A stretch of 64,000 nt of DNA from Paracoccaceae bacterium (GTDB lineage: Bacteria; Pseudomonadota; Alphaproteobacteria; Rhodobacterales; Rhodobacteraceae): NCBI GenBank assembly GCA_041594355.1, contig JBFHMM010000001.1:5872-69871 (forward strand). Direction: 5' to 3'. The translations under genes were made by a program, and so were the position numbers. Shown here in pieces: positions 1 to 64,000 of the stretch (position 1 is its first letter; each line of letters starts with the position of its first letter). The notes under the pieces were generated by a model. The model saw nothing but the letters and a program-made list of their open reading frames with translations, had not been told where the DNA came from and did not search any database.

Positions 1-1732
1 GGCGACCAAGAATTTCCAGCTGCCCCCGGTGGGACGCAACACGCTGCCGGGGCGGCTGAAGGCGACGGCCGGTATCGGCTGGGGCCGGCTGGGCAGCTAC
101 AACCCGCTGGGCACCACCGGCTACCGGCCCCCCTACAATCCCAACGCCACGGGGGGCGAACCGGCCTATGACCAGTGGTTCCGCGGCGATTTCGCGCTCT
201 TTGGCGGGCTGGAGTACCAGCCCAACGACCGGCTGTCGCTAAAGCTGGAATATTCCTCGGACGATTACGTGTCCGAGACCCAGACCACCTCTGTCTTTGT
301 CAAGAAGACACCCTTCAACTTCGGTGTCGAATACCAGTGGACCCCGCGCACCCGGATCGGGGCCTACTACATGTATGGCTCGGAACTGGGCATTTCGGCG
401 CAGATCCAGCTGAACCCGAAATACCCGACCCGCCCGCTGACGCTGGCGCCGGCGCCGCGGGCCGTGGCCGCGCGCCCGTCGCGCAACAGCAATCCGGCGG
501 TCTGGGACGAAAGCTGGGCCACCTCGCGCAGCTGGGCGTTGGGTCTGGCCGAGCGGCTGGCGCCGATCCTCGAAGAGGACGGGCTGATCCTGGAATCGCT
601 CGACGTCACGGCCAATACGGCCGAATTGCGGTTCCGCAACCTGCAGTACCGGTCGTTTGCCAATGCGGTGGGCCGGGCGGCGCGGGCGCTGGCGCAGGTG
701 ATGCCGGCCTCGGTGGAGACCTTCCGGCTGGTGCCGGTGGAATCGAACATGGCGCTGTCGACGACGATCATCCGCCGCTCGGATCTCGAGGCGCTGGAAT
801 TCGATGGCCAGAGCACGCGGGCGCTGCTGGCGGTGACCGGCTTTGCCGATGCCGGCGCGCGGTCTGAGACGGCGGTGGTGGCGCCGGGGCTCTACCCCGA
901 TTTCGCCTGGGCGCTGACCCCCTACTTCGATCCGGCCTATTTCGATCCCTCGCAGCCAATCCGCATGGATGTTGGCGTCGATCTCGGCGCCACCTGGCGA
1001 CCGGCGCCGGGCTGGGTGTTTGCGGGCAAGATCCGCCAGCGGATCGCCGGCAATGTCAAGGACGGCCGGTCGTCGAATTCGGTGCTGCCGCATGTGCGCA
1101 CCGATCAGGTGAAATACGCCCAGTATGACACGACGCTGAACAACCTGTTCGGCGCCTACTACTGGAAGCCGCGCGAGGATCTCTATGCCCGGGTAACGGC
1201 CGGGTACCTTGAGGCCATGTACGGCGGGATTTCCACCGAGGTGTTGTGGAAACCGGTGGGCAGTCCGCTGGCGCTGGGGCTTGAGGCCAACTATGTCGTG
1301 CAGCGCGACTTTGACCAGCGCCTGGGCTTCCAGAGTTACAGTGTCTTCACCGGCCATGCCTCGGCCTATTACGATTTCGGCGCCGGTTTCCTCGCACGGG
1401 TCGACGCGGGCCGCTACCTGGCGGGCGATGTTGGCGCCACCTTCAGCCTGGACCGCTATTTCGACAACGGCTGGTCGGTGGGCGGCTTCTTTACCCTGAC
1501 CAACGTGTCGTCGGCGGATTTCGGCGAAGGGTCGTTCGACAAGGGGATCCGCTTCTCGATGCCGCTGACCTGGTTCCTGGGCCAGCCCAGCCGCAAGTCC
1601 ACCGGCACCACGATCCGCCCGGTGCAGCGCGACGGCGGCCAGATGGTGCATGTGCCGGGCCGGCTTTACGGCCAGGTCCGCGAAGCGCACAGCAAGGCGC
1701 TGAGCGATCAATGGGCGAGGGTCTGGGAATGA
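1..1732 (+). CDS. yjbH: YjbH/GfcD-family outer-membrane exopolysaccharide protein (5'-truncated by window edge)
   Basis: Frame is open from nt 2. YjbH-type motifs GYLEAMYGG, GRYLAGDVGATF, DFGEGSFDKG, RPVQRDGG. Followed by a yjbF-like gene. Confidence 0.9.
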   Translation, partial: ATKNFQLPPVGRNTLPGRLKATAGIGWGRLGSYNPLGTTGYRPPYNPNATGGEPAYDQWFRGDFALFGGLEYQPNDRLSLKLEYSSDDYVSETQTTSVFVKKTPFNFGVEYQWTPRTRIGAYYMYGSELGISAQIQLNPKYPTRPLTLAPAPRAVAARPSRNSNPAVWDESWATSRSWALGLAERLAPILEEDGLILESLDVTANTAELRFRNLQYRSFANAVGRAARALAQVMPASVETFRLVPVESNMALSTTIIRRSDLEALEFDGQSTRALLAVTGFADAGARSETAVVAPGLYPDFAWALTPYFDPAYFDPSQPIRMDVGVDLGATWRPAPGWVFAGKIRQRIAGNVKDGRSSNSVLPHVRTDQVKYAQYDTTLNNLFGAYYWKPREDLYARVTAGYLEAMYGGISTEVLWKPVGSPLALGLEANYVVQRDFDQRLGFQSYSVFTGHASAYYDFGAGFLARVDAGRYLAGDVGATFSLDRYFDNGWSVGGFFTLTNVSSADFGEGSFDKGIRFSMPLTWFLGQPSRKSTGTTIRPVQRDGGQMVHVPGRLYGQVREAHSKALSDQWARVWE

Positions 1733-2448
1733 CGCGGAAAGACGTGGTGGCGCACCCGATGACGCATTGGGCCAGAGCCTGCGCGGCCCTTCTGGCCAGC
1801 GCGCTTCTGGCGGGTTGTGGCGGCGGCAACCAGGTGGAGCCGCTGGAACTGCAGGTGATCAGGGCGGGGCAAGCGGCGATTGCCAAGCGCACCGCCGGCG
1901 CACCGCCGCCGCGCCCGGCGCTGACCCGCGCGGCGCTGAACACCGTCGAGGTTTCGGCGCTGGAGGTCACGCTGGAGCGTGAGGATGTGCTGGCTTACCT
2001 GCTGATTGACGATACGCGGCGCGATTCCACGCCGGGCAAGATCACCGTCTGGCGGTCCGAGGACAATCTGAACGTGGTCACCCGCAACGGCATCGTCATC
2101 GCCACTCGGGGCCTGGGCAATGACATCATATCCAGCAGCGTCCAGGTCAGCGGCGACAGCCCCGGCCCGGCGCGCAGCGGCGATCATGTGCAGATGGTCC
2201 GGGCGCTGGACAACAAGGCGGTACCGATCCCCCTGGCCTGCGATCTGGTCGATATGGGTGCTGAAACCATCGTGATCGTCGAACGCAAACACCCCACCCG
2301 GCACCTGCAGCAGCGTTGCGAAGGGGCCGGCGGCACGGTGGTTAACGACTATTGGGTTGATTCGGCACGCGGAATCGTCTGGCAGTCGCGGCAATGGGCC
2401 GGCCCCGGCATCGGCTATATGCGCCTGCGCCGCCTGACCACCGGGTAA
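1729..2448 (+). CDS. yjbF: YjbF/GfcB-family lipoprotein
   Basis: ATGA overlap with the yjbH stop (alternative start 1759). Lipobox LAGC; motifs IATRGLGND and NDYWVD...WQSRQW. Confidence 0.85.
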   Translation: MTRKDVVAHPMTHWARACAALLASALLAGCGGGNQVEPLELQVIRAGQAAIAKRTAGAPPPRPALTRAALNTVEVSALEVTLEREDVLAYLLIDDTRRDSTPGKITVWRSEDNLNVVTRNGIVIATRGLGNDIISSSVQVSGDSPGPARSGDHVQMVRALDNKAVPIPLACDLVDMGAETIVIVERKHPTRHLQQRCEGAGGTVVNDYWVDSARGIVWQSRQWAGPGIGYMRLRRLTTG

Positions 2449-2682
2449 CGCCCGAAAATGGCCCGTATCGCATTTTGCACAGCGGTTCCGGGCCGGTGTC
2501 GATTGTGGTTCGCCCCTGTGTTGTACCTGTGTTGTACCGCTTCGGGGCTGAGGAATTGGGCAATTGCCCTCAGCGCAGCAAAAAAGTGCTGGTTCACCCG
2601 TCTTGCAACTGCAGCATACGTTGAAAAGAGCGCCGATCTGCGCTAGAACCTACCCAAGTTCAGCCAAAAGGGGTTTTGGATT

Positions 2683-3060
2683 ATGAAAAAGATGTTTGCT
2701 ATCGCCGCTGCTGGCTTGTTTGCCCTCAGCGGGACCGCCTTCGCCCAGACATTCGAGGACGCCAGCCCGGAAGCGCTGGCCGAGGCCGAGGAAAAAGGCG
2801 CCTGTGGCGTCGGCTATGACCCGGTCAAGGCCGAGTACCTGGCCGATGGTCGCCTGGCCGTTCTGTGCCCGGCCGGATCGGGTGCTGCGGCAGCCGCTGC
2901 CGGCGGTGCGATCGCGGCGCAGCCGGCGGTTTTGGCCGGAACCGCGCTGGGTGCCGGCGGTGCAGCCGCCCTGGCGGGTTTGGTCATCGTGGTTGCCCTG
3001 ACCGGTGGCGACGACACCTCGACCACCACCACCACCACCACCACGGGCGGCGGCAACTAA
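2683..3060 (+). CDS. Small exported Ala/Gly-rich protein with poly-Thr tail, YjbE/GfcA-like
   Basis: Signal peptide (AFA-Q), C-terminal hydrophobic segment, then TGGDDTSTTTTTTTTGGGN. Lies next to yjbH/yjbF. Confidence 0.65.
   Translation: MKKMFAIAAAGLFALSGTAFAQTFEDASPEALAEAEEKGACGVGYDPVKAEYLADGRLAVLCPAGSGAAAAAAGGAIAAQPAVLAGTALGAGGAAALAGLVIVVALTGGDDTSTTTTTTTTGGGN
3022..3044 (+). repeat. (ACC)n coding microsatellite encoding the poly-Thr tail
   Basis: accaccaccaccaccaccaccac is visible directly. Confidence 0.9.
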
Positions 3061-3119
3061 AGCCGAAGGCTTAACCTCGCTTACGCGCAGATGATCCGCA
3101 AGCGGCTGGTGTGAAATTC

Positions 3120-3150
3120 AAGGCAGGTCCCTGACGGGGCCTGCCTTTTG
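3120..3150 (+). terminator. Rho-independent terminator between convergent genes
   Basis: Stem AAGGCAGGTCC...GGGCCTGCCTT followed by T residues, between the + strand yjbE-like gene and a - strand glycosyltransferase. Confidence 0.75.
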
Positions 3151-3194
3151 CGTTGTCCCGATGTCTTTAGGGGGCTGTCCCCGGAGGCTCGGGC

Positions 3195-6100
3195 TCAGCT
3201 GACCGGGGAATAGAGATCGATACTTTCGAAGGCCGCCCGCATCAACTCGCGCCCGGTCTCGAAGGAGAAGCTCTGGCGGACATAGGTGCGGGCGTTGTCC
3301 GAGATCGCCTGCCACAGCGCATCGTCGCCCTGCAGACGGGTGATGGCATCTCGCCATTCGACGGGGGTGGTGGCGATCATGCAGTCGTGGCCATGGCGCA
3401 GCCCGACCCCTTCGGCGGCGGTGGGCGTCAGCACGCAGGGCACCCCATGGGCCAGCGCCGCCAGCACCTTGCCCTTGATCCCGGCCCCCGATAGCAGCGG
3501 CGCGACAAAGATCCGGTGCTTGTCATAGGCGTCGGAAATCTCGCGGATGTAGCCCTGCGGGTGAATGCGGGGGCTTTTGAGCGCGCGGATATCGTCGCCC
3601 ATGCCTGACCCGTAGACAAAGAACTGCAGGTCCGGCTGCGAGGTTTCCAGCAGCGGCATCACCTGGCGGGCGAACCACAACACGCCCTCGGCGTTGGGCG
3701 CATGCAGGTAATTGCCCAGAAAGGACAGCCCGCTGCGGTTTTCCAGCCCGGGCGCGGTATCGGGCATATCCACCACCCAGGGGCATTTGGCCACCCGCAC
3801 CTGGCCGTCGGTGTGCGACTGGATCACCGAATGTTCGACCTCGTTGTAGCTGAGCACGACGTCGGATTTGCGCATCACCTCCAGCTCCAGCGTGCGGGTC
3901 TCGCGCGCCGCCGCGATCTTGGCGGCGTCATTGGCCGCGATCCCGGCGCGCAGTTCGCGCAGGAAATGCAGGTCGGCGTTGTTGAACAGGATCCGGGTTC
4001 TTGGCGCCAGCTGGCGCAGCCGGTCGATGACGTCGCGGGCGACGTAGAACCGGGTGATATAGAAGGCGTCGAAATCGCTGACATGCCGGGATAGGTATTC
4101 ATCCACCGACAGGAAGAACGGCGCGTGGATCATCTCGACCCCCATTTTCTCCAGCGCCTCGGTATAGCTGCCCATATGGGCCAGGTTGCGGGCCAGGAAG
4201 GTGACCTTGTAGCCCAGGCTCTGCACCAGCCGGATCTCCTGCACGGCGGCATGGCTGCCGGCGTCGCGGTCGGGCCGGGGTGTGGCATAGTCGATGAAAA
4301 GCACCCGTCCGACGATGCCGCGGTCCTTTTCCAGGTCCGGTTTCACCCCTTCGGCGCCAAACCGCGAATAGGCGGCGGCCCAGCGGCGCTTGAACTTGGG
4401 CCGGTTGATCTCCTGGTAGCGCTTGAAGCCTGCGGCGGTATCGGTGCCGCTGGTCAGGCCTTCGTAGTGGTAGACCACCGAGGAGGGGATGAACCAGGTG
4501 GTATAGCCGGCCTCGCGCACCTTGAAGGCCAGGTCGGTATCCTCGAAATACATCGGCTCCAGGTACTGTGACAGCCCGCCGACCTCTTCCCAGATGGCCC
4601 GGGTGGTCATCAGCGCCGCGCCACAGAGATAGTCGGTCTGCCGGGCATAGCAAAATCGCGGATCCCAGGGGTTTTCGCCGTGGCCGTAGTTCCACGGGTT
4701 GCCGGTGCTCCAGATGATGCCGCCCGCATCCTGCAGCCGGCCGTCGGGATAGAGCAGTTTCGAGCCCACCAGCCCGACCTTGTCAAAGCGCGCGAAGCCG
4801 TCGACCAGCGCATCCAGCCAGCCATTGGTGACCTCGACGTCATTGTTCAGCAGGGCGACATAGGTGCCGCGCGCCTTGGCGGCGCCGGCGTTGCAGGCAC
4901 GGATGAACCGCTGCGCCTGGGTATTGCGGACCACGGTGATGCCCGACACGATCTCTTCGATCCGGGCGGTCTCGTCGGTAGAGCCGTCATCGACCAGGAT
5001 CACCTCGAAGGTGACATGATTGTGGGCCAGCAGCAGGCTGGCCAGCGCCAGATAGGTAACCTCCACCTTGTTGTGGGCCGGGATCACCACCGAGACATCG
5101 GGGGCCTCGACCGGCGGAAAGGCCAGCGGAGCCAGCCGGACGTTGTCGTGACCGCCTTCGACCACCTCCAGCGCGCGGGCGACCTGGGCCTGCATCTCGG
5201 GACTGGCGCCGGCGGCCATATGGGCGCGCAGGGCGGCGTAGCGGTGCGCGGCCTGCGGCATCAGCGGCCCCGGAAACGGCGCCCGGCTTTCGTTCTGCAG
5301 CACGTCCAGCGGTGTCAGCATCCGCGGCATCAGCACATAGGTGCTGAGCAGCCGCTGGGTGCCGCTTTCGTCCAGCACCGCCAGATTGTGGTAATGGCCG
5401 GTTTGCATCTCGCGCGGCATCCGCACCCAGACCGGGTCCGGACCCAGCTGCTGACTGAACGCAAATTTGCCGTCCAGCATGATCCGGTACAGGCCGGGTC
5501 GCGTGGCTTTCATCTGCAGGCTGTGGCCGTGGTCTTCGGTGATGGTGACCGACAGGTCGGCACCATCCAGCAGCAGGTGTTCATCTTCGCCCAAGTACAG
5601 CATCAGCGGTTGCCCCGGCGCGGTCATCGCCGGCAGCTCCGCCTCCAGCCAGACCGCTCCCGGTCCGGGCTCCGCGCCTTTCAGCTGCAGCCCCTCGCCC
5701 GGTGACGGGCCGGGCCGGTCGGCGCGGCCGGCAAGGGTGTCGCTGCGGGGGGCCGGGCGGGCCACATGCGGATCGGCGGTAAAGAGAAAGGGCGACAGCT
5801 GGCTGTCACCGCCCTTGTAGCTGTCGAACTGCACGGTCATGTGCAGCTCCGTGACCTCTTCCATCGGCGGCAGCTGCTGCTCCACGGCCAGGTAATCGGC
5901 CTCGTCCTGGCCGCCGATGCGGGTGTCATCGAACAGCAGCGTATAGGTGCCGGCCAGCCGGTCGCCCTTTGTCTTGTCACCGGCCGTCCGCAGCCGCCGG
6001 ATCTCGAGCCGTCCGGCGGCACGATGCGAGGCCAGCCAGGCGCGGAAACTCAGCGGCGGATCCTGCGGGTTCTGCGCCGGCAGCGGGATCGGCGCAGCCA

Positions 6101-6446
6101 GCGCCACCCGGCAGGGGGCGGCGGGATCGAGGAATTTTATCTGCACGGTCTTGCGCCCCGGCAGCCCCCATTGCGGGATCCCGTTGACCGACACCTCGCA
6201 GGGCAGCGGCTCTGCCCCCTCGGGCCGCGGTGCCAGCAGCGGGGCGGCGAATGCGGGGCGGAATTCGCCCTGCGCCTGCGGTTCGGCCGGGCCGGTAGGC
6301 TGCATCCGCACCAAGGCGCCGCCAATTCCCAGCGCTGGTCCCCGCTCTGCCAGCTCCGGAGCCATTTGCGCCTGTACACGGCCATCTGCGATCACGATCC
6401 GGGCAACGCCCTGGGGCAGCGAAACGGTGGGGTGGTCGGGCTTCAT
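3195..6446 (-). CDS. Large bifunctional glycosyltransferase (uncharacterised N-terminal region + GT2 + GT4-like domain)
   Basis: GT2 motifs VSVVIPAHN, VDDGS, LLNND, YFEDTD. GT-B motifs PDRDAGS, FLGNYLHAPN, GAGIKGKV. Start placed at ATG 6446 after a purine-rich RBS. Confidence 0.88.
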   Translation of the reverse strand: MKPDHPTVSLPQGVARIVIADGRVQAQMAPELAERGPALGIGGALVRMQPTGPAEPQAQGEFRPAFAAPLLAPRPEGAEPLPCEVSVNGIPQWGLPGRKTVQIKFLDPAAPCRVALAAPIPLPAQNPQDPPLSFRAWLASHRAAGRLEIRRLRTAGDKTKGDRLAGTYTLLFDDTRIGGQDEADYLAVEQQLPPMEEVTELHMTVQFDSYKGGDSQLSPFLFTADPHVARPAPRSDTLAGRADRPGPSPGEGLQLKGAEPGPGAVWLEAELPAMTAPGQPLMLYLGEDEHLLLDGADLSVTITEDHGHSLQMKATRPGLYRIMLDGKFAFSQQLGPDPVWVRMPREMQTGHYHNLAVLDESGTQRLLSTYVLMPRMLTPLDVLQNESRAPFPGPLMPQAAHRYAALRAHMAAGASPEMQAQVARALEVVEGGHDNVRLAPLAFPPVEAPDVSVVIPAHNKVEVTYLALASLLLAHNHVTFEVILVDDGSTDETARIEEIVSGITVVRNTQAQRFIRACNAGAAKARGTYVALLNNDVEVTNGWLDALVDGFARFDKVGLVGSKLLYPDGRLQDAGGIIWSTGNPWNYGHGENPWDPRFCYARQTDYLCGAALMTTRAIWEEVGGLSQYLEPMYFEDTDLAFKVREAGYTTWFIPSSVVYHYEGLTSGTDTAAGFKRYQEINRPKFKRRWAAAYSRFGAEGVKPDLEKDRGIVGRVLFIDYATPRPDRDAGSHAAVQEIRLVQSLGYKVTFLARNLAHMGSYTEALEKMGVEMIHAPFFLSVDEYLSRHVSDFDAFYITRFYVARDVIDRLRQLAPRTRILFNNADLHFLRELRAGIAANDAAKIAAARETRTLELEVMRKSDVVLSYNEVEHSVIQSHTDGQVRVAKCPWVVDMPDTAPGLENRSGLSFLGNYLHAPNAEGVLWFARQVMPLLETSQPDLQFFVYGSGMGDDIRALKSPRIHPQGYIREISDAYDKHRIFVAPLLSGAGIKGKVLAALAHGVPCVLTPTAAEGVGLRHGHDCMIATTPVEWRDAITRLQGDDALWQAISDNARTYVRQSFSFETGRELMRAAFESIDLYSPVS

Positions 6447-6862
6447 CGGGTCTCTTTCACTGACATTCGGGGTGAATCCGGCAACGGATTTCACCTGCGT
6501 CTTTGAACATGTTTTGGCGTTGCGCGAAAGCCAATGGCACAGGCACCGTCCAGAAAACGCCGATCATGTCGCATCCTTGCGCTCTTTGCCTGGATTTCCC
6601 AGCGCCCAGCCCGCAAAAGCGGCCCGGGGACGCCCCTGCCCTGCCCTGTCCTGTCCCCGCTGCACCCATGGCTGCCCCATTTCAGGGCAGCGACACGGGC
6701 AGTAACACCGGCGGTGGCGGGATTTCTTGCCGCAACCCATTCCCACGCCGTCGACAATATGCTGTAAGGAAGCGGAAATTCCGGGCCGGCACGGGCTGTG
6801 CGCGGGTCCGGAACGATTGCAGATCTGGTTTTTAGAAAGATCTTGAAGAAGGTGATATTGAT

Positions 6863-8311
6863 ATGGCCGTTGTCTATCCGGTGATTTTGTGTGGTGGCGT
6901 CGGGACCCGGCTCTGGCCGTTGTCGCGCAAAAGCTATCCCAAGCAGTTCGTGCCGCTGATTGGTGACAAGACCCTGTTCCAGGCCTGCGCCGAACGGATG
7001 ACCGGGGCCGGCGACGGGTTTGAATTTGCCGCCCCCGCGATCCTGACCAATTCGGACTTCCGCTTTATCGTCGCCGAACAGCTGCAGGAGGCGGGTATCG
7101 ACCCCGGCCCGGTGATGATCGAACCGCAGGGCCGCAACACCGCCCCCGCGGTATTGGCCGCAGCCCTGCATCTGGCCGCGCAGGATCCCGATGCGGTCTT
7201 GCTGGTGGCGCCCTCGGACCACGTGGTGCCCAACGCCGAGGCGTTCCGCGCGGCGGTGGCCGAGGCGGTGCGGACGGCGCAGGACCGGAGCGACCTGGTC
7301 ACCTTTGGCATCACCCCCGACCATCCGGAAACCGGCTATGGCTATCTGCAACTGTCGGTGCGGCCCGACGGGTCCGGCTCTGCCGTACCGCTGACCCGCT
7401 TTGTCGAGAAGCCCGACCTTGAAACCGCCCAGGCGATGTTGGCCGATGGCAGCTACCTGTGGAATTCGGGGATTTTCCTGTTCACCGCGCGCGACATCGT
7501 CGCGGCCTTTGAGAAATTCGCCCCCGAGCTGATCGCGCCGGTCAGGGAGGCGGTGGAGCAGGCCGAGACCGACCTGGGCTTTCTGCGGCTCGAGCCCGAG
7601 GCCTGGGGCCGCGCCGACGACATCTCGATCGACTATGCGGTGATGGAACGTGCCGACAACCTGTCGGTGGTGCCCTATTCCGACGGCTGGTCGGACCTGG
7701 GCAGCTGGACGGCGGTGCATGAACTCAGCGGCCCCGACGGCGATGGCGTCGCCATGTCCGGCCCGGTCACCGCGATCGACTGCCGCAACGTGCTGCTGCG
7801 CTCGGAATCGCCGGATCAGGAACTGGTCGGCATGGGCGTCGAGGACCTGATCGTGGTGGCGATGTCCGACGCGGTTCTGGTCGCCGACATGAGCCGGGCG
7901 CAGGACGTGAAAAAGGCGGTCACCGCGCTGAAGGCGAAATCGGCCAAGCAGGCCGAGGCGCTGCCGGTCGATTACCGCCCCTGGGGCCATTTCGAAACGC
8001 TGATCCTGGGCGAGCGGTTCCAGGTCAAGCGTATCGTGGTCAAGCCTGGCGCCTCGCTGAGCCTGCAAAGCCACCACCACCGGTCGGAACACTGGATCGT
8101 GGTCGAGGGCACCGCCAAGGTCACCGTCGGCGACGAGGTCAGCCTGATGACCGAGAACCAGTCGGTCTATATCCCGCTGGGGTCGGTGCACCGGCTGGAG
8201 AATCCCGGCAAGATCGAAATGGTGCTGATCGAGGTGCAGACCGGCAGCTATCTGGGCGAAGACGATATCACCCGCTACGAGGATATCTATGCACGCGGCC
8301 AGAAAGACTAG
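6863..8311 (+). CDS. manC: Mannose-1-phosphate guanylyltransferase / mannose-6-phosphate isomerase
   Basis: GGVGTRLWPLSRKSYPKQF, EPQGRNTAPA, FVEKPD, WSDLGSW; C-terminal cupin SLQSHHHRSEHW. Confidence 0.96.
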   Translation: MAVVYPVILCGGVGTRLWPLSRKSYPKQFVPLIGDKTLFQACAERMTGAGDGFEFAAPAILTNSDFRFIVAEQLQEAGIDPGPVMIEPQGRNTAPAVLAAALHLAAQDPDAVLLVAPSDHVVPNAEAFRAAVAEAVRTAQDRSDLVTFGITPDHPETGYGYLQLSVRPDGSGSAVPLTRFVEKPDLETAQAMLADGSYLWNSGIFLFTARDIVAAFEKFAPELIAPVREAVEQAETDLGFLRLEPEAWGRADDISIDYAVMERADNLSVVPYSDGWSDLGSWTAVHELSGPDGDGVAMSGPVTAIDCRNVLLRSESPDQELVGMGVEDLIVVAMSDAVLVADMSRAQDVKKAVTALKAKSAKQAEALPVDYRPWGHFETLILGERFQVKRIVVKPGASLSLQSHHHRSEHWIVVEGTAKVTVGDEVSLMTENQSVYIPLGSVHRLENPGKIEMVLIEVQTGSYLGEDDITRYEDIYARGQKD

Positions 8312-8429
8312 GCCGACGGCCCGCGCCAGTGTCCTGTGCCCCGGCGCAAAACCCGGATGCGCAGTCACCATCGCCGCGACCTCGTCCAGCGCGGAACCGT
8401 CGTTCAGCTGCCACAGGCGCAGGCCACTG

Positions 8430-10392
8430 GTGCGGGCCTCCCTGGCGTATGGCGGTCCCGGTCCGGCGGCGGCCCTGGCGGCATACGAGCGGCACCATCC
8501 CGCGGCGGCTGATCTGCCCCAGTTACGGGCGGAAGTGGCACGGGCGCGGGGCGCTCCTGTGGCACCCGAAGCGATACCGGAGCCGACCGCCGCCATGGAC
8601 ACCAAGGCCTTGTTGCAGATGGCCCGGCAGGCGGTTGCTGCAAACCGTACCGATCTTTCCGAGACCCTGCTGCGCAGCTTCTCGGGATGCCCGAAAGCGA
8701 CCAGAAACGGTTTGCTCTCGGGCTGGTGCAGGCGCATCTGCAGCAGGGTAACGCCACCGTGGCGAATTTTCGCGCCGCGCTGGACCTGAACCCGGTGATG
8801 GAGGCCGCGCACCTGCGGCTAATCGAAACGCTGAAGGCCCAGGGGGCGGGCAAGGAGGCGTTGCGCGCGGCGGACGCCGGTCTGCAGGCACTTCCGAAGA
8901 GCTGGTTGTTGCGCCACAAGCGGCTGGCGGTGCTGTCCGAACTGGACCCGATCCTGCCGTCGCCGGAGGAGTTCGAGGCGCTGGTTTCGGATGCGCCGGA
9001 GCGGGTTGGCGGCCACCGTCTGAGGTTGAACTGGCTGAAACGGACAGGGCGCTACGCCGAGGCGGCTGCTGCGGTTGCCGATTTCGCGCGGTACTGCCCG
9101 GACGATTTCAATGCGCCGGCCGAACGGGCGTACCTGGAACTGGAGAGTGGTCAGCCGGGGCAGGCCCTGCGTCTGTTCCGCGAAGCGGGCGCGCCGGAAA
9201 GTGACGATGTGGCGCAACGGATTCTGGAAACGGCACCGTGTGCGGAGGTTGCGCAGGTGCGCGTGGCGCTGGTGCAGCTGCTTGGGCAAACCGGGCAGAT
9301 GGCGGCGGCGCGGAACTGTGACGCCCCGTCTCGGTGCTGGACCGGTCTCGGCACCATCTGGCCATCGCCCTGCTGGCGCGGGAGGACTTTGATCTGGAGG
9401 CGGCCGAGGCGGGCTGCACCGCCGCACTGGCCGAGGATCCGGGGCTGGAGGCTGCTTATACGCAGCGCGCCTATACCGGCTGATTGGCCTGCGATCCGGC
9501 GGGCGCCATGCAGGACCGTCAGGCCGCGTTCCGGCTGCGGCATGCGCCGCTGCGGCGCTGGTCCGACATCATCGGGCACCTGTGCAACGAAATGCTGCTG
9601 CAGCCGGAGGTGGTCAGTGTCGCAGCCGCTGCGGATGGGCTGGATGGCCTGGCCGCATTGGTGCGCGCCCACGGGGATCTGACTTGTGTCAGCATGGCGC
9701 TGCTGATCGCGCTGCGCAGGTCCGGACGCCGGGGCCTGCCCGCGGAACTGTCGTCGGAGGCTCGGACCGATCATGTCCCCGCGCGGATATTCCAGTATTG
9801 GGAGAGCGAGATCAGCCCGGACTTGCGGGGGGCGATGGAGGATCTGCAGGCGCGCAACCCTTGGGCGGTCTACCGCCGGTTCGACCGGGCCTCTGCGGGT
9901 GAATACCTGGCCGGGATGGGGCGCCCCGAAGTCGCGCGCGCCTTCCGCCTGTGCCGGCACGCGGCGCAACGCGCGGATCTGTTCCGGCTGGCGGTGATGT
10001 GGGCCGAAGGCGGCATCTACCTGGATGCGGACAATCGCTGCGGCGGCAACCTTGCCGGCCTGCTGCCGCCGGGGGCGCGGTTGGTGCTCTACCAGGAACA
10101 CCTGGGCAGCATCGCCAATAATTTCATCGCGGCCGCGCCGGGATGCGGGCTGCTGGAGCGGACGATGCAGCAGATCGCGGAGGCCCTGATCGCGGGAGCG
10201 GGCGAGTATATCTGGCTGTTGTCGGGACCCGGTGCGCTGACCCGTGCCCTGGCACGACGGATTGCGGAGACACCCGATATCGCTCTGCCGCAAGACTGCC
10301 ACGTGCTGCTCCACTCCACCCTGCTGGGCCGTGTGGCCCCACAATGCCCTTTTGCCTACAAGATCGGCCCGGGCAGCTGGGCGCGTGGGTGA
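8430..10392 (+). pseudogene. Disrupted TPR-repeat + GT32 (OCH1-like DxD) glycosyltransferase
   Basis: One protein-like sequence is split over three frames: frameshifts near 8675 and 9310, in-frame TGA at 9319 and 9481. C-terminal part has IFQYW, QRADLFRL, EGGIYLDAD, NNFIAA, SGPG. Start uncertain; sequencing error not excluded. Confidence 0.7.
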
Positions 10393-10631
10393 TGGTCCGC
10401 GGTAGGATCTCCGGTTGTATGCGACAATACGTCTGCCCAAGAAATTCTCACCCCAGTGGGGCAATATGTCTGGCCGGCAGGACTTTCCGATCATTTGGGT
10501 TGCAGGGCAATCTGCTCTATGGCAGAGCATCCGAGGGTGGCCAGAACATCGAATGATGGAGCGCCGCAGGCACCCAGGTTCGCCGCCCGAGACCTGCGTC
10601 TTTTGACGAAAGCAAGCATAGGATTAAAACC

Positions 10632-10802
10632 ATGAGCGACGATCTCGTATACGCCATTTTCAAGGAAATTGCCGTTTTGGAAGGCAAACGCACCCCGGAC
10701 GGTGAGTGGACGATTGAAGATGCAAACGAGGTGACGCGGTTGCTGACCCGCGCCTTTGCAGCAGTGCGACGGGCATCGACCCCCAGGGATGCCGACGCAT
10801 AA
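10632..10802 (+). CDS. 56-aa microprotein, unrecognised family (copy 1)
   Basis: MSDDLVYAIFKEIAVLEGKRTPDGEWTIEDANEVTRLLTRAFAAVRRASTPRDADA. AGGA RBS upstream. Homologous to 27029..27199 and to the C-terminus of 10889..11755. Confidence 0.85.
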   Translation: MSDDLVYAIFKEIAVLEGKRTPDGEWTIEDANEVTRLLTRAFAAVRRASTPRDADA

Positions 10803-10888
10803 GTCTCGTTCATCCAGATAGCCGAGCCTGGCAGTGTTTTTACATGCCAGGCTCTTTTGCCGTTCAATAACAGGCGCCGGTGGATGCG

Positions 10889-11755
10889 ATGTTGGTCAGT
10901 CATCAATACAAGTTCATTTTTTTGAAACCGGGTAAAACCGCGGGAACTTCGGTCGAAGTTTTCCTGGAGCCATTGTGTGCGGCGCCGGGGCACGTGTCGG
11001 CGCATGTCACGCCAACCATGGAAAGCCGCTTCGGTATTATTGGTGAGCGCGCGTCGGATCCGGATAGGAGCGGATTCTATAATCACATCCTGCCCTTCGA
11101 GTTGAAGCCCAAACTGGGAGACGAGGTTTGGAACAGCTATACGAAAGTTGCTACGGTCCGAAACCCATTTGACCGGGTCGTCTCGGCCTTTCACCACTTC
11201 AAGCTGGCGCTGGAAAAAAACGGAGCCCTGAGCCGAGACGAGGTCATCCGGAAATTCCGGGAGTGGATCGCGGAGTACAACATCAAGTCTCTCCAGATAT
11301 CGTCTTATGCGCAAATCGACGGGGAGCCATGTTTGGACTTCTTGATCAGATACGAAACCCTTGAGGACGACGTCCGCAGCCTTCTTAAGCGCCTCGGTGT
11401 CCTGCGTTCGTCTTTGGGGGATGTGCCCCGGCTCAAGACGGAATTTCGCAAGGGTGGCATTCCGCTGACCGACTACTTCGATGAAGAGACCAGGCAACGT
11501 GTTGTGGATAGCATGGTCAAGGACTTCGAACTTCTGGGTTACAGTGACCAGGTCGAAGATGCTGAGGCGGCCCGCTGCCGCCCTCAGGTGCCCAGTAGAA
11601 CGGATCTGGAACTGTCGGTGTTTACCGAATTGGCCGTTGCGACGGGGAGCAGAACGGTTGGCGGGGTTTGGACATCTGAAGATCTTGGGGCGCTCCAGAC
11701 CTTGCTTACAAGATCATTCCGGATGGTGAGGCGGGAGAAGGACAGAAACTTCTGA
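10889..11755 (+). CDS. Sulfotransferase (family 2-like) with C-terminal microprotein-like domain
   Basis: 5'-PSB FLKPGKTAGTS, 3'-PB VRNPFDRVVSAF, IRYETL, DFELLGY, then an extra ~60-aa tail. Confidence 0.85.
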   Translation: MLVSHQYKFIFLKPGKTAGTSVEVFLEPLCAAPGHVSAHVTPTMESRFGIIGERASDPDRSGFYNHILPFELKPKLGDEVWNSYTKVATVRNPFDRVVSAFHHFKLALEKNGALSRDEVIRKFREWIAEYNIKSLQISSYAQIDGEPCLDFLIRYETLEDDVRSLLKRLGVLRSSLGDVPRLKTEFRKGGIPLTDYFDEETRQRVVDSMVKDFELLGYSDQVEDAEAARCRPQVPSRTDLELSVFTELAVATGSRTVGGVWTSEDLGALQTLLTRSFRMVRREKDRNF

Positions 11756-11823
11756 CCAAGTTCACATCCGGCGGCAACCTGATTGAATGGTCCGGATGTT
11801 CAGCAACATTTTGAGAGGTCAAC

Positions 11824-12621
11824 ATGACAGTTGTTATTGCCCACGGTCAACCGAAGTCCGGCAGTACGTTTCTTTACATGACGGCGATGGAAATTGCGCA
11901 GAACGTGAACAGCGAGGAATTCTATACCTACAAGAACCGTGTGCTTGGTGAAGATTTTCCGACATTCGTAGATGAAATTACGGCGGATTTCGTGCTGGAT
12001 CTGGATAACAGAATCCCGAGGCACCAGATGTTCATCATCAAGACCCATGGCGAGCTGAGCGAGGATCTTGCCGCGATCATCGCCCGGGGCCAGGTCAAGG
12101 CTTTCACCTCGTTTCGGGATCTGAGGGATACGGCGCTGTCGACCCTGGACGTCGCGGTCAAAGACCGAGAAATCGGCGATGCGAGATACTTCGCGAAATA
12201 CAACGAGATCGAGCAATTGCGAAACGCGATCCCCTGGCAGTGGAACGCCGTGTCGCCCTGGGTCCGGTGCCCGGGCGTGTTTGCAAACCCCTACTACATG
12301 ACGGCGCTGTCCCAATCGACTTGTGTCGGGCTTTTGGCGCGTTACCTTGGCGCGGGTTACATGTCCAATACGCTTGCCGCTGAAATGGACGCGAAGCGTA
12401 CCAGCCTGCCTGAGTACAACAAGGGTGTGTTGGACCGGTTTGTCAGCGAGTTGAGCCCCAACGCGATTCAATTCGCCAACGAAACCTGGGCTGCTGAAAT
12501 TGCAGAATACAATGCTCTTCTCGAAACCAAGATGGCGGAACTGGGTCATGCCATGGCCTGCCATTATTACATGCGTATGCGCGATGCAAAGATTACCGAA
12601 CGCCTTGCCGAGGCTGCCTAG
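11824..12621 (+). CDS. Sulfotransferase-fold (P-loop) protein
   Basis: GQPKSGSTFL, IIKTH, FRDLRDTALS. Confidence 0.7.
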   Translation: MTVVIAHGQPKSGSTFLYMTAMEIAQNVNSEEFYTYKNRVLGEDFPTFVDEITADFVLDLDNRIPRHQMFIIKTHGELSEDLAAIIARGQVKAFTSFRDLRDTALSTLDVAVKDREIGDARYFAKYNEIEQLRNAIPWQWNAVSPWVRCPGVFANPYYMTALSQSTCVGLLARYLGAGYMSNTLAAEMDAKRTSLPEYNKGVLDRFVSELSPNAIQFANETWAAEIAEYNALLETKMAELGHAMACHYYMRMRDAKITERLAEAA

Positions 12622-12741
12622 TTTCGCGGCAAGATGACGGGTGACGCGTAAGTTTGGAAGGCTGAAGGCAAGGCCGTCTGCCCCGTGCATCCGATGTGAT
12701 GCTAGATTGTGTGAGGTGCCTTTGCTCTTGGAGTTGCCGAA

Positions 12742-15534
12742 ATGTTTTTGGATTTGAAGCTAGGCGAACAGTTCGAAAATCTAGACATACCAGATTCCGT
12801 ACGGGATCTCGCGGCGAGCGGTGAACCGTTCAGGACGCGCTTTGCAAAGATCGGGGACCTGTCCCTGTCGGTAGGGGAGCAGGAAAAGATCCGCAAGACT
12901 GCCGTCCAATTGACCGATCAGGCGAACTTGAGGCTTGCCGTCGTGCTGTGGGGCATGCTGCATCACCTGACGCCGACGAATGTCAATTATCTGCGCCGCA
13001 TTGTGCAATGCATCGTGGGGGTCTCCAATCCCGGTGTCTTCGCCGACTGCCTGTCCGACGGATGTCTGACCGAGGAGATTTGGAAGGACTGCGGCAACAG
13101 CCTGAACCATGCGATTCGGGTCAGCCTGGAGACGGAGGCGGACGACCGGCACGCGCTGCTCAAGACCCTGCTGCTGAGCAAGGCCGACAACACGCAGATC
13201 GCGCTCAACATGCTCAAACCTCTGCCGTCCAGGATGGTCGATGACTTCATGGAGGTCTGCCTGCGGGACGAGACCGTGCTGGAGGACCGGAAACAGATCC
13301 GGATCCTGTGCCGGCTAACCGAGCGGGCGGGCCATCCGAAGGCGGCGGCCCGCGCTTTCCCGCTCACCATCGGCGACAAGCAGAAGATGACGTTTCACCA
13401 GGCGCTGCTTGGCGGGCGGATCGCCGCGCAGACCGGCGACATCGAGAAGCTGGAGCATTTCAAGGTTCTTTGCCGCGCCGCTGCCCGGGAGACCCCGGAC
13501 CAAGCCCGCGAGTCGGCGATCTATCACCTGCTGTTCTTCGATTCGAGCGATGACAAGGCCATCGATACTGCGGTCGAGGTGATCAGCGACACGCTGGATC
13601 GCAAGGATCTGAACATGTCGCTGTTCTGGATTTACCTGGAAACCATCCTGAAGAAGAAAAAGGGTGGCGTATTGCTGGACAGGATCGCGCTGCGGGTGAG
13701 CGATGCGGCCATGGCCGAAAAGATCGCCATCCTTGCGGATGTCGTCAACGGCAAGGCGACGACGGAACGGGTTCTGAAAAGTTGCGTGGACGGGTTGTGG
13801 GATGATCCCAACACCGCCGGCCGGCTGATCTCGCGGATGGTCGGGCAGATCGACAACGAGGCAGAGTTGATCAGGGCGCTGGATATCCTGGGCAGCCTGG
13901 ATCCCACGTCGATGAAGATTCTCCGTTCCCATAGCCAGCAGTGGCGCGAAGGCGGCAAATACGAGCTGGCTGCGCATGGCTGGCGCGCGCTGGTGCGGGT
14001 CAATCCGCGCGACGACTGGGGCCGGGTCAACGCGATCTACTGTTTCCAGGTGCAGGGCGCGCTGGAGGCCGCGCGGGCGCTGACCGATGACTGGAACCTG
14101 GAGGCCTGCAGCGAGATCGTTCTGATTCACGCGGCGGCGTCGTTTGCCCGGGTAGGGCTTTCGGAGAAGGCGCGGGAGCTGTTCCTGCAGGCCGACGCGG
14201 CCTTGCGCGACGGGGTCGACTCGCTTCCCGAGGTGCACCGCCAGGCCCTTGCGCGGGGGCTGATCCTCTATGGTGAACTGGAGCGCGCCACGGCCTATGT
14301 TCCACCGCGTAAAAATCGGGGTGCACACCGCCCGGATCCCTCGCCGATCGTTCTGCTGGACCCCGGGCACACCGACAGCTCGGGTCACCACGCCAATTAC
14401 AACATCTTCTTTTCCGATTTCGTGCTGGAACATGACGGCGTGCGGCCGGAGATCCTGATCGGGCAGAAAACCCCGGGCACGGCGCTGGAAGGGCACGACG
14501 TGTTCCCTGCGGTGGTCTTCGAGCCCTATGTCTACAATGACTACAGTCTGGGCGCCGCCGAAATCGCCGGATTGAACGCGTCCTTCCGGCAGGAACTGAC
14601 CACGCTGTTCCAGGATCATGTGCCGGACACGCTGATCATGCATTCGATGCGGGCGATCATGCTCAGGGGTTTCGTGCAATGGCTCGAAGATCTAGGCGAC
14701 CGGCGTCCGCGCAGGCTGGCAATCGGCCTGATCGAGGCGGATCACCTGGCCGATGCGGAGTTGTCCGAAGTCTATTCCCAAGCTCTCAGCGACCCGCTGT
14801 CCAACCTCGGGCAGATGCATGTTGAGACGTTGATCCTGTTTGCCGAAACCACCTTTGCGGTGGATTGGCTGCAACAGCACGCGCCCGGGATCACGGTACA
14901 CAAGTTCCCCTATCTGGCGGCGGGCCGCGCGGCGCAGGCGGCCACCGGGTTCGATACGCTGCGTGCCGCGACCCCGGTCTTTGGCATCCTGGGGGCCACC
15001 CGCAAGGAGCGCGGGTTCAACCCGATCTTCCAGGCGATCCTGCAGGAAGGCGCCGCCGCGCCGCATTGGCATTTCCAGGTCGACGACCGGGCGGTGGGGC
15101 GGTTCGGCGACGATACCGCCGACCTGCTCGGGCAGATCGAGACCCGGATCGAGGCCGGGGAGCTTGACCAGGTCGACATCCTCAAGGGCTTCCTGTCGGA
15201 CGAGGAATATTACGGCGCCTTCGGGCGGCTGAACTGCCTGGTGTTGCCCTATTCGGGGCGCTATGCGGTGTCTGGATCCGGGGTGCTTTACGAGGCGGTC
15301 TACAGCCGCAAGTATCTGATCATTTCCGAAGGTTCGACGCTGGCGATCGAACTGGCGGAAATCGGCTATCCACACCGCACTGTCGACGTCGACGATCCCG
15401 AGACGATCCGGCGGGCGGTGGCAGAGACCGCGGCGGCCTGGCCTGCCATCGTGGATGAGCTGGAGACCTATTTCGCGGGCGCGCCGAAACTGCCGCTGGA
15501 AGGGTTCCGCGGGCTTTATACCGGTGCCGGGTAA
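12742..15534 (+). CDS. Helical/TPR-like N-terminus + GT-B (GT4-like) glycosyltransferase
   Basis: C-terminal LLDPGHTDSSGHHANY, GATRKERGF, LPYSGRYAVSGSGVLYEA. TPR-like helices around residues 390-520. Confidence 0.7.
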   Translation: MFLDLKLGEQFENLDIPDSVRDLAASGEPFRTRFAKIGDLSLSVGEQEKIRKTAVQLTDQANLRLAVVLWGMLHHLTPTNVNYLRRIVQCIVGVSNPGVFADCLSDGCLTEEIWKDCGNSLNHAIRVSLETEADDRHALLKTLLLSKADNTQIALNMLKPLPSRMVDDFMEVCLRDETVLEDRKQIRILCRLTERAGHPKAAARAFPLTIGDKQKMTFHQALLGGRIAAQTGDIEKLEHFKVLCRAAARETPDQARESAIYHLLFFDSSDDKAIDTAVEVISDTLDRKDLNMSLFWIYLETILKKKKGGVLLDRIALRVSDAAMAEKIAILADVVNGKATTERVLKSCVDGLWDDPNTAGRLISRMVGQIDNEAELIRALDILGSLDPTSMKILRSHSQQWREGGKYELAAHGWRALVRVNPRDDWGRVNAIYCFQVQGALEAARALTDDWNLEACSEIVLIHAAASFARVGLSEKARELFLQADAALRDGVDSLPEVHRQALARGLILYGELERATAYVPPRKNRGAHRPDPSPIVLLDPGHTDSSGHHANYNIFFSDFVLEHDGVRPEILIGQKTPGTALEGHDVFPAVVFEPYVYNDYSLGAAEIAGLNASFRQELTTLFQDHVPDTLIMHSMRAIMLRGFVQWLEDLGDRRPRRLAIGLIEADHLADAELSEVYSQALSDPLSNLGQMHVETLILFAETTFAVDWLQQHAPGITVHKFPYLAAGRAAQAATGFDTLRAATPVFGILGATRKERGFNPIFQAILQEGAAAPHWHFQVDDRAVGRFGDDTADLLGQIETRIEAGELDQVDILKGFLSDEEYYGAFGRLNCLVLPYSGRYAVSGSGVLYEAVYSRKYLIISEGSTLAIELAEIGYPHRTVDVDDPETIRRAVAETAAAWPAIVDELETYFAGAPKLPLEGFRGLYTGAG

Positions 15535-15568
15535 GGGCACTCCCGGGGTGCAAGAGCGGAGCCGGGTG

Positions 15569-16270
15569 CTACCGGGTTGGCTTGACCCGGGGATCGTCGA
15601 GATATTTCAGCGGCATGAAGAAGATATCGCACTGCAGCAGCCCCGTCCCGGGATCTTCGGGATTGACCAGAACGTCTGCTGTCGGCCGTCCGAAGGCCAA
15701 CCCGGAAATCGAGTGCACGAAGAAGCCGTGCGCGTGCATGAAGCTGGCCAGATCCAGGAACTTGCGGCGGTTCATCTCGAGCACCACCACATCGCAGGAT
15801 TTCAGGGTCTCGACCGCGCCTTCCAGCACCAGTGACTCGGCTCCATCGACGTCGACTTTCAGGAAGAAGGGTCCCTTCAGTCCGCGTTCGGCAAGGAAGG
15901 TATCCAGCTTTATTGTTTTGACGACAGATACCGAGCCAGGCGATTTCGCGGAGTCGGAGATCATTCGCCCGTGTGACGGCAACTCTATGTCGGTTGTCTT
16001 GTGTTCGGCAACGAATTCGGTTTCCCCGTCTTCATTGCTGCAGGCACATTCGACAAGTTCATAGTCAAGTTCGGCATAGTTGTTGCGGATTGTCTCGTAC
16101 CATTCGGACATCGGTTCGAACAGGAACTGCCTGGACTTTGGAAACTGGCTTTTCAGAAAAGGCGTTTCTGCACGAATGCCCACATCCAGGATGGTGTTGA
16201 ATGTCAGCCCCGCCTGTCTGAGCTGCCAGACAACCTGGCCGGGGTTTGTGCTTTTTGAAATCCTTGACAT
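15569..16270 (-). CDS. FkbM-family methyltransferase
   Basis: ILDVG, FEP, KLDTF, FLKVDVDGAESLVLEGA, QCDIFF. GAGGAG RBS before ATG 16270. Confidence 0.88.
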   Translation of the reverse strand: MSRISKSTNPGQVVWQLRQAGLTFNTILDVGIRAETPFLKSQFPKSRQFLFEPMSEWYETIRNNYAELDYELVECACSNEDGETEFVAEHKTTDIELPSHGRMISDSAKSPGSVSVVKTIKLDTFLAERGLKGPFFLKVDVDGAESLVLEGAVETLKSCDVVVLEMNRRKFLDLASFMHAHGFFVHSISGLAFGRPTADVLVNPEDPGTGLLQCDIFFMPLKYLDDPRVKPTR

Positions 16271-16640
16271 GAAATCCACTCCTCAAATGATTTTGCCACG
16301 ACCCGGTCAATATTGTGTGGTCGGTGTTACCCTACCACGAAAGAGGCGTGACCTCGCCATCGCCAAGGGGTGTCGGCGGTTCATCGCGTGTTCCGTGAAG
16401 GCGGATGGTTGTTTTTGCGGCATCCCGAAAATTTCCCCGAACGGGTGACAACAAGTCCCTTGCCACCTTTTGTCCTGTCGGCATACACCAGGTTCCGGAT
16501 AGATGACGCGCACCGGTCAACGCCCTCATTGTGGGCAGACCGCCGGGGCATCAGACCAAGATGTGTGGGAAAGGGCTGAAAGTCGTTTCCTGCAATTTGT
16601 ATAATTTAGGGTGCCTGGCACTCGTTAGACGGAAGAACTC

Positions 16641-17705
16641 ATGAAAAAAGCACTTATTTCCGGCGTCACTGGTCAAGACGGCGCTTATCTTGCCGAATTG
16701 CTGCTGGCCAAGGGATACGAAGTTCATGGCATCAAGCGCCGGTCCTCATCGTTCAACTCGGCCCGGATCGACCACCTGTACCAGGACCCGCATGAGACCG
16801 GCACGGTGTTCAAGCTGCACTACGGCGATTTGACGGACTCCACCAACCTGATCCGCCTGATCCAGGAAGTGCAGCCCGACGAGATTTACAACCTGGCCGC
16901 CCAGTCCCACGTGCAGGTCAGCTTCGAGACCCCCGAATACACCGCCAACGCCGATGGTATCGGTACCCTGCGGATGCTGGAGGCGATCCGCATCCTGGGC
17001 ATGGAGAAGACCACCCGGTTCTACCAGGCCTCGACCTCGGAGCTCTATGGTCTGGTGCAGGCGGTGCCGCAGTCGGAGACCACGCCCTTCTACCCGCGCT
17101 CGCCCTATGCGGCGGCGAAGCTCTATGCCTACTGGATCACGGTGAACTACCGCGAGGCCTATGGCATGCATGCCTCTAACGGCATCCTGTTCAACCACGA
17201 AAGCCCGCTGCGCGGCGAGACCTTCGTGACCCGCAAGATCACCCGCGCGGTGGCGGCGATTTCGCTGGGCCTGCAGGACCGGATCTACCTCGGCAACCTC
17301 GACGCACAGCGCGACTGGGGCCACGCCCGCGACTATGTCGAGGGCATGTGGCGCATCCTGCAGCAGGACGAGGCGGACGATTACGTGCTGGCGACCGGCG
17401 AAACCCATACCGTGCGTAGTTTTGTCGAGGCCGCCTTTGCCGAGGTCGATATCAAGGTCGAATGGAAGGGCGAAGGCGTCGACGAGATCGGCTACGAGGC
17501 GGGTACCGACCGGGTGCTGGTGTCGATCGATCCGCGCTACTTCCGCCCCACCGAGGTGGACCTGCTGATCGGCGATCCGACCAAGGCGAAGGAAAAGCTC
17601 GGCTGGACCCATACCGCCAGCCTGGCCGAGATGGTGGCCGAGATGGTTCGCTCCGACATCGACGTCGTGCAGCGTGAAAAGGATCGCAAAGACCGGCATG
17701 GCTGA
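16641..17705 (+). CDS. gmd: GDP-mannose 4,6-dehydratase
   Basis: [59 protein letters not shown]. Confidence 0.98.
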
Positions 17706-18540
17706 GCAGGGCGTTTCAGGCGCGGCGGCGCACGGGGCGGAAGATCTACAGACGATCCGGACCGTGCACCATTTTGCCGCGTCTGGCGGGACCATCATGT
17801 CCCGGGCCCTGGCCGCGCAGCCCGATACCGTGCTGCTGAGCGAGATCACTCCGGTGGTGGGTGCTTATGGCTTCAACCGTTTCGATCCCGTGCAGCAGTT
17901 CCTTGCGGGGCCGCTGCGCGACGATCCGGAACGGTTTCTGGACCCCGACAGAACGCCCTATGACCTGAGCCTCGAGGTCTTTGCCGACCGCCTGCACTGG
18001 CTTTTGGCGCAGACCTCGGAGGCCGGTTGCCGGCTGGTGTTGCGCGATCATGCCCACAGCGACTTTATCGCGCTGAACCGCGGTCGCAGCGGGTTGCGCG
18101 ATGTGATCCGGCGGGCCCAGATCCCGGTGCGCTCGATCGTGACGCTGCGCCATCCGATGGACAGCTACTATCCTGCCAAAAAACGGGGTTGGACCAAGAT
18201 GCTGAGCGGGGGGTTCGACGAATACTGCCAGCGTCTGACCGGCATGCTGGAGATTTTCGACGCGCCGGTATTCCTATACGAGGATTTCTGCCTGCGGCCG
18301 CGCGAGGTGACCGAACAGATGTGCGCGGCACTGAACCTGCCGTTTGATCCCGGTTTCCAGGCCCGGCTGAAAGATATCGGTCTGACCGGGAACTCTGGGC
18401 GCAAGGCGGACGAGATTGCGCCGCGCCCGCGGCTGCACATTCCCAGAGGATTGATCAAGGAAGCCAGGGAAAGCGAATCCTACCAGGCGCTGGAAGCCCG
18501 TTTCTGGCCCGGCGATACACTTCTAGAACAAAAAAAATGA
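17698..18540 (+). CDS. Sulfotransferase-fold protein
   Basis: [15 protein letters not shown] (variant PSB), [17 protein letters not shown]. Start overlaps the gmd end. Confidence 0.72.
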
Positions 18541-18603
18541 CGATGCAGGCCCGCCCGGCCGGAGCGGGAACAGACCGGGTGCCTGCAAAATGGAGAAAAC
18601 GAC

Positions 18604-19542
18604 ATGACATACGATCTGAATGGAAAGCGCGTCTGGGTGGCCGGTCACCGCGGCATGGTGGGCGGCGCGGTGGTGCGACGGCTGGGTGATGAACCCTGCG
18701 AGGTGATCACCGCCGGGCGCGACGTGGTCGACCTGGTCAGCCAGCAGGCGGTGGCCGACTGGATGGCGGCGGAAAAACCCGATGCGGTGGTGCTGTGCGC
18801 GGCGCGGGTCGGCGGCATCCATGCCAACAACTCCTACCCGGTGGATTTCCTCTATGACAACCTGATGATCGAGGCCAATATCATCCATGCCGCCCATGCG
18901 GTCGGCGTGGAAAAGCTGTTGTTCCTTGGATCCTCCTGCATCTACCCGAAATTCGCCGAACAGCCGATCACCGAGGATGCGCTGCTGACCGGGGCGCTGG
19001 AGCCCACCAACGAATGGTATGCGATCGCCAAGATCGCCGGTATCAAGCTGTGCCAGGCCTATCGCAAGCAATACGGTGCCGATTTCATCTCGGCCCAGCC
19101 CACTAACCTCTATGGGCCGGGCGACAATTACGATCTGCAGTCCAGCCACGTGCTGCCGGCGCTTTTGCGCAAGTTCCACGAGGCGAAGGAAGCCGGCGCA
19201 CCCTCGGTCGAGCTTTGGGGATCGGGTACGCCGCTCAGGGAATTCCTGCACGTGGACGATCTGGCCGATGCGCTGGTCTTTCTGTTAAAGGAATATTCGG
19301 ACGAGATTCCGCTGAACGTCGGTTCCGGGGTCGAGGTCACCATCCGCGAACTGGCCGAAACCATCGCCGAGGTGGTCGGCTACGAGGCCGAGTTGACCTT
19401 TGACGCGACCAAGCCCGACGGCACCCCACGCAAGCTGATGGACAGCGGCCGTTTGCACGCCCTGGGCTGGAACAACGCGCGCTCTCTCAAGGAGGGCGTG
19501 GCACATGCCTATGCAGCCTATCTGGAAACGCTGCAGGGCTGA
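18604..19542 (+). CDS. fcl: GDP-L-fucose synthase
   Basis: [52 protein letters not shown]. Confidence 0.97.
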
Positions 19543-19651
19543 GCCCGAACCGCGTGGATCGGCGGCGCCCGGGCGGGGCGGTTGTCAGTCTCGCGCCGGA
19601 CGACCGAAATTGGCACGGATAGTGGTGCACCATTTTAAGGACGCGGCAGCC

Positions 19652-22600
19652 ATGGACACCCTCATCTTATTTCCGGCCGAGGACGCCTTTGCGCTGACCG
19701 CCGTTGATCTTTTGGCGGCGCTGCCCGGCCAACCGGTGACGCTGGCCGCGGTGCAGACCCCGGCCAAACAGCTGGCGGGAGGGCTGGCAGAGCGGGTCGA
19801 GCGGGTATTCACCCTGCCCGATTGGCCGTTCGGCCCGCAGAAGGGAATTCAGCCGCCCGACCCCGGCAGCCCCGACCATGCCCGGATCGCCCGGTTCCTG
19901 CGCCAGGGTTTTGACCGGGTGCTGGTGTTCGACTGGTCGCTGGCGCCGCTGGCGGCGCTGATGCCGCCGGGGATGGGCCGGTTCCTGGTTCTCGACGACT
20001 GGACCCAGCAGGAGGAGCTGGTGCTGTCGCCGGATCTGAAGACGAACCGGACCGGACCGCGGCTGCACGAGGCCGAGGAGATCGTTGCCGATTTCGACGC
20101 CATCCTGTGTACCGAACAGGCGGTGTTCTCGATGATCGGGACGCTGTTTCCGGACAAGGCGCTGGCGGCGCCGGTGCCGATCCCGGGTTATCCGGCGGAT
20201 CTGGGCGAGCAGTGGCCGCTGCGTTTTCGCGCGCCCAACAGCCGCTACGACCCCTATACCCAGGACGGGCTCAACGCTTTTCTGCGGCGCCAAGGTGCGC
20301 GGCAGCATCGCGGTCAGCCCTTCGTGTCGCTGGAACTGCCGCCGGATTATGCCTTTGTCAGGGACAATGCCGCCCCGACGCCCGAGCCGGTCCTCGTCGA
20401 TGTCAGCGGCCCGCAGGCCCCCCTGCTGGAGGTCTCGGTGCAGCTGCACAGGCCGGAACTGCGCACCCGCAACGCGATGCGGGGCGGCAACCTGATGTTC
20501 CTGCTTGAGGCGCGCGCGTCCGGCAGCCCCGAAGACGACTATGTGATCGCTCCGGGCGGCGCGCGGGCCGCGCTGCTTGAACTGCTCTCGGACCAGACGG
20601 CCTGGCGGGCATTCTGGTCGCAAGGGGTGCGTCAGTTCAGGGAGATTCAGGACCACAACCAGCAGGTCTGGGTCAGGTTCATCGAGGGTCGGGAAACCGC
20701 GGGCGGTAGTTTTCTATATGGCACGCTGGGGGTGAAACAGGGCATCGAATCCGGCGCCGCACCGGGTGGCGGCGATCTGGCGATCGTGCGCGCCCATGCG
20801 GCGGCGCCGCTGGATCCGGGCCCCGGGCTGGCGCTGGTCCAGACCCTGTTGCTGCAGGGACTACCGGAAAGGGCGCTGGCCTATCTGGGCGTGCTGATGC
20901 GGGCGGGCGCCATCGCCGGCCAGCCGGTTCGGGCGTCCCGGGCGCTGCTGGACCTGATGCAGCGGCAATCGGTTTTCGACCAGCCGCGCAGCCGGGCCGT
21001 GACGGACAAGCTGCACCGTGATCTGCAGGAGGCTGGCACGGACGAGAGTGGCGGGCTCTACCTCACCTTCCAGCTGCCCGAAGCCGTTGCCGCGCCGCCG
21101 GCTGCCGGTGGCCGGGGGGCGCCGGTTTTCGAATTGGGGCTGCACCGTGACGATCAGGGCGCGCGGCGCTTCTCGGGGACCTTCTCAATGGTCTACGCGC
21201 GTCAGACTTTCGCCGGCGACCCCGCGCTGGTGGCGATGATCTCGGGCCGGCTGGACGACCCCGACACCGAACTGGCAGCGGCGCAGATCGAAATCGACGG
21301 TCAGCCCGTCACCGGGGAAATCACCCAGCGTATGGACGGCAGTTTTTTCCTGCCGGTCCCGGTGACCTTGCAGGGGGAAAGCGCCGGGCGCGACCTGTTT
21401 TCGGTTTCGGTCTCGCTTTCGGCTCTGCGCGGCGCTGCGGTGGCCGGCCGGATCGATCAGATCGACGTGATCCGCCGGGCCGAGCTATTCGAAGACGGGC
21501 GCATCGCGGCCAATGCCCGATTGCTGGCGCTGCTGCCGACCCAGGACAGCTGGAATTTTGCCGGGGGCTATCACATCGAACGCTCCGACACCGGGGCGCC
21601 GGTGCGCTGGATCCAGGCCAGGGCCACCCCCGAGCTGGTCTGGGCCGCCACCCCGCCCGAGCAGCGGCCCCGTGGGGCGGTCTGTGCCGTGGTGGTCGTC
21701 CAGACCGCGCGCGGTGGCCCACCCCCCGACGAGCTGTACCTGGAAACCCCGAACGGCCCGCTCAGGGCGGTGCCGGTTCCCGGCGGCGGCGATGGGGCGC
21801 GCAGCTATGTCTTTGACATCACCGATTTGTTCATCGACCGGATCCGGCTACCCCGGCTTGAACTGGTTTCGCCGGTTCCGGCGGAAACCGTAGGCGAGGA
21901 TCAGCGCCTGCTCAGCCTGCTGCTGCGGTCGATGTCGATCGTGGAACTGCCGCTGTCGCTGCTGGACAATCAGCCGGCGGTGCTGACCCCGGGGGCGGGG
22001 CTGCGAACCGGCGTCGGCGATCCCGCCGCGCCGCCGATGCTGGGCAAGGCGTTGCGGCTGGCGCTGACGGTGCCGCACTTGCTGTCGCCGTCGCGGCTGG
22101 TTGAAATCCGCGGCAAGGGCGATGATCGGATTTACGGGCTTGAAGCCCGGCTGAACCGGCTGCCGCTGGAACCGGTCGGGATCAGCCATGAAGCGGGGCG
22201 ATTCATCTGGCGGGGACGTCTGATCAGCGACCGCCCGGTTCTGGCCTTTGCCTCCTGGCTGCAGATGCAGTTGGCGGCAGAGCAGCCCGAAGGGGCGGCG
22301 CCGATGGAGATCACCCAGGTGCGTTTTATCCTGCCGCCCGACAATCAGCCGGGGTTCGAACTGATGGATGGCGGCCATTTCCCCGGTACGGCGGGATATT
22401 ATCACAGCGGCCCGGCGATGCGCGGGGTCTGGGCCGGTCCCGGTGGCCGGCTGCTGGTCGATGTGCCGGCGGGGGCCGATGCGCTGTGGCTGGCCGGCGA
22501 TGCCGCGATCGGCCGGTCGCAGATCGAGGCGATGACGCTGAGTTGTGACGGCGCGGAACTGGAGTGCCGGACCGGCACCGCCGCCGACGGCCGCTGGCGC

Positions 22601-22735
22601 GTAACGGGCCGTCTTGAACCGGCCGCCGAGGCGCGGATCGCGCTTGTCGAAATCGGCAGCCGGACCCCGGTGCAGGGGCCGGTCGGCCTGGTGCGCCGGG
22701 CCGGCTGTGTCCTGCCCTCGGGCAGCGGAGAATGA
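19652..22735 (+). CDS. Large hypothetical protein (~1027 aa), possibly degenerate GT-B N-terminus plus beta-sandwich domains
   Basis: Long ORF with coding-like codon use, coupled (ATGA) to the downstream GT. GGYHIE...RW and DQRLLSL motifs resemble non-catalytic domains of polysaccharide-locus proteins. Confidence 0.6.
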   Translation: MDTLILFPAEDAFALTAVDLLAALPGQPVTLAAVQTPAKQLAGGLAERVERVFTLPDWPFGPQKGIQPPDPGSPDHARIARFLRQGFDRVLVFDWSLAPLAALMPPGMGRFLVLDDWTQQEELVLSPDLKTNRTGPRLHEAEEIVADFDAILCTEQAVFSMIGTLFPDKALAAPVPIPGYPADLGEQWPLRFRAPNSRYDPYTQDGLNAFLRRQGARQHRGQPFVSLELPPDYAFVRDNAAPTPEPVLVDVSGPQAPLLEVSVQLHRPELRTRNAMRGGNLMFLLEARASGSPEDDYVIAPGGARAALLELLSDQTAWRAFWSQGVRQFREIQDHNQQVWVRFIEGRETAGGSFLYGTLGVKQGIESGAAPGGGDLAIVRAHAAAPLDPGPGLALVQTLLLQGLPERALAYLGVLMRAGAIAGQPVRASRALLDLMQRQSVFDQPRSRAVTDKLHRDLQEAGTDESGGLYLTFQLPEAVAAPPAAGGRGAPVFELGLHRDDQGARRFSGTFSMVYARQTFAGDPALVAMISGRLDDPDTELAAAQIEIDGQPVTGEITQRMDGSFFLPVPVTLQGESAGRDLFSVSVSLSALRGAAVAGRIDQIDVIRRAELFEDGRIAANARLLALLPTQDSWNFAGGYHIERSDTGAPVRWIQARATPELVWAATPPEQRPRGAVCAVVVVQTARGGPPPDELYLETPNGPLRAVPVPGGGDGARSYVFDITDLFIDRIRLPRLELVSPVPAETVGEDQRLLSLLLRSMSIVELPLSLLDNQPAVLTPGAGLRTGVGDPAAPPMLGKALRLALTVPHLLSPSRLVEIRGKGDDRIYGLEARLNRLPLEPVGISHEAGRFIWRGRLISDRPVLAFASWLQMQLAAEQPEGAAPMEITQVRFILPPDNQPGFELMDGGHFPGTAGYYHSGPAMRGVWAGPGGRLLVDVPAGADALWLAGDAAIGRSQIEAMTLSCDGAELECRTGTAADGRWRVTGRLEPAAEARIALVEIGSRTPVQGPVGLVRRAGCVLPSGSGE

Positions 22736-25566
22736 CCCAGATGTCCAAGATCTTTTTTATCGCTCCCAGGGTCGACAGCGACATCACGCTGGAAACCGCC
22801 TGGCTGGACCCGCTGGCCGAAGCCGCCGAAACCCTCGGGCTGGACCCGGTTCTGGTGGTCGGACAGAACCTGAAGCGGCGCAGCACCGCTGCCGGTCGCC
22901 CTGTCTGGGGGGTGCTGGACAGCAGCCCCCAGAGCGAACGGCAGCGCACCCTGGTCAATGCCCGGCTGCTGGCGCTGCACCGGTTCGATGTGCTGGCCGA
23001 CCGGCTGGCCTTCGTATGCGATTCCCGCCGACCGGGACCGCAGGACACGCTCTGCCTGCTCGACGCCTCGGTGCCGGACCTGGAATCGGTCTGGCAATTC
23101 CTGATGACCACGCCGCCCGAAACCCTGCCGCATGTGCATGTGCACCTGTCGCGGCTCTATGATCCCGACCTGGTGCTGGAGGCTGCCGGGTTGAACGATC
23201 TGGCAGACCGGATCGCGTTGCTGCGTGCCCGCTTTGAGGCGCGCGGGCTGTTGCAGGCGGGGCGGCTGACGTTGAGCGCGGGACACCCCGCGCTGGCCCG
23301 GCGGCTGAGCGATCTGGGGCTTGAGACCGCCAGCGCGCCGCTGCAGGGCTCCGGACGCCCCGGCGGGCGCAGCACGGCGCTGCTGGTCAAATCCTTTGAG
23401 CCCGATCTGGCCGAGACGCTGGACCTGTACAACGCCACTGTCTTTCTCAGCGATGCGCTGGTCCCGGCGGCGCAGGCCGATCTGGCGGCCGACGGCATGG
23501 ATGCGGAACGGGCGATCAGCTTTGCGCCGCTCAGCGATGCCACGCGCCAGCTGGCGCGCTTTGGCTCTGTCATCACCGAGACCGATCTGCTGGATCTGGT
23601 GCTGTCCTGTCCCGGACCGGTCGGGGGGGCGGTGCTGCGGCTGATCGGAACGGCCGATCCCGTCACGCCTTCCGCTCCGATGAACGGCGCGGACTTCATC
23701 GCCATGCTGCGGGACCTGCAGGCAAAGGCCGGCACCCCGGAGCCCAAGCCGGTGGTGCTGCATGTGGCCAACAACTGGTGGGGCCAGGGATCGAGCCACG
23801 TGTTCGAGGCGCAGCTGCGCTATCTGGCCGAGCGCGGCTATGCGGTGCTTGCGGTGCATTTCGACATCGACGACTCGGGGTTCTTCTTTCCTGAAGGGGT
23901 GGCCGACACGCTGACCAAGCTGCCGCAGGACGGTGCCCTGCACCGTTGGCGGCTGGGTCGCGATCCGGCACTGTCGGCGCAGGAAAAGGGGCTGGGGCTG
24001 AACCCGCCCTACCGGGCCGACATGCTGTCGGTGGAAGGGGAATCGCGGATCGCCCGCAACGTTGCGGTGCCGCCCGCCCTGCGCGCCGCGCTCAAGGCGT
24101 TGCGCCCGGCCTGGGCCCTGGTCAACTACAGCCAGAACCATCCGCTGATCGCGGCGCTGGATCTCGAAGAGGTGCCGGTGATCACGGAAACCCACGACCT
24201 GCGTACGGTGCAGCACGCGATCTATGGCGAGACCACACTGGACCAGATCGACTATGATCTGGAACTGGACAACGCCGGCCATTTCGACGGGCTGGTGTTC
24301 ATCAACGCCCATGAGGAAAAGCTGACCCGCGACCGGCTGCCGGATCTCAAGGGCATCAGCGCCTTTCCCTTCATGCTGGGCAATGCCGCGATCGAACCCC
24401 GGCCCCTGCATGAAACTGCCGTGACCCCGGTGCTGCGCGCGCTCAGCCGCAGCCGCCGACCCTGCCTGTCGCTGGCAGCCCGGCTGGCCGGGCAGGATGG
24501 CAGTTCGGATGCGGGGCCGAAGCGCCCGGTCATCCTGTTCGTGGGCAGCCGTCACAAGGCCAATGTGACCTCGCTGGACTGGTACTTTGCCAATGTCCAC
24601 CTGCCGTTCCGGATCTTTGAACAGGCCGATCTGGTGGTGGCGGGCAATATCGCCGACGATTACCCCGACAGCGCCATTCCCGGGGTCACCTTCCTGGGGC
24701 GGGTCGATGACCTGCTGGCGCTCTATGACAGCGCGGACATCGTGTTGCTGCCGATCCGCGAGGGCACCGGGCTGCCGATCAAGGTGATCGACACGCTGAT
24801 GGCGCAGAAACCCTTTGTCTGCACCTCGAACGCGATCCGCGCGATCACCGAGATGGACGGCCGCTGGCCGACGTTCGACGACCCGGCCGGATTTGCGGGC
24901 GAGCTGCTGAAACTCGCCGGCGATCCCGCCTATCTGGCAGCGGCCGAGGCGCGGCTGAAGGAGATCAGTGACCCCGAGGAGTCGTGGCGCGACTACGCCG
25001 CCCGCTGGGACCGGCTGGTCACCGAGGTCGTGGGCCAGGCGCCGCCGCAGGACGATGACCATGTGACCCCGGTTCTGATGCCACAGGTACCGCAGGCGCT
25101 GCCGCTGCCCCGGACCCGGCTGGTGGCCGGGCAACGGCTGTCGGTGCGCCATGGCGGCTTGTTGTGGGAACACGAGGGGCTGGCCACGGATGACGATTCC
25201 GAACAGTTCCATTTTGGCCAGCCGCTGGGCCGGCTGGCGTTGCATTTCGCCCTGGCCAGGGACGCCACCGCCAGCGCCGGCGGGCGGGCGCGATCGCTGC
25301 GTCTCGACGGGGTGATCAACAGCGACCAGAATCCCGACACCGTGCTGAACTTTTTCGTCAACGGCCAGCCTGCCGGCCGAATGTCGACCAACCGGCAGTA
25401 TCAAAAGCCGTTCTGCCTGTTTGCCGAACCGATTTGCCGTGATGGCGCCGCCCTGGTGGTGATCGAGGTGTTCCTGACCAATCAGGACGGGGTGCCGATC
25501 GTGCCCGCCACAACCAAGCGCTGGGTCGCCCTGGACCAGCTGACATTGACCCCGGCGGCGCGCTGA
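22732..25566 (+). CDS. Multidomain GT4-family glycosyltransferase
   Basis: GQGSSHVF, ETHD, LFVGSRHKAN, LGRVDDL, GTGLPIKVIDTL. Confidence 0.82.
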   Translation: MTQMSKIFFIAPRVDSDITLETAWLDPLAEAAETLGLDPVLVVGQNLKRRSTAAGRPVWGVLDSSPQSERQRTLVNARLLALHRFDVLADRLAFVCDSRRPGPQDTLCLLDASVPDLESVWQFLMTTPPETLPHVHVHLSRLYDPDLVLEAAGLNDLADRIALLRARFEARGLLQAGRLTLSAGHPALARRLSDLGLETASAPLQGSGRPGGRSTALLVKSFEPDLAETLDLYNATVFLSDALVPAAQADLAADGMDAERAISFAPLSDATRQLARFGSVITETDLLDLVLSCPGPVGGAVLRLIGTADPVTPSAPMNGADFIAMLRDLQAKAGTPEPKPVVLHVANNWWGQGSSHVFEAQLRYLAERGYAVLAVHFDIDDSGFFFPEGVADTLTKLPQDGALHRWRLGRDPALSAQEKGLGLNPPYRADMLSVEGESRIARNVAVPPALRAALKALRPAWALVNYSQNHPLIAALDLEEVPVITETHDLRTVQHAIYGETTLDQIDYDLELDNAGHFDGLVFINAHEEKLTRDRLPDLKGISAFPFMLGNAAIEPRPLHETAVTPVLRALSRSRRPCLSLAARLAGQDGSSDAGPKRPVILFVGSRHKANVTSLDWYFANVHLPFRIFEQADLVVAGNIADDYPDSAIPGVTFLGRVDDLLALYDSADIVLLPIREGTGLPIKVIDTLMAQKPFVCTSNAIRAITEMDGRWPTFDDPAGFAGELLKLAGDPAYLAAAEARLKEISDPEESWRDYAARWDRLVTEVVGQAPPQDDDHVTPVLMPQVPQALPLPRTRLVAGQRLSVRHGGLLWEHEGLATDDDSEQFHFGQPLGRLALHFALARDATASAGGRARSLRLDGVINSDQNPDTVLNFFVNGQPAGRMSTNRQYQKPFCLFAEPICRDGAALVVIEVFLTNQDGVPIVPATTKRWVALDQLTLTPAAR

Positions 25567-25625
25567 CCCGCGCCACGCCAGACCTGCGGCCCCTGCCGCA
25601 GACACCGAAGAACCGGAGACCCCCG

Positions 25626-26918
25626 ATGGGAAAACGCCTTTTGATCATCGACCCGGCCTTCTCGGAAGGCGAAGGCCACCATCTGGCGGCCAATGTGCTG
25701 CTGACCCGCACCGCGCATGAGGCCGGGTTCGACAGCGTGTGCATCCTGTGCCGCAACAGCTGCCCGCTGCCCACCATCGCCGATGGTCTGGGCGAAACCG
25801 TACCCACCTTTGACAGCACACCTTATGCCGCCTTCCGGGTCGGCGACCTGCCCCGGCTGGCGGCGCTGAACCACAAGGCGCAGGAGGATTTCGACGTCAT
25901 CCCCGCGGATATGGTTCGCGATGGCGATGAACTGCTGGTGCATACGGTCAACGAGGTCCAGTTCACGGCGTTGACTCGCTGGTTGGCGCAGATGCTGGAA
26001 ACCCGTGACGTCCGGGTGCGGCTGGCGCTGATGTTCCCTGTCGGGCTGGAGTTTTCCGAGGACGGCGTCACCGGGGTGCGCGATCCGGCGGCGGCGATGA
26101 TCTTCCGCCACGGCGCGGCGCGGCTGGCCCCCTTCGGCGACCGGGTACGCTGGCTGGGCATCGGCCGCTCGATCGCGCGGGAATTCAACCTGCTGACCGG
26201 CAACGCGGTGGGATATGGCCCGGCGCTGGTCCCCGGCATTGGTGCCCCGCTGGCAGCGAAACCCGACAGCGCGGTGCCCAATATCGTGCTCTATATGGGC
26301 GATGCGAAATTCGACAAGGGCTTTCACCACCTGCCGGCGATCATCACGCGGCTGCGCAACAGCCCCCGCGACTTTCGCGCCACGGTGCAGGTATCGGGCG
26401 GGGTGATCGGACATTTCACAGAGATGCGCCAGGCGCTCGAGAGCGCCGCCCAGGGCGATCCCCGTTTCATCATCCACAATGGCCGGCTGAGCGATGCCGA
26501 TTACGAACGGGCCTGGCAACAGGGCCATATCGCGCTTCTGGGCTATGATCCGGGGGTCTACAAATACAAATCCTCGGGCCTGTGCTGGGAGGCGATGAAC
26601 TACGCGGTGCCGGCGGTGGTGCTGAAGGACACGTTCCACCACCGTGAAGTCACCGGATACGGGTTCGACCCCATCGTGGTGAACGATTACTGGCCCGAAC
26701 AGCTGTTTGCCGGACTGGAACGGGGTCTGGCGGCGCTGCCGCAGATGGCGCCAGCCTGGCAGGCGGCGCGCGCCGGGTTTGTCGATCAGAACCAGCCCGC
26801 CCAATATTTCGCCGAGGATCTGCCCGGCCTGCCGGGCGGCGGTCAGGCCGCCGATCTGCGCGCCCATATTCAAGGTTGGCAGCGGCGCTGTTTCGACGCG
26901 TTTTTTGGTGGGGGGTAA
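25626..26918 (+). CDS. GT-B (GT4-like) glycosyltransferase
   Basis: IIDPAFSEGEGHH, GDAKFDKGF, YKYKSSGLCWEA. Paralogous to the C-terminus of 12742..15534. Confidence 0.7.
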   Translation: MGKRLLIIDPAFSEGEGHHLAANVLLTRTAHEAGFDSVCILCRNSCPLPTIADGLGETVPTFDSTPYAAFRVGDLPRLAALNHKAQEDFDVIPADMVRDGDELLVHTVNEVQFTALTRWLAQMLETRDVRVRLALMFPVGLEFSEDGVTGVRDPAAAMIFRHGAARLAPFGDRVRWLGIGRSIAREFNLLTGNAVGYGPALVPGIGAPLAAKPDSAVPNIVLYMGDAKFDKGFHHLPAIITRLRNSPRDFRATVQVSGGVIGHFTEMRQALESAAQGDPRFIIHNGRLSDADYERAWQQGHIALLGYDPGVYKYKSSGLCWEAMNYAVPAVVLKDTFHHREVTGYGFDPIVVNDYWPEQLFAGLERGLAALPQMAPAWQAARAGFVDQNQPAQYFAEDLPGLPGGGQAADLRAHIQGWQRRCFDAFFGGG

Positions 26919-27028
26919 GGCCGCGGGCGGGATAACCTTGCGGCAGGGGCCGCTATTGGCTAGCGATAACTATGCCGGGGCGCGTTGCCCCGGCAGGTAA
27001 ATGACAAGAACAAGACAAGGGATGGTTC

Positions 27029-27199
27029 ATGTCTGACGAATTGGTACTGGGAATTTTCAAGGAACTCGCCGTGATGGAAGGCAGCCGCAAGCCCGACGGA
27101 AGCTGGGCTGTCAATGATCAGGAGGCGTTCAAACGGCTATTGCGCCGGGCCGGCCGGCTGGCCCAGTCGGCAAAGGGCGGTGACGAAACCGAGGCCTGA
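27029..27199 (+). CDS. 56-aa microprotein, unrecognised family (copy 2)
   Basis: MSDELVLGIFKELAVMEGSRKPDGSWAVNDQEAFKRLLRRAGRLAQSAKGGDETEA. AAGGGA RBS. 26/56 identical to copy 1 by ungapped hand alignment. Confidence 0.85.
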   Translation: MSDELVLGIFKELAVMEGSRKPDGSWAVNDQEAFKRLLRRAGRLAQSAKGGDETEA

Positions 27200-27311
27200 C
27201 ACCCGCGATCGGTGCGTGCGTGCCCATGGCTGACGTGCCAACGCTTCACTATACGCTCCAACGGCTCCCCGCGAAGGTCCCGAGCCTGTCGCGCAGACCG
27301 GAAGGTTTTCG

Positions 27312-28358
27312 TTGAAGTCCGTTTTTCTTCACATCGGTCCGCACAAGAGCGGCACCTCGACAATGCAGAAATTCCTCGCCGAACGGCAGGATGATCTGGC
27401 GGCGCGGTTCTCGCTCAGGTTCTGCCGCACCGGGCGCAGCTGGCCCCGGCAAAACATCAACCTGGCCTGGCAGTTCCAGAACCCCAGGTTCTTTGAGCCC
27501 GACAGGGGGTCCTGGGCCGATGTCGCGGCCGAGATCGCCGCCGGGCCCGAAACGACGGCGGTGCTGTTCAGCGAATTGTTCTCGCGGTTCGGCGAGGATT
27601 CGATCGCCCAGGTTGCCGAGGCGTTGCGTGGTTTCGACACCCGGATCCTGTTTTACGGCCGCGCCCCGGCGGACTGGCTGGAAAGCTCCTATGCCCAGTC
27701 GTTCCGCAACCTGACCCCGCGCGACAACGCGGGGTGCTATCTCGATTTTGTTCGTGATCCGGGCGCGCGGCGACCGGTTGCCCGGATCCTGCCGGTGTTG
27801 GACAAATGGGCCTCCGCTTTTGGCGAGGATGCGATCATCCTGCGGTCATTCGAGGCCGCCCGCACCACCCCCGACGGCGGCTTGATGGCCGATTTCGCCG
27901 CCCAGCTGGGGCTGCGGGGGATCGATTTCAGCGATCTGCCGCAGCAGCGCAACCCGCGCATCGGGATCAAGACCATGGGCCTGTTCCATAACTTTTCGCG
28001 GCTGCTCTTGAAGACAGGCGTGCCGCTGGACCGCAAACCCCGGGACGCCCTGCGCAATGCGATCAACCGATATGGCCGCAAGCAGGGCTGGAACGAGGAA
28101 AGCGCCCGGTTCAACACCACCGAGACCCGGGCCATCATCGCCGAGCGTTACGAACCGCAGGTCCGCGCGGCGTTTCGCAAATATGCCGGGCAGGAGATCA
28201 CCCTTGCCGACGGCCCGCTGCAGCCCGACAGCATCGCACGGCAAATGCCTGCGGATCAGGTCGGCAGGGAAGACATCGACGGCTGCTTCCGCTTCATCGA
28301 GGAAATCTGCACGCCGGAAATGGTTGCCGCGTTCCAGCCCCTGCGCGACGCACTATGA
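27312..28358 (+). CDS. Sulfotransferase-fold protein (LHIG-K-SG/TG family)
   Basis: FLHIGPHKSGTSTMQ, FSE, YGRAPADWLESSYAQ. Confidence 0.78.
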   Translation: MKSVFLHIGPHKSGTSTMQKFLAERQDDLAARFSLRFCRTGRSWPRQNINLAWQFQNPRFFEPDRGSWADVAAEIAAGPETTAVLFSELFSRFGEDSIAQVAEALRGFDTRILFYGRAPADWLESSYAQSFRNLTPRDNAGCYLDFVRDPGARRPVARILPVLDKWASAFGEDAIILRSFEAARTTPDGGLMADFAAQLGLRGIDFSDLPQQRNPRIGIKTMGLFHNFSRLLLKTGVPLDRKPRDALRNAINRYGRKQGWNEESARFNTTETRAIIAERYEPQVRAAFRKYAGQEITLADGPLQPDSIARQMPADQVGREDIDGCFRFIEEICTPEMVAAFQPLRDAL

Positions 28359-28368
28359 CGCGCTCCGC

Positions 28369-29331
28369 TCAGGCCGCCCCAAGTTCGGCGGCCATCTCGG
28401 CTGCCTGGGCGCGGATCTCGGGCGTCAGCAGCGCCTCGTAATCGACATCGGCAAAGGGTGGTTCACCGTCCAGGCGCAGACCGACGCCATAGGTTTCCGC
28501 CACATAGGCCAGATCGCGGTCCATCTCCGCCTCGATCAGGGCGCGGGCGGCCAGCGGCAGGCAGAACCGCTCGCCGCCGAACTGCGCGGCAAAGGCCTTG
28601 ACCCGGCTGTTCTTCAGCCCCAGCCCCGGCCAGGTCCGGTGCATGTAATCGGTCACCACCGTCGCAAGCATCGAAAGGCTGGTGTTGGCCTGCACCTGCT
28701 TGAAGTCGGGATCCTCGGCGATTTCGGGTTTTCCGGTGGTCAGCTCCAGGAAATCGCGGACGATGTCGCCCCCGTTCAGGGCGGGGCGGGAACTGTCACG
28801 GACGATGACATTGTCGCGGCCGAACACCTTTTCATACCGCGGCAATACCTTGTGATACTGCACAAAGCGGGGCGCTTCGCAGCAGTCGGCCAGGCTGCGC
28901 TTGCCGTTCTTGATCTGGGTCTGGGCAAAGCTGGGGGCAAAGGACAGCGGATGGCGACAATAGATCACCAGTTTCACTTGCCGGCAGCCGCCCAGCAGAT
29001 CCTCGCGCAGGCGCACCAGCTCATCCGGTTTCAGCGAAGACACCGATTCCGAGGAGAAGGCGATGTTGCCGCCGTCCCCGGGATGCTCGGCGAAATAGGT
29101 GTTCAGCGCCCCCTCGATGCGCGGCGCGGTCATCAGGCTGCGCGGGGCATCCACATAGGGCCGCCCGACAAAGGCGATGTGGTTGCCCCCCGTCCGGTCC
29201 AGCGCCTCGGGGTAGGTCAACCCGCCCTGTTCCGCGACCAGGTCGCGGTTGACCGCCAGCGTGTTCTGGATCGAGGTCGATCCGGTCTTGGCGTGACCGC
29301 AATGAAGAAAACAGGTGTCATACATGGGCAT
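28369..29331 (-). CDS. Sulfotransferase-fold protein (LHIG-K-SG/TG family)
   Basis: LHCGHAKTGSTSIQ, SSE, YCRHPLSF, GDIVRDF, NTSLS. Confidence 0.78.
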   Translation of the reverse strand: MPMYDTCFLHCGHAKTGSTSIQNTLAVNRDLVAEQGGLTYPEALDRTGGNHIAFVGRPYVDAPRSLMTAPRIEGALNTYFAEHPGDGGNIAFSSESVSSLKPDELVRLREDLLGGCRQVKLVIYCRHPLSFAPSFAQTQIKNGKRSLADCCEAPRFVQYHKVLPRYEKVFGRDNVIVRDSSRPALNGGDIVRDFLELTTGKPEIAEDPDFKQVQANTSLSMLATVVTDYMHRTWPGLGLKNSRVKAFAAQFGGERFCLPLAARALIEAEMDRDLAYVAETYGVGLRLDGEPPFADVDYEALLTPEIRAQAAEMAAELGAA

Positions 29332-29364
29332 CGAACTTTCGCAGGGGAGGCCGGCAGCGGAAGA

Positions 29365-30372
29365 TTAAGCGGAAGGTCCGGAATCTCTGCGCTTTTTCTT
29401 AGCCTGGATGGCAACGTTGGCCAGATCGTCGAACAACAGGGCAAGGGAGCGGATCGTTTCGGGCCGGAAATAGGTTTCGGGGGCCGGAGGCGGGATGCTG
29501 GTGTCGATATCGGCGAACCGGAGACCATGAGCGGTTTCCAGGTAGTCGCGCACGGTTTTGGTCTTTTCCACAATCCGGGCGAGGGTTTCGCCGGGAAAGA
29601 CGTACTTCGGCCCCTCGACCTGCGGCAGCTTGCGCTGCAGCAGCCGGTTGCGTGAAAACTTGGGTGCAAATTCACTCAGCGCATCAGCCAGCAGCAGCCC
29701 GGCGCCGGACAGGGAATCGTTCTGCCGGATAGAGGGGATCTGCTCTACCAGGTCCCCCAGCCCGGCCCGGGATAGGAAATCGCCGACAATATCGGGCTTG
29801 CCGGGCAGATCGCCGGTATAGGCGCAAACGCTGACCGCATCATGACCAAAAACCCCGCTCCAGCGGTCAATCAGGCTCTTGTAGTGGCTGGTGGGCGGAT
29901 CGGCGAGGCAGTCGGCCAGCCGGGCGGCGCCGTTCTTGACCTGCTCCTGAATCATGCTCAGCGCCTGCTGCACCGGATCACGGACATAGACCAGAACCCG
30001 CAGGGCGGCGAAGCGTGCCTCGAGCCAGCGTTTCAGCGCCGCGATCTCATCGGCGTCCAGCAGTACCGAATGTTCGGCGCTCAGGATCACCAGCCGGGGG
30101 GCCGATGCGGCAATCTCGGCCTCCAGCTCGGCCAGCGTCGCGGTATTGTGTGCCACCGTGGCAGCGCCGCTGCGTCCGGCCATGCGATTGTAATCGAAAC
30201 TGTCGGGATCGGTCATGAAGGCCGAGACCAGAAACCGGTGATTGCGCTCCAGCGCCGGATACAGAACCCCCGCCTCGGCGAGAATGCCGCTGCCCTGTTT
30301 CAGGCTGACCTGGATCGAGGTCGACCCCGTCTTGGGCACACCGATATGCAACAGGCAGTCAGGTTTCATCAC
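29365..30372 (-). CDS. Sulfotransferase-fold protein (LHIG-K-SG/TG family)
   Basis: LHIGVPKTGSTSIQ, SAE, YVRDP, DIVGDF, NDSLS. Confidence 0.8.
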   Translation of the reverse strand: MMKPDCLLHIGVPKTGSTSIQVSLKQGSGILAEAGVLYPALERNHRFLVSAFMTDPDSFDYNRMAGRSGAATVAHNTATLAELEAEIAASAPRLVILSAEHSVLLDADEIAALKRWLEARFAALRVLVYVRDPVQQALSMIQEQVKNGAARLADCLADPPTSHYKSLIDRWSGVFGHDAVSVCAYTGDLPGKPDIVGDFLSRAGLGDLVEQIPSIRQNDSLSGAGLLLADALSEFAPKFSRNRLLQRKLPQVEGPKYVFPGETLARIVEKTKTVRDYLETAHGLRFADIDTSIPPPAPETYFRPETIRSLALLFDDLANVAIQAKKKRRDSGPSA

Positions 30373-30415
30373 TAGCCGTTCCTGTTATCCGCGCGCCGGT
30401 CCAGATCGGGATCAG

Positions 30416-31186
30416 TCAACCCTGCTGCAGATCCCAGCCGGCATCGCTTTCGGTGATCCAGTCCAGCCGGTTGATCCGTTTGAGGAACTCGCGCACGTCG
30501 TCCTTGTTATCGAAGCGCGACAGGATATGCGACGTATTGTTCCGCCGCAGGCTGGTTTGCAGCGGCCCGGGCTGTGCGACACCCAGATAGGGGAACAGCC
30601 GCCGCACCAGACCTTCGTTCAGCAGGTCGCCATATTCGAGATATTCGAAATGCTGCCCGGCGGCGTTCAGCGCTTCGACCACGCGTCCATAGAACCCGAT
30701 GTGACGGTTATAGAGGTTCCAGAACTGCTTTTCCTCGAATTCGACGGTCTCGTTCCAGGTCGGCTTGGCGCTGGTTTCCGCAACCGAGCTGCGCTTGCCG
30801 TCCTCGGTCGGAGCCGACCACAGCTCCTTTTTCTGCGAGATCAGCCGCGAGGAGTAGATCGACAGGAAATTGCGCCGGTTCAGCACGATCTTTTTCCAGT
30901 CGTCGCGCCGGATCAGCTCCTGCAGCAGATCCTCGTTGTGCCCGTCAAAGATCTTGAACCCGACCGCTTCGGCCCTGGCGTTGGTTTCTCCGACGATCTT
31001 GTCGAGAAACGCCGACGGGTTGGTGTTGCGCTCGGCGATTTCCGCGCTGCGGTCGATGCCGTCGATATTCAGTTCGTTCTGGTTGTACAGCTCGTAGTGG
31101 CATTTGACCGCCGGTGACGAGTTCAGAAGCTGGACCAGAAGGGTTGAACCGGTGCGCGGCGCGCCGATCAGAACAAATTTTTTCAT
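30416..31186 (-). CDS. Sulfotransferase (Stf0-like)
   Basis: IGAPRTGSTLL, CHYELYN, GFKIF, LNRRNFL...SS, LEYGDL. Confidence 0.8.
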   Translation of the reverse strand: MKKFVLIGAPRTGSTLLVQLLNSSPAVKCHYELYNQNELNIDGIDRSAEIAERNTNPSAFLDKIVGETNARAEAVGFKIFDGHNEDLLQELIRRDDWKKIVLNRRNFLSIYSSRLISQKKELWSAPTEDGKRSSVAETSAKPTWNETVEFEEKQFWNLYNRHIGFYGRVVEALNAAGQHFEYLEYGDLLNEGLVRRLFPYLGVAQPGPLQTSLRRNNTSHILSRFDNKDDVREFLKRINRLDWITESDAGWDLQQG

Positions 31187-31491
31187 GGTGCGGCCTCTCC
31201 CAGATCCGTTTTTTTGTCGGGTTACTCACCGGGCCCCCGGTGGAATACGCAGGCCCGGATCCGTATCAAACTCAGTATTTTTTGTAGGTTCGAGCCGCAA
31301 CGGGAAAGCCGCGCTTTTTTGGCGCATGTTGCCCGTTTTATACTTTCCGGAAGGAAATGACGCTTCGATGACGGGTTTTCCCGGCGACGGCGGGGCTTTT
31401 GACCGCTGGCTGCCGGACGCCGGATTTGCCAAACTGCCCGAACCGCCGTGAACCGCCCCGGACCGGGTCGCGCGGCAGAGGAGACTTGTGC

Positions 31492-32166
31492 ATGGACTTC
31501 GACATCGCCGATCTGGTGAGTGGCCCGACCCCGTTCGAGAACTGTGTGGTGCATTGCAGCGAGGCGGTTCTGAAACGGCTGCGGTTCGCGGTGCACGGCC
31601 GTGCCGATCTGCCCCGGCGCAATTACCGGGTCTCGATCCCCGATCCGGACTTTCGCGGCAAGGTCTCCATCCTGATGGGCCCCGGCGGCGGCGAAATCGA
31701 ACTGGCCGGGCGTGGCCCGATGGTGGCCGATTTCCGCATGTGGCGCGACGCCACCGTGCGGATCGGCGACAAGACCACGATCAACGGCGCCCGCATCGTT
31801 GCCGACAATGCCGACATCGTCATCGGGCGCGACAACCTGTGGTCGGACGAGATCATCGTGCAATCCAACGATCAGCACGGGATCGTCGATCTGAAGACCG
31901 GGCAGTTGAAGAACACCCACCGCCGCCGCACGCGGATCGGCGATCACGTCTGGGTCGGGCGGCGCACGGTGCTGATGCCGGACCTGACGGTGGGCGACGG
32001 CGCGGTAGTGGCGGCCGGCGCCATCGTCACGCGAGAGGTGCCGCCGCGCTGTATCGCGGGCGGCAACCCGGCGCGGGTGATCTCCAAAGACACCTCGTGG
32101 TCGCGCCAGCCGGGTGGGCCCACCCCGGCCGAAACCGACTATTATGGCGAGGACTGGCCGGGCTGA
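31492..32166 (+). CDS. Left-handed beta-helix (hexapeptide) O-acyltransferase
   Basis: [52 protein letters not shown]. Confidence 0.88.
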   Translation: MDFDIADLVSGPTPFENCVVHCSEAVLKRLRFAVHGRADLPRRNYRVSIPDPDFRGKVSILMGPGGGEIELAGRGPMVADFRMWRDATVRIGDKTTINGARIVADNADIVIGRDNLWSDEIIVQSNDQHGIVDLKTGQLKNTHRRRTRIGDHVWVGRRTVLMPDLTVGDGAVVAAGAIVTREVPPRCIAGGNPARVISKDTSWSRQPGGPTPAETDYYGEDWPG

Positions 32167-32930
32167 GCCCCCGGCGGCGCGGCCCCGGTGCCGCCCTCTG
32201 ACAGCGCGCGTTCCAGGCTGACGTTGCGCAAATGGTCCAGTTCAGCGGCATCGAACACCGGCGGTATCTCGACCGGCGGGCCGCTGGTCTCGTTGCGGCG
32301 GGTGCGCTTGTCCTTGACCAGCCGGGCCCGGGACGCGTCCAGCCCGAGAAAACCGAGCACCCGCCCGGTGGCCTCCGGCCCCGTCACCAACTCCTCGAAA
32401 TCCAGATCCAAGACCCGGCGCACCCCGTGGCCGCGCAGCATCGCATGGATCCCCGCGACCATGGCCATCTGCACCCGGGCATCGGCGATGACCTCCTCGG
32501 GGCTGACACGGGAAAACCGCTTTGGCCGCCAGAGCTCCTTTTCCACCCGCAGCAGGCATTCCGACCGGAACCGCCGCACCAGGTCGCGGCGCCACAGGAC
32601 CACCACCGCCGGATCGTCCGCCAACACCCGGTTCAGCAAATAGGCGTTCTGTTCCAGGTAGAAATGCGAATAGAGCGCCTTGAACCCCTGGCACGGAACA
32701 TCCGGCTGCGCCAGCATCAGCCGCAGGAACCCGTCGGGATCGTCCTGGCGCATCTGGGGGGTCAGACCGGGGATCTGGCTCAGCTTGCCGACCTTGTTGG
32801 ACAGGCCCAGAATCCGGTTCTTGCCGAGGATCTCGCCGTGGCACAGCACCCCGGTCTGGACATTGATCGCCAGCCGCAGCGCGGTGCTGCCCGACCGGGC
32901 AGGCGAGACGATCAGGAAATGACGTGTCAT
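32142..32930 (-). CDS. Sulfotransferase (Stf0-like)
   Basis: SPARSGSTAL, CHGEI, GFKAL, LWRRDL...S, FEELV. Confidence 0.75.
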   Translation of the reverse strand: MTRHFLIVSPARSGSTALRLAINVQTGVLCHGEILGKNRILGLSNKVGKLSQIPGLTPQMRQDDPDGFLRLMLAQPDVPCQGFKALYSHFYLEQNAYLLNRVLADDPAVVVLWRRDLVRRFRSECLLRVEKELWRPKRFSRVSPEEVIADARVQMAMVAGIHAMLRGHGVRRVLDLDFEELVTGPEATGRVLGFLGLDASRARLVKDKRTRRNETSGPPVEIPPVFDAAELDHLRNVSLERALSEGGTGAAPPGAQPGQSSP

Positions 32931-33916
32931 TGCAACGGCTCCTTGCGTGGGGCGGGGGCCAGGCTGAGCCAGGGCGCGGCGCGCGCCATGACCCTGGCCA
33001 GACGTGGCGGCAGGGCCTGACCGGCGGCGGCCCCGATCCTCTCCAGATCGGCCTGCAGCCTGTCCATCTCCGGCAGCACCGGGTTGCCGGCCCAGAATTT
33101 CAGCGCCGGCAGCGGCCCCAGCAGACGGACCAGCGACGCATTATAGGCGCTGCGCGCGCGCAGCCGCGCGGCGTCTTCGTCGGCGATGTAAAAGGCACGG
33201 CGGAAGGCAGCATGGGTGCCGGCCAGATCGCGCAGGGCCGCGTAATCCAGCGCCGGCAGCTCCAGCTTGTTGGCGGCCAGCTTGTAGACCAGCAGGTTGC
33301 CCCCGATCGAAGGGTTCATGTCGCCCTGCGGGATCGCGCCGGGGGCAATGTCCAGCCGGGTGCAGACATCGGCGATGATGTCGCCGTCCTTCAGCCGCGA
33401 CCGGTCGTACCAGCACAGCTCCAGATCGCCAATCGCGCGCCAGCGCGCGGCAAAGGGGGCCAGGTCGCCCAGGCCCTGCACGAATTTGCGGAACGGCACG
33501 AACCGGGGCTGGTTCTGGATCATCTGCCGATACCCCGAAACCGCGTAATCCAGATGTTCGCGCAGATAGCACAGCACCCGGATGCGGCCCACATCAAGCG
33601 CATCGGCGAAATCCCGCAGCCGGGTCAGGTCGGTCAGGTTCTGGAAGGCCTCGCTGGACAGCAGGATCCGGGTGTGATGCGGCTCTAATTCGCCACGAAT
33701 GGCGGCGGCGATATCCGCCAGCCCCGCCCCGTCGGACTGGCCGGAATGGCACTGCGCGGCAATGGCGTGATGCGCGATGCGGTTGGGGCAGCCCGCCCGC
33801 GGATACAATACCCCCTGCCCGCTCAGGTGGTCGCGCGCGCCACCCAGGAAATGCTGCAACGAACTGGTGCCGGATTTATGACGCCCGATGTGCAGGATCA
33901 GTTCGGGGGCGCTCAT
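32927..33916 (-). CDS. Sulfotransferase-fold protein (LHIG-K-SG/TG family)
   Basis: LHIGRHKSGTSSLQ, LYP, LSSEAF, YLREH, GDIIAD, NPSIG. Confidence 0.78.
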   Translation of the reverse strand: MSAPELILHIGRHKSGTSSLQHFLGGARDHLSGQGVLYPRAGCPNRIAHHAIAAQCHSGQSDGAGLADIAAAIRGELEPHHTRILLSSEAFQNLTDLTRLRDFADALDVGRIRVLCYLREHLDYAVSGYRQMIQNQPRFVPFRKFVQGLGDLAPFAARWRAIGDLELCWYDRSRLKDGDIIADVCTRLDIAPGAIPQGDMNPSIGGNLLVYKLAANKLELPALDYAALRDLAGTHAAFRRAFYIADEDAARLRARSAYNASLVRLLGPLPALKFWAGNPVLPEMDRLQADLERIGAAAGQALPPRLARVMARAAPWLSLAPAPRKEPLQ

Positions 33917-34620
33917 GACAGCTCCGCGACCCTGTCTCTTGCCGCCTGCAGCACCGTGCGGTCATCGGTGTTGGCCGCCTCCAGCAGCCTGCGCACGCGG
34001 GGGCCGATCGGCGGCGGCACCCGCCTGGTCGAGGTATTGGCCCGTACCGAGCGGGGGGTGAAATCGGGGTAGCTGTGGGCCAGCGCCGCCGCGAGGCGGC
34101 GCAGCGTGCCGTCGAAGTCCTCGACCAGACCGACCACGCTCAGCAGGTCGAGCGCCCGCAGCGCCCGCTGCAGTTCCGGCTCCGGTCCGGGCAACAGGCT
34201 GGCCAGCCTGTGGGTCTGGAAGTTGCGGCACTGGCGGTCTCCGGGGCGCGCCAGCCGCGTGGTGACATAGCCGCGCAGATCGTGCTGCTTGGCCAGTTCC
34301 GCGCCCCATGTATCCGCCTGCTGGCGGCGTTCGAACCGATAGGCGGAGCGCACCCGCTCGACCGGATCGCGCAACAGCATCACGGTGACCAGATCGACGC
34401 CCTCAATCCGCGGCACCGGCCCCAGCGCGGTATGGGTGGAAAACGCCACCGCCCGCGGGTTGGCGCGGATCCAGCCGGCCACCGCCGCGCTGTTGTCGGG
34501 CGGGCTGGTGGGAAATTCGGCCGTGACCCAGCGGTCGCCGAAGTTCTGCTTCAGAACCTGATCCAGCGAGGTGCCCGCATTCTTGAACAGGTGGTAATGC
34601 AGGATGACGGTACGGTTCAT
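33913..34620 (-). CDS. Sulfotransferase (family 2-like)
   Basis: HYHLFKNAGTS, LRDPVERVRSAYRF, NFQT, GLVEDF. Confidence 0.8.
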   Translation of the reverse strand: MNRTVILHYHLFKNAGTSLDQVLKQNFGDRWVTAEFPTSPPDNSAAVAGWIRANPRAVAFSTHTALGPVPRIEGVDLVTVMLLRDPVERVRSAYRFERRQQADTWGAELAKQHDLRGYVTTRLARPGDRQCRNFQTHRLASLLPGPEPELQRALRALDLLSVVGLVEDFDGTLRRLAAALAHSYPDFTPRSVRANTSTRRVPPPIGPRVRRLLEAANTDDRTVLQAARDRVAELS

Positions 34621-34665
34621 AAAGTCGCAAAGCCTGATCGTGGACAGCGGGGACGGTGGAAAGGA

Positions 34666-35757
34666 TCAGGCGTTGGTGATGCTTTCCTCGTCGCACAGCA
34701 CCTCGAGTTTCTTGGAAACCGCACGCAGATGCGCATCGGGCTTGTGCTGTTTCTTGACCTTCTTGGGCTTGGGCTGCGCTCCCATGTCGACCCCGGCGAA
34801 ATGCTTGAAGAACAGCCGCATCACGTGGTTCACCCCCTTGGGGGTCACCACCCGGCGGTCGGGCGCGTAATACTTGCCGCGCAGATGCGGGCTGATGATC
34901 ACCTCGTAGCTGGGGAAATAACAGCAATCGTCCAGCGTGTTCCTGGCCTTTTCGGCCGCCACCCGCAGCACCGACTTGGTCCAGACGGTCGAGGCATAGA
35001 TATGGCGGTCCTCGAAGGTGGCGTTCACCGACACCGGCGACACCGTCAGGATGAATTTCACATCCGGATTCTTCGAGCGGATGAACGTCAGCGCGTCGAT
35101 CAGATCCTGCGCGGTCTCGGCCTCGTCGAAATTCTTGAACTCGACGACCGAGGGATCATAGATGCCGCCCGCCACGCCGGGCGCCAGCGGAAAGACGGCG
35201 CCGTCGCGGTTATCGACCCAGGCCTCGGTCATGCCGAGGGTGAAGATGAAATAATCCATCTCCTCGACCATGTGACGCACGGCGGCCAGATGCTGGTCCT
35301 GGTCGGCGGCCAGCTCCTCGGGGCTGGCATAGCCGCCGGGCTGCATCTGTGGGCGGAACGGATCGACATAGGTGCCCTCATCGGGGCCCGGCCAGCAGGT
35401 GGTCAGCGGTTCGAATTCACCATAGGCGCGCAGCAGCAGCTGTTTCAGCTGGCGGCAGGTATAGACATTGCCATAACGCGCCGAGAACAGCCCGTAGTGA
35501 TGCGCCTCGGCCACCTTGGGCGGGATCAGCGGGTGCGGCTTTTCGGCGATATAGTGGTTGAACCCCGACCCGGTCAGGAATTTCGCCACGGTCTGGGCAA
35601 AACAGCTGCCGGCGGTAACCACCTTGTCCTCGCGGGTCAGGTGAAAGGGCACATCGGTGACCGGATCGAACAGTTCGGGATATTCAAGCCCGGCCTCGTT
35701 TTTCCAGAACCGGCAATCGGGCAGCCCCGCGTAGGGGTGGCGTGGTGTCTCGGTCAT
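34666..35757 (-). CDS. GSCFA-domain protein
   Basis: Literal TAGSCFAQ motif, FSARYGNVYT, FTLGMTEAW, LTVSPV, YFPSYE. Confidence 0.92.
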   Translation of the reverse strand: MTETPRHPYAGLPDCRFWKNEAGLEYPELFDPVTDVPFHLTREDKVVTAGSCFAQTVAKFLTGSGFNHYIAEKPHPLIPPKVAEAHHYGLFSARYGNVYTCRQLKQLLLRAYGEFEPLTTCWPGPDEGTYVDPFRPQMQPGGYASPEELAADQDQHLAAVRHMVEEMDYFIFTLGMTEAWVDNRDGAVFPLAPGVAGGIYDPSVVEFKNFDEAETAQDLIDALTFIRSKNPDVKFILTVSPVSVNATFEDRHIYASTVWTKSVLRVAAEKARNTLDDCCYFPSYEVIISPHLRGKYYAPDRRVVTPKGVNHVMRLFFKHFAGVDMGAQPKPKKVKKQHKPDAHLRAVSKKLEVLCDEESITNA

Positions 35758-36467
35758 GCGGTTTCCCTTTCGAAAATCCGGTCCAGCATCAGCCGGCCAT
35801 AGGCAGCGTTCCCATGCGAGGGATCGTTGTTGTAAAACCCGCCCTTCAGAAATCCGTCTTCGGTCAGCGCCCCGGGGGCGGCGGGCAGGAATTCGGCCCC
35901 CAGCGCCTCGGCCTGTTCCCGGGTCAGTTCAACCTGAAGGTCATACAGCGTCTTGCGCAGCGTGACAGGCCCGATGCCGCTGTGCAACTTGTCCTTGAAG
36001 ATACCGAGGTTGCCCAGCACATGATCGCCGTCGGCGATCGGCGGCGGCGAGCTGAGATGGATGAAGCGGGCGTTGGGGAAATCGGCGTGCAGCTGCGCGG
36101 TCATCTGGTCGTGTTTGTGCATCATCGCCTTCATCGCGTCGCGCATCACCGCACGCGGGATCAACTGGCGCGGCGCGGCATCGTCAGCCCCCGGCGCAAG
36201 GCCCAGCTCGGCGCTGCCCACCGCGATCGGCTCGGGGTGATCCAGCAGGCCCAGCTGATTGTGTTCATTGCCGCCGATACAGATACAGACCACATCCGGG
36301 TCCCGGGTCTTGAACCGGCCGGTCTTGATCTTGGCGGTCTGGCGCGACCACAGGTCCTTGTTCTGCTTTAGGTTGACGATCTCGACCTGCGCGGCCTCGT
36401 CTTCACGCAGCGCCGCTTTCAGGCATTGGATATGGCTCATGCCGACCATCAGATATTTGCGGGACAT
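35754..36467 (-). CDS. SGNH/GDSL-like hypothetical protein
   Basis: VGMSH (block I-like), IGGNEH (block III-like), DPSHGN (block V-like). Coupled to the GSCFA gene. Confidence 0.6.
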   Translation of the reverse strand: MSRKYLMVGMSHIQCLKAALREDEAAQVEIVNLKQNKDLWSRQTAKIKTGRFKTRDPDVVCICIGGNEHNQLGLLDHPEPIAVGSAELGLAPGADDAAPRQLIPRAVMRDAMKAMMHKHDQMTAQLHADFPNARFIHLSSPPPIADGDHVLGNLGIFKDKLHSGIGPVTLRKTLYDLQVELTREQAEALGAEFLPAAPGALTEDGFLKGGFYNNDPSHGNAAYGRLMLDRIFERETA

Positions 36468-36578
36468 GATCCCTCCCCAGGCGGATAAACAGTATTGGGC
36501 ACACCCGAAATCTCCGGCCGCAGGCCCTTTGGTCAGACTATGCCATTGCTGGCGGGCGGGGAACAAGACACGGCGGCG

Positions 36579-39500
36579 TTATTCGGTCTCCCGGCGCACC
36601 CGGTAGTGTATTCCGGCGGCAATCGGCCCATCGATCCGGGTCGGCGGGCCGGTGCGCCAGGCGATTTCAAGGCTGTCGATGCTGGCCGCCTGCCCCAGCC
36701 CGAAATGCACCCGCGGCGCGTCAAAGGACATGAATCCGCCGCCCGACTGCACCTCGCGGGTCTGGGTCCGGCCACCCGCGTAGGTGATCGTCAGCCGCGC
36801 GCCGATGCCATCGCGGTTGCCGGCCATATCCTCCAGCGAGACGGTGATCGATTTGGCCGTAGTGCCGTTGGCGGCCGTGTTCACGAAAGCCGCCAGCGGG
36901 CCGTTGACCGTATGGGTCACCAGATCCAGGTCGCCGTCGTTGTCGATGTCGAACGCGGTGGCGGCGGCGGTCATCAGGTAATCCTCGAGCCCGAAGGGAC
37001 CCGACATTTCCACAAAGCCGCCCTGGCCGTCGTTGTGGAAGAACAGGTTCGACGGGCTGACCTCGTTGGGGACCCAGGTGCCGTTGACCACATAAACGTC
37101 GAGCCAGCCGTCGTTGTCGAAATCGGCGATCTTCGTGTCCCAGCTCCAGCCACCGATCTCGAGCCCGCGTGGCCCGGCGGTGTCCGTGAAAGGCGCGGCG
37201 GGGTCATCGCGTTCCAGCAAGACGTTCGATCGCAGGACCTGCGGAATCGCGGCCTGCGATTCCGCCCCCGTGATCGCGCGGGGCGGCGCGAAATGGATAT
37301 CGCAATAGGCGCGCGGAATCACCTGATCGGCGGCGATCAGCTTGCACAGGGCCGGATCGCGGCGCTGGATCGCCAGATCCTTGACCAGCATCGCCTTGCA
37401 TTCCGCACCGTATCGTCCGCTCAGATCGGCACAGCGCCCGGCATAGGTCGGGTCGAAATTATTGCCCGCCTTGTACCAGCGCTTGATCGCCATGTTGGTT
37501 TCACAGGCCGCCTTGTCACCGGCATCGGCGATGGTGTCGCAATAGCGCTCCAGCGGCTGCATCTTCAGCGTCTCCGACACCCCCGAAGACCGCCCCGCGA
37601 TCTGGGCCAGATAGACCTCGGGCACCCCGTCGTTGAACAGGTCCGCGGATTTCACCGCCATCGTGGTGGTGGTCGTATGCGGGATCAGCCCGTCGCCATG
37701 GGTGATGGCCCGAAGATTGCCCTGCCCGTCTCCGACATAGAAATAATCCGGGATCTCAAAATCATTGCCGATCACCATGTCGGCGGCGCCGTCCAGATCC
37801 AGATCGCTGAACAGCACCGACAGGGTCTCGCCCGGGATGCCCGGCAGATCGGCAAAGACCGACCCGTCCAGCGGCGTGCCCTTGCTCAACAGCAGCCGGT
37901 TGCGCGATTCCTCTCCCGGCACCCGCCGGTACCAGCCCGCCGCCCAATTGCCGAGCGCGGCGTCGAGGAACCCGTCGCCGTTCACATCATCAAAGGCCAG
38001 CGCCAGGCTGAGCACGGCATTGTCCCTGTTGGGCACCGGCTGTGGGGTCGGGTCCAACACGCCCTCGCGGTTCCACAGCACGTAATTACCCTGCAGGTAG
38101 CTGGCCAGGAACAGATCCGGCCAGCCGTCGCGGTTCAGATCGTTGAGCGCGGCGTTGAACACGGGCAGGCCCGTCAACGGCTCTGATACGGGCGGATCGG
38201 CTGCAAACCGGCCCCGGCCATCGTTGCGATAGACATACAGCCCGCGCTCGGTCGAGGCGACGACCAGATCCAGATCACCGTCGCGGTCGATGTCGCCGGA
38301 GCTCAGGCTGCGACCCTCCCAGAACGGCGGCCACATGTCACGCATGGTGAATTCAAGCGGCTTGTCGATCCCCAGTGCGCGCGCCTCGCGGCGCCGGAAC
38401 GGGGTGTCGCCCTCTCCCGAGGGCGGCGCGTGGGGCTGTGCGGTCAGGGTGATCCGGTCCGCATCATCGCTGCGGATCATCGGGCCTTCGATCGTCGTGG
38501 CGTGGGCGGGGCGGAACAGCACCTGCTCGACGCTCAGCAGCAACTCCAGCGCGCGGTCGCTTTGCCAGTGGTGGTAGCGCTGCGCGCCCAGACCGGCGAT
38601 CACCCCCAGGCCGGCCACCGCCAGCGCCAGCAGCAGCGCGGCGCGCAGCGCGATGGTCTGCGCCACGATAAAGAAGGAATAGACACTGAACGACCCCAGC
38701 GTAAACACCAGCGCCATGACAAATCCCGGCTCCAGCCCGGCGGTCATCAGCGCACCGGCGGCCACCACGTCAAAGGCGATCGGCACCGGCAGGAACACCC
38801 CCACCGCGGCCACCACCAGCAGCGCCAGCAGGCCGAACGTCAGCCCCAGCACCGCATCGCCCGGCAGCAGTGTCGCCACCAGAGACCCCAGAAACCCCGC
38901 CAGCAGCATCAGCGGCACGGTCATCCGCACGATGTACCACAGGTTGGCCAGAAACAGCCGCCCCGTCGCCAGCATCGCCGTTCCGATGCTTTCGCCGCCT
39001 TCGTCCCTCTGCAGTTCAGCCGCGCTCCACGGCGTCGGCGCCTGCTGATCAGGCGCGGCCACCAGCGCCTCGCCCGGCAGGGTCCGGCAGATCAGCGGCA
39101 CCAGCACCAGGATCAGCAGCAGGCTGAGCGCCACCTTGGTCACCGCCATATAGACCGGCAGCAGGCTGAACAGCATGGTCAGCACCACCACGTTCAGCGT
39201 CGGCGAGGCCATCATCGCCGACAGCGTGGTCTCGGCCCTGAGCCCGCCGGAAAACATGCCGCGCGCAATCGGCGCGGCGCAGTTCACGCAGACTCCCAAT
39301 GGCGCGCCCAGCACCAGCCCCAGCGCCGAATTGGCAAACCGCCCCGAAAAACTGCGCCGCCGCAGAAACGGCACCGCGGTCAGAAAGGCGGCGGCGAAAA
39401 GCACGCCGAACGTCATGCCCTTCTTGTTGGTATTGACCCAGTTCAGGGTCGAATAGAACACCCGTTCCGCCAGCGACATGTCGGCGGTCAGCGCGATCTT

Positions 39501-39674
39501 GGCCTCGAAGCTCAGCGAATCCTCCAGCTGGATGGCCCCCGACATCATCGCCTTTTCATCCAGCGCGGGATAGCGCGAGCTGGTCCAGAACACATAGGCC
39601 AGCCCGGCCACGATCAGCAGCGCCAGCAGAAAGCGTTTTTCAAAATGCGGCTGGATGAATGACTGTTTCTGCAT
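36579..39674 (-). CDS. Permease (ArsP/DUF318-like) fused to FG-GAP beta-propeller and ASPIC/UnbV domain (CRTAC1-like)
   Basis: About 9 hydrophobic segments with GAPLGVCVNCAAP and ASPTLN. Seven DxD/NxDG-type motifs. C-terminal GNRDGIGARL...SGGGFMS...VHFGLG. Confidence 0.85.
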   Translation of the reverse strand: MQKQSFIQPHFEKRFLLALLIVAGLAYVFWTSSRYPALDEKAMMSGAIQLEDSLSFEAKIALTADMSLAERVFYSTLNWVNTNKKGMTFGVLFAAAFLTAVPFLRRRSFSGRFANSALGLVLGAPLGVCVNCAAPIARGMFSGGLRAETTLSAMMASPTLNVVVLTMLFSLLPVYMAVTKVALSLLLILVLVPLICRTLPGEALVAAPDQQAPTPWSAAELQRDEGGESIGTAMLATGRLFLANLWYIVRMTVPLMLLAGFLGSLVATLLPGDAVLGLTFGLLALLVVAAVGVFLPVPIAFDVVAAGALMTAGLEPGFVMALVFTLGSFSVYSFFIVAQTIALRAALLLALAVAGLGVIAGLGAQRYHHWQSDRALELLLSVEQVLFRPAHATTIEGPMIRSDDADRITLTAQPHAPPSGEGDTPFRRREARALGIDKPLEFTMRDMWPPFWEGRSLSSGDIDRDGDLDLVVASTERGLYVYRNDGRGRFAADPPVSEPLTGLPVFNAALNDLNRDGWPDLFLASYLQGNYVLWNREGVLDPTPQPVPNRDNAVLSLALAFDDVNGDGFLDAALGNWAAGWYRRVPGEESRNRLLLSKGTPLDGSVFADLPGIPGETLSVLFSDLDLDGAADMVIGNDFEIPDYFYVGDGQGNLRAITHGDGLIPHTTTTTMAVKSADLFNDGVPEVYLAQIAGRSSGVSETLKMQPLERYCDTIADAGDKAACETNMAIKRWYKAGNNFDPTYAGRCADLSGRYGAECKAMLVKDLAIQRRDPALCKLIAADQVIPRAYCDIHFAPPRAITGAESQAAIPQVLRSNVLLERDDPAAPFTDTAGPRGLEIGGWSWDTKIADFDNDGWLDVYVVNGTWVPNEVSPSNLFFHNDGQGGFVEMSGPFGLEDYLMTAAATAFDIDNDGDLDLVTHTVNGPLAAFVNTAANGTTAKSITVSLEDMAGNRDGIGARLTITYAGGRTQTREVQSGGGFMSFDAPRVHFGLGQAASIDSLEIAWRTGPPTRIDGPIAAGIHYRVRRETE

Positions 39675-39697
39675 GGGCGGTGTCCCCTGTAGGCAGG

Positions 39698-40351
39698 TCA
39701 ACTGTTCCACTTGATACCAGTGACTGCAAGCGTTGGCGCAAAGGCCTCGTAGATGCGTTGCCGCTGCGCCGTCGTCACCTGGTCCTTGCGGATCAGCGGG
39801 GTTTTGGAAAACTCGGACTTGGCCCGTGTGTGCAGCTGGAACTCCGCGATGCCGCGCCTGTCCAGGATCCGGGGCAGCGCCCATTTCAGCCGGTCATAGC
39901 GCAGCACCCGGTTGACCATCAGCACCCGGCGTCCGTTTTCCATCCGGCTGTACTTGTAGTGGTCGACGGGAAAATTCCCGGCCTCGCAATAGCTCTCCCA
40001 GCTGGCGTCATAGGCACCATCGGGATTGTGCAGCGCGGAATTGCGCAGCATGTGAAAATGGCTGATGCATTTCTCGACCGGTTCGCGTTCGACGCAGAAC
40101 CGGAACATCGCGCCAAAGCGCTCTGCGCCCAGCAGATCCGCGATCTCCTGCGCGGGCATATGGTTGTAATAGATCGTCTTGCCGCCCGCGTCGGCAAAGT
40201 TGCGTGCCCGGTGCCCCGGTACCGGCGGCAGGATCGGGGTGACGATGGCCTCCTCCTCGAGACGCCCCGACAGGTCCACCTCGATGCTGGTGCCCGCGGT
40301 CTTGGTCGTCTTGATGAAGATGAAATTATGCCTGAAGGACACAATCGCCAT
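39698..40351 (-). CDS. Sulfotransferase (family 2-like)
   Basis: IVSFRHNFIFIKTTKTAGTSIEV, YNH, EREPVEKCISHF, LRYDRL. Paralog of 10889..11755. Confidence 0.82.
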   Translation of the reverse strand: MAIVSFRHNFIFIKTTKTAGTSIEVDLSGRLEEEAIVTPILPPVPGHRARNFADAGGKTIYYNHMPAQEIADLLGAERFGAMFRFCVEREPVEKCISHFHMLRNSALHNPDGAYDASWESYCEAGNFPVDHYKYSRMENGRRVLMVNRVLRYDRLKWALPRILDRRGIAEFQLHTRAKSEFSKTPLIRKDQVTTAQRQRIYEAFAPTLAVTGIKWNS

Positions 40352-40426
40352 AACTGGACTTCCCTGCCCGAAGGCGCATCCGCCGCCTGCCCGTCACCTA
40401 TCTGTCAACCGGGCCAGCGCAACAGG

Positions 40427-40455
40427 AAAAAGGCCCCGGAACCCCGGGGCCTTTC
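40427..40455 (-). terminator. Rho-independent terminator downstream of the fibre gene
   Basis: Minus strand reads GAAAGGCCCCGG-loop-CCGGGGCCTTTTT, about 23 nt after the stop at 40478. Confidence 0.85.
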
Positions 40456-40477
40456 GATTGCTGGCGGATCGCGTCGA

Positions 40478-41629
40478 TCAGCCTTTTTCGATCTCGGCTT
40501 CCAGAACCTTGATGCGGTCGTTCAGCTGCTCAATGTAGATATGCGCGTGTTCCAGTTCGTTGAGCATGCGCAGCATCTTCTCGTTGACATTGATCGCGAG
40601 CGACGGGCCGGTCGGTCCAACCGCCGGCAGGTGCTTGTCGGCCCACATCTTCTCGGCGTGTTCCTCGATCGAGGGCACGGTGTAGACCTCGGGGTCGAAC
40701 ACCGCGTCACAGGGATCGGCCACGGTACAGGCGCCGCCGCCACCGGTGGTGATCAGGCTGCCGGTGATGGTCAGGTTGCCTGCCGGGGTCAGCAGGAATT
40801 CGGGCGCGCTGGTTCCCGCAGAGAGGCGGAGCGAATCGTTGTTGGTGATGGTCCAGATCTGGTTGTTGGTCTGGGCGGTGTTGATCATCGCGATCCGCAC
40901 CGGGCCGCTGTCCTGAACGATCACGTCGTCACCGGCATTCGGCGCGTCCTGATTCGTGCCGCCGACGCGGATGTGCAGCGGCGCGTTAGGGGCATCAGTT
41001 CCAAACCCAATGTTATTGTTGGCGGCGACAAACAGCGCGTTGTCGTCCGCACCCGGCTTGATCTTGAACGGCAGTTCGCTGCCGTTGGTGACGTCGCGGA
41101 CAAAGAAGTTGGTTTCGTTCGCGGCGATGTCAAAGGTCTGGGCGGTAAAGCCGGCCGAGCCGTTCTGTTCCAGCCGCAGGGTCGGGCTGTCGCCATCGGC
41201 GACATGCAGCTCGACAACCGGACTGGCGGTACCGATCCCGATATTGCCGCTGGAATTGATCCGCAGCGCGTTGGCGCCGGCGCCGGCATCGACGCGGAAC
41301 GGCTGGTTCCCGGCATCCGCATCCTCGATCGCCAGGTATTCGGAACCGCCGTTGGTGCTGTCGTTGGCGACGATACGCCAGTCCCGGGTCGGGAAGCTGC
41401 TGGAGCTCGAGGTGTCCTGGAAATGGATCCGCAGGTTGTTTTCCTTCAGCCGCAGCGTGTCCGAGCCAAAGCTTTCGCTGGAGGTACAGTCGAACCCGGT
41501 ACAGGTGCTGCCCTGCACGATCAGGTCGGTGGCAAAGACCTGCGCGGCGCTGGCGCCCTGGGCGGCAAAGCCGGTCAGCGCGGTGGTCAAACCCAGCATG
41601 GCCAGGCGGGTGTGGGTTTTTCTCATCAT
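40478..41629 (-). CDS. Secreted beta-rich fibre/adhesin-like protein with C-terminal chaperone-like coiled-coil
   Basis: Sec signal (ASA-AQ). Internal repeats ending GNIGIGTASP/NNIGFGTDAP. C-terminal DAVF..Y..PSIEE...HLP...LNELE...YIEQL. The longer ORF-track N-terminus overlaps the upstream gene. Confidence 0.75.
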   Translation of the reverse strand: MMRKTHTRLAMLGLTTALTGFAAQGASAAQVFATDLIVQGSTCTGFDCTSSESFGSDTLRLKENNLRIHFQDTSSSSSFPTRDWRIVANDSTNGGSEYLAIEDADAGNQPFRVDAGAGANALRINSSGNIGIGTASPVVELHVADGDSPTLRLEQNGSAGFTAQTFDIAANETNFFVRDVTNGSELPFKIKPGADDNALFVAANNNIGFGTDAPNAPLHIRVGGTNQDAPNAGDDVIVQDSGPVRIAMINTAQTNNQIWTITNNDSLRLSAGTSAPEFLLTPAGNLTITGSLITTGGGGACTVADPCDAVFDPEVYTVPSIEEHAEKMWADKHLPAVGPTGPSLAINVNEKMLRMLNELEHAHIYIEQLNDRIKVLEAEIEKG

Positions 41630-41661
41630 GATATACTCTTTCCCTGTCGTGTTCCGTGAGG

Positions 41662-42123
41662 TCATTGATCGCCGTCTTCGTTCAGCGTTTCTGGCGTGAC
41701 GATCACGCCGCGCGACACCTGAAAGGAGCCGGTCTTGTAAAAGGGTTTGAAGGCCGATCCCGAAGCATCGCTGCCCCGGCCATTGTCGATCTGGTTGACG
41801 ACCTCGGCCTTCTCGCTGGTCGCCGCCGTCAGCTCGTAGGTATAGACGCCGTCCAGAATGCCCTGTCCGGACAACTGGAACACCGGTGTGCCGGCCCCGG
41901 CCTGAACATTGGTGATCTCGCCATTGGGCATCCGGATGCGCAGCTCCGCATTGCTCAGATCGCCCCAGTTCTCGAACCAGAAGGCGTTGGTGTTGTGCTG
42001 GGGCACCGGTTCTGCCGCCGTCACCGGGGCCGCGCCCCCCAGAACAAGAGCCAAGGCAAGCGACGCGATCATGATCGGGCCAGCAATCAAAGCCCCCATC
42101 CCGCACCGAAAACCTTCAAACAT
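41662..42123 (-). CDS. Small secreted protein, partner of the fibre gene
   Basis: Signal peptide (VTA-AE); beta-rich mature domain with DGVYTYELTAA and GSFQVSRG. Ends 32 nt before the fibre start. Start is 42123 or 42099. Confidence 0.7.
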   Translation of the reverse strand: MFEGFRCGMGALIAGPIMIASLALALVLGGAAPVTAAEPVPQHNTNAFWFENWGDLSNAELRIRMPNGEITNVQAGAGTPVFQLSGQGILDGVYTYELTAATSEKAEVVNQIDNGRGSDASGSAFKPFYKTGSFQVSRGVIVTPETLNEDGDQ

Positions 42124-42189
42124 TCGAATGTAACTCCCTGAAGCGAATGCATCTCTCGTAAAATCGCGGCACGCCCGCGCAGAGGCGGC

Positions 42190-42326
42190 CACTTGGTCGG
42201 CACTATACAGATTTCATTTCAAAAATCATGTTATTTTGGCAACTTTACGGCAGTGATGTTGCCCCGAACCGACAAGATCCGCCAATTGTTTGCCGTTACG
42301 GCAACAATAGACACTTTCCGGCGCGT
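42190..42326 (-). promoter_or_regulatory. AT-rich putative promoter region for the partner/fibre genes
   Basis: Markedly AT-rich intergenic stretch (atttcatttcaaaaatcatgttattttgg) in a GC-rich context. No specific box assigned. Confidence 0.4.
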
Positions 42327-43523
42327 TCAGCGCTCGATTGCCGCCCATTTCGCCTCGGCCCGGGTCTGGGCCTCGGCCAGCTGGCCGGGCGTCAGCCGGG
42401 GCCGCAGCAACTCTGCCGCCACCCGTGCCTCGGGATCGCCTGCCGACACCGCGAGGCTCAGCCACATGTAGCCCAGCACGTAATCCTGCGGCACGCCCTC
42501 GCCCTTGACGTACATCAGCCCCAGGTTGGTCATGGCGCCGCGCAGCCCCTTTCGAGCCGCGCGGGTGAACCAGATGGCCGCGTCCCGCGCGCCACCTTCC
42601 CGCAGCGCCAGACCGCCGGCCAGGTACTGCGCCAGCGGGTCGCCGGCGCGGGCCGCCCGCAGGGTATCGGCGCGCCAGCCCGGATCGTCGGCGGCGGGCC
42701 GGCTCAGCCGGGGATCAAAGCCATAGCTCAGCGCGGCGGCACTGTCGGGGCGCACCAACCCGGCGGCCTGCCGGTACAGCGCGGCGGCGCGGGCATCGTC
42801 CTGCGCCACGCCAAAACCGTTTTCATAAAGCACGCCCAGGTTGCGCACCGCCTCGGCCAGCCCGGACTGGGCCGCCTGTTCGAACAGGTTGGCGGCGGCG
42901 GCGTAATCCTGCGGCACCCCGTCGCCGCGCACATAGAGCAGCCCCAGGTTGTTCAGCGCCCTTGGATGACCCGTGGCGCCCGCCCTCTCGTACAGCGCCC
43001 GCGCCGCTGCATAATCCTGCGCCACGCCGGTGCCTTCCTGATACAGCACCCCCAGGCTGACCGCCGCCTCCACGTGACCCGCCTCGGCCGCGCGTTGATA
43101 CAGCGCCGCCGCAGCCGCCGGGTCGGGCGCGCCCGCCACCGGGGTGTCCAGCGCCCGCGCCAGGTTGAACAGGTAGTCCGGAACACCGCTTTGCGCCGCC
43201 TGCCGCAGCCAGTGCAGCGCCTGCACCTGGTCCGTCTCCGCGCTGTCTCCGGTCAGCCGGCGAACGTGATACAGCCCCAGCAGGTTCTGCGCCGCCGCCT
43301 GCCCCTGCTCGGCGGCCCGCAGCAGCCAGGGGCGGGCAGCGGCAAAGTTCTGTGGCACCCCCTGCCCCTGATCGAAACGCAGCGCCAGCTGGTACTGGGC
43401 CTCGGCGTCATCGGCCTCGGCCCGAGCACGCAGGGCCCCGAGATCGCCGTCCTGCGCCGAAACCGATGCCCCCGCCAGCAGCGCCACCAGCAGGACCGGG
43501 CCCATGAGCTGCCTCAGGGTCAT
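42327..43523 (-). CDS. Exported Sel1-repeat protein
   Basis: Signal peptide; repeated A..NLG..Y..G.GV.QD...A..Y..AA; terminal YMWLSLA. Confidence 0.92.
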   Translation of the reverse strand: MTLRQLMGPVLLVALLAGASVSAQDGDLGALRARAEADDAEAQYQLALRFDQGQGVPQNFAAARPWLLRAAEQGQAAAQNLLGLYHVRRLTGDSAETDQVQALHWLRQAAQSGVPDYLFNLARALDTPVAGAPDPAAAAALYQRAAEAGHVEAAVSLGVLYQEGTGVAQDYAAARALYERAGATGHPRALNNLGLLYVRGDGVPQDYAAAANLFEQAAQSGLAEAVRNLGVLYENGFGVAQDDARAAALYRQAAGLVRPDSAAALSYGFDPRLSRPAADDPGWRADTLRAARAGDPLAQYLAGGLALREGGARDAAIWFTRAARKGLRGAMTNLGLMYVKGEGVPQDYVLGYMWLSLAVSAGDPEARVAAELLRPRLTPGQLAEAQTRAEAKWAAIER

Positions 43524-45127
43524 TCCGATGCCGTCCCGGCCTGCGCCGAACCGGTCTCGAAATAGGTCCGCGCGCCGGCCTGCGCCTGCGCCACCTGTTC
43601 CGCTGTCATCAACTGCGAGATCACCTCGCGCATCTCAGCGGCATTGCTCAGCCCGTGGGTGGCGGCGACATTGAACCAGACATGCGCCTGAACGTAATCC
43701 TGTTCGACCGGCCCGCCTTCGGCGTAAAGCTGTCCCATCCGGAACTGGGCAAAGCTGTCGCCAGCCTGCGCGGCCTGCTGCAGCAACGCTACCGCCTGCG
43801 CGCCGCGCGCACCGTCATCAAGCGTCAGATAGAGATCGCCCAGCCGGCCCTGCGCCTGTGTGATCCCCGCCGCCGCCTGCGTCTCCAGCCAGCTCAACGC
43901 CTCGGCATCCCCGGCCTGCGCCGCCGCGTCAACCCAGGGCGCGGCCTCCTGCGGGGCGATCAGATCGTCGATCCGGCCCTGTGCCGCCAGCAGTCCCAGC
44001 CGCGCAGCGGCCACTTCGGCCACGTCCGGCCCCATGTCCAGGGCGCGGCGGTACTCCCGCACCGCCTGCCGCAGGTTCTGCGGCGTGCCGCGGCCTTCTT
44101 CCTGAAACGCCGCGACCACCAGCACCGCGCGTGGCAGGTTGCGGTCGGCAGCCCGCTGGTACCAGTCGAACGCGGTGGCATCATCGGCCGGCACCCCGGT
44201 GCCCGTGGCATAGGCGAAGCCGAGGTTGGTCATCGCCCCGGCATCGCCCGCCGCCGCCGCCGCCGTCAGCCAGCGCAGCGCCTCCTCGCCGTTCTGCGCC
44301 ACCCCGTCGCCGTGCAGGTATTTGGTACCCAGCATCCGCTGCGCCAGCGGATGGCCCGCCTCCGCGGCACGGCGGAACCAGGCCTGGGCCTGGGCCGGGT
44401 TCCTGGTCGTGCCATTGCCCGCATCCAGATTCAGCCCCAGGGAATACTGCGCCGCCGCCACCCCGGCCGCCGCGGCGCTCTCCATCCATTTCAGCGCCCG
44501 GGGGCCGTCCTCGTCGGTGCCCAGACCCTGGGCATAGGCCTGGCTGAGTGCGTATTGCGCCTCGCCATGCTGCTGTTTGGCGGCGGCCAGGAACCAGGTA
44601 AAGGCGGTTTCCTCGCTGCGCGGCACACCGCGGCCCAAACGATAGGCGACCCCCAGCAGGAACTGCGCCTCGGCGTCGCCCTGACTGGCGGCGCGCTGCA
44701 ACAGGTTGGCGGCGCGGGCCTGATCCTCGCCCACCCCTTCGCCGGCCATGTACATCCGCGCCAGCAGGGTGGCGGCAGCGACATGATCCTCCTCCACCGC
44801 CTCGGCCAGCCAGCGCACCGCCTGCCCCGGATCGCGGGGACCGCCGCGGCCTTCCTGCAGGATCCGGCCATAACGATACTTGGCATTCGGCGTGCCGCCC
44901 GGCGCCAGCTGCGCCAGCCCCTCGCGGGCGGTCACGTAATCGCCGGACCGGTAGGCCGCGACGATATCGGCCATTTCGGGCAGCCGCACCTGCGGCGCAT
45001 CGGCGGCATCCTGATCGACAGGAGTAGCAGTGTCAGAGGGCGCATCCGACGTCTGCGCAGGAATGGGCGCGGCGGTCAGACACAGGACCGCTGCGGCGGC
45101 AAGAGCAGCGGAAAATCGCAGGGACAT
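43520..45127 (-). CDS. Exported Sel1-repeat protein
   Basis: Signal peptide; many AQ..LG..Y..G.G...A..W..AA repeats; terminal HVWFNVAA. Confidence 0.92.
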   Translation of the reverse strand: MSLRFSAALAAAAVLCLTAAPIPAQTSDAPSDTATPVDQDAADAPQVRLPEMADIVAAYRSGDYVTAREGLAQLAPGGTPNAKYRYGRILQEGRGGPRDPGQAVRWLAEAVEEDHVAAATLLARMYMAGEGVGEDQARAANLLQRAASQGDAEAQFLLGVAYRLGRGVPRSEETAFTWFLAAAKQQHGEAQYALSQAYAQGLGTDEDGPRALKWMESAAAAGVAAAQYSLGLNLDAGNGTTRNPAQAQAWFRRAAEAGHPLAQRMLGTKYLHGDGVAQNGEEALRWLTAAAAAGDAGAMTNLGFAYATGTGVPADDATAFDWYQRAADRNLPRAVLVVAAFQEEGRGTPQNLRQAVREYRRALDMGPDVAEVAAARLGLLAAQGRIDDLIAPQEAAPWVDAAAQAGDAEALSWLETQAAAGITQAQGRLGDLYLTLDDGARGAQAVALLQQAAQAGDSFAQFRMGQLYAEGGPVEQDYVQAHVWFNVAATHGLSNAAEMREVISQLMTAEQVAQAQAGARTYFETGSAQAGTASE

Positions 45128-45206
45128 GAAGGGAAACTCAATCTTTTCAAGGTCAGGATGGATAGATCTAGCCACAGGCTAACGCAATGCAGGCGCTCTG
45201 GCGAGA

Positions 45207-45968
45207 TCAGATTGCCGTCAGCCCCGCCGCCGTCCACAGCCAAACCAGCGCCGCCGCCGCCGCCAGCGCCGCGCCAAAGGGCTGGCGGGCATCGCCCGCC
45301 GGCCCCTGTCCGGACCGGACCGCCGCCACCAGCACCGCCAACACCCCCAGAAGCGCCCCCGCCAGCACCACATGCGGCAACAGTCCCGGCCCGCAAAAGG
45401 CTCCGATCCCCGCCATCAGCTTGACGTCGCCCAGCCCCAGCCCCTCGCGCCCGCGCAACCGGGCATACCCCCGGCGGATTACCCAGAAACTACCGGCCCC
45501 CAGCACCGCGCCAAGACCGGCCATCGCGGCATGACCGGCCAGCCCCGCCCGCACCAGCGCCGCCAGCGCCAACGCCAGGGTCAGCACATCGGGCAGCCGC
45601 ATCCAGATCAGATCGCTGACCGCCAGCGCCAGCAGCAGCCACAACACCAGCGCCGTGAGCCAGACATGGGCCGCGCCGCCGCCGGCCAGCAGCGCCAGAA
45701 CCGCCAGCCCCGGCGCGGCAATCTCGAGATACAGATGCCAGGCCGGGATCGCCGCGCCACAGCCGCGGCACCGTCCGCGCGCCATGACAAAGGACAGCAC
45801 CGGCAGCAGGTCGCGCGGGCGCAATGCCCTGCCGCAGGCGCGGCAGGCCGAGCGCGCCCGCACCACGTCTTCGCCGCGCGGCAGCCGGTCGATCAGGACC
45901 CCCAGGAACGACCCCGTCGCCGGGCTGACCAACAGCAGGAAAACTGTAAAGAAATCGAGCTTGGGCAC
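45207..45968 (-). CDS. gspO: Prepilin peptidase (A24)
   Basis: GSFLGVLIDRLP, RSACRAC, GRCRGC, SD..WMRLPD, EGLGLGDVKL, PFG. GTG start inferred. Confidence 0.9.
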   Translation of the reverse strand: MPKLDFFTVFLLLVSPATGSFLGVLIDRLPRGEDVVRARSACRACGRALRPRDLLPVLSFVMARGRCRGCGAAIPAWHLYLEIAAPGLAVLALLAGGGAAHVWLTALVLWLLLALAVSDLIWMRLPDVLTLALALAALVRAGLAGHAAMAGLGAVLGAGSFWVIRRGYARLRGREGLGLGDVKLMAGIGAFCGPGLLPHVVLAGALLGVLAVLVAAVRSGQGPAGDARQPFGAALAAAAALVWLWTAAGLTAI

Positions 45969-46072
45969 GGGATGACGCGGCCTTTCGGATGAGGGGAAGC
46001 CAAGGCCCCGGCGCAGCTTGTCACCACATGGGGCAGTCCCTATTGTGCGCCCAAGTGATAGGCGTGGAACGG

Positions 46073-46540
46073 ATGACAATGCAACCGGATGCGACACGAC
46101 CGGCGGGTGGGTCCGCTTCTGCCGATGACGGATTCTCCCTGCTCGAACTGATGGTGGTCGTGGTGATCCTGTCGGTGCTGGCGCTGGCCATCGTGCCACG
46201 GGTGATCGACCGCCCCGACCAGGCGCGCGCCGCGCGGGCGACCTCGGACATCGCCGCGATCTCCAGCGCCATCGGCCTTTATAAGCTGGACAATTTCACC
46301 TACCCCAGCACCGCGCAGGGGCTGGCCGCGCTGACCACGCCGCCCTCGGTCGAACCGCTGGCGCCGAACTGGGCCTCAGGCGGCTATATCGCGCGGCTGC
46401 CCAAGGATCCCTGGGGGCGCGACTACCAGTATCTGCAGCCCGGGGTGCACGGCGCCTTCGACGTGTTCTCTTATGGTGCCGACGGTCAGCCCGGCGGCAG
46501 CGGGGCGAATGCGGACATCGGGTCATGGCAGGTCAACTGA
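46073..46540 (+). CDS. gspG: T2SS major pseudopilin
   Basis: GFSLLELMVV, YKLDN..YP..QGL.AL, LPKDPWG, SYGADG..GG.G.NADI. Confidence 0.96.
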   Translation: MTMQPDATRPAGGSASADDGFSLLELMVVVVILSVLALAIVPRVIDRPDQARAARATSDIAAISSAIGLYKLDNFTYPSTAQGLAALTTPPSVEPLAPNWASGGYIARLPKDPWGRDYQYLQPGVHGAFDVFSYGADGQPGGSGANADIGSWQVN

Positions 46541-47037
46541 TCCGCGCGCCAGCCGCCCGAAACGCGCCGGATGCCGGCTTTACCCTGATCGAGCTTCTGG
46601 TGGTGATCACCATCCTGTCGGTGCTGTCCGTGGGCGGCGCCATGCTGGCCACCAGCCGTGGCGGCAAAACCGCTGCCGACGCCAGCGATCTGGCCGCGTT
46701 TCGCGCCGCCCACACCCGGCTGCGCAGCCTTGCGGTGCATGGCCAGAGCCTGCGGGGCATGTATGTCACCCCGCAGGGCCGCCGCCTTGCCGAGCGCCGC
46801 GCGGGCCGGTGGCGCCCCACCGGACCCGAGCTGCGCTGGCGGAACCCGATGCGGTTCGACCCGGCCCGGCGCGCCGGCTTTGCCGACCCCGGCCTGCCCG
46901 AGGGTCCGGGCGCGCCGCAAATCCTCTATTACCCCGACGGGCGCAGCACCGCTTTCGAGGCGCGCTTCGGCACTGGGCGCGACCAAATCCGCTGCCGCAG
47001 CGACGGCTGGACCGACCTGCGCTGTGCCCCGCTATGA
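46525..47037 (+). CDS. gspH: T2SS minor pseudopilin H
   Basis: N-methylation site AGFTLIELLVV; position after gspG; YYPDG.S motif. Confidence 0.8.
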   Translation: MAGQLIRAPAARNAPDAGFTLIELLVVITILSVLSVGGAMLATSRGGKTAADASDLAAFRAAHTRLRSLAVHGQSLRGMYVTPQGRRLAERRAGRWRPTGPELRWRNPMRFDPARRAGFADPGLPEGPGAPQILYYPDGRSTAFEARFGTGRDQIRCRSDGWTDLRCAPL

Positions 47038-47408
47038 GACTGCGCTTTCGCACCCCGCCCGGCCTGACGCTGGTAGAGCTGCTGGTGGCGGTGCTGGTGC
47101 TGTCCATCGCAGTGGTCGGCACCTTTCGCACGCTGGATGTCTCGGGCCGCCAGATCGGTGGCGAATCCGAACGCCTGCTGGCCCGGCTGGTGGCCGCCAA
47201 CCGGGCCGAGGAACTGCGCCTGACCCGTGTCGCTGAACCCACCCCGATGCCCGGGCAGGTTCGGCAGGGGCCCTATGACTTCGACGTGGAGACCGGGCTG
47301 GAAACCACCGTCGGCGGGCTGGGCCAGGCCACCATCACCGTGCGCGGCCCCGGCGGCAGCGGCGCGGTGCTGGTCACCTATCTGCCTGCCCCCGCTGGCG
47401 GAGGGTAA
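47034..47408 (+). CDS. gspI: T2SS minor pseudopilin I
   Basis: GLTLVELLVAV, A..VA.NRAEE. ATGA coupling to gspH. Confidence 0.82.
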   Translation: MRLRFRTPPGLTLVELLVAVLVLSIAVVGTFRTLDVSGRQIGGESERLLARLVAANRAEELRLTRVAEPTPMPGQVRQGPYDFDVETGLETTVGGLGQATITVRGPGGSGAVLVTYLPAPAGGG

Positions 47409-47412
47409 GCGG

Positions 47413-48021
47413 ATGCGGCGCGGCCACCACCCCGATGCGGGCCTGACCCTAATCGAGCTGATCGTCGCCATGGCGCTCTTCGCGCTGGTCGCCGCCATGG
47501 GGCTGCAGGTGCTGAACGGCATGCTGCGCGCCCGCGACCGGCTGGTCGCCCGCTCCGATGACACCGGCGCGCTCAGCCTGACGCTGGCGCTGCTACGCCA
47601 GGATCTGCAGGCCACAGTGCCGCTGGGGTTTTCCGCCCCCGGCGTCCCGCCAGCGCCGCCGCTGACCACCACCCCCGGCCCCCGGCTGGCGCTATCGCTG
47701 GCCGGGCAATCCGGCCCCGGCATTCCCGAACACGCCGGGTTCCACCGGGCGATCTGGCGCTACGACCGCACGACCCAGCAACTGACCCGGCAGATCTGGC
47801 CCAGCCTCAGCCCCGCCACCGCATCGCAGCTGCAGCCCGCCACCCCCGTCCTGACCGGCGTGCAGGGGCTGGAGATCCGCCTGTTCCGCCCCGATCAGGG
47901 CTGGCTCGACTGGCGCGACCTGCCGGTGGATGTGATCCGCACCGACCTGCCCGCCGCCATCGAGGTCACGCTGGACACTGTCGCTTTCGGCCGGGTGCGG
48001 CTGGTAGAGACCCTATGGTAA
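47413..48021 (+). CDS. gspJ: T2SS minor pseudopilin J
   Basis: AGLTLIELIVAMALF, LRQDL, LPAAIEVTL...GRV. Confidence 0.88.
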   Translation: MRRGHHPDAGLTLIELIVAMALFALVAAMGLQVLNGMLRARDRLVARSDDTGALSLTLALLRQDLQATVPLGFSAPGVPPAPPLTTTPGPRLALSLAGQSGPGIPEHAGFHRAIWRYDRTTQQLTRQIWPSLSPATASQLQPATPVLTGVQGLEIRLFRPDQGWLDWRDLPVDVIRTDLPAAIEVTLDTVAFGRVRLVETLW

Positions 48022-48953
48022 GGCCCGCGGCCTCCGAGCGCGGCTTCGTGCTGGTCAACGCGCTGCTGATCGTGGCCGCGATGGCGGCGGCGGCGGCCTT
48101 GCTGCTGGGCCGGTCACAGGCGGCGCGTGTCCGGCTGGACCTGGCGCAGGAGGCGATGCAGGTACAGCTCTATCTCGACGGCGCCGAGGCGCTGGCGCTG
48201 ACGGTGCTGAACCGCGACCTGCGCGGCCCGGCGCTGGATCACCCGGAGGAATCCTGGGCCCGGCCCCATGACGTCACCGTTGACCGCGGCCGCGTGGCGC
48301 TGCGGCTGAGCGACTTGCAGGGGCGGTTCAACCTCAACACCCTGCGCAGCGCCACCGATCTGGCGGCGTTGAACCGATTCCTGCGGCTGGCCGACAGGAT
48401 CGCCCTGTCCGAACAGCAGGCCCGCGCCATCGCCGCCCATATCGCCGGGCCGCCGCCCGAACTGCTGGGCCGTTATGCCCGGCTGCCGGTGCCGATGTAC
48501 CCCACCGGCGGCGGCATCGCCGCGATCGGCGAACTGCGCCATGTGCCGGGGTTGGGGGGCGCGGCCTTTGACCGGCTGCAACAGGTGGCCGCCGTGCTGC
48601 CCGGCGGCGCACCGCTGAACATCAACACCGCCCCCGAACCGGTGCTGGCCGCCTGGTTGCCCGAACTGGGGGCCACGGCCCGGACCAAGCTGCTGGCGCA
48701 ACGCCGCGATGCCCCGTTCGAGACGCCAGAGGCCTTTCTCGACGCGCTCGAACGCCTGGTCCCCATCGACCGCGAGGCCCCGCATCTGCAGCCCCAGGGC
48801 TTCACCGTTGAATCCGACTGGTTCCTGGTGGAAAGTGCCGCCAGTCTGGCCACCTCCCGTCAGGCGCGGCACAGCGTGATCCGGCGCGGCGGTGCGCGGC
48901 GGCTGGCGCGGGTGGAGTACCGGCAGGCAACACAGGAGAAAGCAGAACCGTGA
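48015..48953 (+). CDS. gspK: T2SS minor pseudopilin K
   Basis: RGFVLVNAL, DH..E.W, DLQGRFNLN, ELRHVPG, NINTA. Confidence 0.92.
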   Translation: MVRPAASERGFVLVNALLIVAAMAAAAALLLGRSQAARVRLDLAQEAMQVQLYLDGAEALALTVLNRDLRGPALDHPEESWARPHDVTVDRGRVALRLSDLQGRFNLNTLRSATDLAALNRFLRLADRIALSEQQARAIAAHIAGPPPELLGRYARLPVPMYPTGGGIAAIGELRHVPGLGGAAFDRLQQVAAVLPGGAPLNINTAPEPVLAAWLPELGATARTKLLAQRRDAPFETPEAFLDALERLVPIDREAPHLQPQGFTVESDWFLVESAASLATSRQARHSVIRRGGARRLARVEYRQATQEKAEP

Positions 48954-50161
48954 GCGCCCGGCGTGCAAGAAACCGCAGCGAGGCGGAACCCGGGACCGCC
49001 TTTGCCCGGATCGGCGCTGGCCCGGCCGCAAATCCGGCCCCCGGTCAGGTGGTGCTGGTGCCCGGCGCACATGTGCCGGTGATCGCGCTGGATCTGCCCG
49101 CCGGCGTGCGCGGGGTTCAACGCGAGCGCATTGCCACCCGTGCCCTACGCGACCTGACCGGGCTGGACCCGGCCCGGATCGACATACGGCCCCTCCCCGG
49201 CCCCCGGCCGCAGGCCTGGAGCCGGGTGCTGGTGACCGATCCGGCCCGGCTGGCCGATTGGCGCGCCCGCAGTGCGGGCGCCCGCGCGCTGCTGCCCGAT
49301 TACCTGTCGCTGCCCGCCGCCGAGGGGCTCTGGACCCTGCAGCACCGGGCACCGGAAACCGACGACGCAGATGGCGAAATCCTCGCCCGGCTGGGCACCG
49401 ACGATGGCTTTACCATCGAAACCACCGCCGCCCGGCTGATGCTGGCCGCCGCGCTGCGCGAGGCGCCGCCGCGCGCGGTGCTGTGGATCGGCACACCGCT
49501 TCCGGATCTGGCGGCGCTGTTCGAGGCCGCCGAGCTGCCACAGGTCGACCGGGCCGAGGACGCCACCCGGCACGGGCTGGCCCCGCCATCGGTGCTGGGC
49601 CACGGCGAGGAAAGCTGTGATCTGCGGCAGGATCCCGGACAGGAACGCGACCACCTGCGGCGGCGGCTGCTGCCGTGGCGCTGGTCGGCGCTGGCGGCGA
49701 CGGCGGCGCTGGCTGTCTGGTGCGCGGCGCTGGCGCTGGAAACCCGCCAGCTGCGCGAGCGCACCGCCACCGTCACCGCGCAAACGCTGGAGATGACCCG
49801 GAAGTATTTTATCCCCGCCGGTCCGATCCTGGATATCCGCGCCCAGATCGGCGCCGAAATGGCCAGCCGACAGGCCCGGCTGGGTGTGGCCCGCGACCAG
49901 CGCTCAGGCCTGGACCTGATGAACCGCGCCGCAACCCTGATCGACCGGGCCGAGGCCACCGGCGTCGATGATCTGTCCTATACCGCCGACGGCGGGCTGG
50001 TGGCGCGGCTGCGGGTGCCCGATTACGCCGCCCAGGACCGGCTGGCCGAGACCCTGTCAGCGGGCGGGCTGGCGGTCGAGGTGATCGAATCGGGGCTCAG
50101 CGAGGATGGGGCCGAGGTTCGCGTCGAGATCGCCCTGGCCCTGGCGGAGGACGGCCAATGA
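48950..50161 (+). CDS. gspL: T2SS inner-membrane platform protein L
   Basis: Position K-L-M; LVPG, LLPDYLSLP, DLRQ motif before a single TM segment. Confidence 0.78.
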   Translation: MSARRARNRSEAEPGTAFARIGAGPAANPAPGQVVLVPGAHVPVIALDLPAGVRGVQRERIATRALRDLTGLDPARIDIRPLPGPRPQAWSRVLVTDPARLADWRARSAGARALLPDYLSLPAAEGLWTLQHRAPETDDADGEILARLGTDDGFTIETTAARLMLAAALREAPPRAVLWIGTPLPDLAALFEAAELPQVDRAEDATRHGLAPPSVLGHGEESCDLRQDPGQERDHLRRRLLPWRWSALAATAALAVWCAALALETRQLRERTATVTAQTLEMTRKYFIPAGPILDIRAQIGAEMASRQARLGVARDQRSGLDLMNRAATLIDRAEATGVDDLSYTADGGLVARLRVPDYAAQDRLAETLSAGGLAVEVIESGLSEDGAEVRVEIALALAEDGQ

Positions 50162-50652
50162 CCGACCGGTTGATCTTTGCCCTGCTGGGCCTGACGGGCC
50201 GGGAACGGCTGCTGCTGGCACTGCTGTGCCTGGTGGCGTTGCCGCTGGCGCTGTGGCTGGGCATGGTCGAGCCGCTGCAAGCCCGCCGTGACGCCGCCCG
50301 CAGCGATCTGGCGGCGGCCCGGATCCTGCAGCATTGGGTCAGTGTCCAAGCGGCGGACAGCGCCCGGATCGGCTCCGGCACCACCCCCGCAGAAACCCCG
50401 CCCATCGGCGTTTCCGGCCTTGAACAGAGCCTGATTTCCGCCGGGCTGCGCGATCACGTCAGCGATCTCAGCCGCCGCTCGGGCGACCGGATCGAGCTGC
50501 GTTTCGATGCCGTGCCGTTCTCGGATCTGGGTATCTGGATCAATCGCACCGCCCGCGGCTGGGGGTACGAGATGACCGCCTTTCGCATCCAGCAGGGACC
50601 GGAACCCGGTCTGGCCGAAGCGCGCTTCAGCCTCGCGCCCCGCCAGCCCTGA
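50158..50652 (+). CDS. gspM: T2SS protein M
   Basis: LTGRERLLL + TM + EPL; VPFSDL..W. Confidence 0.85.
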   Translation: MTDRLIFALLGLTGRERLLLALLCLVALPLALWLGMVEPLQARRDAARSDLAAARILQHWVSVQAADSARIGSGTTPAETPPIGVSGLEQSLISAGLRDHVSDLSRRSGDRIELRFDAVPFSDLGIWINRTARGWGYEMTAFRIQQGPEPGLAEARFSLAPRQP

Positions 50653-50670
50653 ACGTGGTCCCGGAGGCCC

Positions 50671-51186
50671 CTAGCCCTGCCCGGACAACTGCGCGTCCAG
50701 CTGCGACTTACGGGCCTTGATGGTGCCGATCTGGTCCAGCTCGGGATGGGTTTTCAAAACCTCGCCCAGAGCTGACTGGGCCGATTTCAGATAGGCCGCG
50801 CCACCCGCCCCGCCGCCGGCCATGCCCAGTTCGTGCTCGGCAGTGCCCTGAACCGCCAGCGCGGCGCTGCGGAAGGTGCCCTTCTGGCTGGTCGCCAGCC
50901 CGCGCGCCTGTTCGGCGGCCTGGGCATACTGGCCATTGCGCAGCAGCGCATGGGCATAGTCCAACCGGAACCGCGCCTCATAGCCGCCCGCCCCGTCCAG
51001 CAGCTGCGCGTAACCGCGCACCGCCTTGTCGTACTTGCCATCCTCCAGCGCCTCGCGGGCGGACAGGTATTGCCGGCGCATGGCGCTGTTGTCGCCGCTG
51101 GTCTCTGTGCAGGCGGTCAGCAGGACGCTGGCGCCAATGCACAGAACACCGGCCGCGACCGGGATCCGAATTCCATGTGTTTTCAT
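50671..51186 (-). CDS. TPR-like lipoprotein inside the T2SS cluster
   Basis: Lipobox LTAC; helical repeats (YLSAREALEDGKYDKA, YAHALLRNGQYAQA). Confidence 0.75.
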   Translation of the reverse strand: MKTHGIRIPVAAGVLCIGASVLLTACTETSGDNSAMRRQYLSAREALEDGKYDKAVRGYAQLLDGAGGYEARFRLDYAHALLRNGQYAQAAEQARGLATSQKGTFRSAALAVQGTAEHELGMAGGGAGGAAYLKSAQSALGEVLKTHPELDQIGTIKARKSQLDAQLSGQG

Positions 51187-51279
51187 GACCTGCTCTTTTG
51201 GTTTTTTCTTTATGTTTATATGAATTGGCCGATCCGGTCTACGCAGCTGATCGCGGTCGCGCCGCATACGGGGAAAACT
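51187..51279. promoter_or_regulatory. AT-rich divergent promoter region (lipoprotein / gspC-D-E-F)
   Basis: tttggttttttctttatgtttatatgaattgg lies between divergent genes. Confidence 0.45.
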
Positions 51280-51744
51280 ATGGCAGTTCGGTTACTCGCA
51301 TTTCTCTGCGCCCTGGCGGCGCTGGCCGGGCTGGCGCTGGCGGCGCGCGACCTGAACCGGGTGCTGCGCGCGCCCGCGCCCGACACCGTTGCCGCGCAGC
51401 CCGGCGGCGCACAGCCGCAGCCCCCAACCCCCGCGCCGCCCGTCCCGCCGGCGCAGGCCTGGCCGCCGTTGTTCGGCACGCTGGTGGTGCCTGAACCGCA
51501 GCCACCGACGCCGCCGCAACCCCCCGCCCCACCGGCGCCGCCGCTGTCCAGCCTGGGTTTCACGCTGAAAGGCACGGCCACGCTGAACGGCGAAACCTGG
51601 GCGATCCTGGCACACCCCACCGGCGAACGGATCCTGCGGGTGGGCGACTTGCTGGCCGAGGGGCTGCAGGTCGTGGCGATCGACGACAGCGGGCTCTGGG
51701 TTGGTAGAAACGGTGGCCGCGAAGTGCTGGAATTCTCGCAATAG
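51280..51744 (+). CDS. GspC-like T2SS protein (TM, Pro-rich linker, HR-like domain, no PDZ)
   Basis: N-terminal TM, PLFG, Pro-rich linker, LKGT...WAIL...RVGD.L.EG..V..I. Upstream of the secretin. Confidence 0.7.
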   Translation: MAVRLLAFLCALAALAGLALAARDLNRVLRAPAPDTVAAQPGGAQPQPPTPAPPVPPAQAWPPLFGTLVVPEPQPPTPPQPPAPPAPPLSSLGFTLKGTATLNGETWAILAHPTGERILRVGDLLAEGLQVVAIDDSGLWVGRNGGREVLEFSQ

Positions 51745-51928
51745 AGCCATATTCCGCCGCAGCGGCGGCACGCAGGCCACAACCCCGCACCCCGCGCATG
51801 CCGGGGCATCATAGCCGTATGCTTTTGCCCGCAACTGGGCTAAACTGCGCTCATAATCAGAGCGGAACGACCCGTGAACCGGGCGGAACAAGACCAAAAG
51901 AAACAAGAAGACAGGCGGATCCACATAG

Positions 51929-53899
51929 ATGACTTGGCTGGCAAGGCTGCACGCCACCCTGATGACGGGTAGGGCGGCAACGGTTCCGGTGCTGATCCTA
52001 ATGGCCCTACTGGCCATCGCTCCCGCCGGGCCGGCGCGGGCCCAGGTCGAACTGGACCTGCGCGATGCCGACCTGCGCAGTTTCGTCACCATCGTCGCCG
52101 ACGCCACCGGGCGCGGCTTTGTGCTGGACCCGCAGGTGCGCGGCACGGTCACCGTGCTGGCCCCCGACGGGCTGCCGTCCGATGCGCTCTACGAAGTCTT
52201 CCTGAACGTGCTGGAGCTGAACCGGCTGACCGTGGTCGAAGGCCGCGGCGCCGACCGTATCGTGCCGCTGTCCTCGGCCCGCGAACTGTCCGGGGCCAGC
52301 GGCACCGTAGAGCTGGATGGCGGCTTCGAGACCCGGGTGATCGAAGTGCGCAACGCGCCGCTGCAGGAGGTGGTCGAGGTGATCCGCCCGCTGTTGCCTT
52401 CCGAGGCCGTGCTGACCGCGATCCCCCGCGCCCGCCTGCTGGTGCTGTCGGACCGGGGCGAGAATTTCCGCCGTATCGAGGCTCTGATCCGGCGGCTGGA
52501 CCAGCCCCGCGCGCAGTTAGTCACCATGGTGCCGCTCTATAACGCGCGCGCCGATGACGTCTATCAGGTGGTGCAGTCGCTCAACATCATCCCCCCGGAC
52601 GCCTCGGTCACCGTCGATCGCCGGTCGAACGCGCTGGTGGTGGCAGGTTCGGCCAGCCTGGCCGACCAGATCCGGGTGCTGGTCGAACGGCTCGATACCC
52701 GCGATGTCGGCATCGCATCGGCGGTGGAGACGTTGAAATACGCCGACGCCACCGCGCTGGCCGACGTGATCCTGCGCAGCTTTACCGGCCAGCAGCAGGT
52801 TTCCGGCAGCGAGGAAACCATCTCTATCGTGCCCGATCTGGCCACCAATTCGCTGTTGATCACCGCGCCCGCCGACAAGATCCAGAACATCCTCGCGATG
52901 ACCCGCCACCTGGACCGCCGCCCGAAACAGGTGCTGGTCGAGGCGGTGGTCTTCGAGATGTCGGTCGAAGGGTTCTCCGATCTCACCGTGCAGTTCGGCG
53001 CCGTGGTCAACAACGCCATCATCGGCGGGGTCGAATTCGACCTGGCCGGCCGCCCCACCCTGACCAGCCTGCTGACGGCGGCGGCCAACGGCGAGCCGAT
53101 CTCGCCCGGGACTGGCGGCACCATCGGCGGCGGCACCCAGAACGGCGATGACGCCATCGCGGGCTTTCTGTCGGCCGTGGCCACAACCAATTCCACCCGT
53201 CTGCTGGCAACCCCTTCGATCATGACCCTGAACAACCAGGAAGCCGAGATCGTCGTCGCCCAGAACGTGCCCTTTGTCACCGGATCCTATTCCACCGTCG
53301 GCGACACCAACAATCCCGAGAACCCGTTCCAGACCATCGAGCGCGAAAATGTGGGTCTGACATTGCGCGTCACGCCGCAGGTGACCGGCGACGACACCGT
53401 GCGCATGACCCTGGAACAAGAGGTGTCGCGGCTGACCAACAACACCGCCGCCTCGGGCGGCGAGATCACCCAGCGCCGCGCCCTGACCTCGACCGTTCTG
53501 GTGCGTGACGGCAATGTGGTGATGCTGGGCGGGCTGCTCGAGGATACCTCGGTCTCGCAATCCCAGCGGGTGCCGACGATTTCGGAAATCCCGGTGGTCG
53601 GCGCGCTGTTTCGCGGCAAGAACGCCCGCGAAGACCAGCGCATCCTGCTGGTGATGCTGCGCCCCCGCGTGGTCAGCAACGACGCCGAGGCCAAGCGGCT
53701 GGCGGATCAGGCCGCCCGCGACGCCCGCCGCGCCACCCGCGCGCTGCAGCCCGACAACCGTGATCAATTTCCCAAAACACCCAGCGGGCTGTTCCCCTAT
53801 GCTGATGGCGATCTGAACCTGCCGTTTGATTCGGGCTTTATCGACGATGTCGCACAAAGCAGAACCCTCCCGCCGCTCCCGCCCCGGCTTGACTTCTGA
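51929..53899 (+). CDS. gspD: T2SS secretin
   Basis: DADLRSFV..VA..TG..FVLDPQVRGTVTV, QVLVEAVVFE, LATPSIMTLNNQEA, VGLTLRVTPQ, IPVVGALF. Confidence 0.96.
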   Translation: MTWLARLHATLMTGRAATVPVLILMALLAIAPAGPARAQVELDLRDADLRSFVTIVADATGRGFVLDPQVRGTVTVLAPDGLPSDALYEVFLNVLELNRLTVVEGRGADRIVPLSSARELSGASGTVELDGGFETRVIEVRNAPLQEVVEVIRPLLPSEAVLTAIPRARLLVLSDRGENFRRIEALIRRLDQPRAQLVTMVPLYNARADDVYQVVQSLNIIPPDASVTVDRRSNALVVAGSASLADQIRVLVERLDTRDVGIASAVETLKYADATALADVILRSFTGQQQVSGSEETISIVPDLATNSLLITAPADKIQNILAMTRHLDRRPKQVLVEAVVFEMSVEGFSDLTVQFGAVVNNAIIGGVEFDLAGRPTLTSLLTAAANGEPISPGTGGTIGGGTQNGDDAIAGFLSAVATTNSTRLLATPSIMTLNNQEAEIVVAQNVPFVTGSYSTVGDTNNPENPFQTIERENVGLTLRVTPQVTGDDTVRMTLEQEVSRLTNNTAASGGEITQRRALTSTVLVRDGNVVMLGGLLEDTSVSQSQRVPTISEIPVVGALFRGKNAREDQRILLVMLRPRVVSNDAEAKRLADQAARDARRATRALQPDNRDQFPKTPSGLFPYADGDLNLPFDSGFIDDVAQSRTLPPLPPRLDF

Positions 53900-55361
53900 A
53901 CCGCTCCCCGGCGGCGAGGCCCCCCGCCTGCCCTTTGCCTTTGCCCGCGACCAGCAGGTGCTGCTCGACGGTCCCCGGCTGATTGCCGGGCCCGCCGCCA
54001 CGGCCCTGGGCCTGCGCGAGGCGCGCCGCAGGGCCGGGCAGCCGCTGCAGCTGATCGAAGAACCGCAGGACCTGTTCGACCTGGCCCTGACCCGGCTCTA
54101 TCAAAGCGATCCGACGGATCAGACCGCCCCCGAGCTGACCTTCGATCTGGAAGACAGCGCCAGCACGACAGGCCACCGCGACCTGCTGGACGAGGTCGAG
54201 GACGCCCCGGTGATCGAGATGGTCAACCAGCTGCTGCGCCGGGCGGTTCAGGCCGGCGCCTCGGACCTGCATGTGGAACCGCATGAAACCGGGCTGCGGG
54301 TCCGGATGCGCCGCGACGGGTTCCTGCAGACGGTGATGGACCGTCACGACGTCCCCGTGCGCCGCATCCTGTCACGGCTCAAGGTGATGGCAGGGCTGGA
54401 TATCGCCGAAACCCGGCTGCCGCAGGACGGGCGCATTCCGCTGCGCATGGGCGGGCGGCAGATCGACACGCGGGTGTCCACCATGCCAGGCAGCTACGGC
54501 GAACGCATCGTGCTGCGGATCCTCGACCGCTCCACCGGGCTGGTGCCGCTGGACCAGCTGGGCCTGAAGCCGGAACAGATCGACATGCTGGAACGGCTCT
54601 CGGCGCTGCCCAACGGCATCATCCTGGCCACCGGGCCAACCGGCTCGGGCAAGACCACGACGCTTTATTCGCTGCTGAAACTGTCGGACCTGCACCAGCG
54701 CAACATCGTCACCGTCGAGGACCCGATCGAATATGACCTGCCGCAGGCCTCGCAGACCCAGATCAACGCCGAAATCGGCATGACCTTTGCCGCCGGGCTG
54801 CGCGCCACCCTGCGCCAGGACCCCGATGTGATTCTGGTGGGCGAGGTCCGAGACGCGGAAACCGCCACCACCGCCGCGCAGGCGGCGCTGACCGGGCACC
54901 TGGTGTTCTCCTCGCTGCACGCCAATGGGTCGGTGGGGGCGATCACCCGGTTGCGCGACCTGGGCCTGGACGATTTCCTGATCGCCTCGACCCTGCGGGC
55001 GGTGATCGCCCAGCGGCTGCTGCGCCGGCTCTGCCCCGATTGCAAGACATCGCACCCCCCCACCCCGGCGGAACAGGCGCATTTCGCCCGGCTGGGCGTG
55101 CCCGCCCCGGCACAGGTCCACGCCCCCGAAGGCTGCGACGCCTGCAGCGGCACCGGCTACCGCAGCCGGGTCGGCATCTTTGAAATGATCGAGGTCGACG
55201 AGACCCTGCGCAGCGCCGTCGATCGCGGGGCCTCCGAGGCCGAACTGAAGGGGCTGGCGCTGTCCCAGTCCGACACGCTGATGGGTCAGGGACTGGCCCA
55301 GGTAGCCAATGGCGCCACCAGCCTGGCCGAAACCCTGCGCGTGGTCGGGGACAGCGTGTGA
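53847..55361 (+). CDS. gspE: T2SS ATPase
   Basis: ASDLHVEP, PQDGRI, Walker A GPTGSGKTT, TVEDPIE, LRQDPDVILVGEVRD, Zn motif CPDC...CDAC. Start approximate. Confidence 0.96.
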   Translation: MSHKAEPSRRSRPGLTSEPLPGGEAPRLPFAFARDQQVLLDGPRLIAGPAATALGLREARRRAGQPLQLIEEPQDLFDLALTRLYQSDPTDQTAPELTFDLEDSASTTGHRDLLDEVEDAPVIEMVNQLLRRAVQAGASDLHVEPHETGLRVRMRRDGFLQTVMDRHDVPVRRILSRLKVMAGLDIAETRLPQDGRIPLRMGGRQIDTRVSTMPGSYGERIVLRILDRSTGLVPLDQLGLKPEQIDMLERLSALPNGIILATGPTGSGKTTTLYSLLKLSDLHQRNIVTVEDPIEYDLPQASQTQINAEIGMTFAAGLRATLRQDPDVILVGEVRDAETATTAAQAALTGHLVFSSLHANGSVGAITRLRDLGLDDFLIASTLRAVIAQRLLRRLCPDCKTSHPPTPAEQAHFARLGVPAPAQVHAPEGCDACSGTGYRSRVGIFEMIEVDETLRSAVDRGASEAELKGLALSQSDTLMGQGLAQVANGATSLAETLRVVGDSV

Positions 55362-56578
55362 AAGCTTTTGCCTATACCGCCTTCACCGCCGAGGGGCGGC
55401 GCAAATCCGGCAGCCTGATTGCCGAAAGCGAGGCCGACGCCACCCGCCAGCTCAAATCCCGGGGCCTGTTTGTCTCCGATCTGCGCGCGCGCAGCAGTCG
55501 GCGGACATCGGGACGCGGCAAAGGGTTTTCCCGCCGCCACCGGCTGAACGCCGATCTGCAGGCGGTGTTCACCCGCCAGATGGCGGTTCTGCTCGGCGCC
55601 GGGCTGACCAGCGAATACGCGCTCGAAGCGGTGCGCTCCGCAGGCAGCAGCCCGGCGATGGAAGGGCTGGCCACCACCGCCAAGGCGGCGCTGCTGGACG
55701 GCCAGCCGCTGTCCGAAGCGCTGGAGGGCAGCGGCGCGGGCTTCGCTCCCTATTACATCGCGTCGATCCGGGCGGCCGAGAATTCCGGTGACGTCGGCGA
55801 GGTCTTTGCCCGGCTCGCCGATCATCTCGAAACCACGGGCATCGACCGCGCACAGGTCTCGACCGCGCTGATGTACCCGATGTTCGTGGCCGGCGTGTCG
55901 GTGCTGGTCTGCATCATCCTGATGACCACCGTGGCCCCGGAAATCGTGTTGATGTTCGAAGGCTCCGGTCGCCCGATGCCGCCCCTGACGGTGGCCATGC
56001 TCACGGTCAGCGACTGGATGTCGGCCAACTGGGTGCAGCTGCTCGGCGCTCTGACAGCAGCCTTGGTGACCTATCTGCTGGCCATGCGCGTGCAGACATT
56101 CCGCGACCGACGCGACGGGCTGCTGCTGCGGCTGCCCCTGGTGGGCAGCCTGATGCGGCAATCGGCAGCGGTGCAGTATCTGCGCACGCTTGCGCTGGTG
56201 CTGACCAGCCGCCACGCTGTGGTGGGCGCGGTCGACAGCGCTGCGGGCGTCCTGACCGTGACCCGGTTCCGGCGCGAAGCCGCCGCGGTATCGGACGTGG
56301 TGCAGGCCGGCGCACGGCTGTCCGACGCGGTCGCCGAACTCACGATCATCCCCCCCGTAGTGCGCCAGCTGATGAGCGTCGGCGAACAATCGGCCAACCT
56401 GGCCCGCATGACCGAACGCAGCGCCATACTGGTGGAAAACAACCTGCGCAATGAACGCAAACGCATCGCCGCATTGTTAGAGCCGGTTCTGATGATGGTC
56501 GTGGGCGGTGGTGTTCTGGTGATCGTGCTGTCGGTGCTGCTGCCGATCTTTGATCTGCAGTTCATCGTGACAGGCTGA
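55358..56578 (+). CDS. gspF: T2SS inner-membrane protein F
   Basis: F.Y.A, FTRQMAVLL.AG, AE.SG, LMYP, GEQS, LLEP...LLPIF. Confidence 0.94.
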   Translation: MKAFAYTAFTAEGRRKSGSLIAESEADATRQLKSRGLFVSDLRARSSRRTSGRGKGFSRRHRLNADLQAVFTRQMAVLLGAGLTSEYALEAVRSAGSSPAMEGLATTAKAALLDGQPLSEALEGSGAGFAPYYIASIRAAENSGDVGEVFARLADHLETTGIDRAQVSTALMYPMFVAGVSVLVCIILMTTVAPEIVLMFEGSGRPMPPLTVAMLTVSDWMSANWVQLLGALTAALVTYLLAMRVQTFRDRRDGLLLRLPLVGSLMRQSAAVQYLRTLALVLTSRHAVVGAVDSAAGVLTVTRFRREAAAVSDVVQAGARLSDAVAELTIIPPVVRQLMSVGEQSANLARMTERSAILVENNLRNERKRIAALLEPVLMMVVGGGVLVIVLSVLLPIFDLQFIVTG

Positions 56579-56583
56579 GATAA

Positions 56584-56735
56584 AGGGGGCTCTGCCCCCG
56601 CCGCCAGAGGCGGCTCCCCCGGGATATTTCCAAACAGAAGAAGCCAGAGGTATGCTGCTTCTTCTGTTCCAAAATATCTCAGGGAGTTTGAGGGACAGCG
56701 TCCCTCATCAAAAATGGAATGCGCCGAAGGCGCGC
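56584..56735. repeat. Composite palindromic (REP/REPIN-like) extragenic element
   Basis: Hairpins GGGGGC-TCT-GCCCCC and GCCGCC-AGA-GGCGGC; imperfect 24-bp inverted arms at 56621-56644 and 56657-56680; TGAGGGAC-AGC-GTCCCTCA; GCGCC-GAA-GGCGC. Lies between convergent genes. Confidence 0.75.
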
Positions 56736-56750
56736 AGTATGGAAACGGTG

Positions 56751-57533
56751 TCAGACCTTCAGGCCCAAAGCCTCGATCAGGTCTGTATCGGCGGTCACAA
56801 AGTCCTCCAGCCGTCGCGCGGCGGCGTCACTGCCCAGACGGTCGAGCAGCTTTGGCCAACGTGCCTCGTCCGGCTCGATCATGCCCTGATTGACATAGGT
56901 CTCGGTGACCGAAATCTCGGCGCCGTAGCGGTCCGCGATGTCCCGTTCCAGCGCGCCCAGGTCCAGGGTCGAATAGATCCTGTCGAACAGCGGCAGGTTC
57001 TTTTGCGCCGCCGCGACCTTTTCCGCACTGCTCAGCGCCTGCATCTGCTGGTAGCCCCGCATTTTGCGGGTGGCGAAATAGCTGCAGTAGAAATTATCGT
57101 AGTGGTCGTGGATGAACCGCTGGAACCCGGGGTTGCCGCCAAAAAAGTAATCCTCGGCCGAACAGCGCAGCAACCGTTTCTTGCCCGCGTGTTGCGGCAG
57201 GTCCAGATCCTCTTCGCTGAGCGCCTGCGCCTCTTTCATCAGGAAAAAGTAGAACGAGGCGATCCGTTCGCAAGGGTCGCGCAGAACAGAGAACACAAAG
57301 CGGCTTTCGGGCAGGGTTTCCAGCTCGGACCAGTCCAGATGTCCGGAATAGAGACTGTATCCCGGCGGCATCTGCGGCGCGTCGCCTGGGACCTGGGTAT
57401 GCACCCGGATCGGGCTGACCTGCGTCTCCCCCACCACCTGGACCAGGGCATTGTGAATGGTCTGTCCCGCGGTCTTGGGGATATGCAGGAATACGATCGG
57501 CGCAGTGGCGTCGGCAGGGGTCGTCAGGTTCAC
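56751..57533 (-). CDS. Sulfotransferase (family 2-like)
   Basis: [29 protein letters not shown]. Confidence 0.85.
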
Positions 57534-58267
57534 TTCGCCAAAACCTCTTCGCGCAGATCGAACACATCAGGTTCAAACACCGGTTCACCCTTCATTTCCT
57601 GCACACCGGAGAGGAAGATCTGCGGCCTGGCCGGATCCAGGTGTTGTAGTTGCCAGGGGGCGAACCGCCACCAGCGGACCCGCAGCATCGCGGAAATCAA
57701 AGTCGGTGCGATGCGCCATTTCTTGATGACCGCCGGGTTACCGGCCACCACCGCATAGGGCGGCACGTCTTTGGACACCACGGCATTGGCCGCCACCACG
57801 GCGCCGTCGCCGATGGTCACACCGGCCGCGATATAGGCCCCGTGGCCGATCCAGACGTCATTGCCGATGGTGGTGATCCGGGCACGTGTCGCCGGACCCG
57901 TGTGGTCGAACTTGTAGCTGTGATAGTCGTCGGCGCCGGTAAAGCCGCTGCCCAGATCGAACAACCGGTCCCCGAGATAGAAGGCCGGCGAGGTCGAGAC
58001 CCAGTCCATCGGGTGGTTTTGCCGCCCGATCTGGACCTCTTCTCCGAACGAACAATAGCGGCCGATCCGGGCGCCGAAACAATGGCCCGACACCTGGTAG
58101 GAAAACGCGCCCAACTCGATGGAATGTTCGTATTGGGTCCATTTGAGCGACCCCGGCGCCTCGAGCACCGTGTGCCGGGGCAGGGTCACGGTCTTGGCGC
58201 TCCCACGTGGCAAAATCTCGATTCCGGCTTTCCTTAACCGCTCATAAGAGACGTCTAACCTGTTCAT
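57530..58267 (-). CDS. CatB/XAT-related O-acetyltransferase (hexapeptide repeat)
   Basis: [40 protein letters not shown]. Polysaccharide context. Confidence 0.88.
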
Positions 58268-60801
58268 TGTCCCGCCTGCCCGTCTTTTGCTGCCTGTTCA
58301 TCGTCCTGTGCCAGCCTTTTGAGCACATTCCGTGCAAGGTTTCCATCCGCCGAGAACGGGATCAGGCGGCCATTCTCCGCATTTTCGACCGCATCTCCCT
58401 GGGCGCCGATATCGAAGGCATAGACCGGCAAACCGGTCGCCAGCGCCTCGTGGGTGGTATAGGAAAAGGTTTCCGGCCAGACCGAGGGCACCAGCCAGTC
58501 GGTGATCCCATAGCGCGCCACCAGACCCGGCAGGTCCTGCAGCCGGTAGTTGCCATGCACCGGCACCGAGGCCGGCGGCATATAGGCCGGATCGACGTTG
58601 CCGATCAGCACCAGCTTGGTCCCCGGGTCCGGTTGCTGTTCCAGCATCCGCCCCAGTTCGGCCACCACGGCGGCGCCCTTCTGGTACCCGATGTTGCCCA
58701 GCACCGCGACCACGCGGGCCGCACCGGCGGGCCGCGCAATCTTCGGCACCTTGACCAGAAGTTCATGCGGGCGCAGCACGATCTGCGGCTCCAGCCCCGG
58801 GAACACCGCCAGCATCTGCGCGCGGCTGTCTTCGCTGAACACCACCACCTCGTCGGCCGTGCCCAGCAGCGCACCCCATTCCACCCGCCAGCCAGCCAGC
58901 GAAACCAGCGCGCCCTCGGGGCGCATCACCGTATGCGCCTTGTCGGCGCGATTGTCGGACACCGGACCGCGATAGGCACCGTCATCGTCCAGCAGCGTAT
59001 AAGACGGCGACAGCATGAAGAAATCATGCACCAGAACCTCGATCCGGTCCTGTGACCCACGTTTCAGCCGCAGCAGATGCTTGGGCAGCGACACCGGGTC
59101 GGGATCGCCCACGCCGCAGGAATAGACGATGCGGCGGCGCGCCAGCGGCGCCAGCAGTTTTTCGACAAAGGCAAAGTCATCGGTGGTGCCGGCGACGCTG
59201 CCCTGTTCGGAAATCACCTCGACCTGCCAGCGGGCGTTGCCGCCGCCCACCCGCAGCACGATCGCGGGCCTGCCGGTCGCCTCCAGGTCGCGTTCGATCC
59301 GGTCAGCCAGGTAATGTTCGGCCCCGCCGCCCAGCGAATGCGCCAGATAGATCGGGATCTCCGCTTCGGGGCTGCGGCTGGCCGCCCAGGCCACCGCCAG
59401 CGCCACCCGTGCAGTGACCAGCGGATCGATGGCAACGAACTGCTGAACCTCGGCGTCGTAATCGGGATAGCGCTGCGCGATGCGCTCGTTGTTCTGCGCC
59501 ACCAGCTTCAGCTTTTCCTCGCTGCCGAAACTTTCGCCGCCGCGATGTTCGACAAACAGCCCCGGAAGGCCCAGATGCCGCCCGCCCAGGGCGCGCGCCT
59601 TCTGGCACCAGTCGACCTCTTCGCCGTATCCGCGGCCAAAAATCGGGTCTAACCGGGGGATCTTGCGCAGGTAATCAATGTTCAGCGCCATGCAGAATCC
59701 GACCCCCGTGGGGCAGACCGACAGGGTTGCCTCGGGATGGAACCGCTTTGCCACCGCGTCAATGGCATCACATTGACCAAGCTGCAGCGGCATCCGCTGG
59801 CAGATCGCGGGCACCGAGAAGATCTCGGCATCGTTCGACATCGGCGTCACGGTGGCGACATCGGCATGAACCCGCATCGGACGCAGCAGCCGGCTGGCCC
59901 AGCCCGGTGGCACAAAGGCGTCCGAATTCAGCAAGACCACGTGGTTGCCGATCTCGAGGCTGCGCGCCAGCGCGCTGTTGACCGACCCGATAAAGCCCTT
60001 GTTGCTCTGGTTCAGAATCAGTTCGATCCGGCCCGGCGTCTGCGCCTCCTGCGCGGCGACCCATTGGGTCAGCCAGGGCCGCACCTCCGGATCGGACGAA
60101 CAGTCCTCGACCACGATCATGCGCCACGGCAGATCGGTGTTGTCCAGCACCCGCTGCAGCACGCGCGGCAGCAGGTCGAAGGCGTTGTAGACCGGCAGAA
60201 CGATCGTGATCGGCTCCGGATCGGGCCAGGCGATGACATCGCCTTCGGCGGCAAACAGCTGGGTCTCCATCGGCCCGGCCTCGGGCACCGTCTGCAGCCC
60301 CAGCGCGGATTTCACCGCCGCGCGCGCCGCCGGGTCGCCCCGCGCCATGGCGCGGACGATCTGCGGCCCCAGGCGCAGCAGGGTCCACAGAAACCGCGTT
60401 GCCAGCCGGCGGCGGTTGCGGCGCAGCATCGGCACCGGGATCGGCGCCACGTCATGTCGGCGGGTGACGCCACCGACATCGGTGCTCAGCGAAAATCGTC
60501 CGTCGCCGTAGTTCTGGCTGATCTCGAACCCGACCCGTGGCGGCACGCCCACGGCGGCAGCGACATCCTGACGCGGGATCGCCGGGCGCGTGACCGCCTG
60601 GCCTTCGGCCCCTGTCAGAAGGATGCGATCGGCGGTGGACCAGCCGATAAAGGTGACCCGGCTGCCCGCCAGCACCACCCGGTCGACATAGCCCTGCCCG
60701 CCATTGCCGGAGGCGCTGTCGGACAGATCAAACCCGGGGGCTTCGATATAGCGGTGCGTACGGGCATAGCGCTGGAACAGGCCTCGAAGACGATTGATCA
60801 C
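58264..60801 (-). CDS. Bifunctional GT2 + GT4-like glycosyltransferase
   Basis: [25 protein letters not shown]; [24 protein letters not shown]. Confidence 0.88.
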
Positions 60802-61016
60802 GCGGTCCGCGCTCCTTGGAAATTCTTTTGCCTCAACCCGCAGGCTGACGTCTTAAATTCGCAGTAAATCCGCAGAGGCGAAAGAGCGCAAGACGCCCAT
60901 CCGCCGGTTCCGCCCCGCGCTCTACACAGATCGGTCCGGGAAGTCTATCGCTCCGGCCGTGAAATGGATCTCAAACCGGCCGGATCCTGCCGCCGGGCCT
61001 GAATTGGCGCCCCTTT

Positions 61017-61631
61017 TCAGCGGTTGCGGCGGAACAGGTTGCCGATGGTCTGGAAAACAAGATCAAAATCATAGCACATATTGGCATGGCGCTGATAAAT
61101 CAGGTCCAGCCGCGCCTTGGCCGGGATGCAGACGCGGGTATAGACCTCGTCGGTTTCCTCGCGCGTGGCGCAGCGCTCAAGCAGCGCCGCCTCGTGTTTG
61201 TGATAGGTGATCGAAGCCAGCCCGGTGACACCGGGGCGCGATTTCAGCACCTCGCCATAGATCCCGGGAAACCGCTCGACGTATTCACGCAGGGGCGGGC
61301 GCGGACCGACAAAGCTCAGATCCCCCTTGAGGATGTTCCACAGCTGCGGGAATTCATCCAGCCGCTTTGACCGCAGCCAGGCCCCTGTGGGCGTGATCCG
61401 CGCCGCCTTGTCACCGCCCGAGACACCGGCGTCTTCCTCGACCACGGTCATGGTGCGCAGCTTCCACAGGGCAAACGGCTGATCCACGCCCTTCATCCGC
61501 TCGGCCACGTAGAACACCGGCCGGCCCTCCCGGATCAGAAGCCAGACCAGCAGTCCCAGAAGGACCGGCCCCAGGAGCACCACCAGAAGGGCTGCGAAAA
61601 ACAGGTCAAAGAGGCGTTTGTGCCAGGTCAT
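61017..61631 (-). CDS. Priming sugar (phosphoglycosyl) transferase, bacterial sugar transferase family
   Basis: KRLFD, KLRTM, RITPTG..LR..RLDEFPQLWNILKGDLSFVGPRP, PGVTG. Confidence 0.93.
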   Translation of the reverse strand: MTWHKRLFDLFFAALLVVLLGPVLLGLLVWLLIREGRPVFYVAERMKGVDQPFALWKLRTMTVVEEDAGVSGGDKAARITPTGAWLRSKRLDEFPQLWNILKGDLSFVGPRPPLREYVERFPGIYGEVLKSRPGVTGLASITYHKHEAALLERCATREETDEVYTRVCIPAKARLDLIYQRHANMCYDFDLVFQTIGNLFRRNR

Positions 61632-61637
61632 ATGGGC

Positions 61638-62498
61638 CTAATCCCCGCTCGGTTTCGTCTCTAATGCACGCCATTGGGCCACCATCGTTCCAGCCCGGCT
61701 GTCGCCCGCGGTGAACTCAGTGACCGTTTCCAGCCGCTTTGTCGACAGCGCGACGCGTGCAATGGCGGTTTCTGGCGCAGGCTGCGGGGTCCAATCCAGT
61801 CCGGCAGCATCCAGCAGCGCGGCCATTTCCACCACGCCGGGGGCGGCGATATTCAGCACCGGCGGCAGGCGCTCCGCGCGGGCCAGATCGCCCAGCACCC
61901 GCGCCAGCGTGGCCGGGCCGATATAGCTGCGCTCCGGGCTGCGCCCGTCGGCGAACCGGTCCAGCCGGAACCCCGGCCGCCAGCCGCCCAGAATGGCATC
62001 CACCCCGGCGATATTGCCGATCCTGAGCGATGTCACCGGCACATCCAGCTCAGCGCCCAGTGCGGCGGCCTCCCGTTCCATCTCCAGCTTGGCGCGGCCA
62101 TAGTCCGACAGCGGGTTGGCGGGCCCGTCCTCCTCCAGCGTCTCGGCGCCAGGGTTGCCGTAAACCGCCGCCGACGAGCTGAGCAGAACGGAGGCCCCCG
62201 CCGCCGCCCCGGCCCGTACCGCCGCCAGAGCCAGGCGGGCATTGTCGCCCATATCCGCCCCCCTCGCGGCCGCAGCCGGAGTGACCCCGGCCAGACACAG
62301 GATTCGGTCGCAGCCCCGCGCCGACCGCGCCAGCCCGGCCGCGTCGCCCAGCAGGTCAACCCCGATCCAGCCGGGATCGTCATCTGTCCGCCCGCCCGTG
62401 CGACTTTGCCACAGGGCCAGCCCAAAAGGGCGGCATTTGCGCAGGATCATGCCGACCCGACCTGTTGCGCCAAGGACCAAAACGCGCGGAATGTGCAT
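61638..62498 (-). CDS. NAD-dependent epimerase/dehydratase
   Basis: VLGATGRVG, SSAAVYG, YGRAK (YxxxK), LRIGNIAG. Confidence 0.88.
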   Translation of the reverse strand: MHIPRVLVLGATGRVGMILRKCRPFGLALWQSRTGGRTDDDPGWIGVDLLGDAAGLARSARGCDRILCLAGVTPAAAARGADMGDNARLALAAVRAGAAAGASVLLSSSAAVYGNPGAETLEEDGPANPLSDYGRAKLEMEREAAALGAELDVPVTSLRIGNIAGVDAILGGWRPGFRLDRFADGRSPERSYIGPATLARVLGDLARAERLPPVLNIAAPGVVEMAALLDAAGLDWTPQPAPETAIARVALSTKRLETVTEFTAGDSRAGTMVAQWRALETKPSGD

Positions 62499-62591
62499 GG
62501 TTTCTGTTGTTCCTGTTGACCGTTCCCCGCCTGCCAGTATCTTGCAGCCGGAATAATGCAACGTCTTTACTGCAGTCAGGCGACCCGGCCC

Positions 62592-63707
62592 ATGCGCAAC
62601 CTTGCCACTTTTCTCTCTATTCTCGGCCTCTGTCTGATGCCCGCCGCCTGCGGCCGGCTGCCATCCGGCGGCCCGGTGGCCGAAGAGGTGACCAAGCAAA
62701 AGACCAACGAGGTCGCCGATTTCGCCGTCTACCCGGTGACCCGCGCCTTTCTGCCCACGGTACAGCAATGGCCACACACCGGCACCGAGGAACGACTCGG
62801 CTGGATCGGCGCCAGCCAGGGTGCACGCACCCAGATCATCCAGCCCGGCGACATACTGAACATCCAGATCTGGGACAGTTCAGAAAACTCGTTGCTGACC
62901 GCGCTTGAAGACCGCGTTGCCGAACTCGGTGAAATCCGTGTGGCCGCCAATGGTACCATCTTCGTCCCCTATATCGGCGATGTCAGCGTGATCGGCCTGA
63001 CCCCCGATCTGGCCCGCAAGGAAATTCAGACCGAACTGGAGGCCATCGTACCGTCGGCGCAGGTGCAGCTGAACCTGACCGAGGGACGCAACAACTCGGT
63101 CGATCTTGTCTCCGGCGTGCTGCAGCCCGGCACCTACCCGATGCCCGACCGTAACTATTCCGTGATGGGTCTGATCTCCGCCGGCGGCGGCATCAGTTCA
63201 AATCTCAACAACCCGCAGATCCGGCTTATGCGCGGGAGCAACATCTATGGCACCTCGATCGAACAGCTGCTGAACAACCCGCGGCTGGATACGCTGCTGC
63301 GGGCCGGCGACCGGGTCTTTGTCGAAGAGGACGAGCGCTATTTCCTGTCCTTCGGCGCCTCCGGCACCGAGGCCCTGCACATCTTCTCCAAGGACGTGAT
63401 GACCGCGATGGACGCGGTGTCGGTCATGGGCGGGATCAACGATGCCAAGGCCGACCCCGAAGGGCTGCTGATCCTGCGCGAATACCCCAGTTCCGCCACC
63501 CGTCCCGGCGTGCGTGGGCCCCGGCAAAGCCGGGTGGTGTTTACCGTCGACCTGACCTCGACCGACGGGCTGTTCTCGGCGCGCAAGTTCCCGATCCAGT
63601 CGGGCGATCTGCTGGTGGCCACCGAGTCCCCGGTCAACGATGCGCTGACCATCTCCAACATCATCGGTAACTTCTTCGGCGTCTTCAACGCCACCGGCGC
63701 GATTTAA
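62592..63707 (+). CDS. wza: Polysaccharide export outer-membrane lipoprotein (OPX/Wza family)
   Basis: Lipobox PAAC followed by LPSGGP; IQPGD.L.IQIWD; G.IFVPYIG; SLBB-like segments. Confidence 0.9.
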   Translation: MRNLATFLSILGLCLMPAACGRLPSGGPVAEEVTKQKTNEVADFAVYPVTRAFLPTVQQWPHTGTEERLGWIGASQGARTQIIQPGDILNIQIWDSSENSLLTALEDRVAELGEIRVAANGTIFVPYIGDVSVIGLTPDLARKEIQTELEAIVPSAQVQLNLTEGRNNSVDLVSGVLQPGTYPMPDRNYSVMGLISAGGGISSNLNNPQIRLMRGSNIYGTSIEQLLNNPRLDTLLRAGDRVFVEEDERYFLSFGASGTEALHIFSKDVMTAMDAVSVMGGINDAKADPEGLLILREYPSSATRPGVRGPRQSRVVFTVDLTSTDGLFSARKFPIQSGDLLVATESPVNDALTISNIIGNFFGVFNATGAI

Positions 63708-63811
63708 AGCGCCCGGCCTTAAACTTGAGACACGAACACCCTGCCACGCCTTCGGCGCTCTCGGGATATTCGTGTCACGATATGATTCCGGTAAAAGGCC
63801 GGACGCTGTAA

Positions 63812-63879
63812 GTCAGGGTATCGCCGCAGGCGATGCCCGTAACCCGTCAGGGTATCGCCGCAGGCGATGCCCCTAACCC
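63812..63879. repeat. Tandem 34-bp direct repeat, each unit containing a hairpin (REP-like)
   Basis: GTCAGGGTATCGCCGCAGGCGATGCCC(G/C)TAACCC twice; stem GGGTATCGCC-GCA-GGCGATGCCC. Confidence 0.85.
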
Positions 63880-64000
63880 CGGCAATTGCCCGGGGAGCCA
63901 CGGGACGCCGGCACCCCCACCCGCCATACCCGCTAGCCGCCTCTTGCACAGGACCGGGCGCGCCCGTAGCCTGACCCCGCCCGGCCGCTTTTCCGCGCCG

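What the first reader, a model, noticed from the sequence alone, without database searches (positions are those of the whole stretch)
40478..41629. Signal-peptide-bearing, tail-fibre-like protein as likely T2SS cargo
Seen: a 383-aa protein rich in Asn/Thr/Ser/Gly. It has two clear ~75-aa repeats (PFRVDAGAGANALRINSSGNIGIGTASPVVELHV vs PFKIKPGADDNALFVAANNNIGFGTDAPNAPLHI) and a degenerate third. Cys pairs CTGFDC and CTVADPC are present, and the C-terminus ends in a heptad coiled-coil. A strong terminator follows, consistent with a more abundant transcript than downstream genes. From recollection, GNxGIGT repeats plus a DxVF...HLP...E..Y tail occur in trimeric fibres with peptidase-S74-like intramolecular chaperones, but the canonical SDxRxK motif is absent. 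No phage genes are nearby. Inference: a domesticated trimeric adhesin.
Basis: partly seen in the sequence, partly recalled or inferred. Interest (0 to 1): 0.75.

Follow-up and report, generated by a model that had tools for sequence, protein, structure and literature searches.

The report
Split tail-fibre-like protein beside T2SS
This gene encodes an exported protein built like a phage tail fibre; it belongs to a very large, unnamed bacterial family, and in marine Alphaproteobacteria it is inherited together with its own type II secretion system, which probably exports it.

Summary
The 383-aa ORF (40478-41629, minus strand) is real and has a Sec signal peptide. It has two significant ~80-aa repeats and a degenerate third, two conserved Cys pairs, a heptad C-terminal helix and a strong terminator hairpin.

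The repeats are homologous to the trimeric beta-helix shaft of Bdellovibrio MAT fibres (PDB 8OND) and of marine phage tail fibres. The family is bacterial: 596+ genome loci against one viral contig. It has a conserved N-terminal stem, a hypervariable segment and a portable C-terminal cap.

The cap is not Peptidase_S74. It has no Ser-Lys dyad, no Pfam hit and no fold match. Relatives with the same stem do end in true S74, T9SS or CBM2 domains.

The 176-aa upstream gene is the detached base domain of ~530-aa fused homologues (hhalign 99.5%).

The order T2SS-GspO-Sel1-Sel1-base-fibre-FG-GAP/ASPIC permease recurs in 26 of 79 loci. Across 151 genera of the host family, all 5 genomes with the fibre also have GspL, against 3 of the 146 without it.

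T2SS cargo is therefore well supported by genomics but unproven. Trimer formation, surface display and adhesion are inferred.

The scan has met this family before on other DNA (e.g. e1-4200750).

The parts
40478..41629 (-). Fibre gene, 383 aa plus stop (P0001)
   Evidence: 5866+ homologues; 21,649 representative clusters at E<=1e-3
41546..41629 (-). Sec signal peptide, aa 1-28, AxA cleavage site ASA/AQ
   Evidence: sequence reading; hydrophobic N-terminus and AxA kept in the alignment
41315..41545 (-). Conserved N-terminal domain, aa 29-105, with invariant C43/C48 (DLIVxGSxCxGxDC); its later part overlaps repeat unit 1
   Evidence: mean pairwise identity 0.62; invariant columns; shared at 50-70% identity with longer homologues that have other C-termini
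41201..41464 (-). Shaft repeat unit 1, aa 56-143, ending GNIGIGTASPVVELHV
   Evidence: internal repeat E 1e-9; matches the 8OND beta-helix
40970..41188 (-). Shaft repeat unit 2, aa 148-220, ending NNIGFGTDAPNAPLHI
   Evidence: tblastn to cyanophage and pelagiphage tail fibres at ~31% identity
40760..40969 (-). Hypervariable segment, aa 221-290, including the degenerate third unit; putative ligand-binding tip
   Evidence: mean pairwise identity 0.22 against 0.5-0.6 on either side; gappy in A1; local match to Bd2133/Bd3182 beta-helix at Z ~5
40481..40744 (-). C-terminal cap domain, aa 296-383: C301/C307 pair, DxVF, HLP, ELExAHIYIEQL, heptad helix; non-S74
   Evidence: model pLDDT 90.5, pTM 0.77; conservation; also ends long YadA-head-repeat proteins
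40424..40456 (-). Intrinsic terminator hairpin plus U-tract after the fibre gene
41662..42192 (-). Upstream partner gene (153-176 aa, own signal peptide): the detached base domain of the fused ~530-aa homologues
   Evidence: phmmer gives 18 fused homologues; hhalign 99.5%, E 2.9e-22; directly upstream of the fibre gene in 39 of 82 loci
42327..45175 (-). Two Sel1-repeat proteins with N-terminal hydrophobic signal-like segments (42327-43523 and 43520-45175)
   Evidence: Pfam Sel1 4.7e-46 and 1.8e-66; syntenic in 32 loci
45207..46199 (-). Prepilin peptidase GspO, first gene of the minus-strand arm
   Evidence: Pfam A24_N_bact and Peptidase_A24
45989..56578 (+). Divergent T2SS arm: gspG, (H), I, J, K, L, M, C, D, E, F
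   Evidence: Pfam hits
36579..39884 (-). ArsP-type permease fused to an FG-GAP propeller and ASPIC/UnbV domain; the most widely conserved neighbour of the fibre family
   Evidence: Pfam; an FG-GAP/ASPIC protein lies within a few kb in 45 of 79 loci across phyla; same presence/absence pattern in relatives

Best explanation
The gene encodes the shaft-and-tip subunit of a two-piece, phage-tail-fibre-like fibre of the kind described in Bdellovibrio as MAT (mosaic adhesive trimer) fibres.

Shown here:
- It is Sec-exported.
- Its repeats are homologous to a shaft that is trimeric in crystals.
- It has a conserved N-terminal stem, a hypervariable pre-C-terminal segment and a conserved, portable C-terminal cap that lacks the S74 protease dyad.
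- The upstream 176-aa gene is the detached N-terminal base domain of single-chain homologues.
- The pair is inherited together with a complete T2SS, GspO, two Sel1 proteins and an FG-GAP/ASPIC permease.

Inferred:
- Both pieces cross the inner membrane by Sec and fold in the periplasm, where the Cys pairs are oxidised.
- The C-terminal coiled-coil cap brings three chains into register, doing the job S74 does but without cutting itself off.
- The folded trimer leaves through the adjacent dedicated T2SS, in the way PulA uses the Pul system.
- It stays on the cell surface through the base domain, with the variable segment binding a ligand. That ligand is most likely a glycan, given the sulfated-polysaccharide genes around it.
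For: Fibre homology:
- phmmer to 8OND Bd2133, E 9.7e-7, aligned on both GNxGIGT units.
- Foldseek top PDB hit 8OND, probability 0.99.
- 84 BFVD tail-fibre hits.
- PHROG tail-fibre families.
- The MAT paper describes trimeric beta-helices, an invariant N-domain after the signal peptide, swapped tips, and S74 and non-S74 classes (PMC10769870).

Modular design:
- Longer homologues share aa ~27-220 at 50-70% identity. They end in PF13884, a T9SS sorting domain or CBM2.
- Identity by region is 0.62 / 0.61 / 0.50 / 0.22 / 0.5.
- The cap also ends YadA-head-repeat proteins.

Split base: hhalign 99.5%, E 2.9e-22.

T2SS link:
- The gsp set is complete.
- The gene order recurs in 17 Rhodobacterales-type and 9 Maricaulis-type loci.
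- The fibre, GspL and the ASPIC permease occur in the same 3 of 41 relatives.
- Across 151 genera, 5 of 5 fibre genomes have GspL against 3 of 146 others.
Against: - No trimer model could be made. The monomer model has pTM 0.38, and structural matches to MAT shafts are only Z ~5.
- Homology of the N-domain to the MAT N-domain was not tested.
- Outside Alphaproteobacteria (39 of 79 loci) no T2SS gene lies within 8-10 kb, and Bacteroidota relatives use T9SS. T2SS is therefore a lineage-specific route, not a family property.
- No known T2SS substrate is a fibre of this kind.
- Nothing here shows surface location, a ligand, or whether the cap is retained.
- Related genomes are not independent samples.
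Confidence: 0.55

Rival explanations
1. It is a glycan-directed protein of the flanking sulfated-polysaccharide pathway: a tailspike-like lectin, chain organiser or depolymerase acting on the cell's own exopolysaccharide, rather than an adhesin for foreign surfaces. It could still leave the cell by the T2SS.
For: The block sits among sulfotransferase and glycan genes (note e1-5451290). GT2, DegT aminotransferase and sulfotransferase genes recur beside family members in other phyla. Phage fibres with the same repeats typically bind polysaccharide (general knowledge).
Against: No enzyme domain or catalytic motif was found. The variable segment is only ~70 aa. Glycan genes are common neighbours of any surface protein.
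Confidence: 0.2
2. It is a periplasmic or envelope-spanning structural part of a Sel1/ASPIC-permease/T2SS apparatus and never leaves the cell, so it is not cargo.
For: It is co-inherited with the Sel1 proteins and the permease-propeller as tightly as with the T2SS. The FG-GAP/ASPIC link is wider than the T2SS link, at 45 of 79 loci.
Against: Relatives with the same stem carry T9SS sorting domains, CBM2 or dockerin, which mark extracellular proteins. The hypervariable segment suggests exposure to diversifying selection.
Confidence: 0.15
3. It is a self-cleaving S74-type fibre whose chaperone domain has diverged beyond recognition.
For: The cap occupies the same position as S74 in relatives. There is a weak hhalign match of the last helix, 72.7%, E 3e-5.
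Against: There is no Ser-x4-Lys and no conserved Ser/Lys pair in 198 members. PF13884 is not hit at E<=10. No S74 structure is found by profile or fold.
Confidence: 0.04
4. It is a prophage or phage remnant tail fibre.
For: The shaft repeats match cyanophage and pelagiphage tail fibres at ~31% identity.
Against: No phage genes are nearby. It has a Sec signal peptide. There are 596+ bacterial genome loci against one viral contig, and that one is a giant-virus MAG. Synteny with cellular genes is stable.
Confidence: 0.02

Closest known systems
Bdellovibrio bacteriovorus MAT (mosaic adhesive trimer) fibres, non-S74 class, e.g. Bd2133 (PDB 8OND) and Bd1334 (8OML); Caulton et al. 2024, PMC10769870
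   Same: A signal peptide is followed by a conserved N-terminal domain. The GNxGIGT...LHV beta-helix repeats show detectable sequence homology. A conserved stem carries exchangeable C-terminal parts, and S74 and non-S74 versions exist within one family.
   Different: It is about a third of the length (383 against ~1000 aa). The base domain is split off as a separate gene. The C-terminal cap is helical, unlike any solved MAT tip. It is encoded with a dedicated T2SS, Sel1 proteins and an FG-GAP/ASPIC permease, and it is found in non-predatory marine bacteria. N-domain homology and trimer state were not tested.
Phage tail fibres and tailspikes with the Peptidase_S74 intramolecular chaperone (PF13884; endosialidase type)
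   Same: The shaft repeats are homologous. A conserved C-terminal module follows the variable part. Close relatives of this protein carry true S74.
   Different: There is no Ser-Lys dyad, no PF13884 match and no fold match. It is a Sec-exported cellular protein.
Pullulanase PulA with the Klebsiella pul T2SS cluster (cargo encoded divergently beside its own secreton; general knowledge)
   Same: The candidate cargo lies on the arm divergent from the gsp operon of a complete T2SS. It is exported by Sec and could fold in the periplasm.
   Different: PulA is a monomeric lipoprotein enzyme. Here the candidate is a fibre with a partner protein, and secretion has not been shown.
Trimeric autotransporter adhesins (YadA family)
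   Same: It is probably a trimeric surface fibre with a coiled-coil segment. Its cap domain also ends proteins with YadA-head repeats (PF05658).
   Different: There is no C-terminal beta-barrel anchor. The C-terminus is a soluble helical domain, so type Vc export cannot apply.

Membership tests
MAT-like / phage-tail-fibre-like trimeric beta-helix fibres | Shaft repeats homologous to the trimeric beta-helix of solved fibres | tested here: met
   8OND E 9.7e-7 on both repeat units; Foldseek 8OND probability 0.99; PHROG tail fibre 1.4e-9; 84 BFVD hits
MAT-like / phage-tail-fibre-like trimeric beta-helix fibres | Signal peptide followed by a conserved N-terminal beta-rich domain homologous to the MAT N-domain | tested here: inconclusive
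   A signal peptide and a highly conserved N-domain are present. No MAT N-domain sequence or structure was available for comparison.
MAT-like / phage-tail-fibre-like trimeric beta-helix fibres | Conserved stem with exchangeable C-terminal domains | tested here: met
   Homologues share aa 27-220 and end in S74, a T9SS sorting domain, CBM2 or this cap. The variable segment has identity 0.22.
MAT-like / phage-tail-fibre-like trimeric beta-helix fibres | Homotrimer | not testable with these tools
   Only monomer prediction was available (pTM 0.38).
Peptidase_S74 intramolecular chaperone (PF13884) | Catalytic Ser-x4-Lys (SDxxxK) dyad at the start of the domain | tested here: not met
   There is no such motif in aa 286-383, and no conserved Ser/Lys pair in 198 family C-termini.
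Peptidase_S74 intramolecular chaperone (PF13884) | Match to the family profile | tested here: not met
   No PF13884 hit at E<=10 for the whole protein or the C-terminus alone. Relatives P0121, P0272 and P0276 score 1e-17 to 1e-18 in the same kind of scan.
Peptidase_S74 intramolecular chaperone (PF13884) | Shared fold with solved chaperone domains | tested here: inconclusive
   hhalign 72.7% over the last helix only. The PDB profile search found no S74. The best VIA Z was 4.7, to generic helices. BFVD S74 rows had E>1.
Type II secretion substrate | Sec or Tat signal peptide giving a periplasmic intermediate | tested here: met
   Sec-type signal with an AxA site, read from the sequence.
Type II secretion substrate | Genetic linkage and co-occurrence with a complete T2SS | tested here: met
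   complete gsp set; 26 of 79 loci; 5 of 5 fibre genomes have GspL against 3 of 146 others
Type II secretion substrate | T2SS-dependent appearance outside the cell | not testable with these tools
   Needs secretome analysis of gsp mutants.
Trimeric autotransporter adhesin | C-terminal YadA-type beta-barrel anchor | tested here: not met
   No Pfam hit. The C-terminus is modelled as helices at pLDDT 90.

The most novel reading that the evidence does not exclude
The block is an undescribed assembly pathway for surface fibres. A dedicated T2SS, two periplasmic Sel1 scaffolds and an inner-membrane permease-propeller export and anchor a two-piece trimeric fibre. The fibre's new C-terminal cap is a non-proteolytic counterpart of the S74 chaperone, and its hypervariable tip reads a glycan code. 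This would also answer how MAT-type fibres reach and hold on to the cell surface.
Probability: 0.3. Interest if true: 0.75.

Novelty: new variant of a known kind. Interest (0 to 1): 0.5.

Why it matters
Tail-fibre-like fibres of bacteria were described experimentally only in Bdellovibrio (2024). How they are exported and what anchors them is still open.

This family has thousands of members in marine and soil bacteria, and neither its stem nor its cap has a Pfam model. In cultivable Alphaproteobacteria with the same cluster it comes packaged with a complete T2SS and a fixed set of partners. Examples are Sulfitobacter sabulilitoris, Mameliella alba, Antarctobacter heliothermus and Maricaulis maris.

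This turns the export and anchoring question into a simple genetic experiment. It also defines two new domains, the base/stem and the non-S74 cap, that annotation pipelines now call 'hypothetical'.

Tried and rejected
- Pfam and NCBIfam gave nothing on the protein itself.
- The S74 idea was tested five ways: a Pfam scan of the C-terminus alone, hhalign against an S74 profile built from relatives, a PDB profile search, a VIA-align wide search of a confident domain model, and BFVD. Only a marginal last-helix similarity was found.
- A weak profile hit of the cap to the TAX1BP1 zinc fingers (E 0.2) was dismissed as chance.
- VIA-align of the whole monomer model gave only Z ~5 local beta-meander matches. 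WD40 blades tied with the Bd fibres, so this is not informative.
- A prophage origin was rejected.
- A trimeric autotransporter was rejected because there is no anchor.
- The consensus terminator scanner missed the hairpin, but folding confirmed it.
- Literature searches for this family with T2SS, ASPIC or Sel1 found nothing relevant.

Full report
**1. The observation**

The minus-strand ORF 40478-41629 translates to a 383-aa protein (P0001).
- It is preceded by an SD-like GGGAAAGAG, 32 nt after the stop of the upstream gene.
- It is followed by a 12-bp GC-rich hairpin with a U-tract. The 76-nt region folds at -40.1 kcal/mol, z -3.8. The simple consensus scanner did not list it.
- The N-terminus is a standard Sec signal with an AxA site, and this is kept in homologues.
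- Residues 56-143 and 148-220 align at 31% identity, E 1e-9. A third unit (aa ~244-288) is only E 0.19.
- C43 and C48 are invariant. C301 and C307 are present in ~85% of 198 members.
- The last 35 residues form a helix with heptad spacing.
- N+T+S+G is 32%, with Ala the commonest residue.

**2. What the protein is**

Pfam and NCBIfam give nothing. Three other lines place it among tail-fibre-like proteins:
- PHROGs finds tail-fibre families at 1.4e-9 and 6.7e-7.
- A PDB sequence search finds the Bdellovibrio Bd2133 fibre (8OND, E 9.7e-7) and Bd1334 (8OML), aligned exactly on the GNxGIGT...LHV units.
- The AF2 monomer model (pLDDT 75.6, pTM 0.38) has 8OND as its top Foldseek PDB hit, probability 0.99. 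It has 84 BFVD hits at E<=1e-3, nearly all phage tail fibres, and many of those end in S74 domains.

In the MAT paper these units form intertwined trimeric beta-helices. The paper also reports that all MATs have a conserved N-domain after the signal peptide and exchangeable tips, with S74 and non-S74 classes (PMC10769870). VIA-align of the monomer model gave only local Z ~5 matches. This is expected for one chain taken out of an intertwined trimer, and it adds little.

**3. The family**

The family is very large and is bacterial.
- More than 5,866 proteins of similar length match.
- 21,649 representative clusters match at E<=1e-3, and 1,592 at 1e-30.
- 596+ loci were found in species-representative genomes, from Rhodobacterales, Maricaulales, Gammaproteobacteria, Acidobacteriota, Saprospiraceae, Opitutales and Acidimicrobiia.
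- IMG/VR held a single locus, a giant-virus MAG, and that matches only the C-terminal cap.
- Cultured phages match only the shaft, aa 49-241, at ~31% identity.
- Within the host's own family the gene is patchy: 2 of 24 genomes, and 5 of 151 genera.

**4. Architecture**

Mean pairwise identity in alignment A1, by region:

| Region | Identity |
|---|---|
| N-domain | 0.62 |
| Repeat 1 | 0.61 |
| Repeat 2 | 0.50 |
| aa 221-290 | 0.22 |
| C-terminal domain | 0.47-0.50 |

- Longer homologues share aa ~27-220 at 50-70% identity and then diverge. They end in PF13884 (true S74), a T9SS sorting domain or CBM2.
- Giant proteins carry three copies of the module, together with S74, dockerin and a metalloprotease.
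- The protein is therefore a conserved stem, a hypervariable segment and a cap.

**5. The C-terminal cap**

The cap does not meet the tests for S74:
- There is no Ser-x4-Lys, and no conserved Ser/Lys pair, in 198 members.
- There is no PF13884 hit at E<=10, whereas relatives score ~1e-17 in the same kind of scan.
- A profile of 49 caps finds no S74 chain in the PDB.
- A confident model of the domain alone (pLDDT 90.5, pTM 0.77) finds only generic helical hairpins, best Z 4.7.
- In BFVD it finds one Megaviridae protein (E 8e-5), with S74 rows at E>1.
- hhalign against an S74 profile built from relatives gives 72.7% over the final helix only.

The same cap (DYVF...SIEEHAxFMW..KHLP...ELExAHIYIEQL) sits at the extreme C-terminus of long Bacteroidota proteins. 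These have GNxGIGT units and YadA-head repeats (PF05658).

It is therefore a portable end-module of fibres that are expected to be trimeric. It occupies the place of S74 and probably acts as a registration or trimerisation device that is not cut off. That last step is inference.

**6. The partner**

- phmmer finds 18 of them.
- Profile-profile comparison gives 99.5%, E 2.9e-22.
- The small gene lies directly upstream of the fibre gene in 39 of 82 loci.

The functional unit here is thus a split version of a single-chain protein. The small protein most likely docks on the fibre's N-domain as its base.

**7. Context**

The window holds a complete T2SS: GspG, I, J, K, L, M, C, D, E and F on the plus strand, and GspO heading the divergent arm. 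The minus arm reads GspO, Sel1, Sel1, partner, fibre, terminator, a 217-aa protein, then a permease/FG-GAP/ASPIC fusion.

- This order recurs in 17 Rhodobacterales-type loci. A permuted order (GspD, ASPIC, Sel1, Sel1, partner, fibre) recurs in 9 Maricaulis-type loci.
- An FG-GAP/ASPIC protein lies within a few kb in 45 of 79 loci. This includes 14 of the 39 loci from other phyla that have no T2SS nearby.
- GT2, DegT and sulfotransferase genes also recur beside the fibre gene.
- Among 41 relatives, the fibre, GspL and the ASPIC permease are found in exactly the same three genomes.
- Among 151 genera of the family, all 5 fibre-bearing genomes have GspL, on the same contig where the assembly allows. 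Only 3 of the other 146 have it, and those three are more divergent.
- Related genomes are not independent samples. Even so, the block is clearly gained and lost as a unit.

**8. Mechanism and limits**

The best-supported reading has four steps:
1. Both pieces are exported by Sec.
2. They are oxidised and trimerised in the periplasm, with the cap setting the register.
3. The folded fibre leaves through the dedicated T2SS.
4. It is displayed on the surface, with the variable segment as the ligand-binding part, most likely for a glycan.

Homology, modularity, the split base and the genomic linkage are shown. The trimer state, the export route, retention of the cap, surface location and the ligand are inferred.

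Outside Alphaproteobacteria the family evidently uses other routes; T9SS domains in Bacteroidota are one example. T2SS dependence is therefore a property of this lineage's version, not of the family.

**9. Novelty**

The kind of protein is known (MAT fibres, 2024). The following features are not described in the papers I could search:
- the short split form;
- the non-S74 cap;
- the fixed association with a T2SS, Sel1 proteins and an ASPIC permease.

The scan has met the same family before on other DNA, and those follow-ups reached similar readings (e1-4200750, e1-1253222, e1-1387261, e1-2303372). My tests were made independently on this window and agree with them.

Noticed in passing
window 41662-42192 (-): The 176-aa secreted protein upstream is homologous to the N-terminal extension of ~530-aa single-chain homologues (hhalign 99.5%). 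It is a gene split and gives Rosetta-stone evidence for a physical partnership. Its fold was not determined.
   Followed up: yes
window 36579-39884 (-): The ArsP-type permease fused to an FG-GAP propeller and ASPIC/UnbV is the most widely conserved neighbour of the fibre family. FG-GAP/ASPIC proteins lie within a few kb in 45 of 79 loci across at least five phyla. The ~1030-aa forms in other phyla show no Pfam-detectable permease part.
   Followed up: partly
P0385-P0403; L083:8001-8255: The C-terminal cap domain also ends long Bacteroidota proteins with YadA-head (PF05658) repeats. It also occurs on a giant-virus MAG contig and in a Megaviridae protein. It has no Pfam model.
   Followed up: partly
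P0121-P0124 (3409-4928 aa): Giant proteins carry three copies of the stem module, interleaved with Peptidase_S74, dockerin, PKD and an M10 metalloprotease. They may be true polyproteins or merged gene calls.
   Followed up: no
window 39698-40351 (-): The 217-aa ORF between the terminator and the permease gene has no Pfam hit. It has 58-59% identical homologues next to the fibre gene in Maricaulis maris (L016) and Mameliella sediminis (L053).
   Followed up: no
G153 (three places) and G102:C104 (two adjacent places): Some genomes of the same bacterial family carry two or three fibre paralogues, in one case in tandem. Their C-terminal halves differ, which is consistent with tip diversification.
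   Followed up: no
window 40424-40456 (-): The consensus terminator scanner missed a textbook 12-bp hairpin plus U-tract that folding confirms. This is probably because the A/U pairs at the stem base use up the U-tract.
   Followed up: yes
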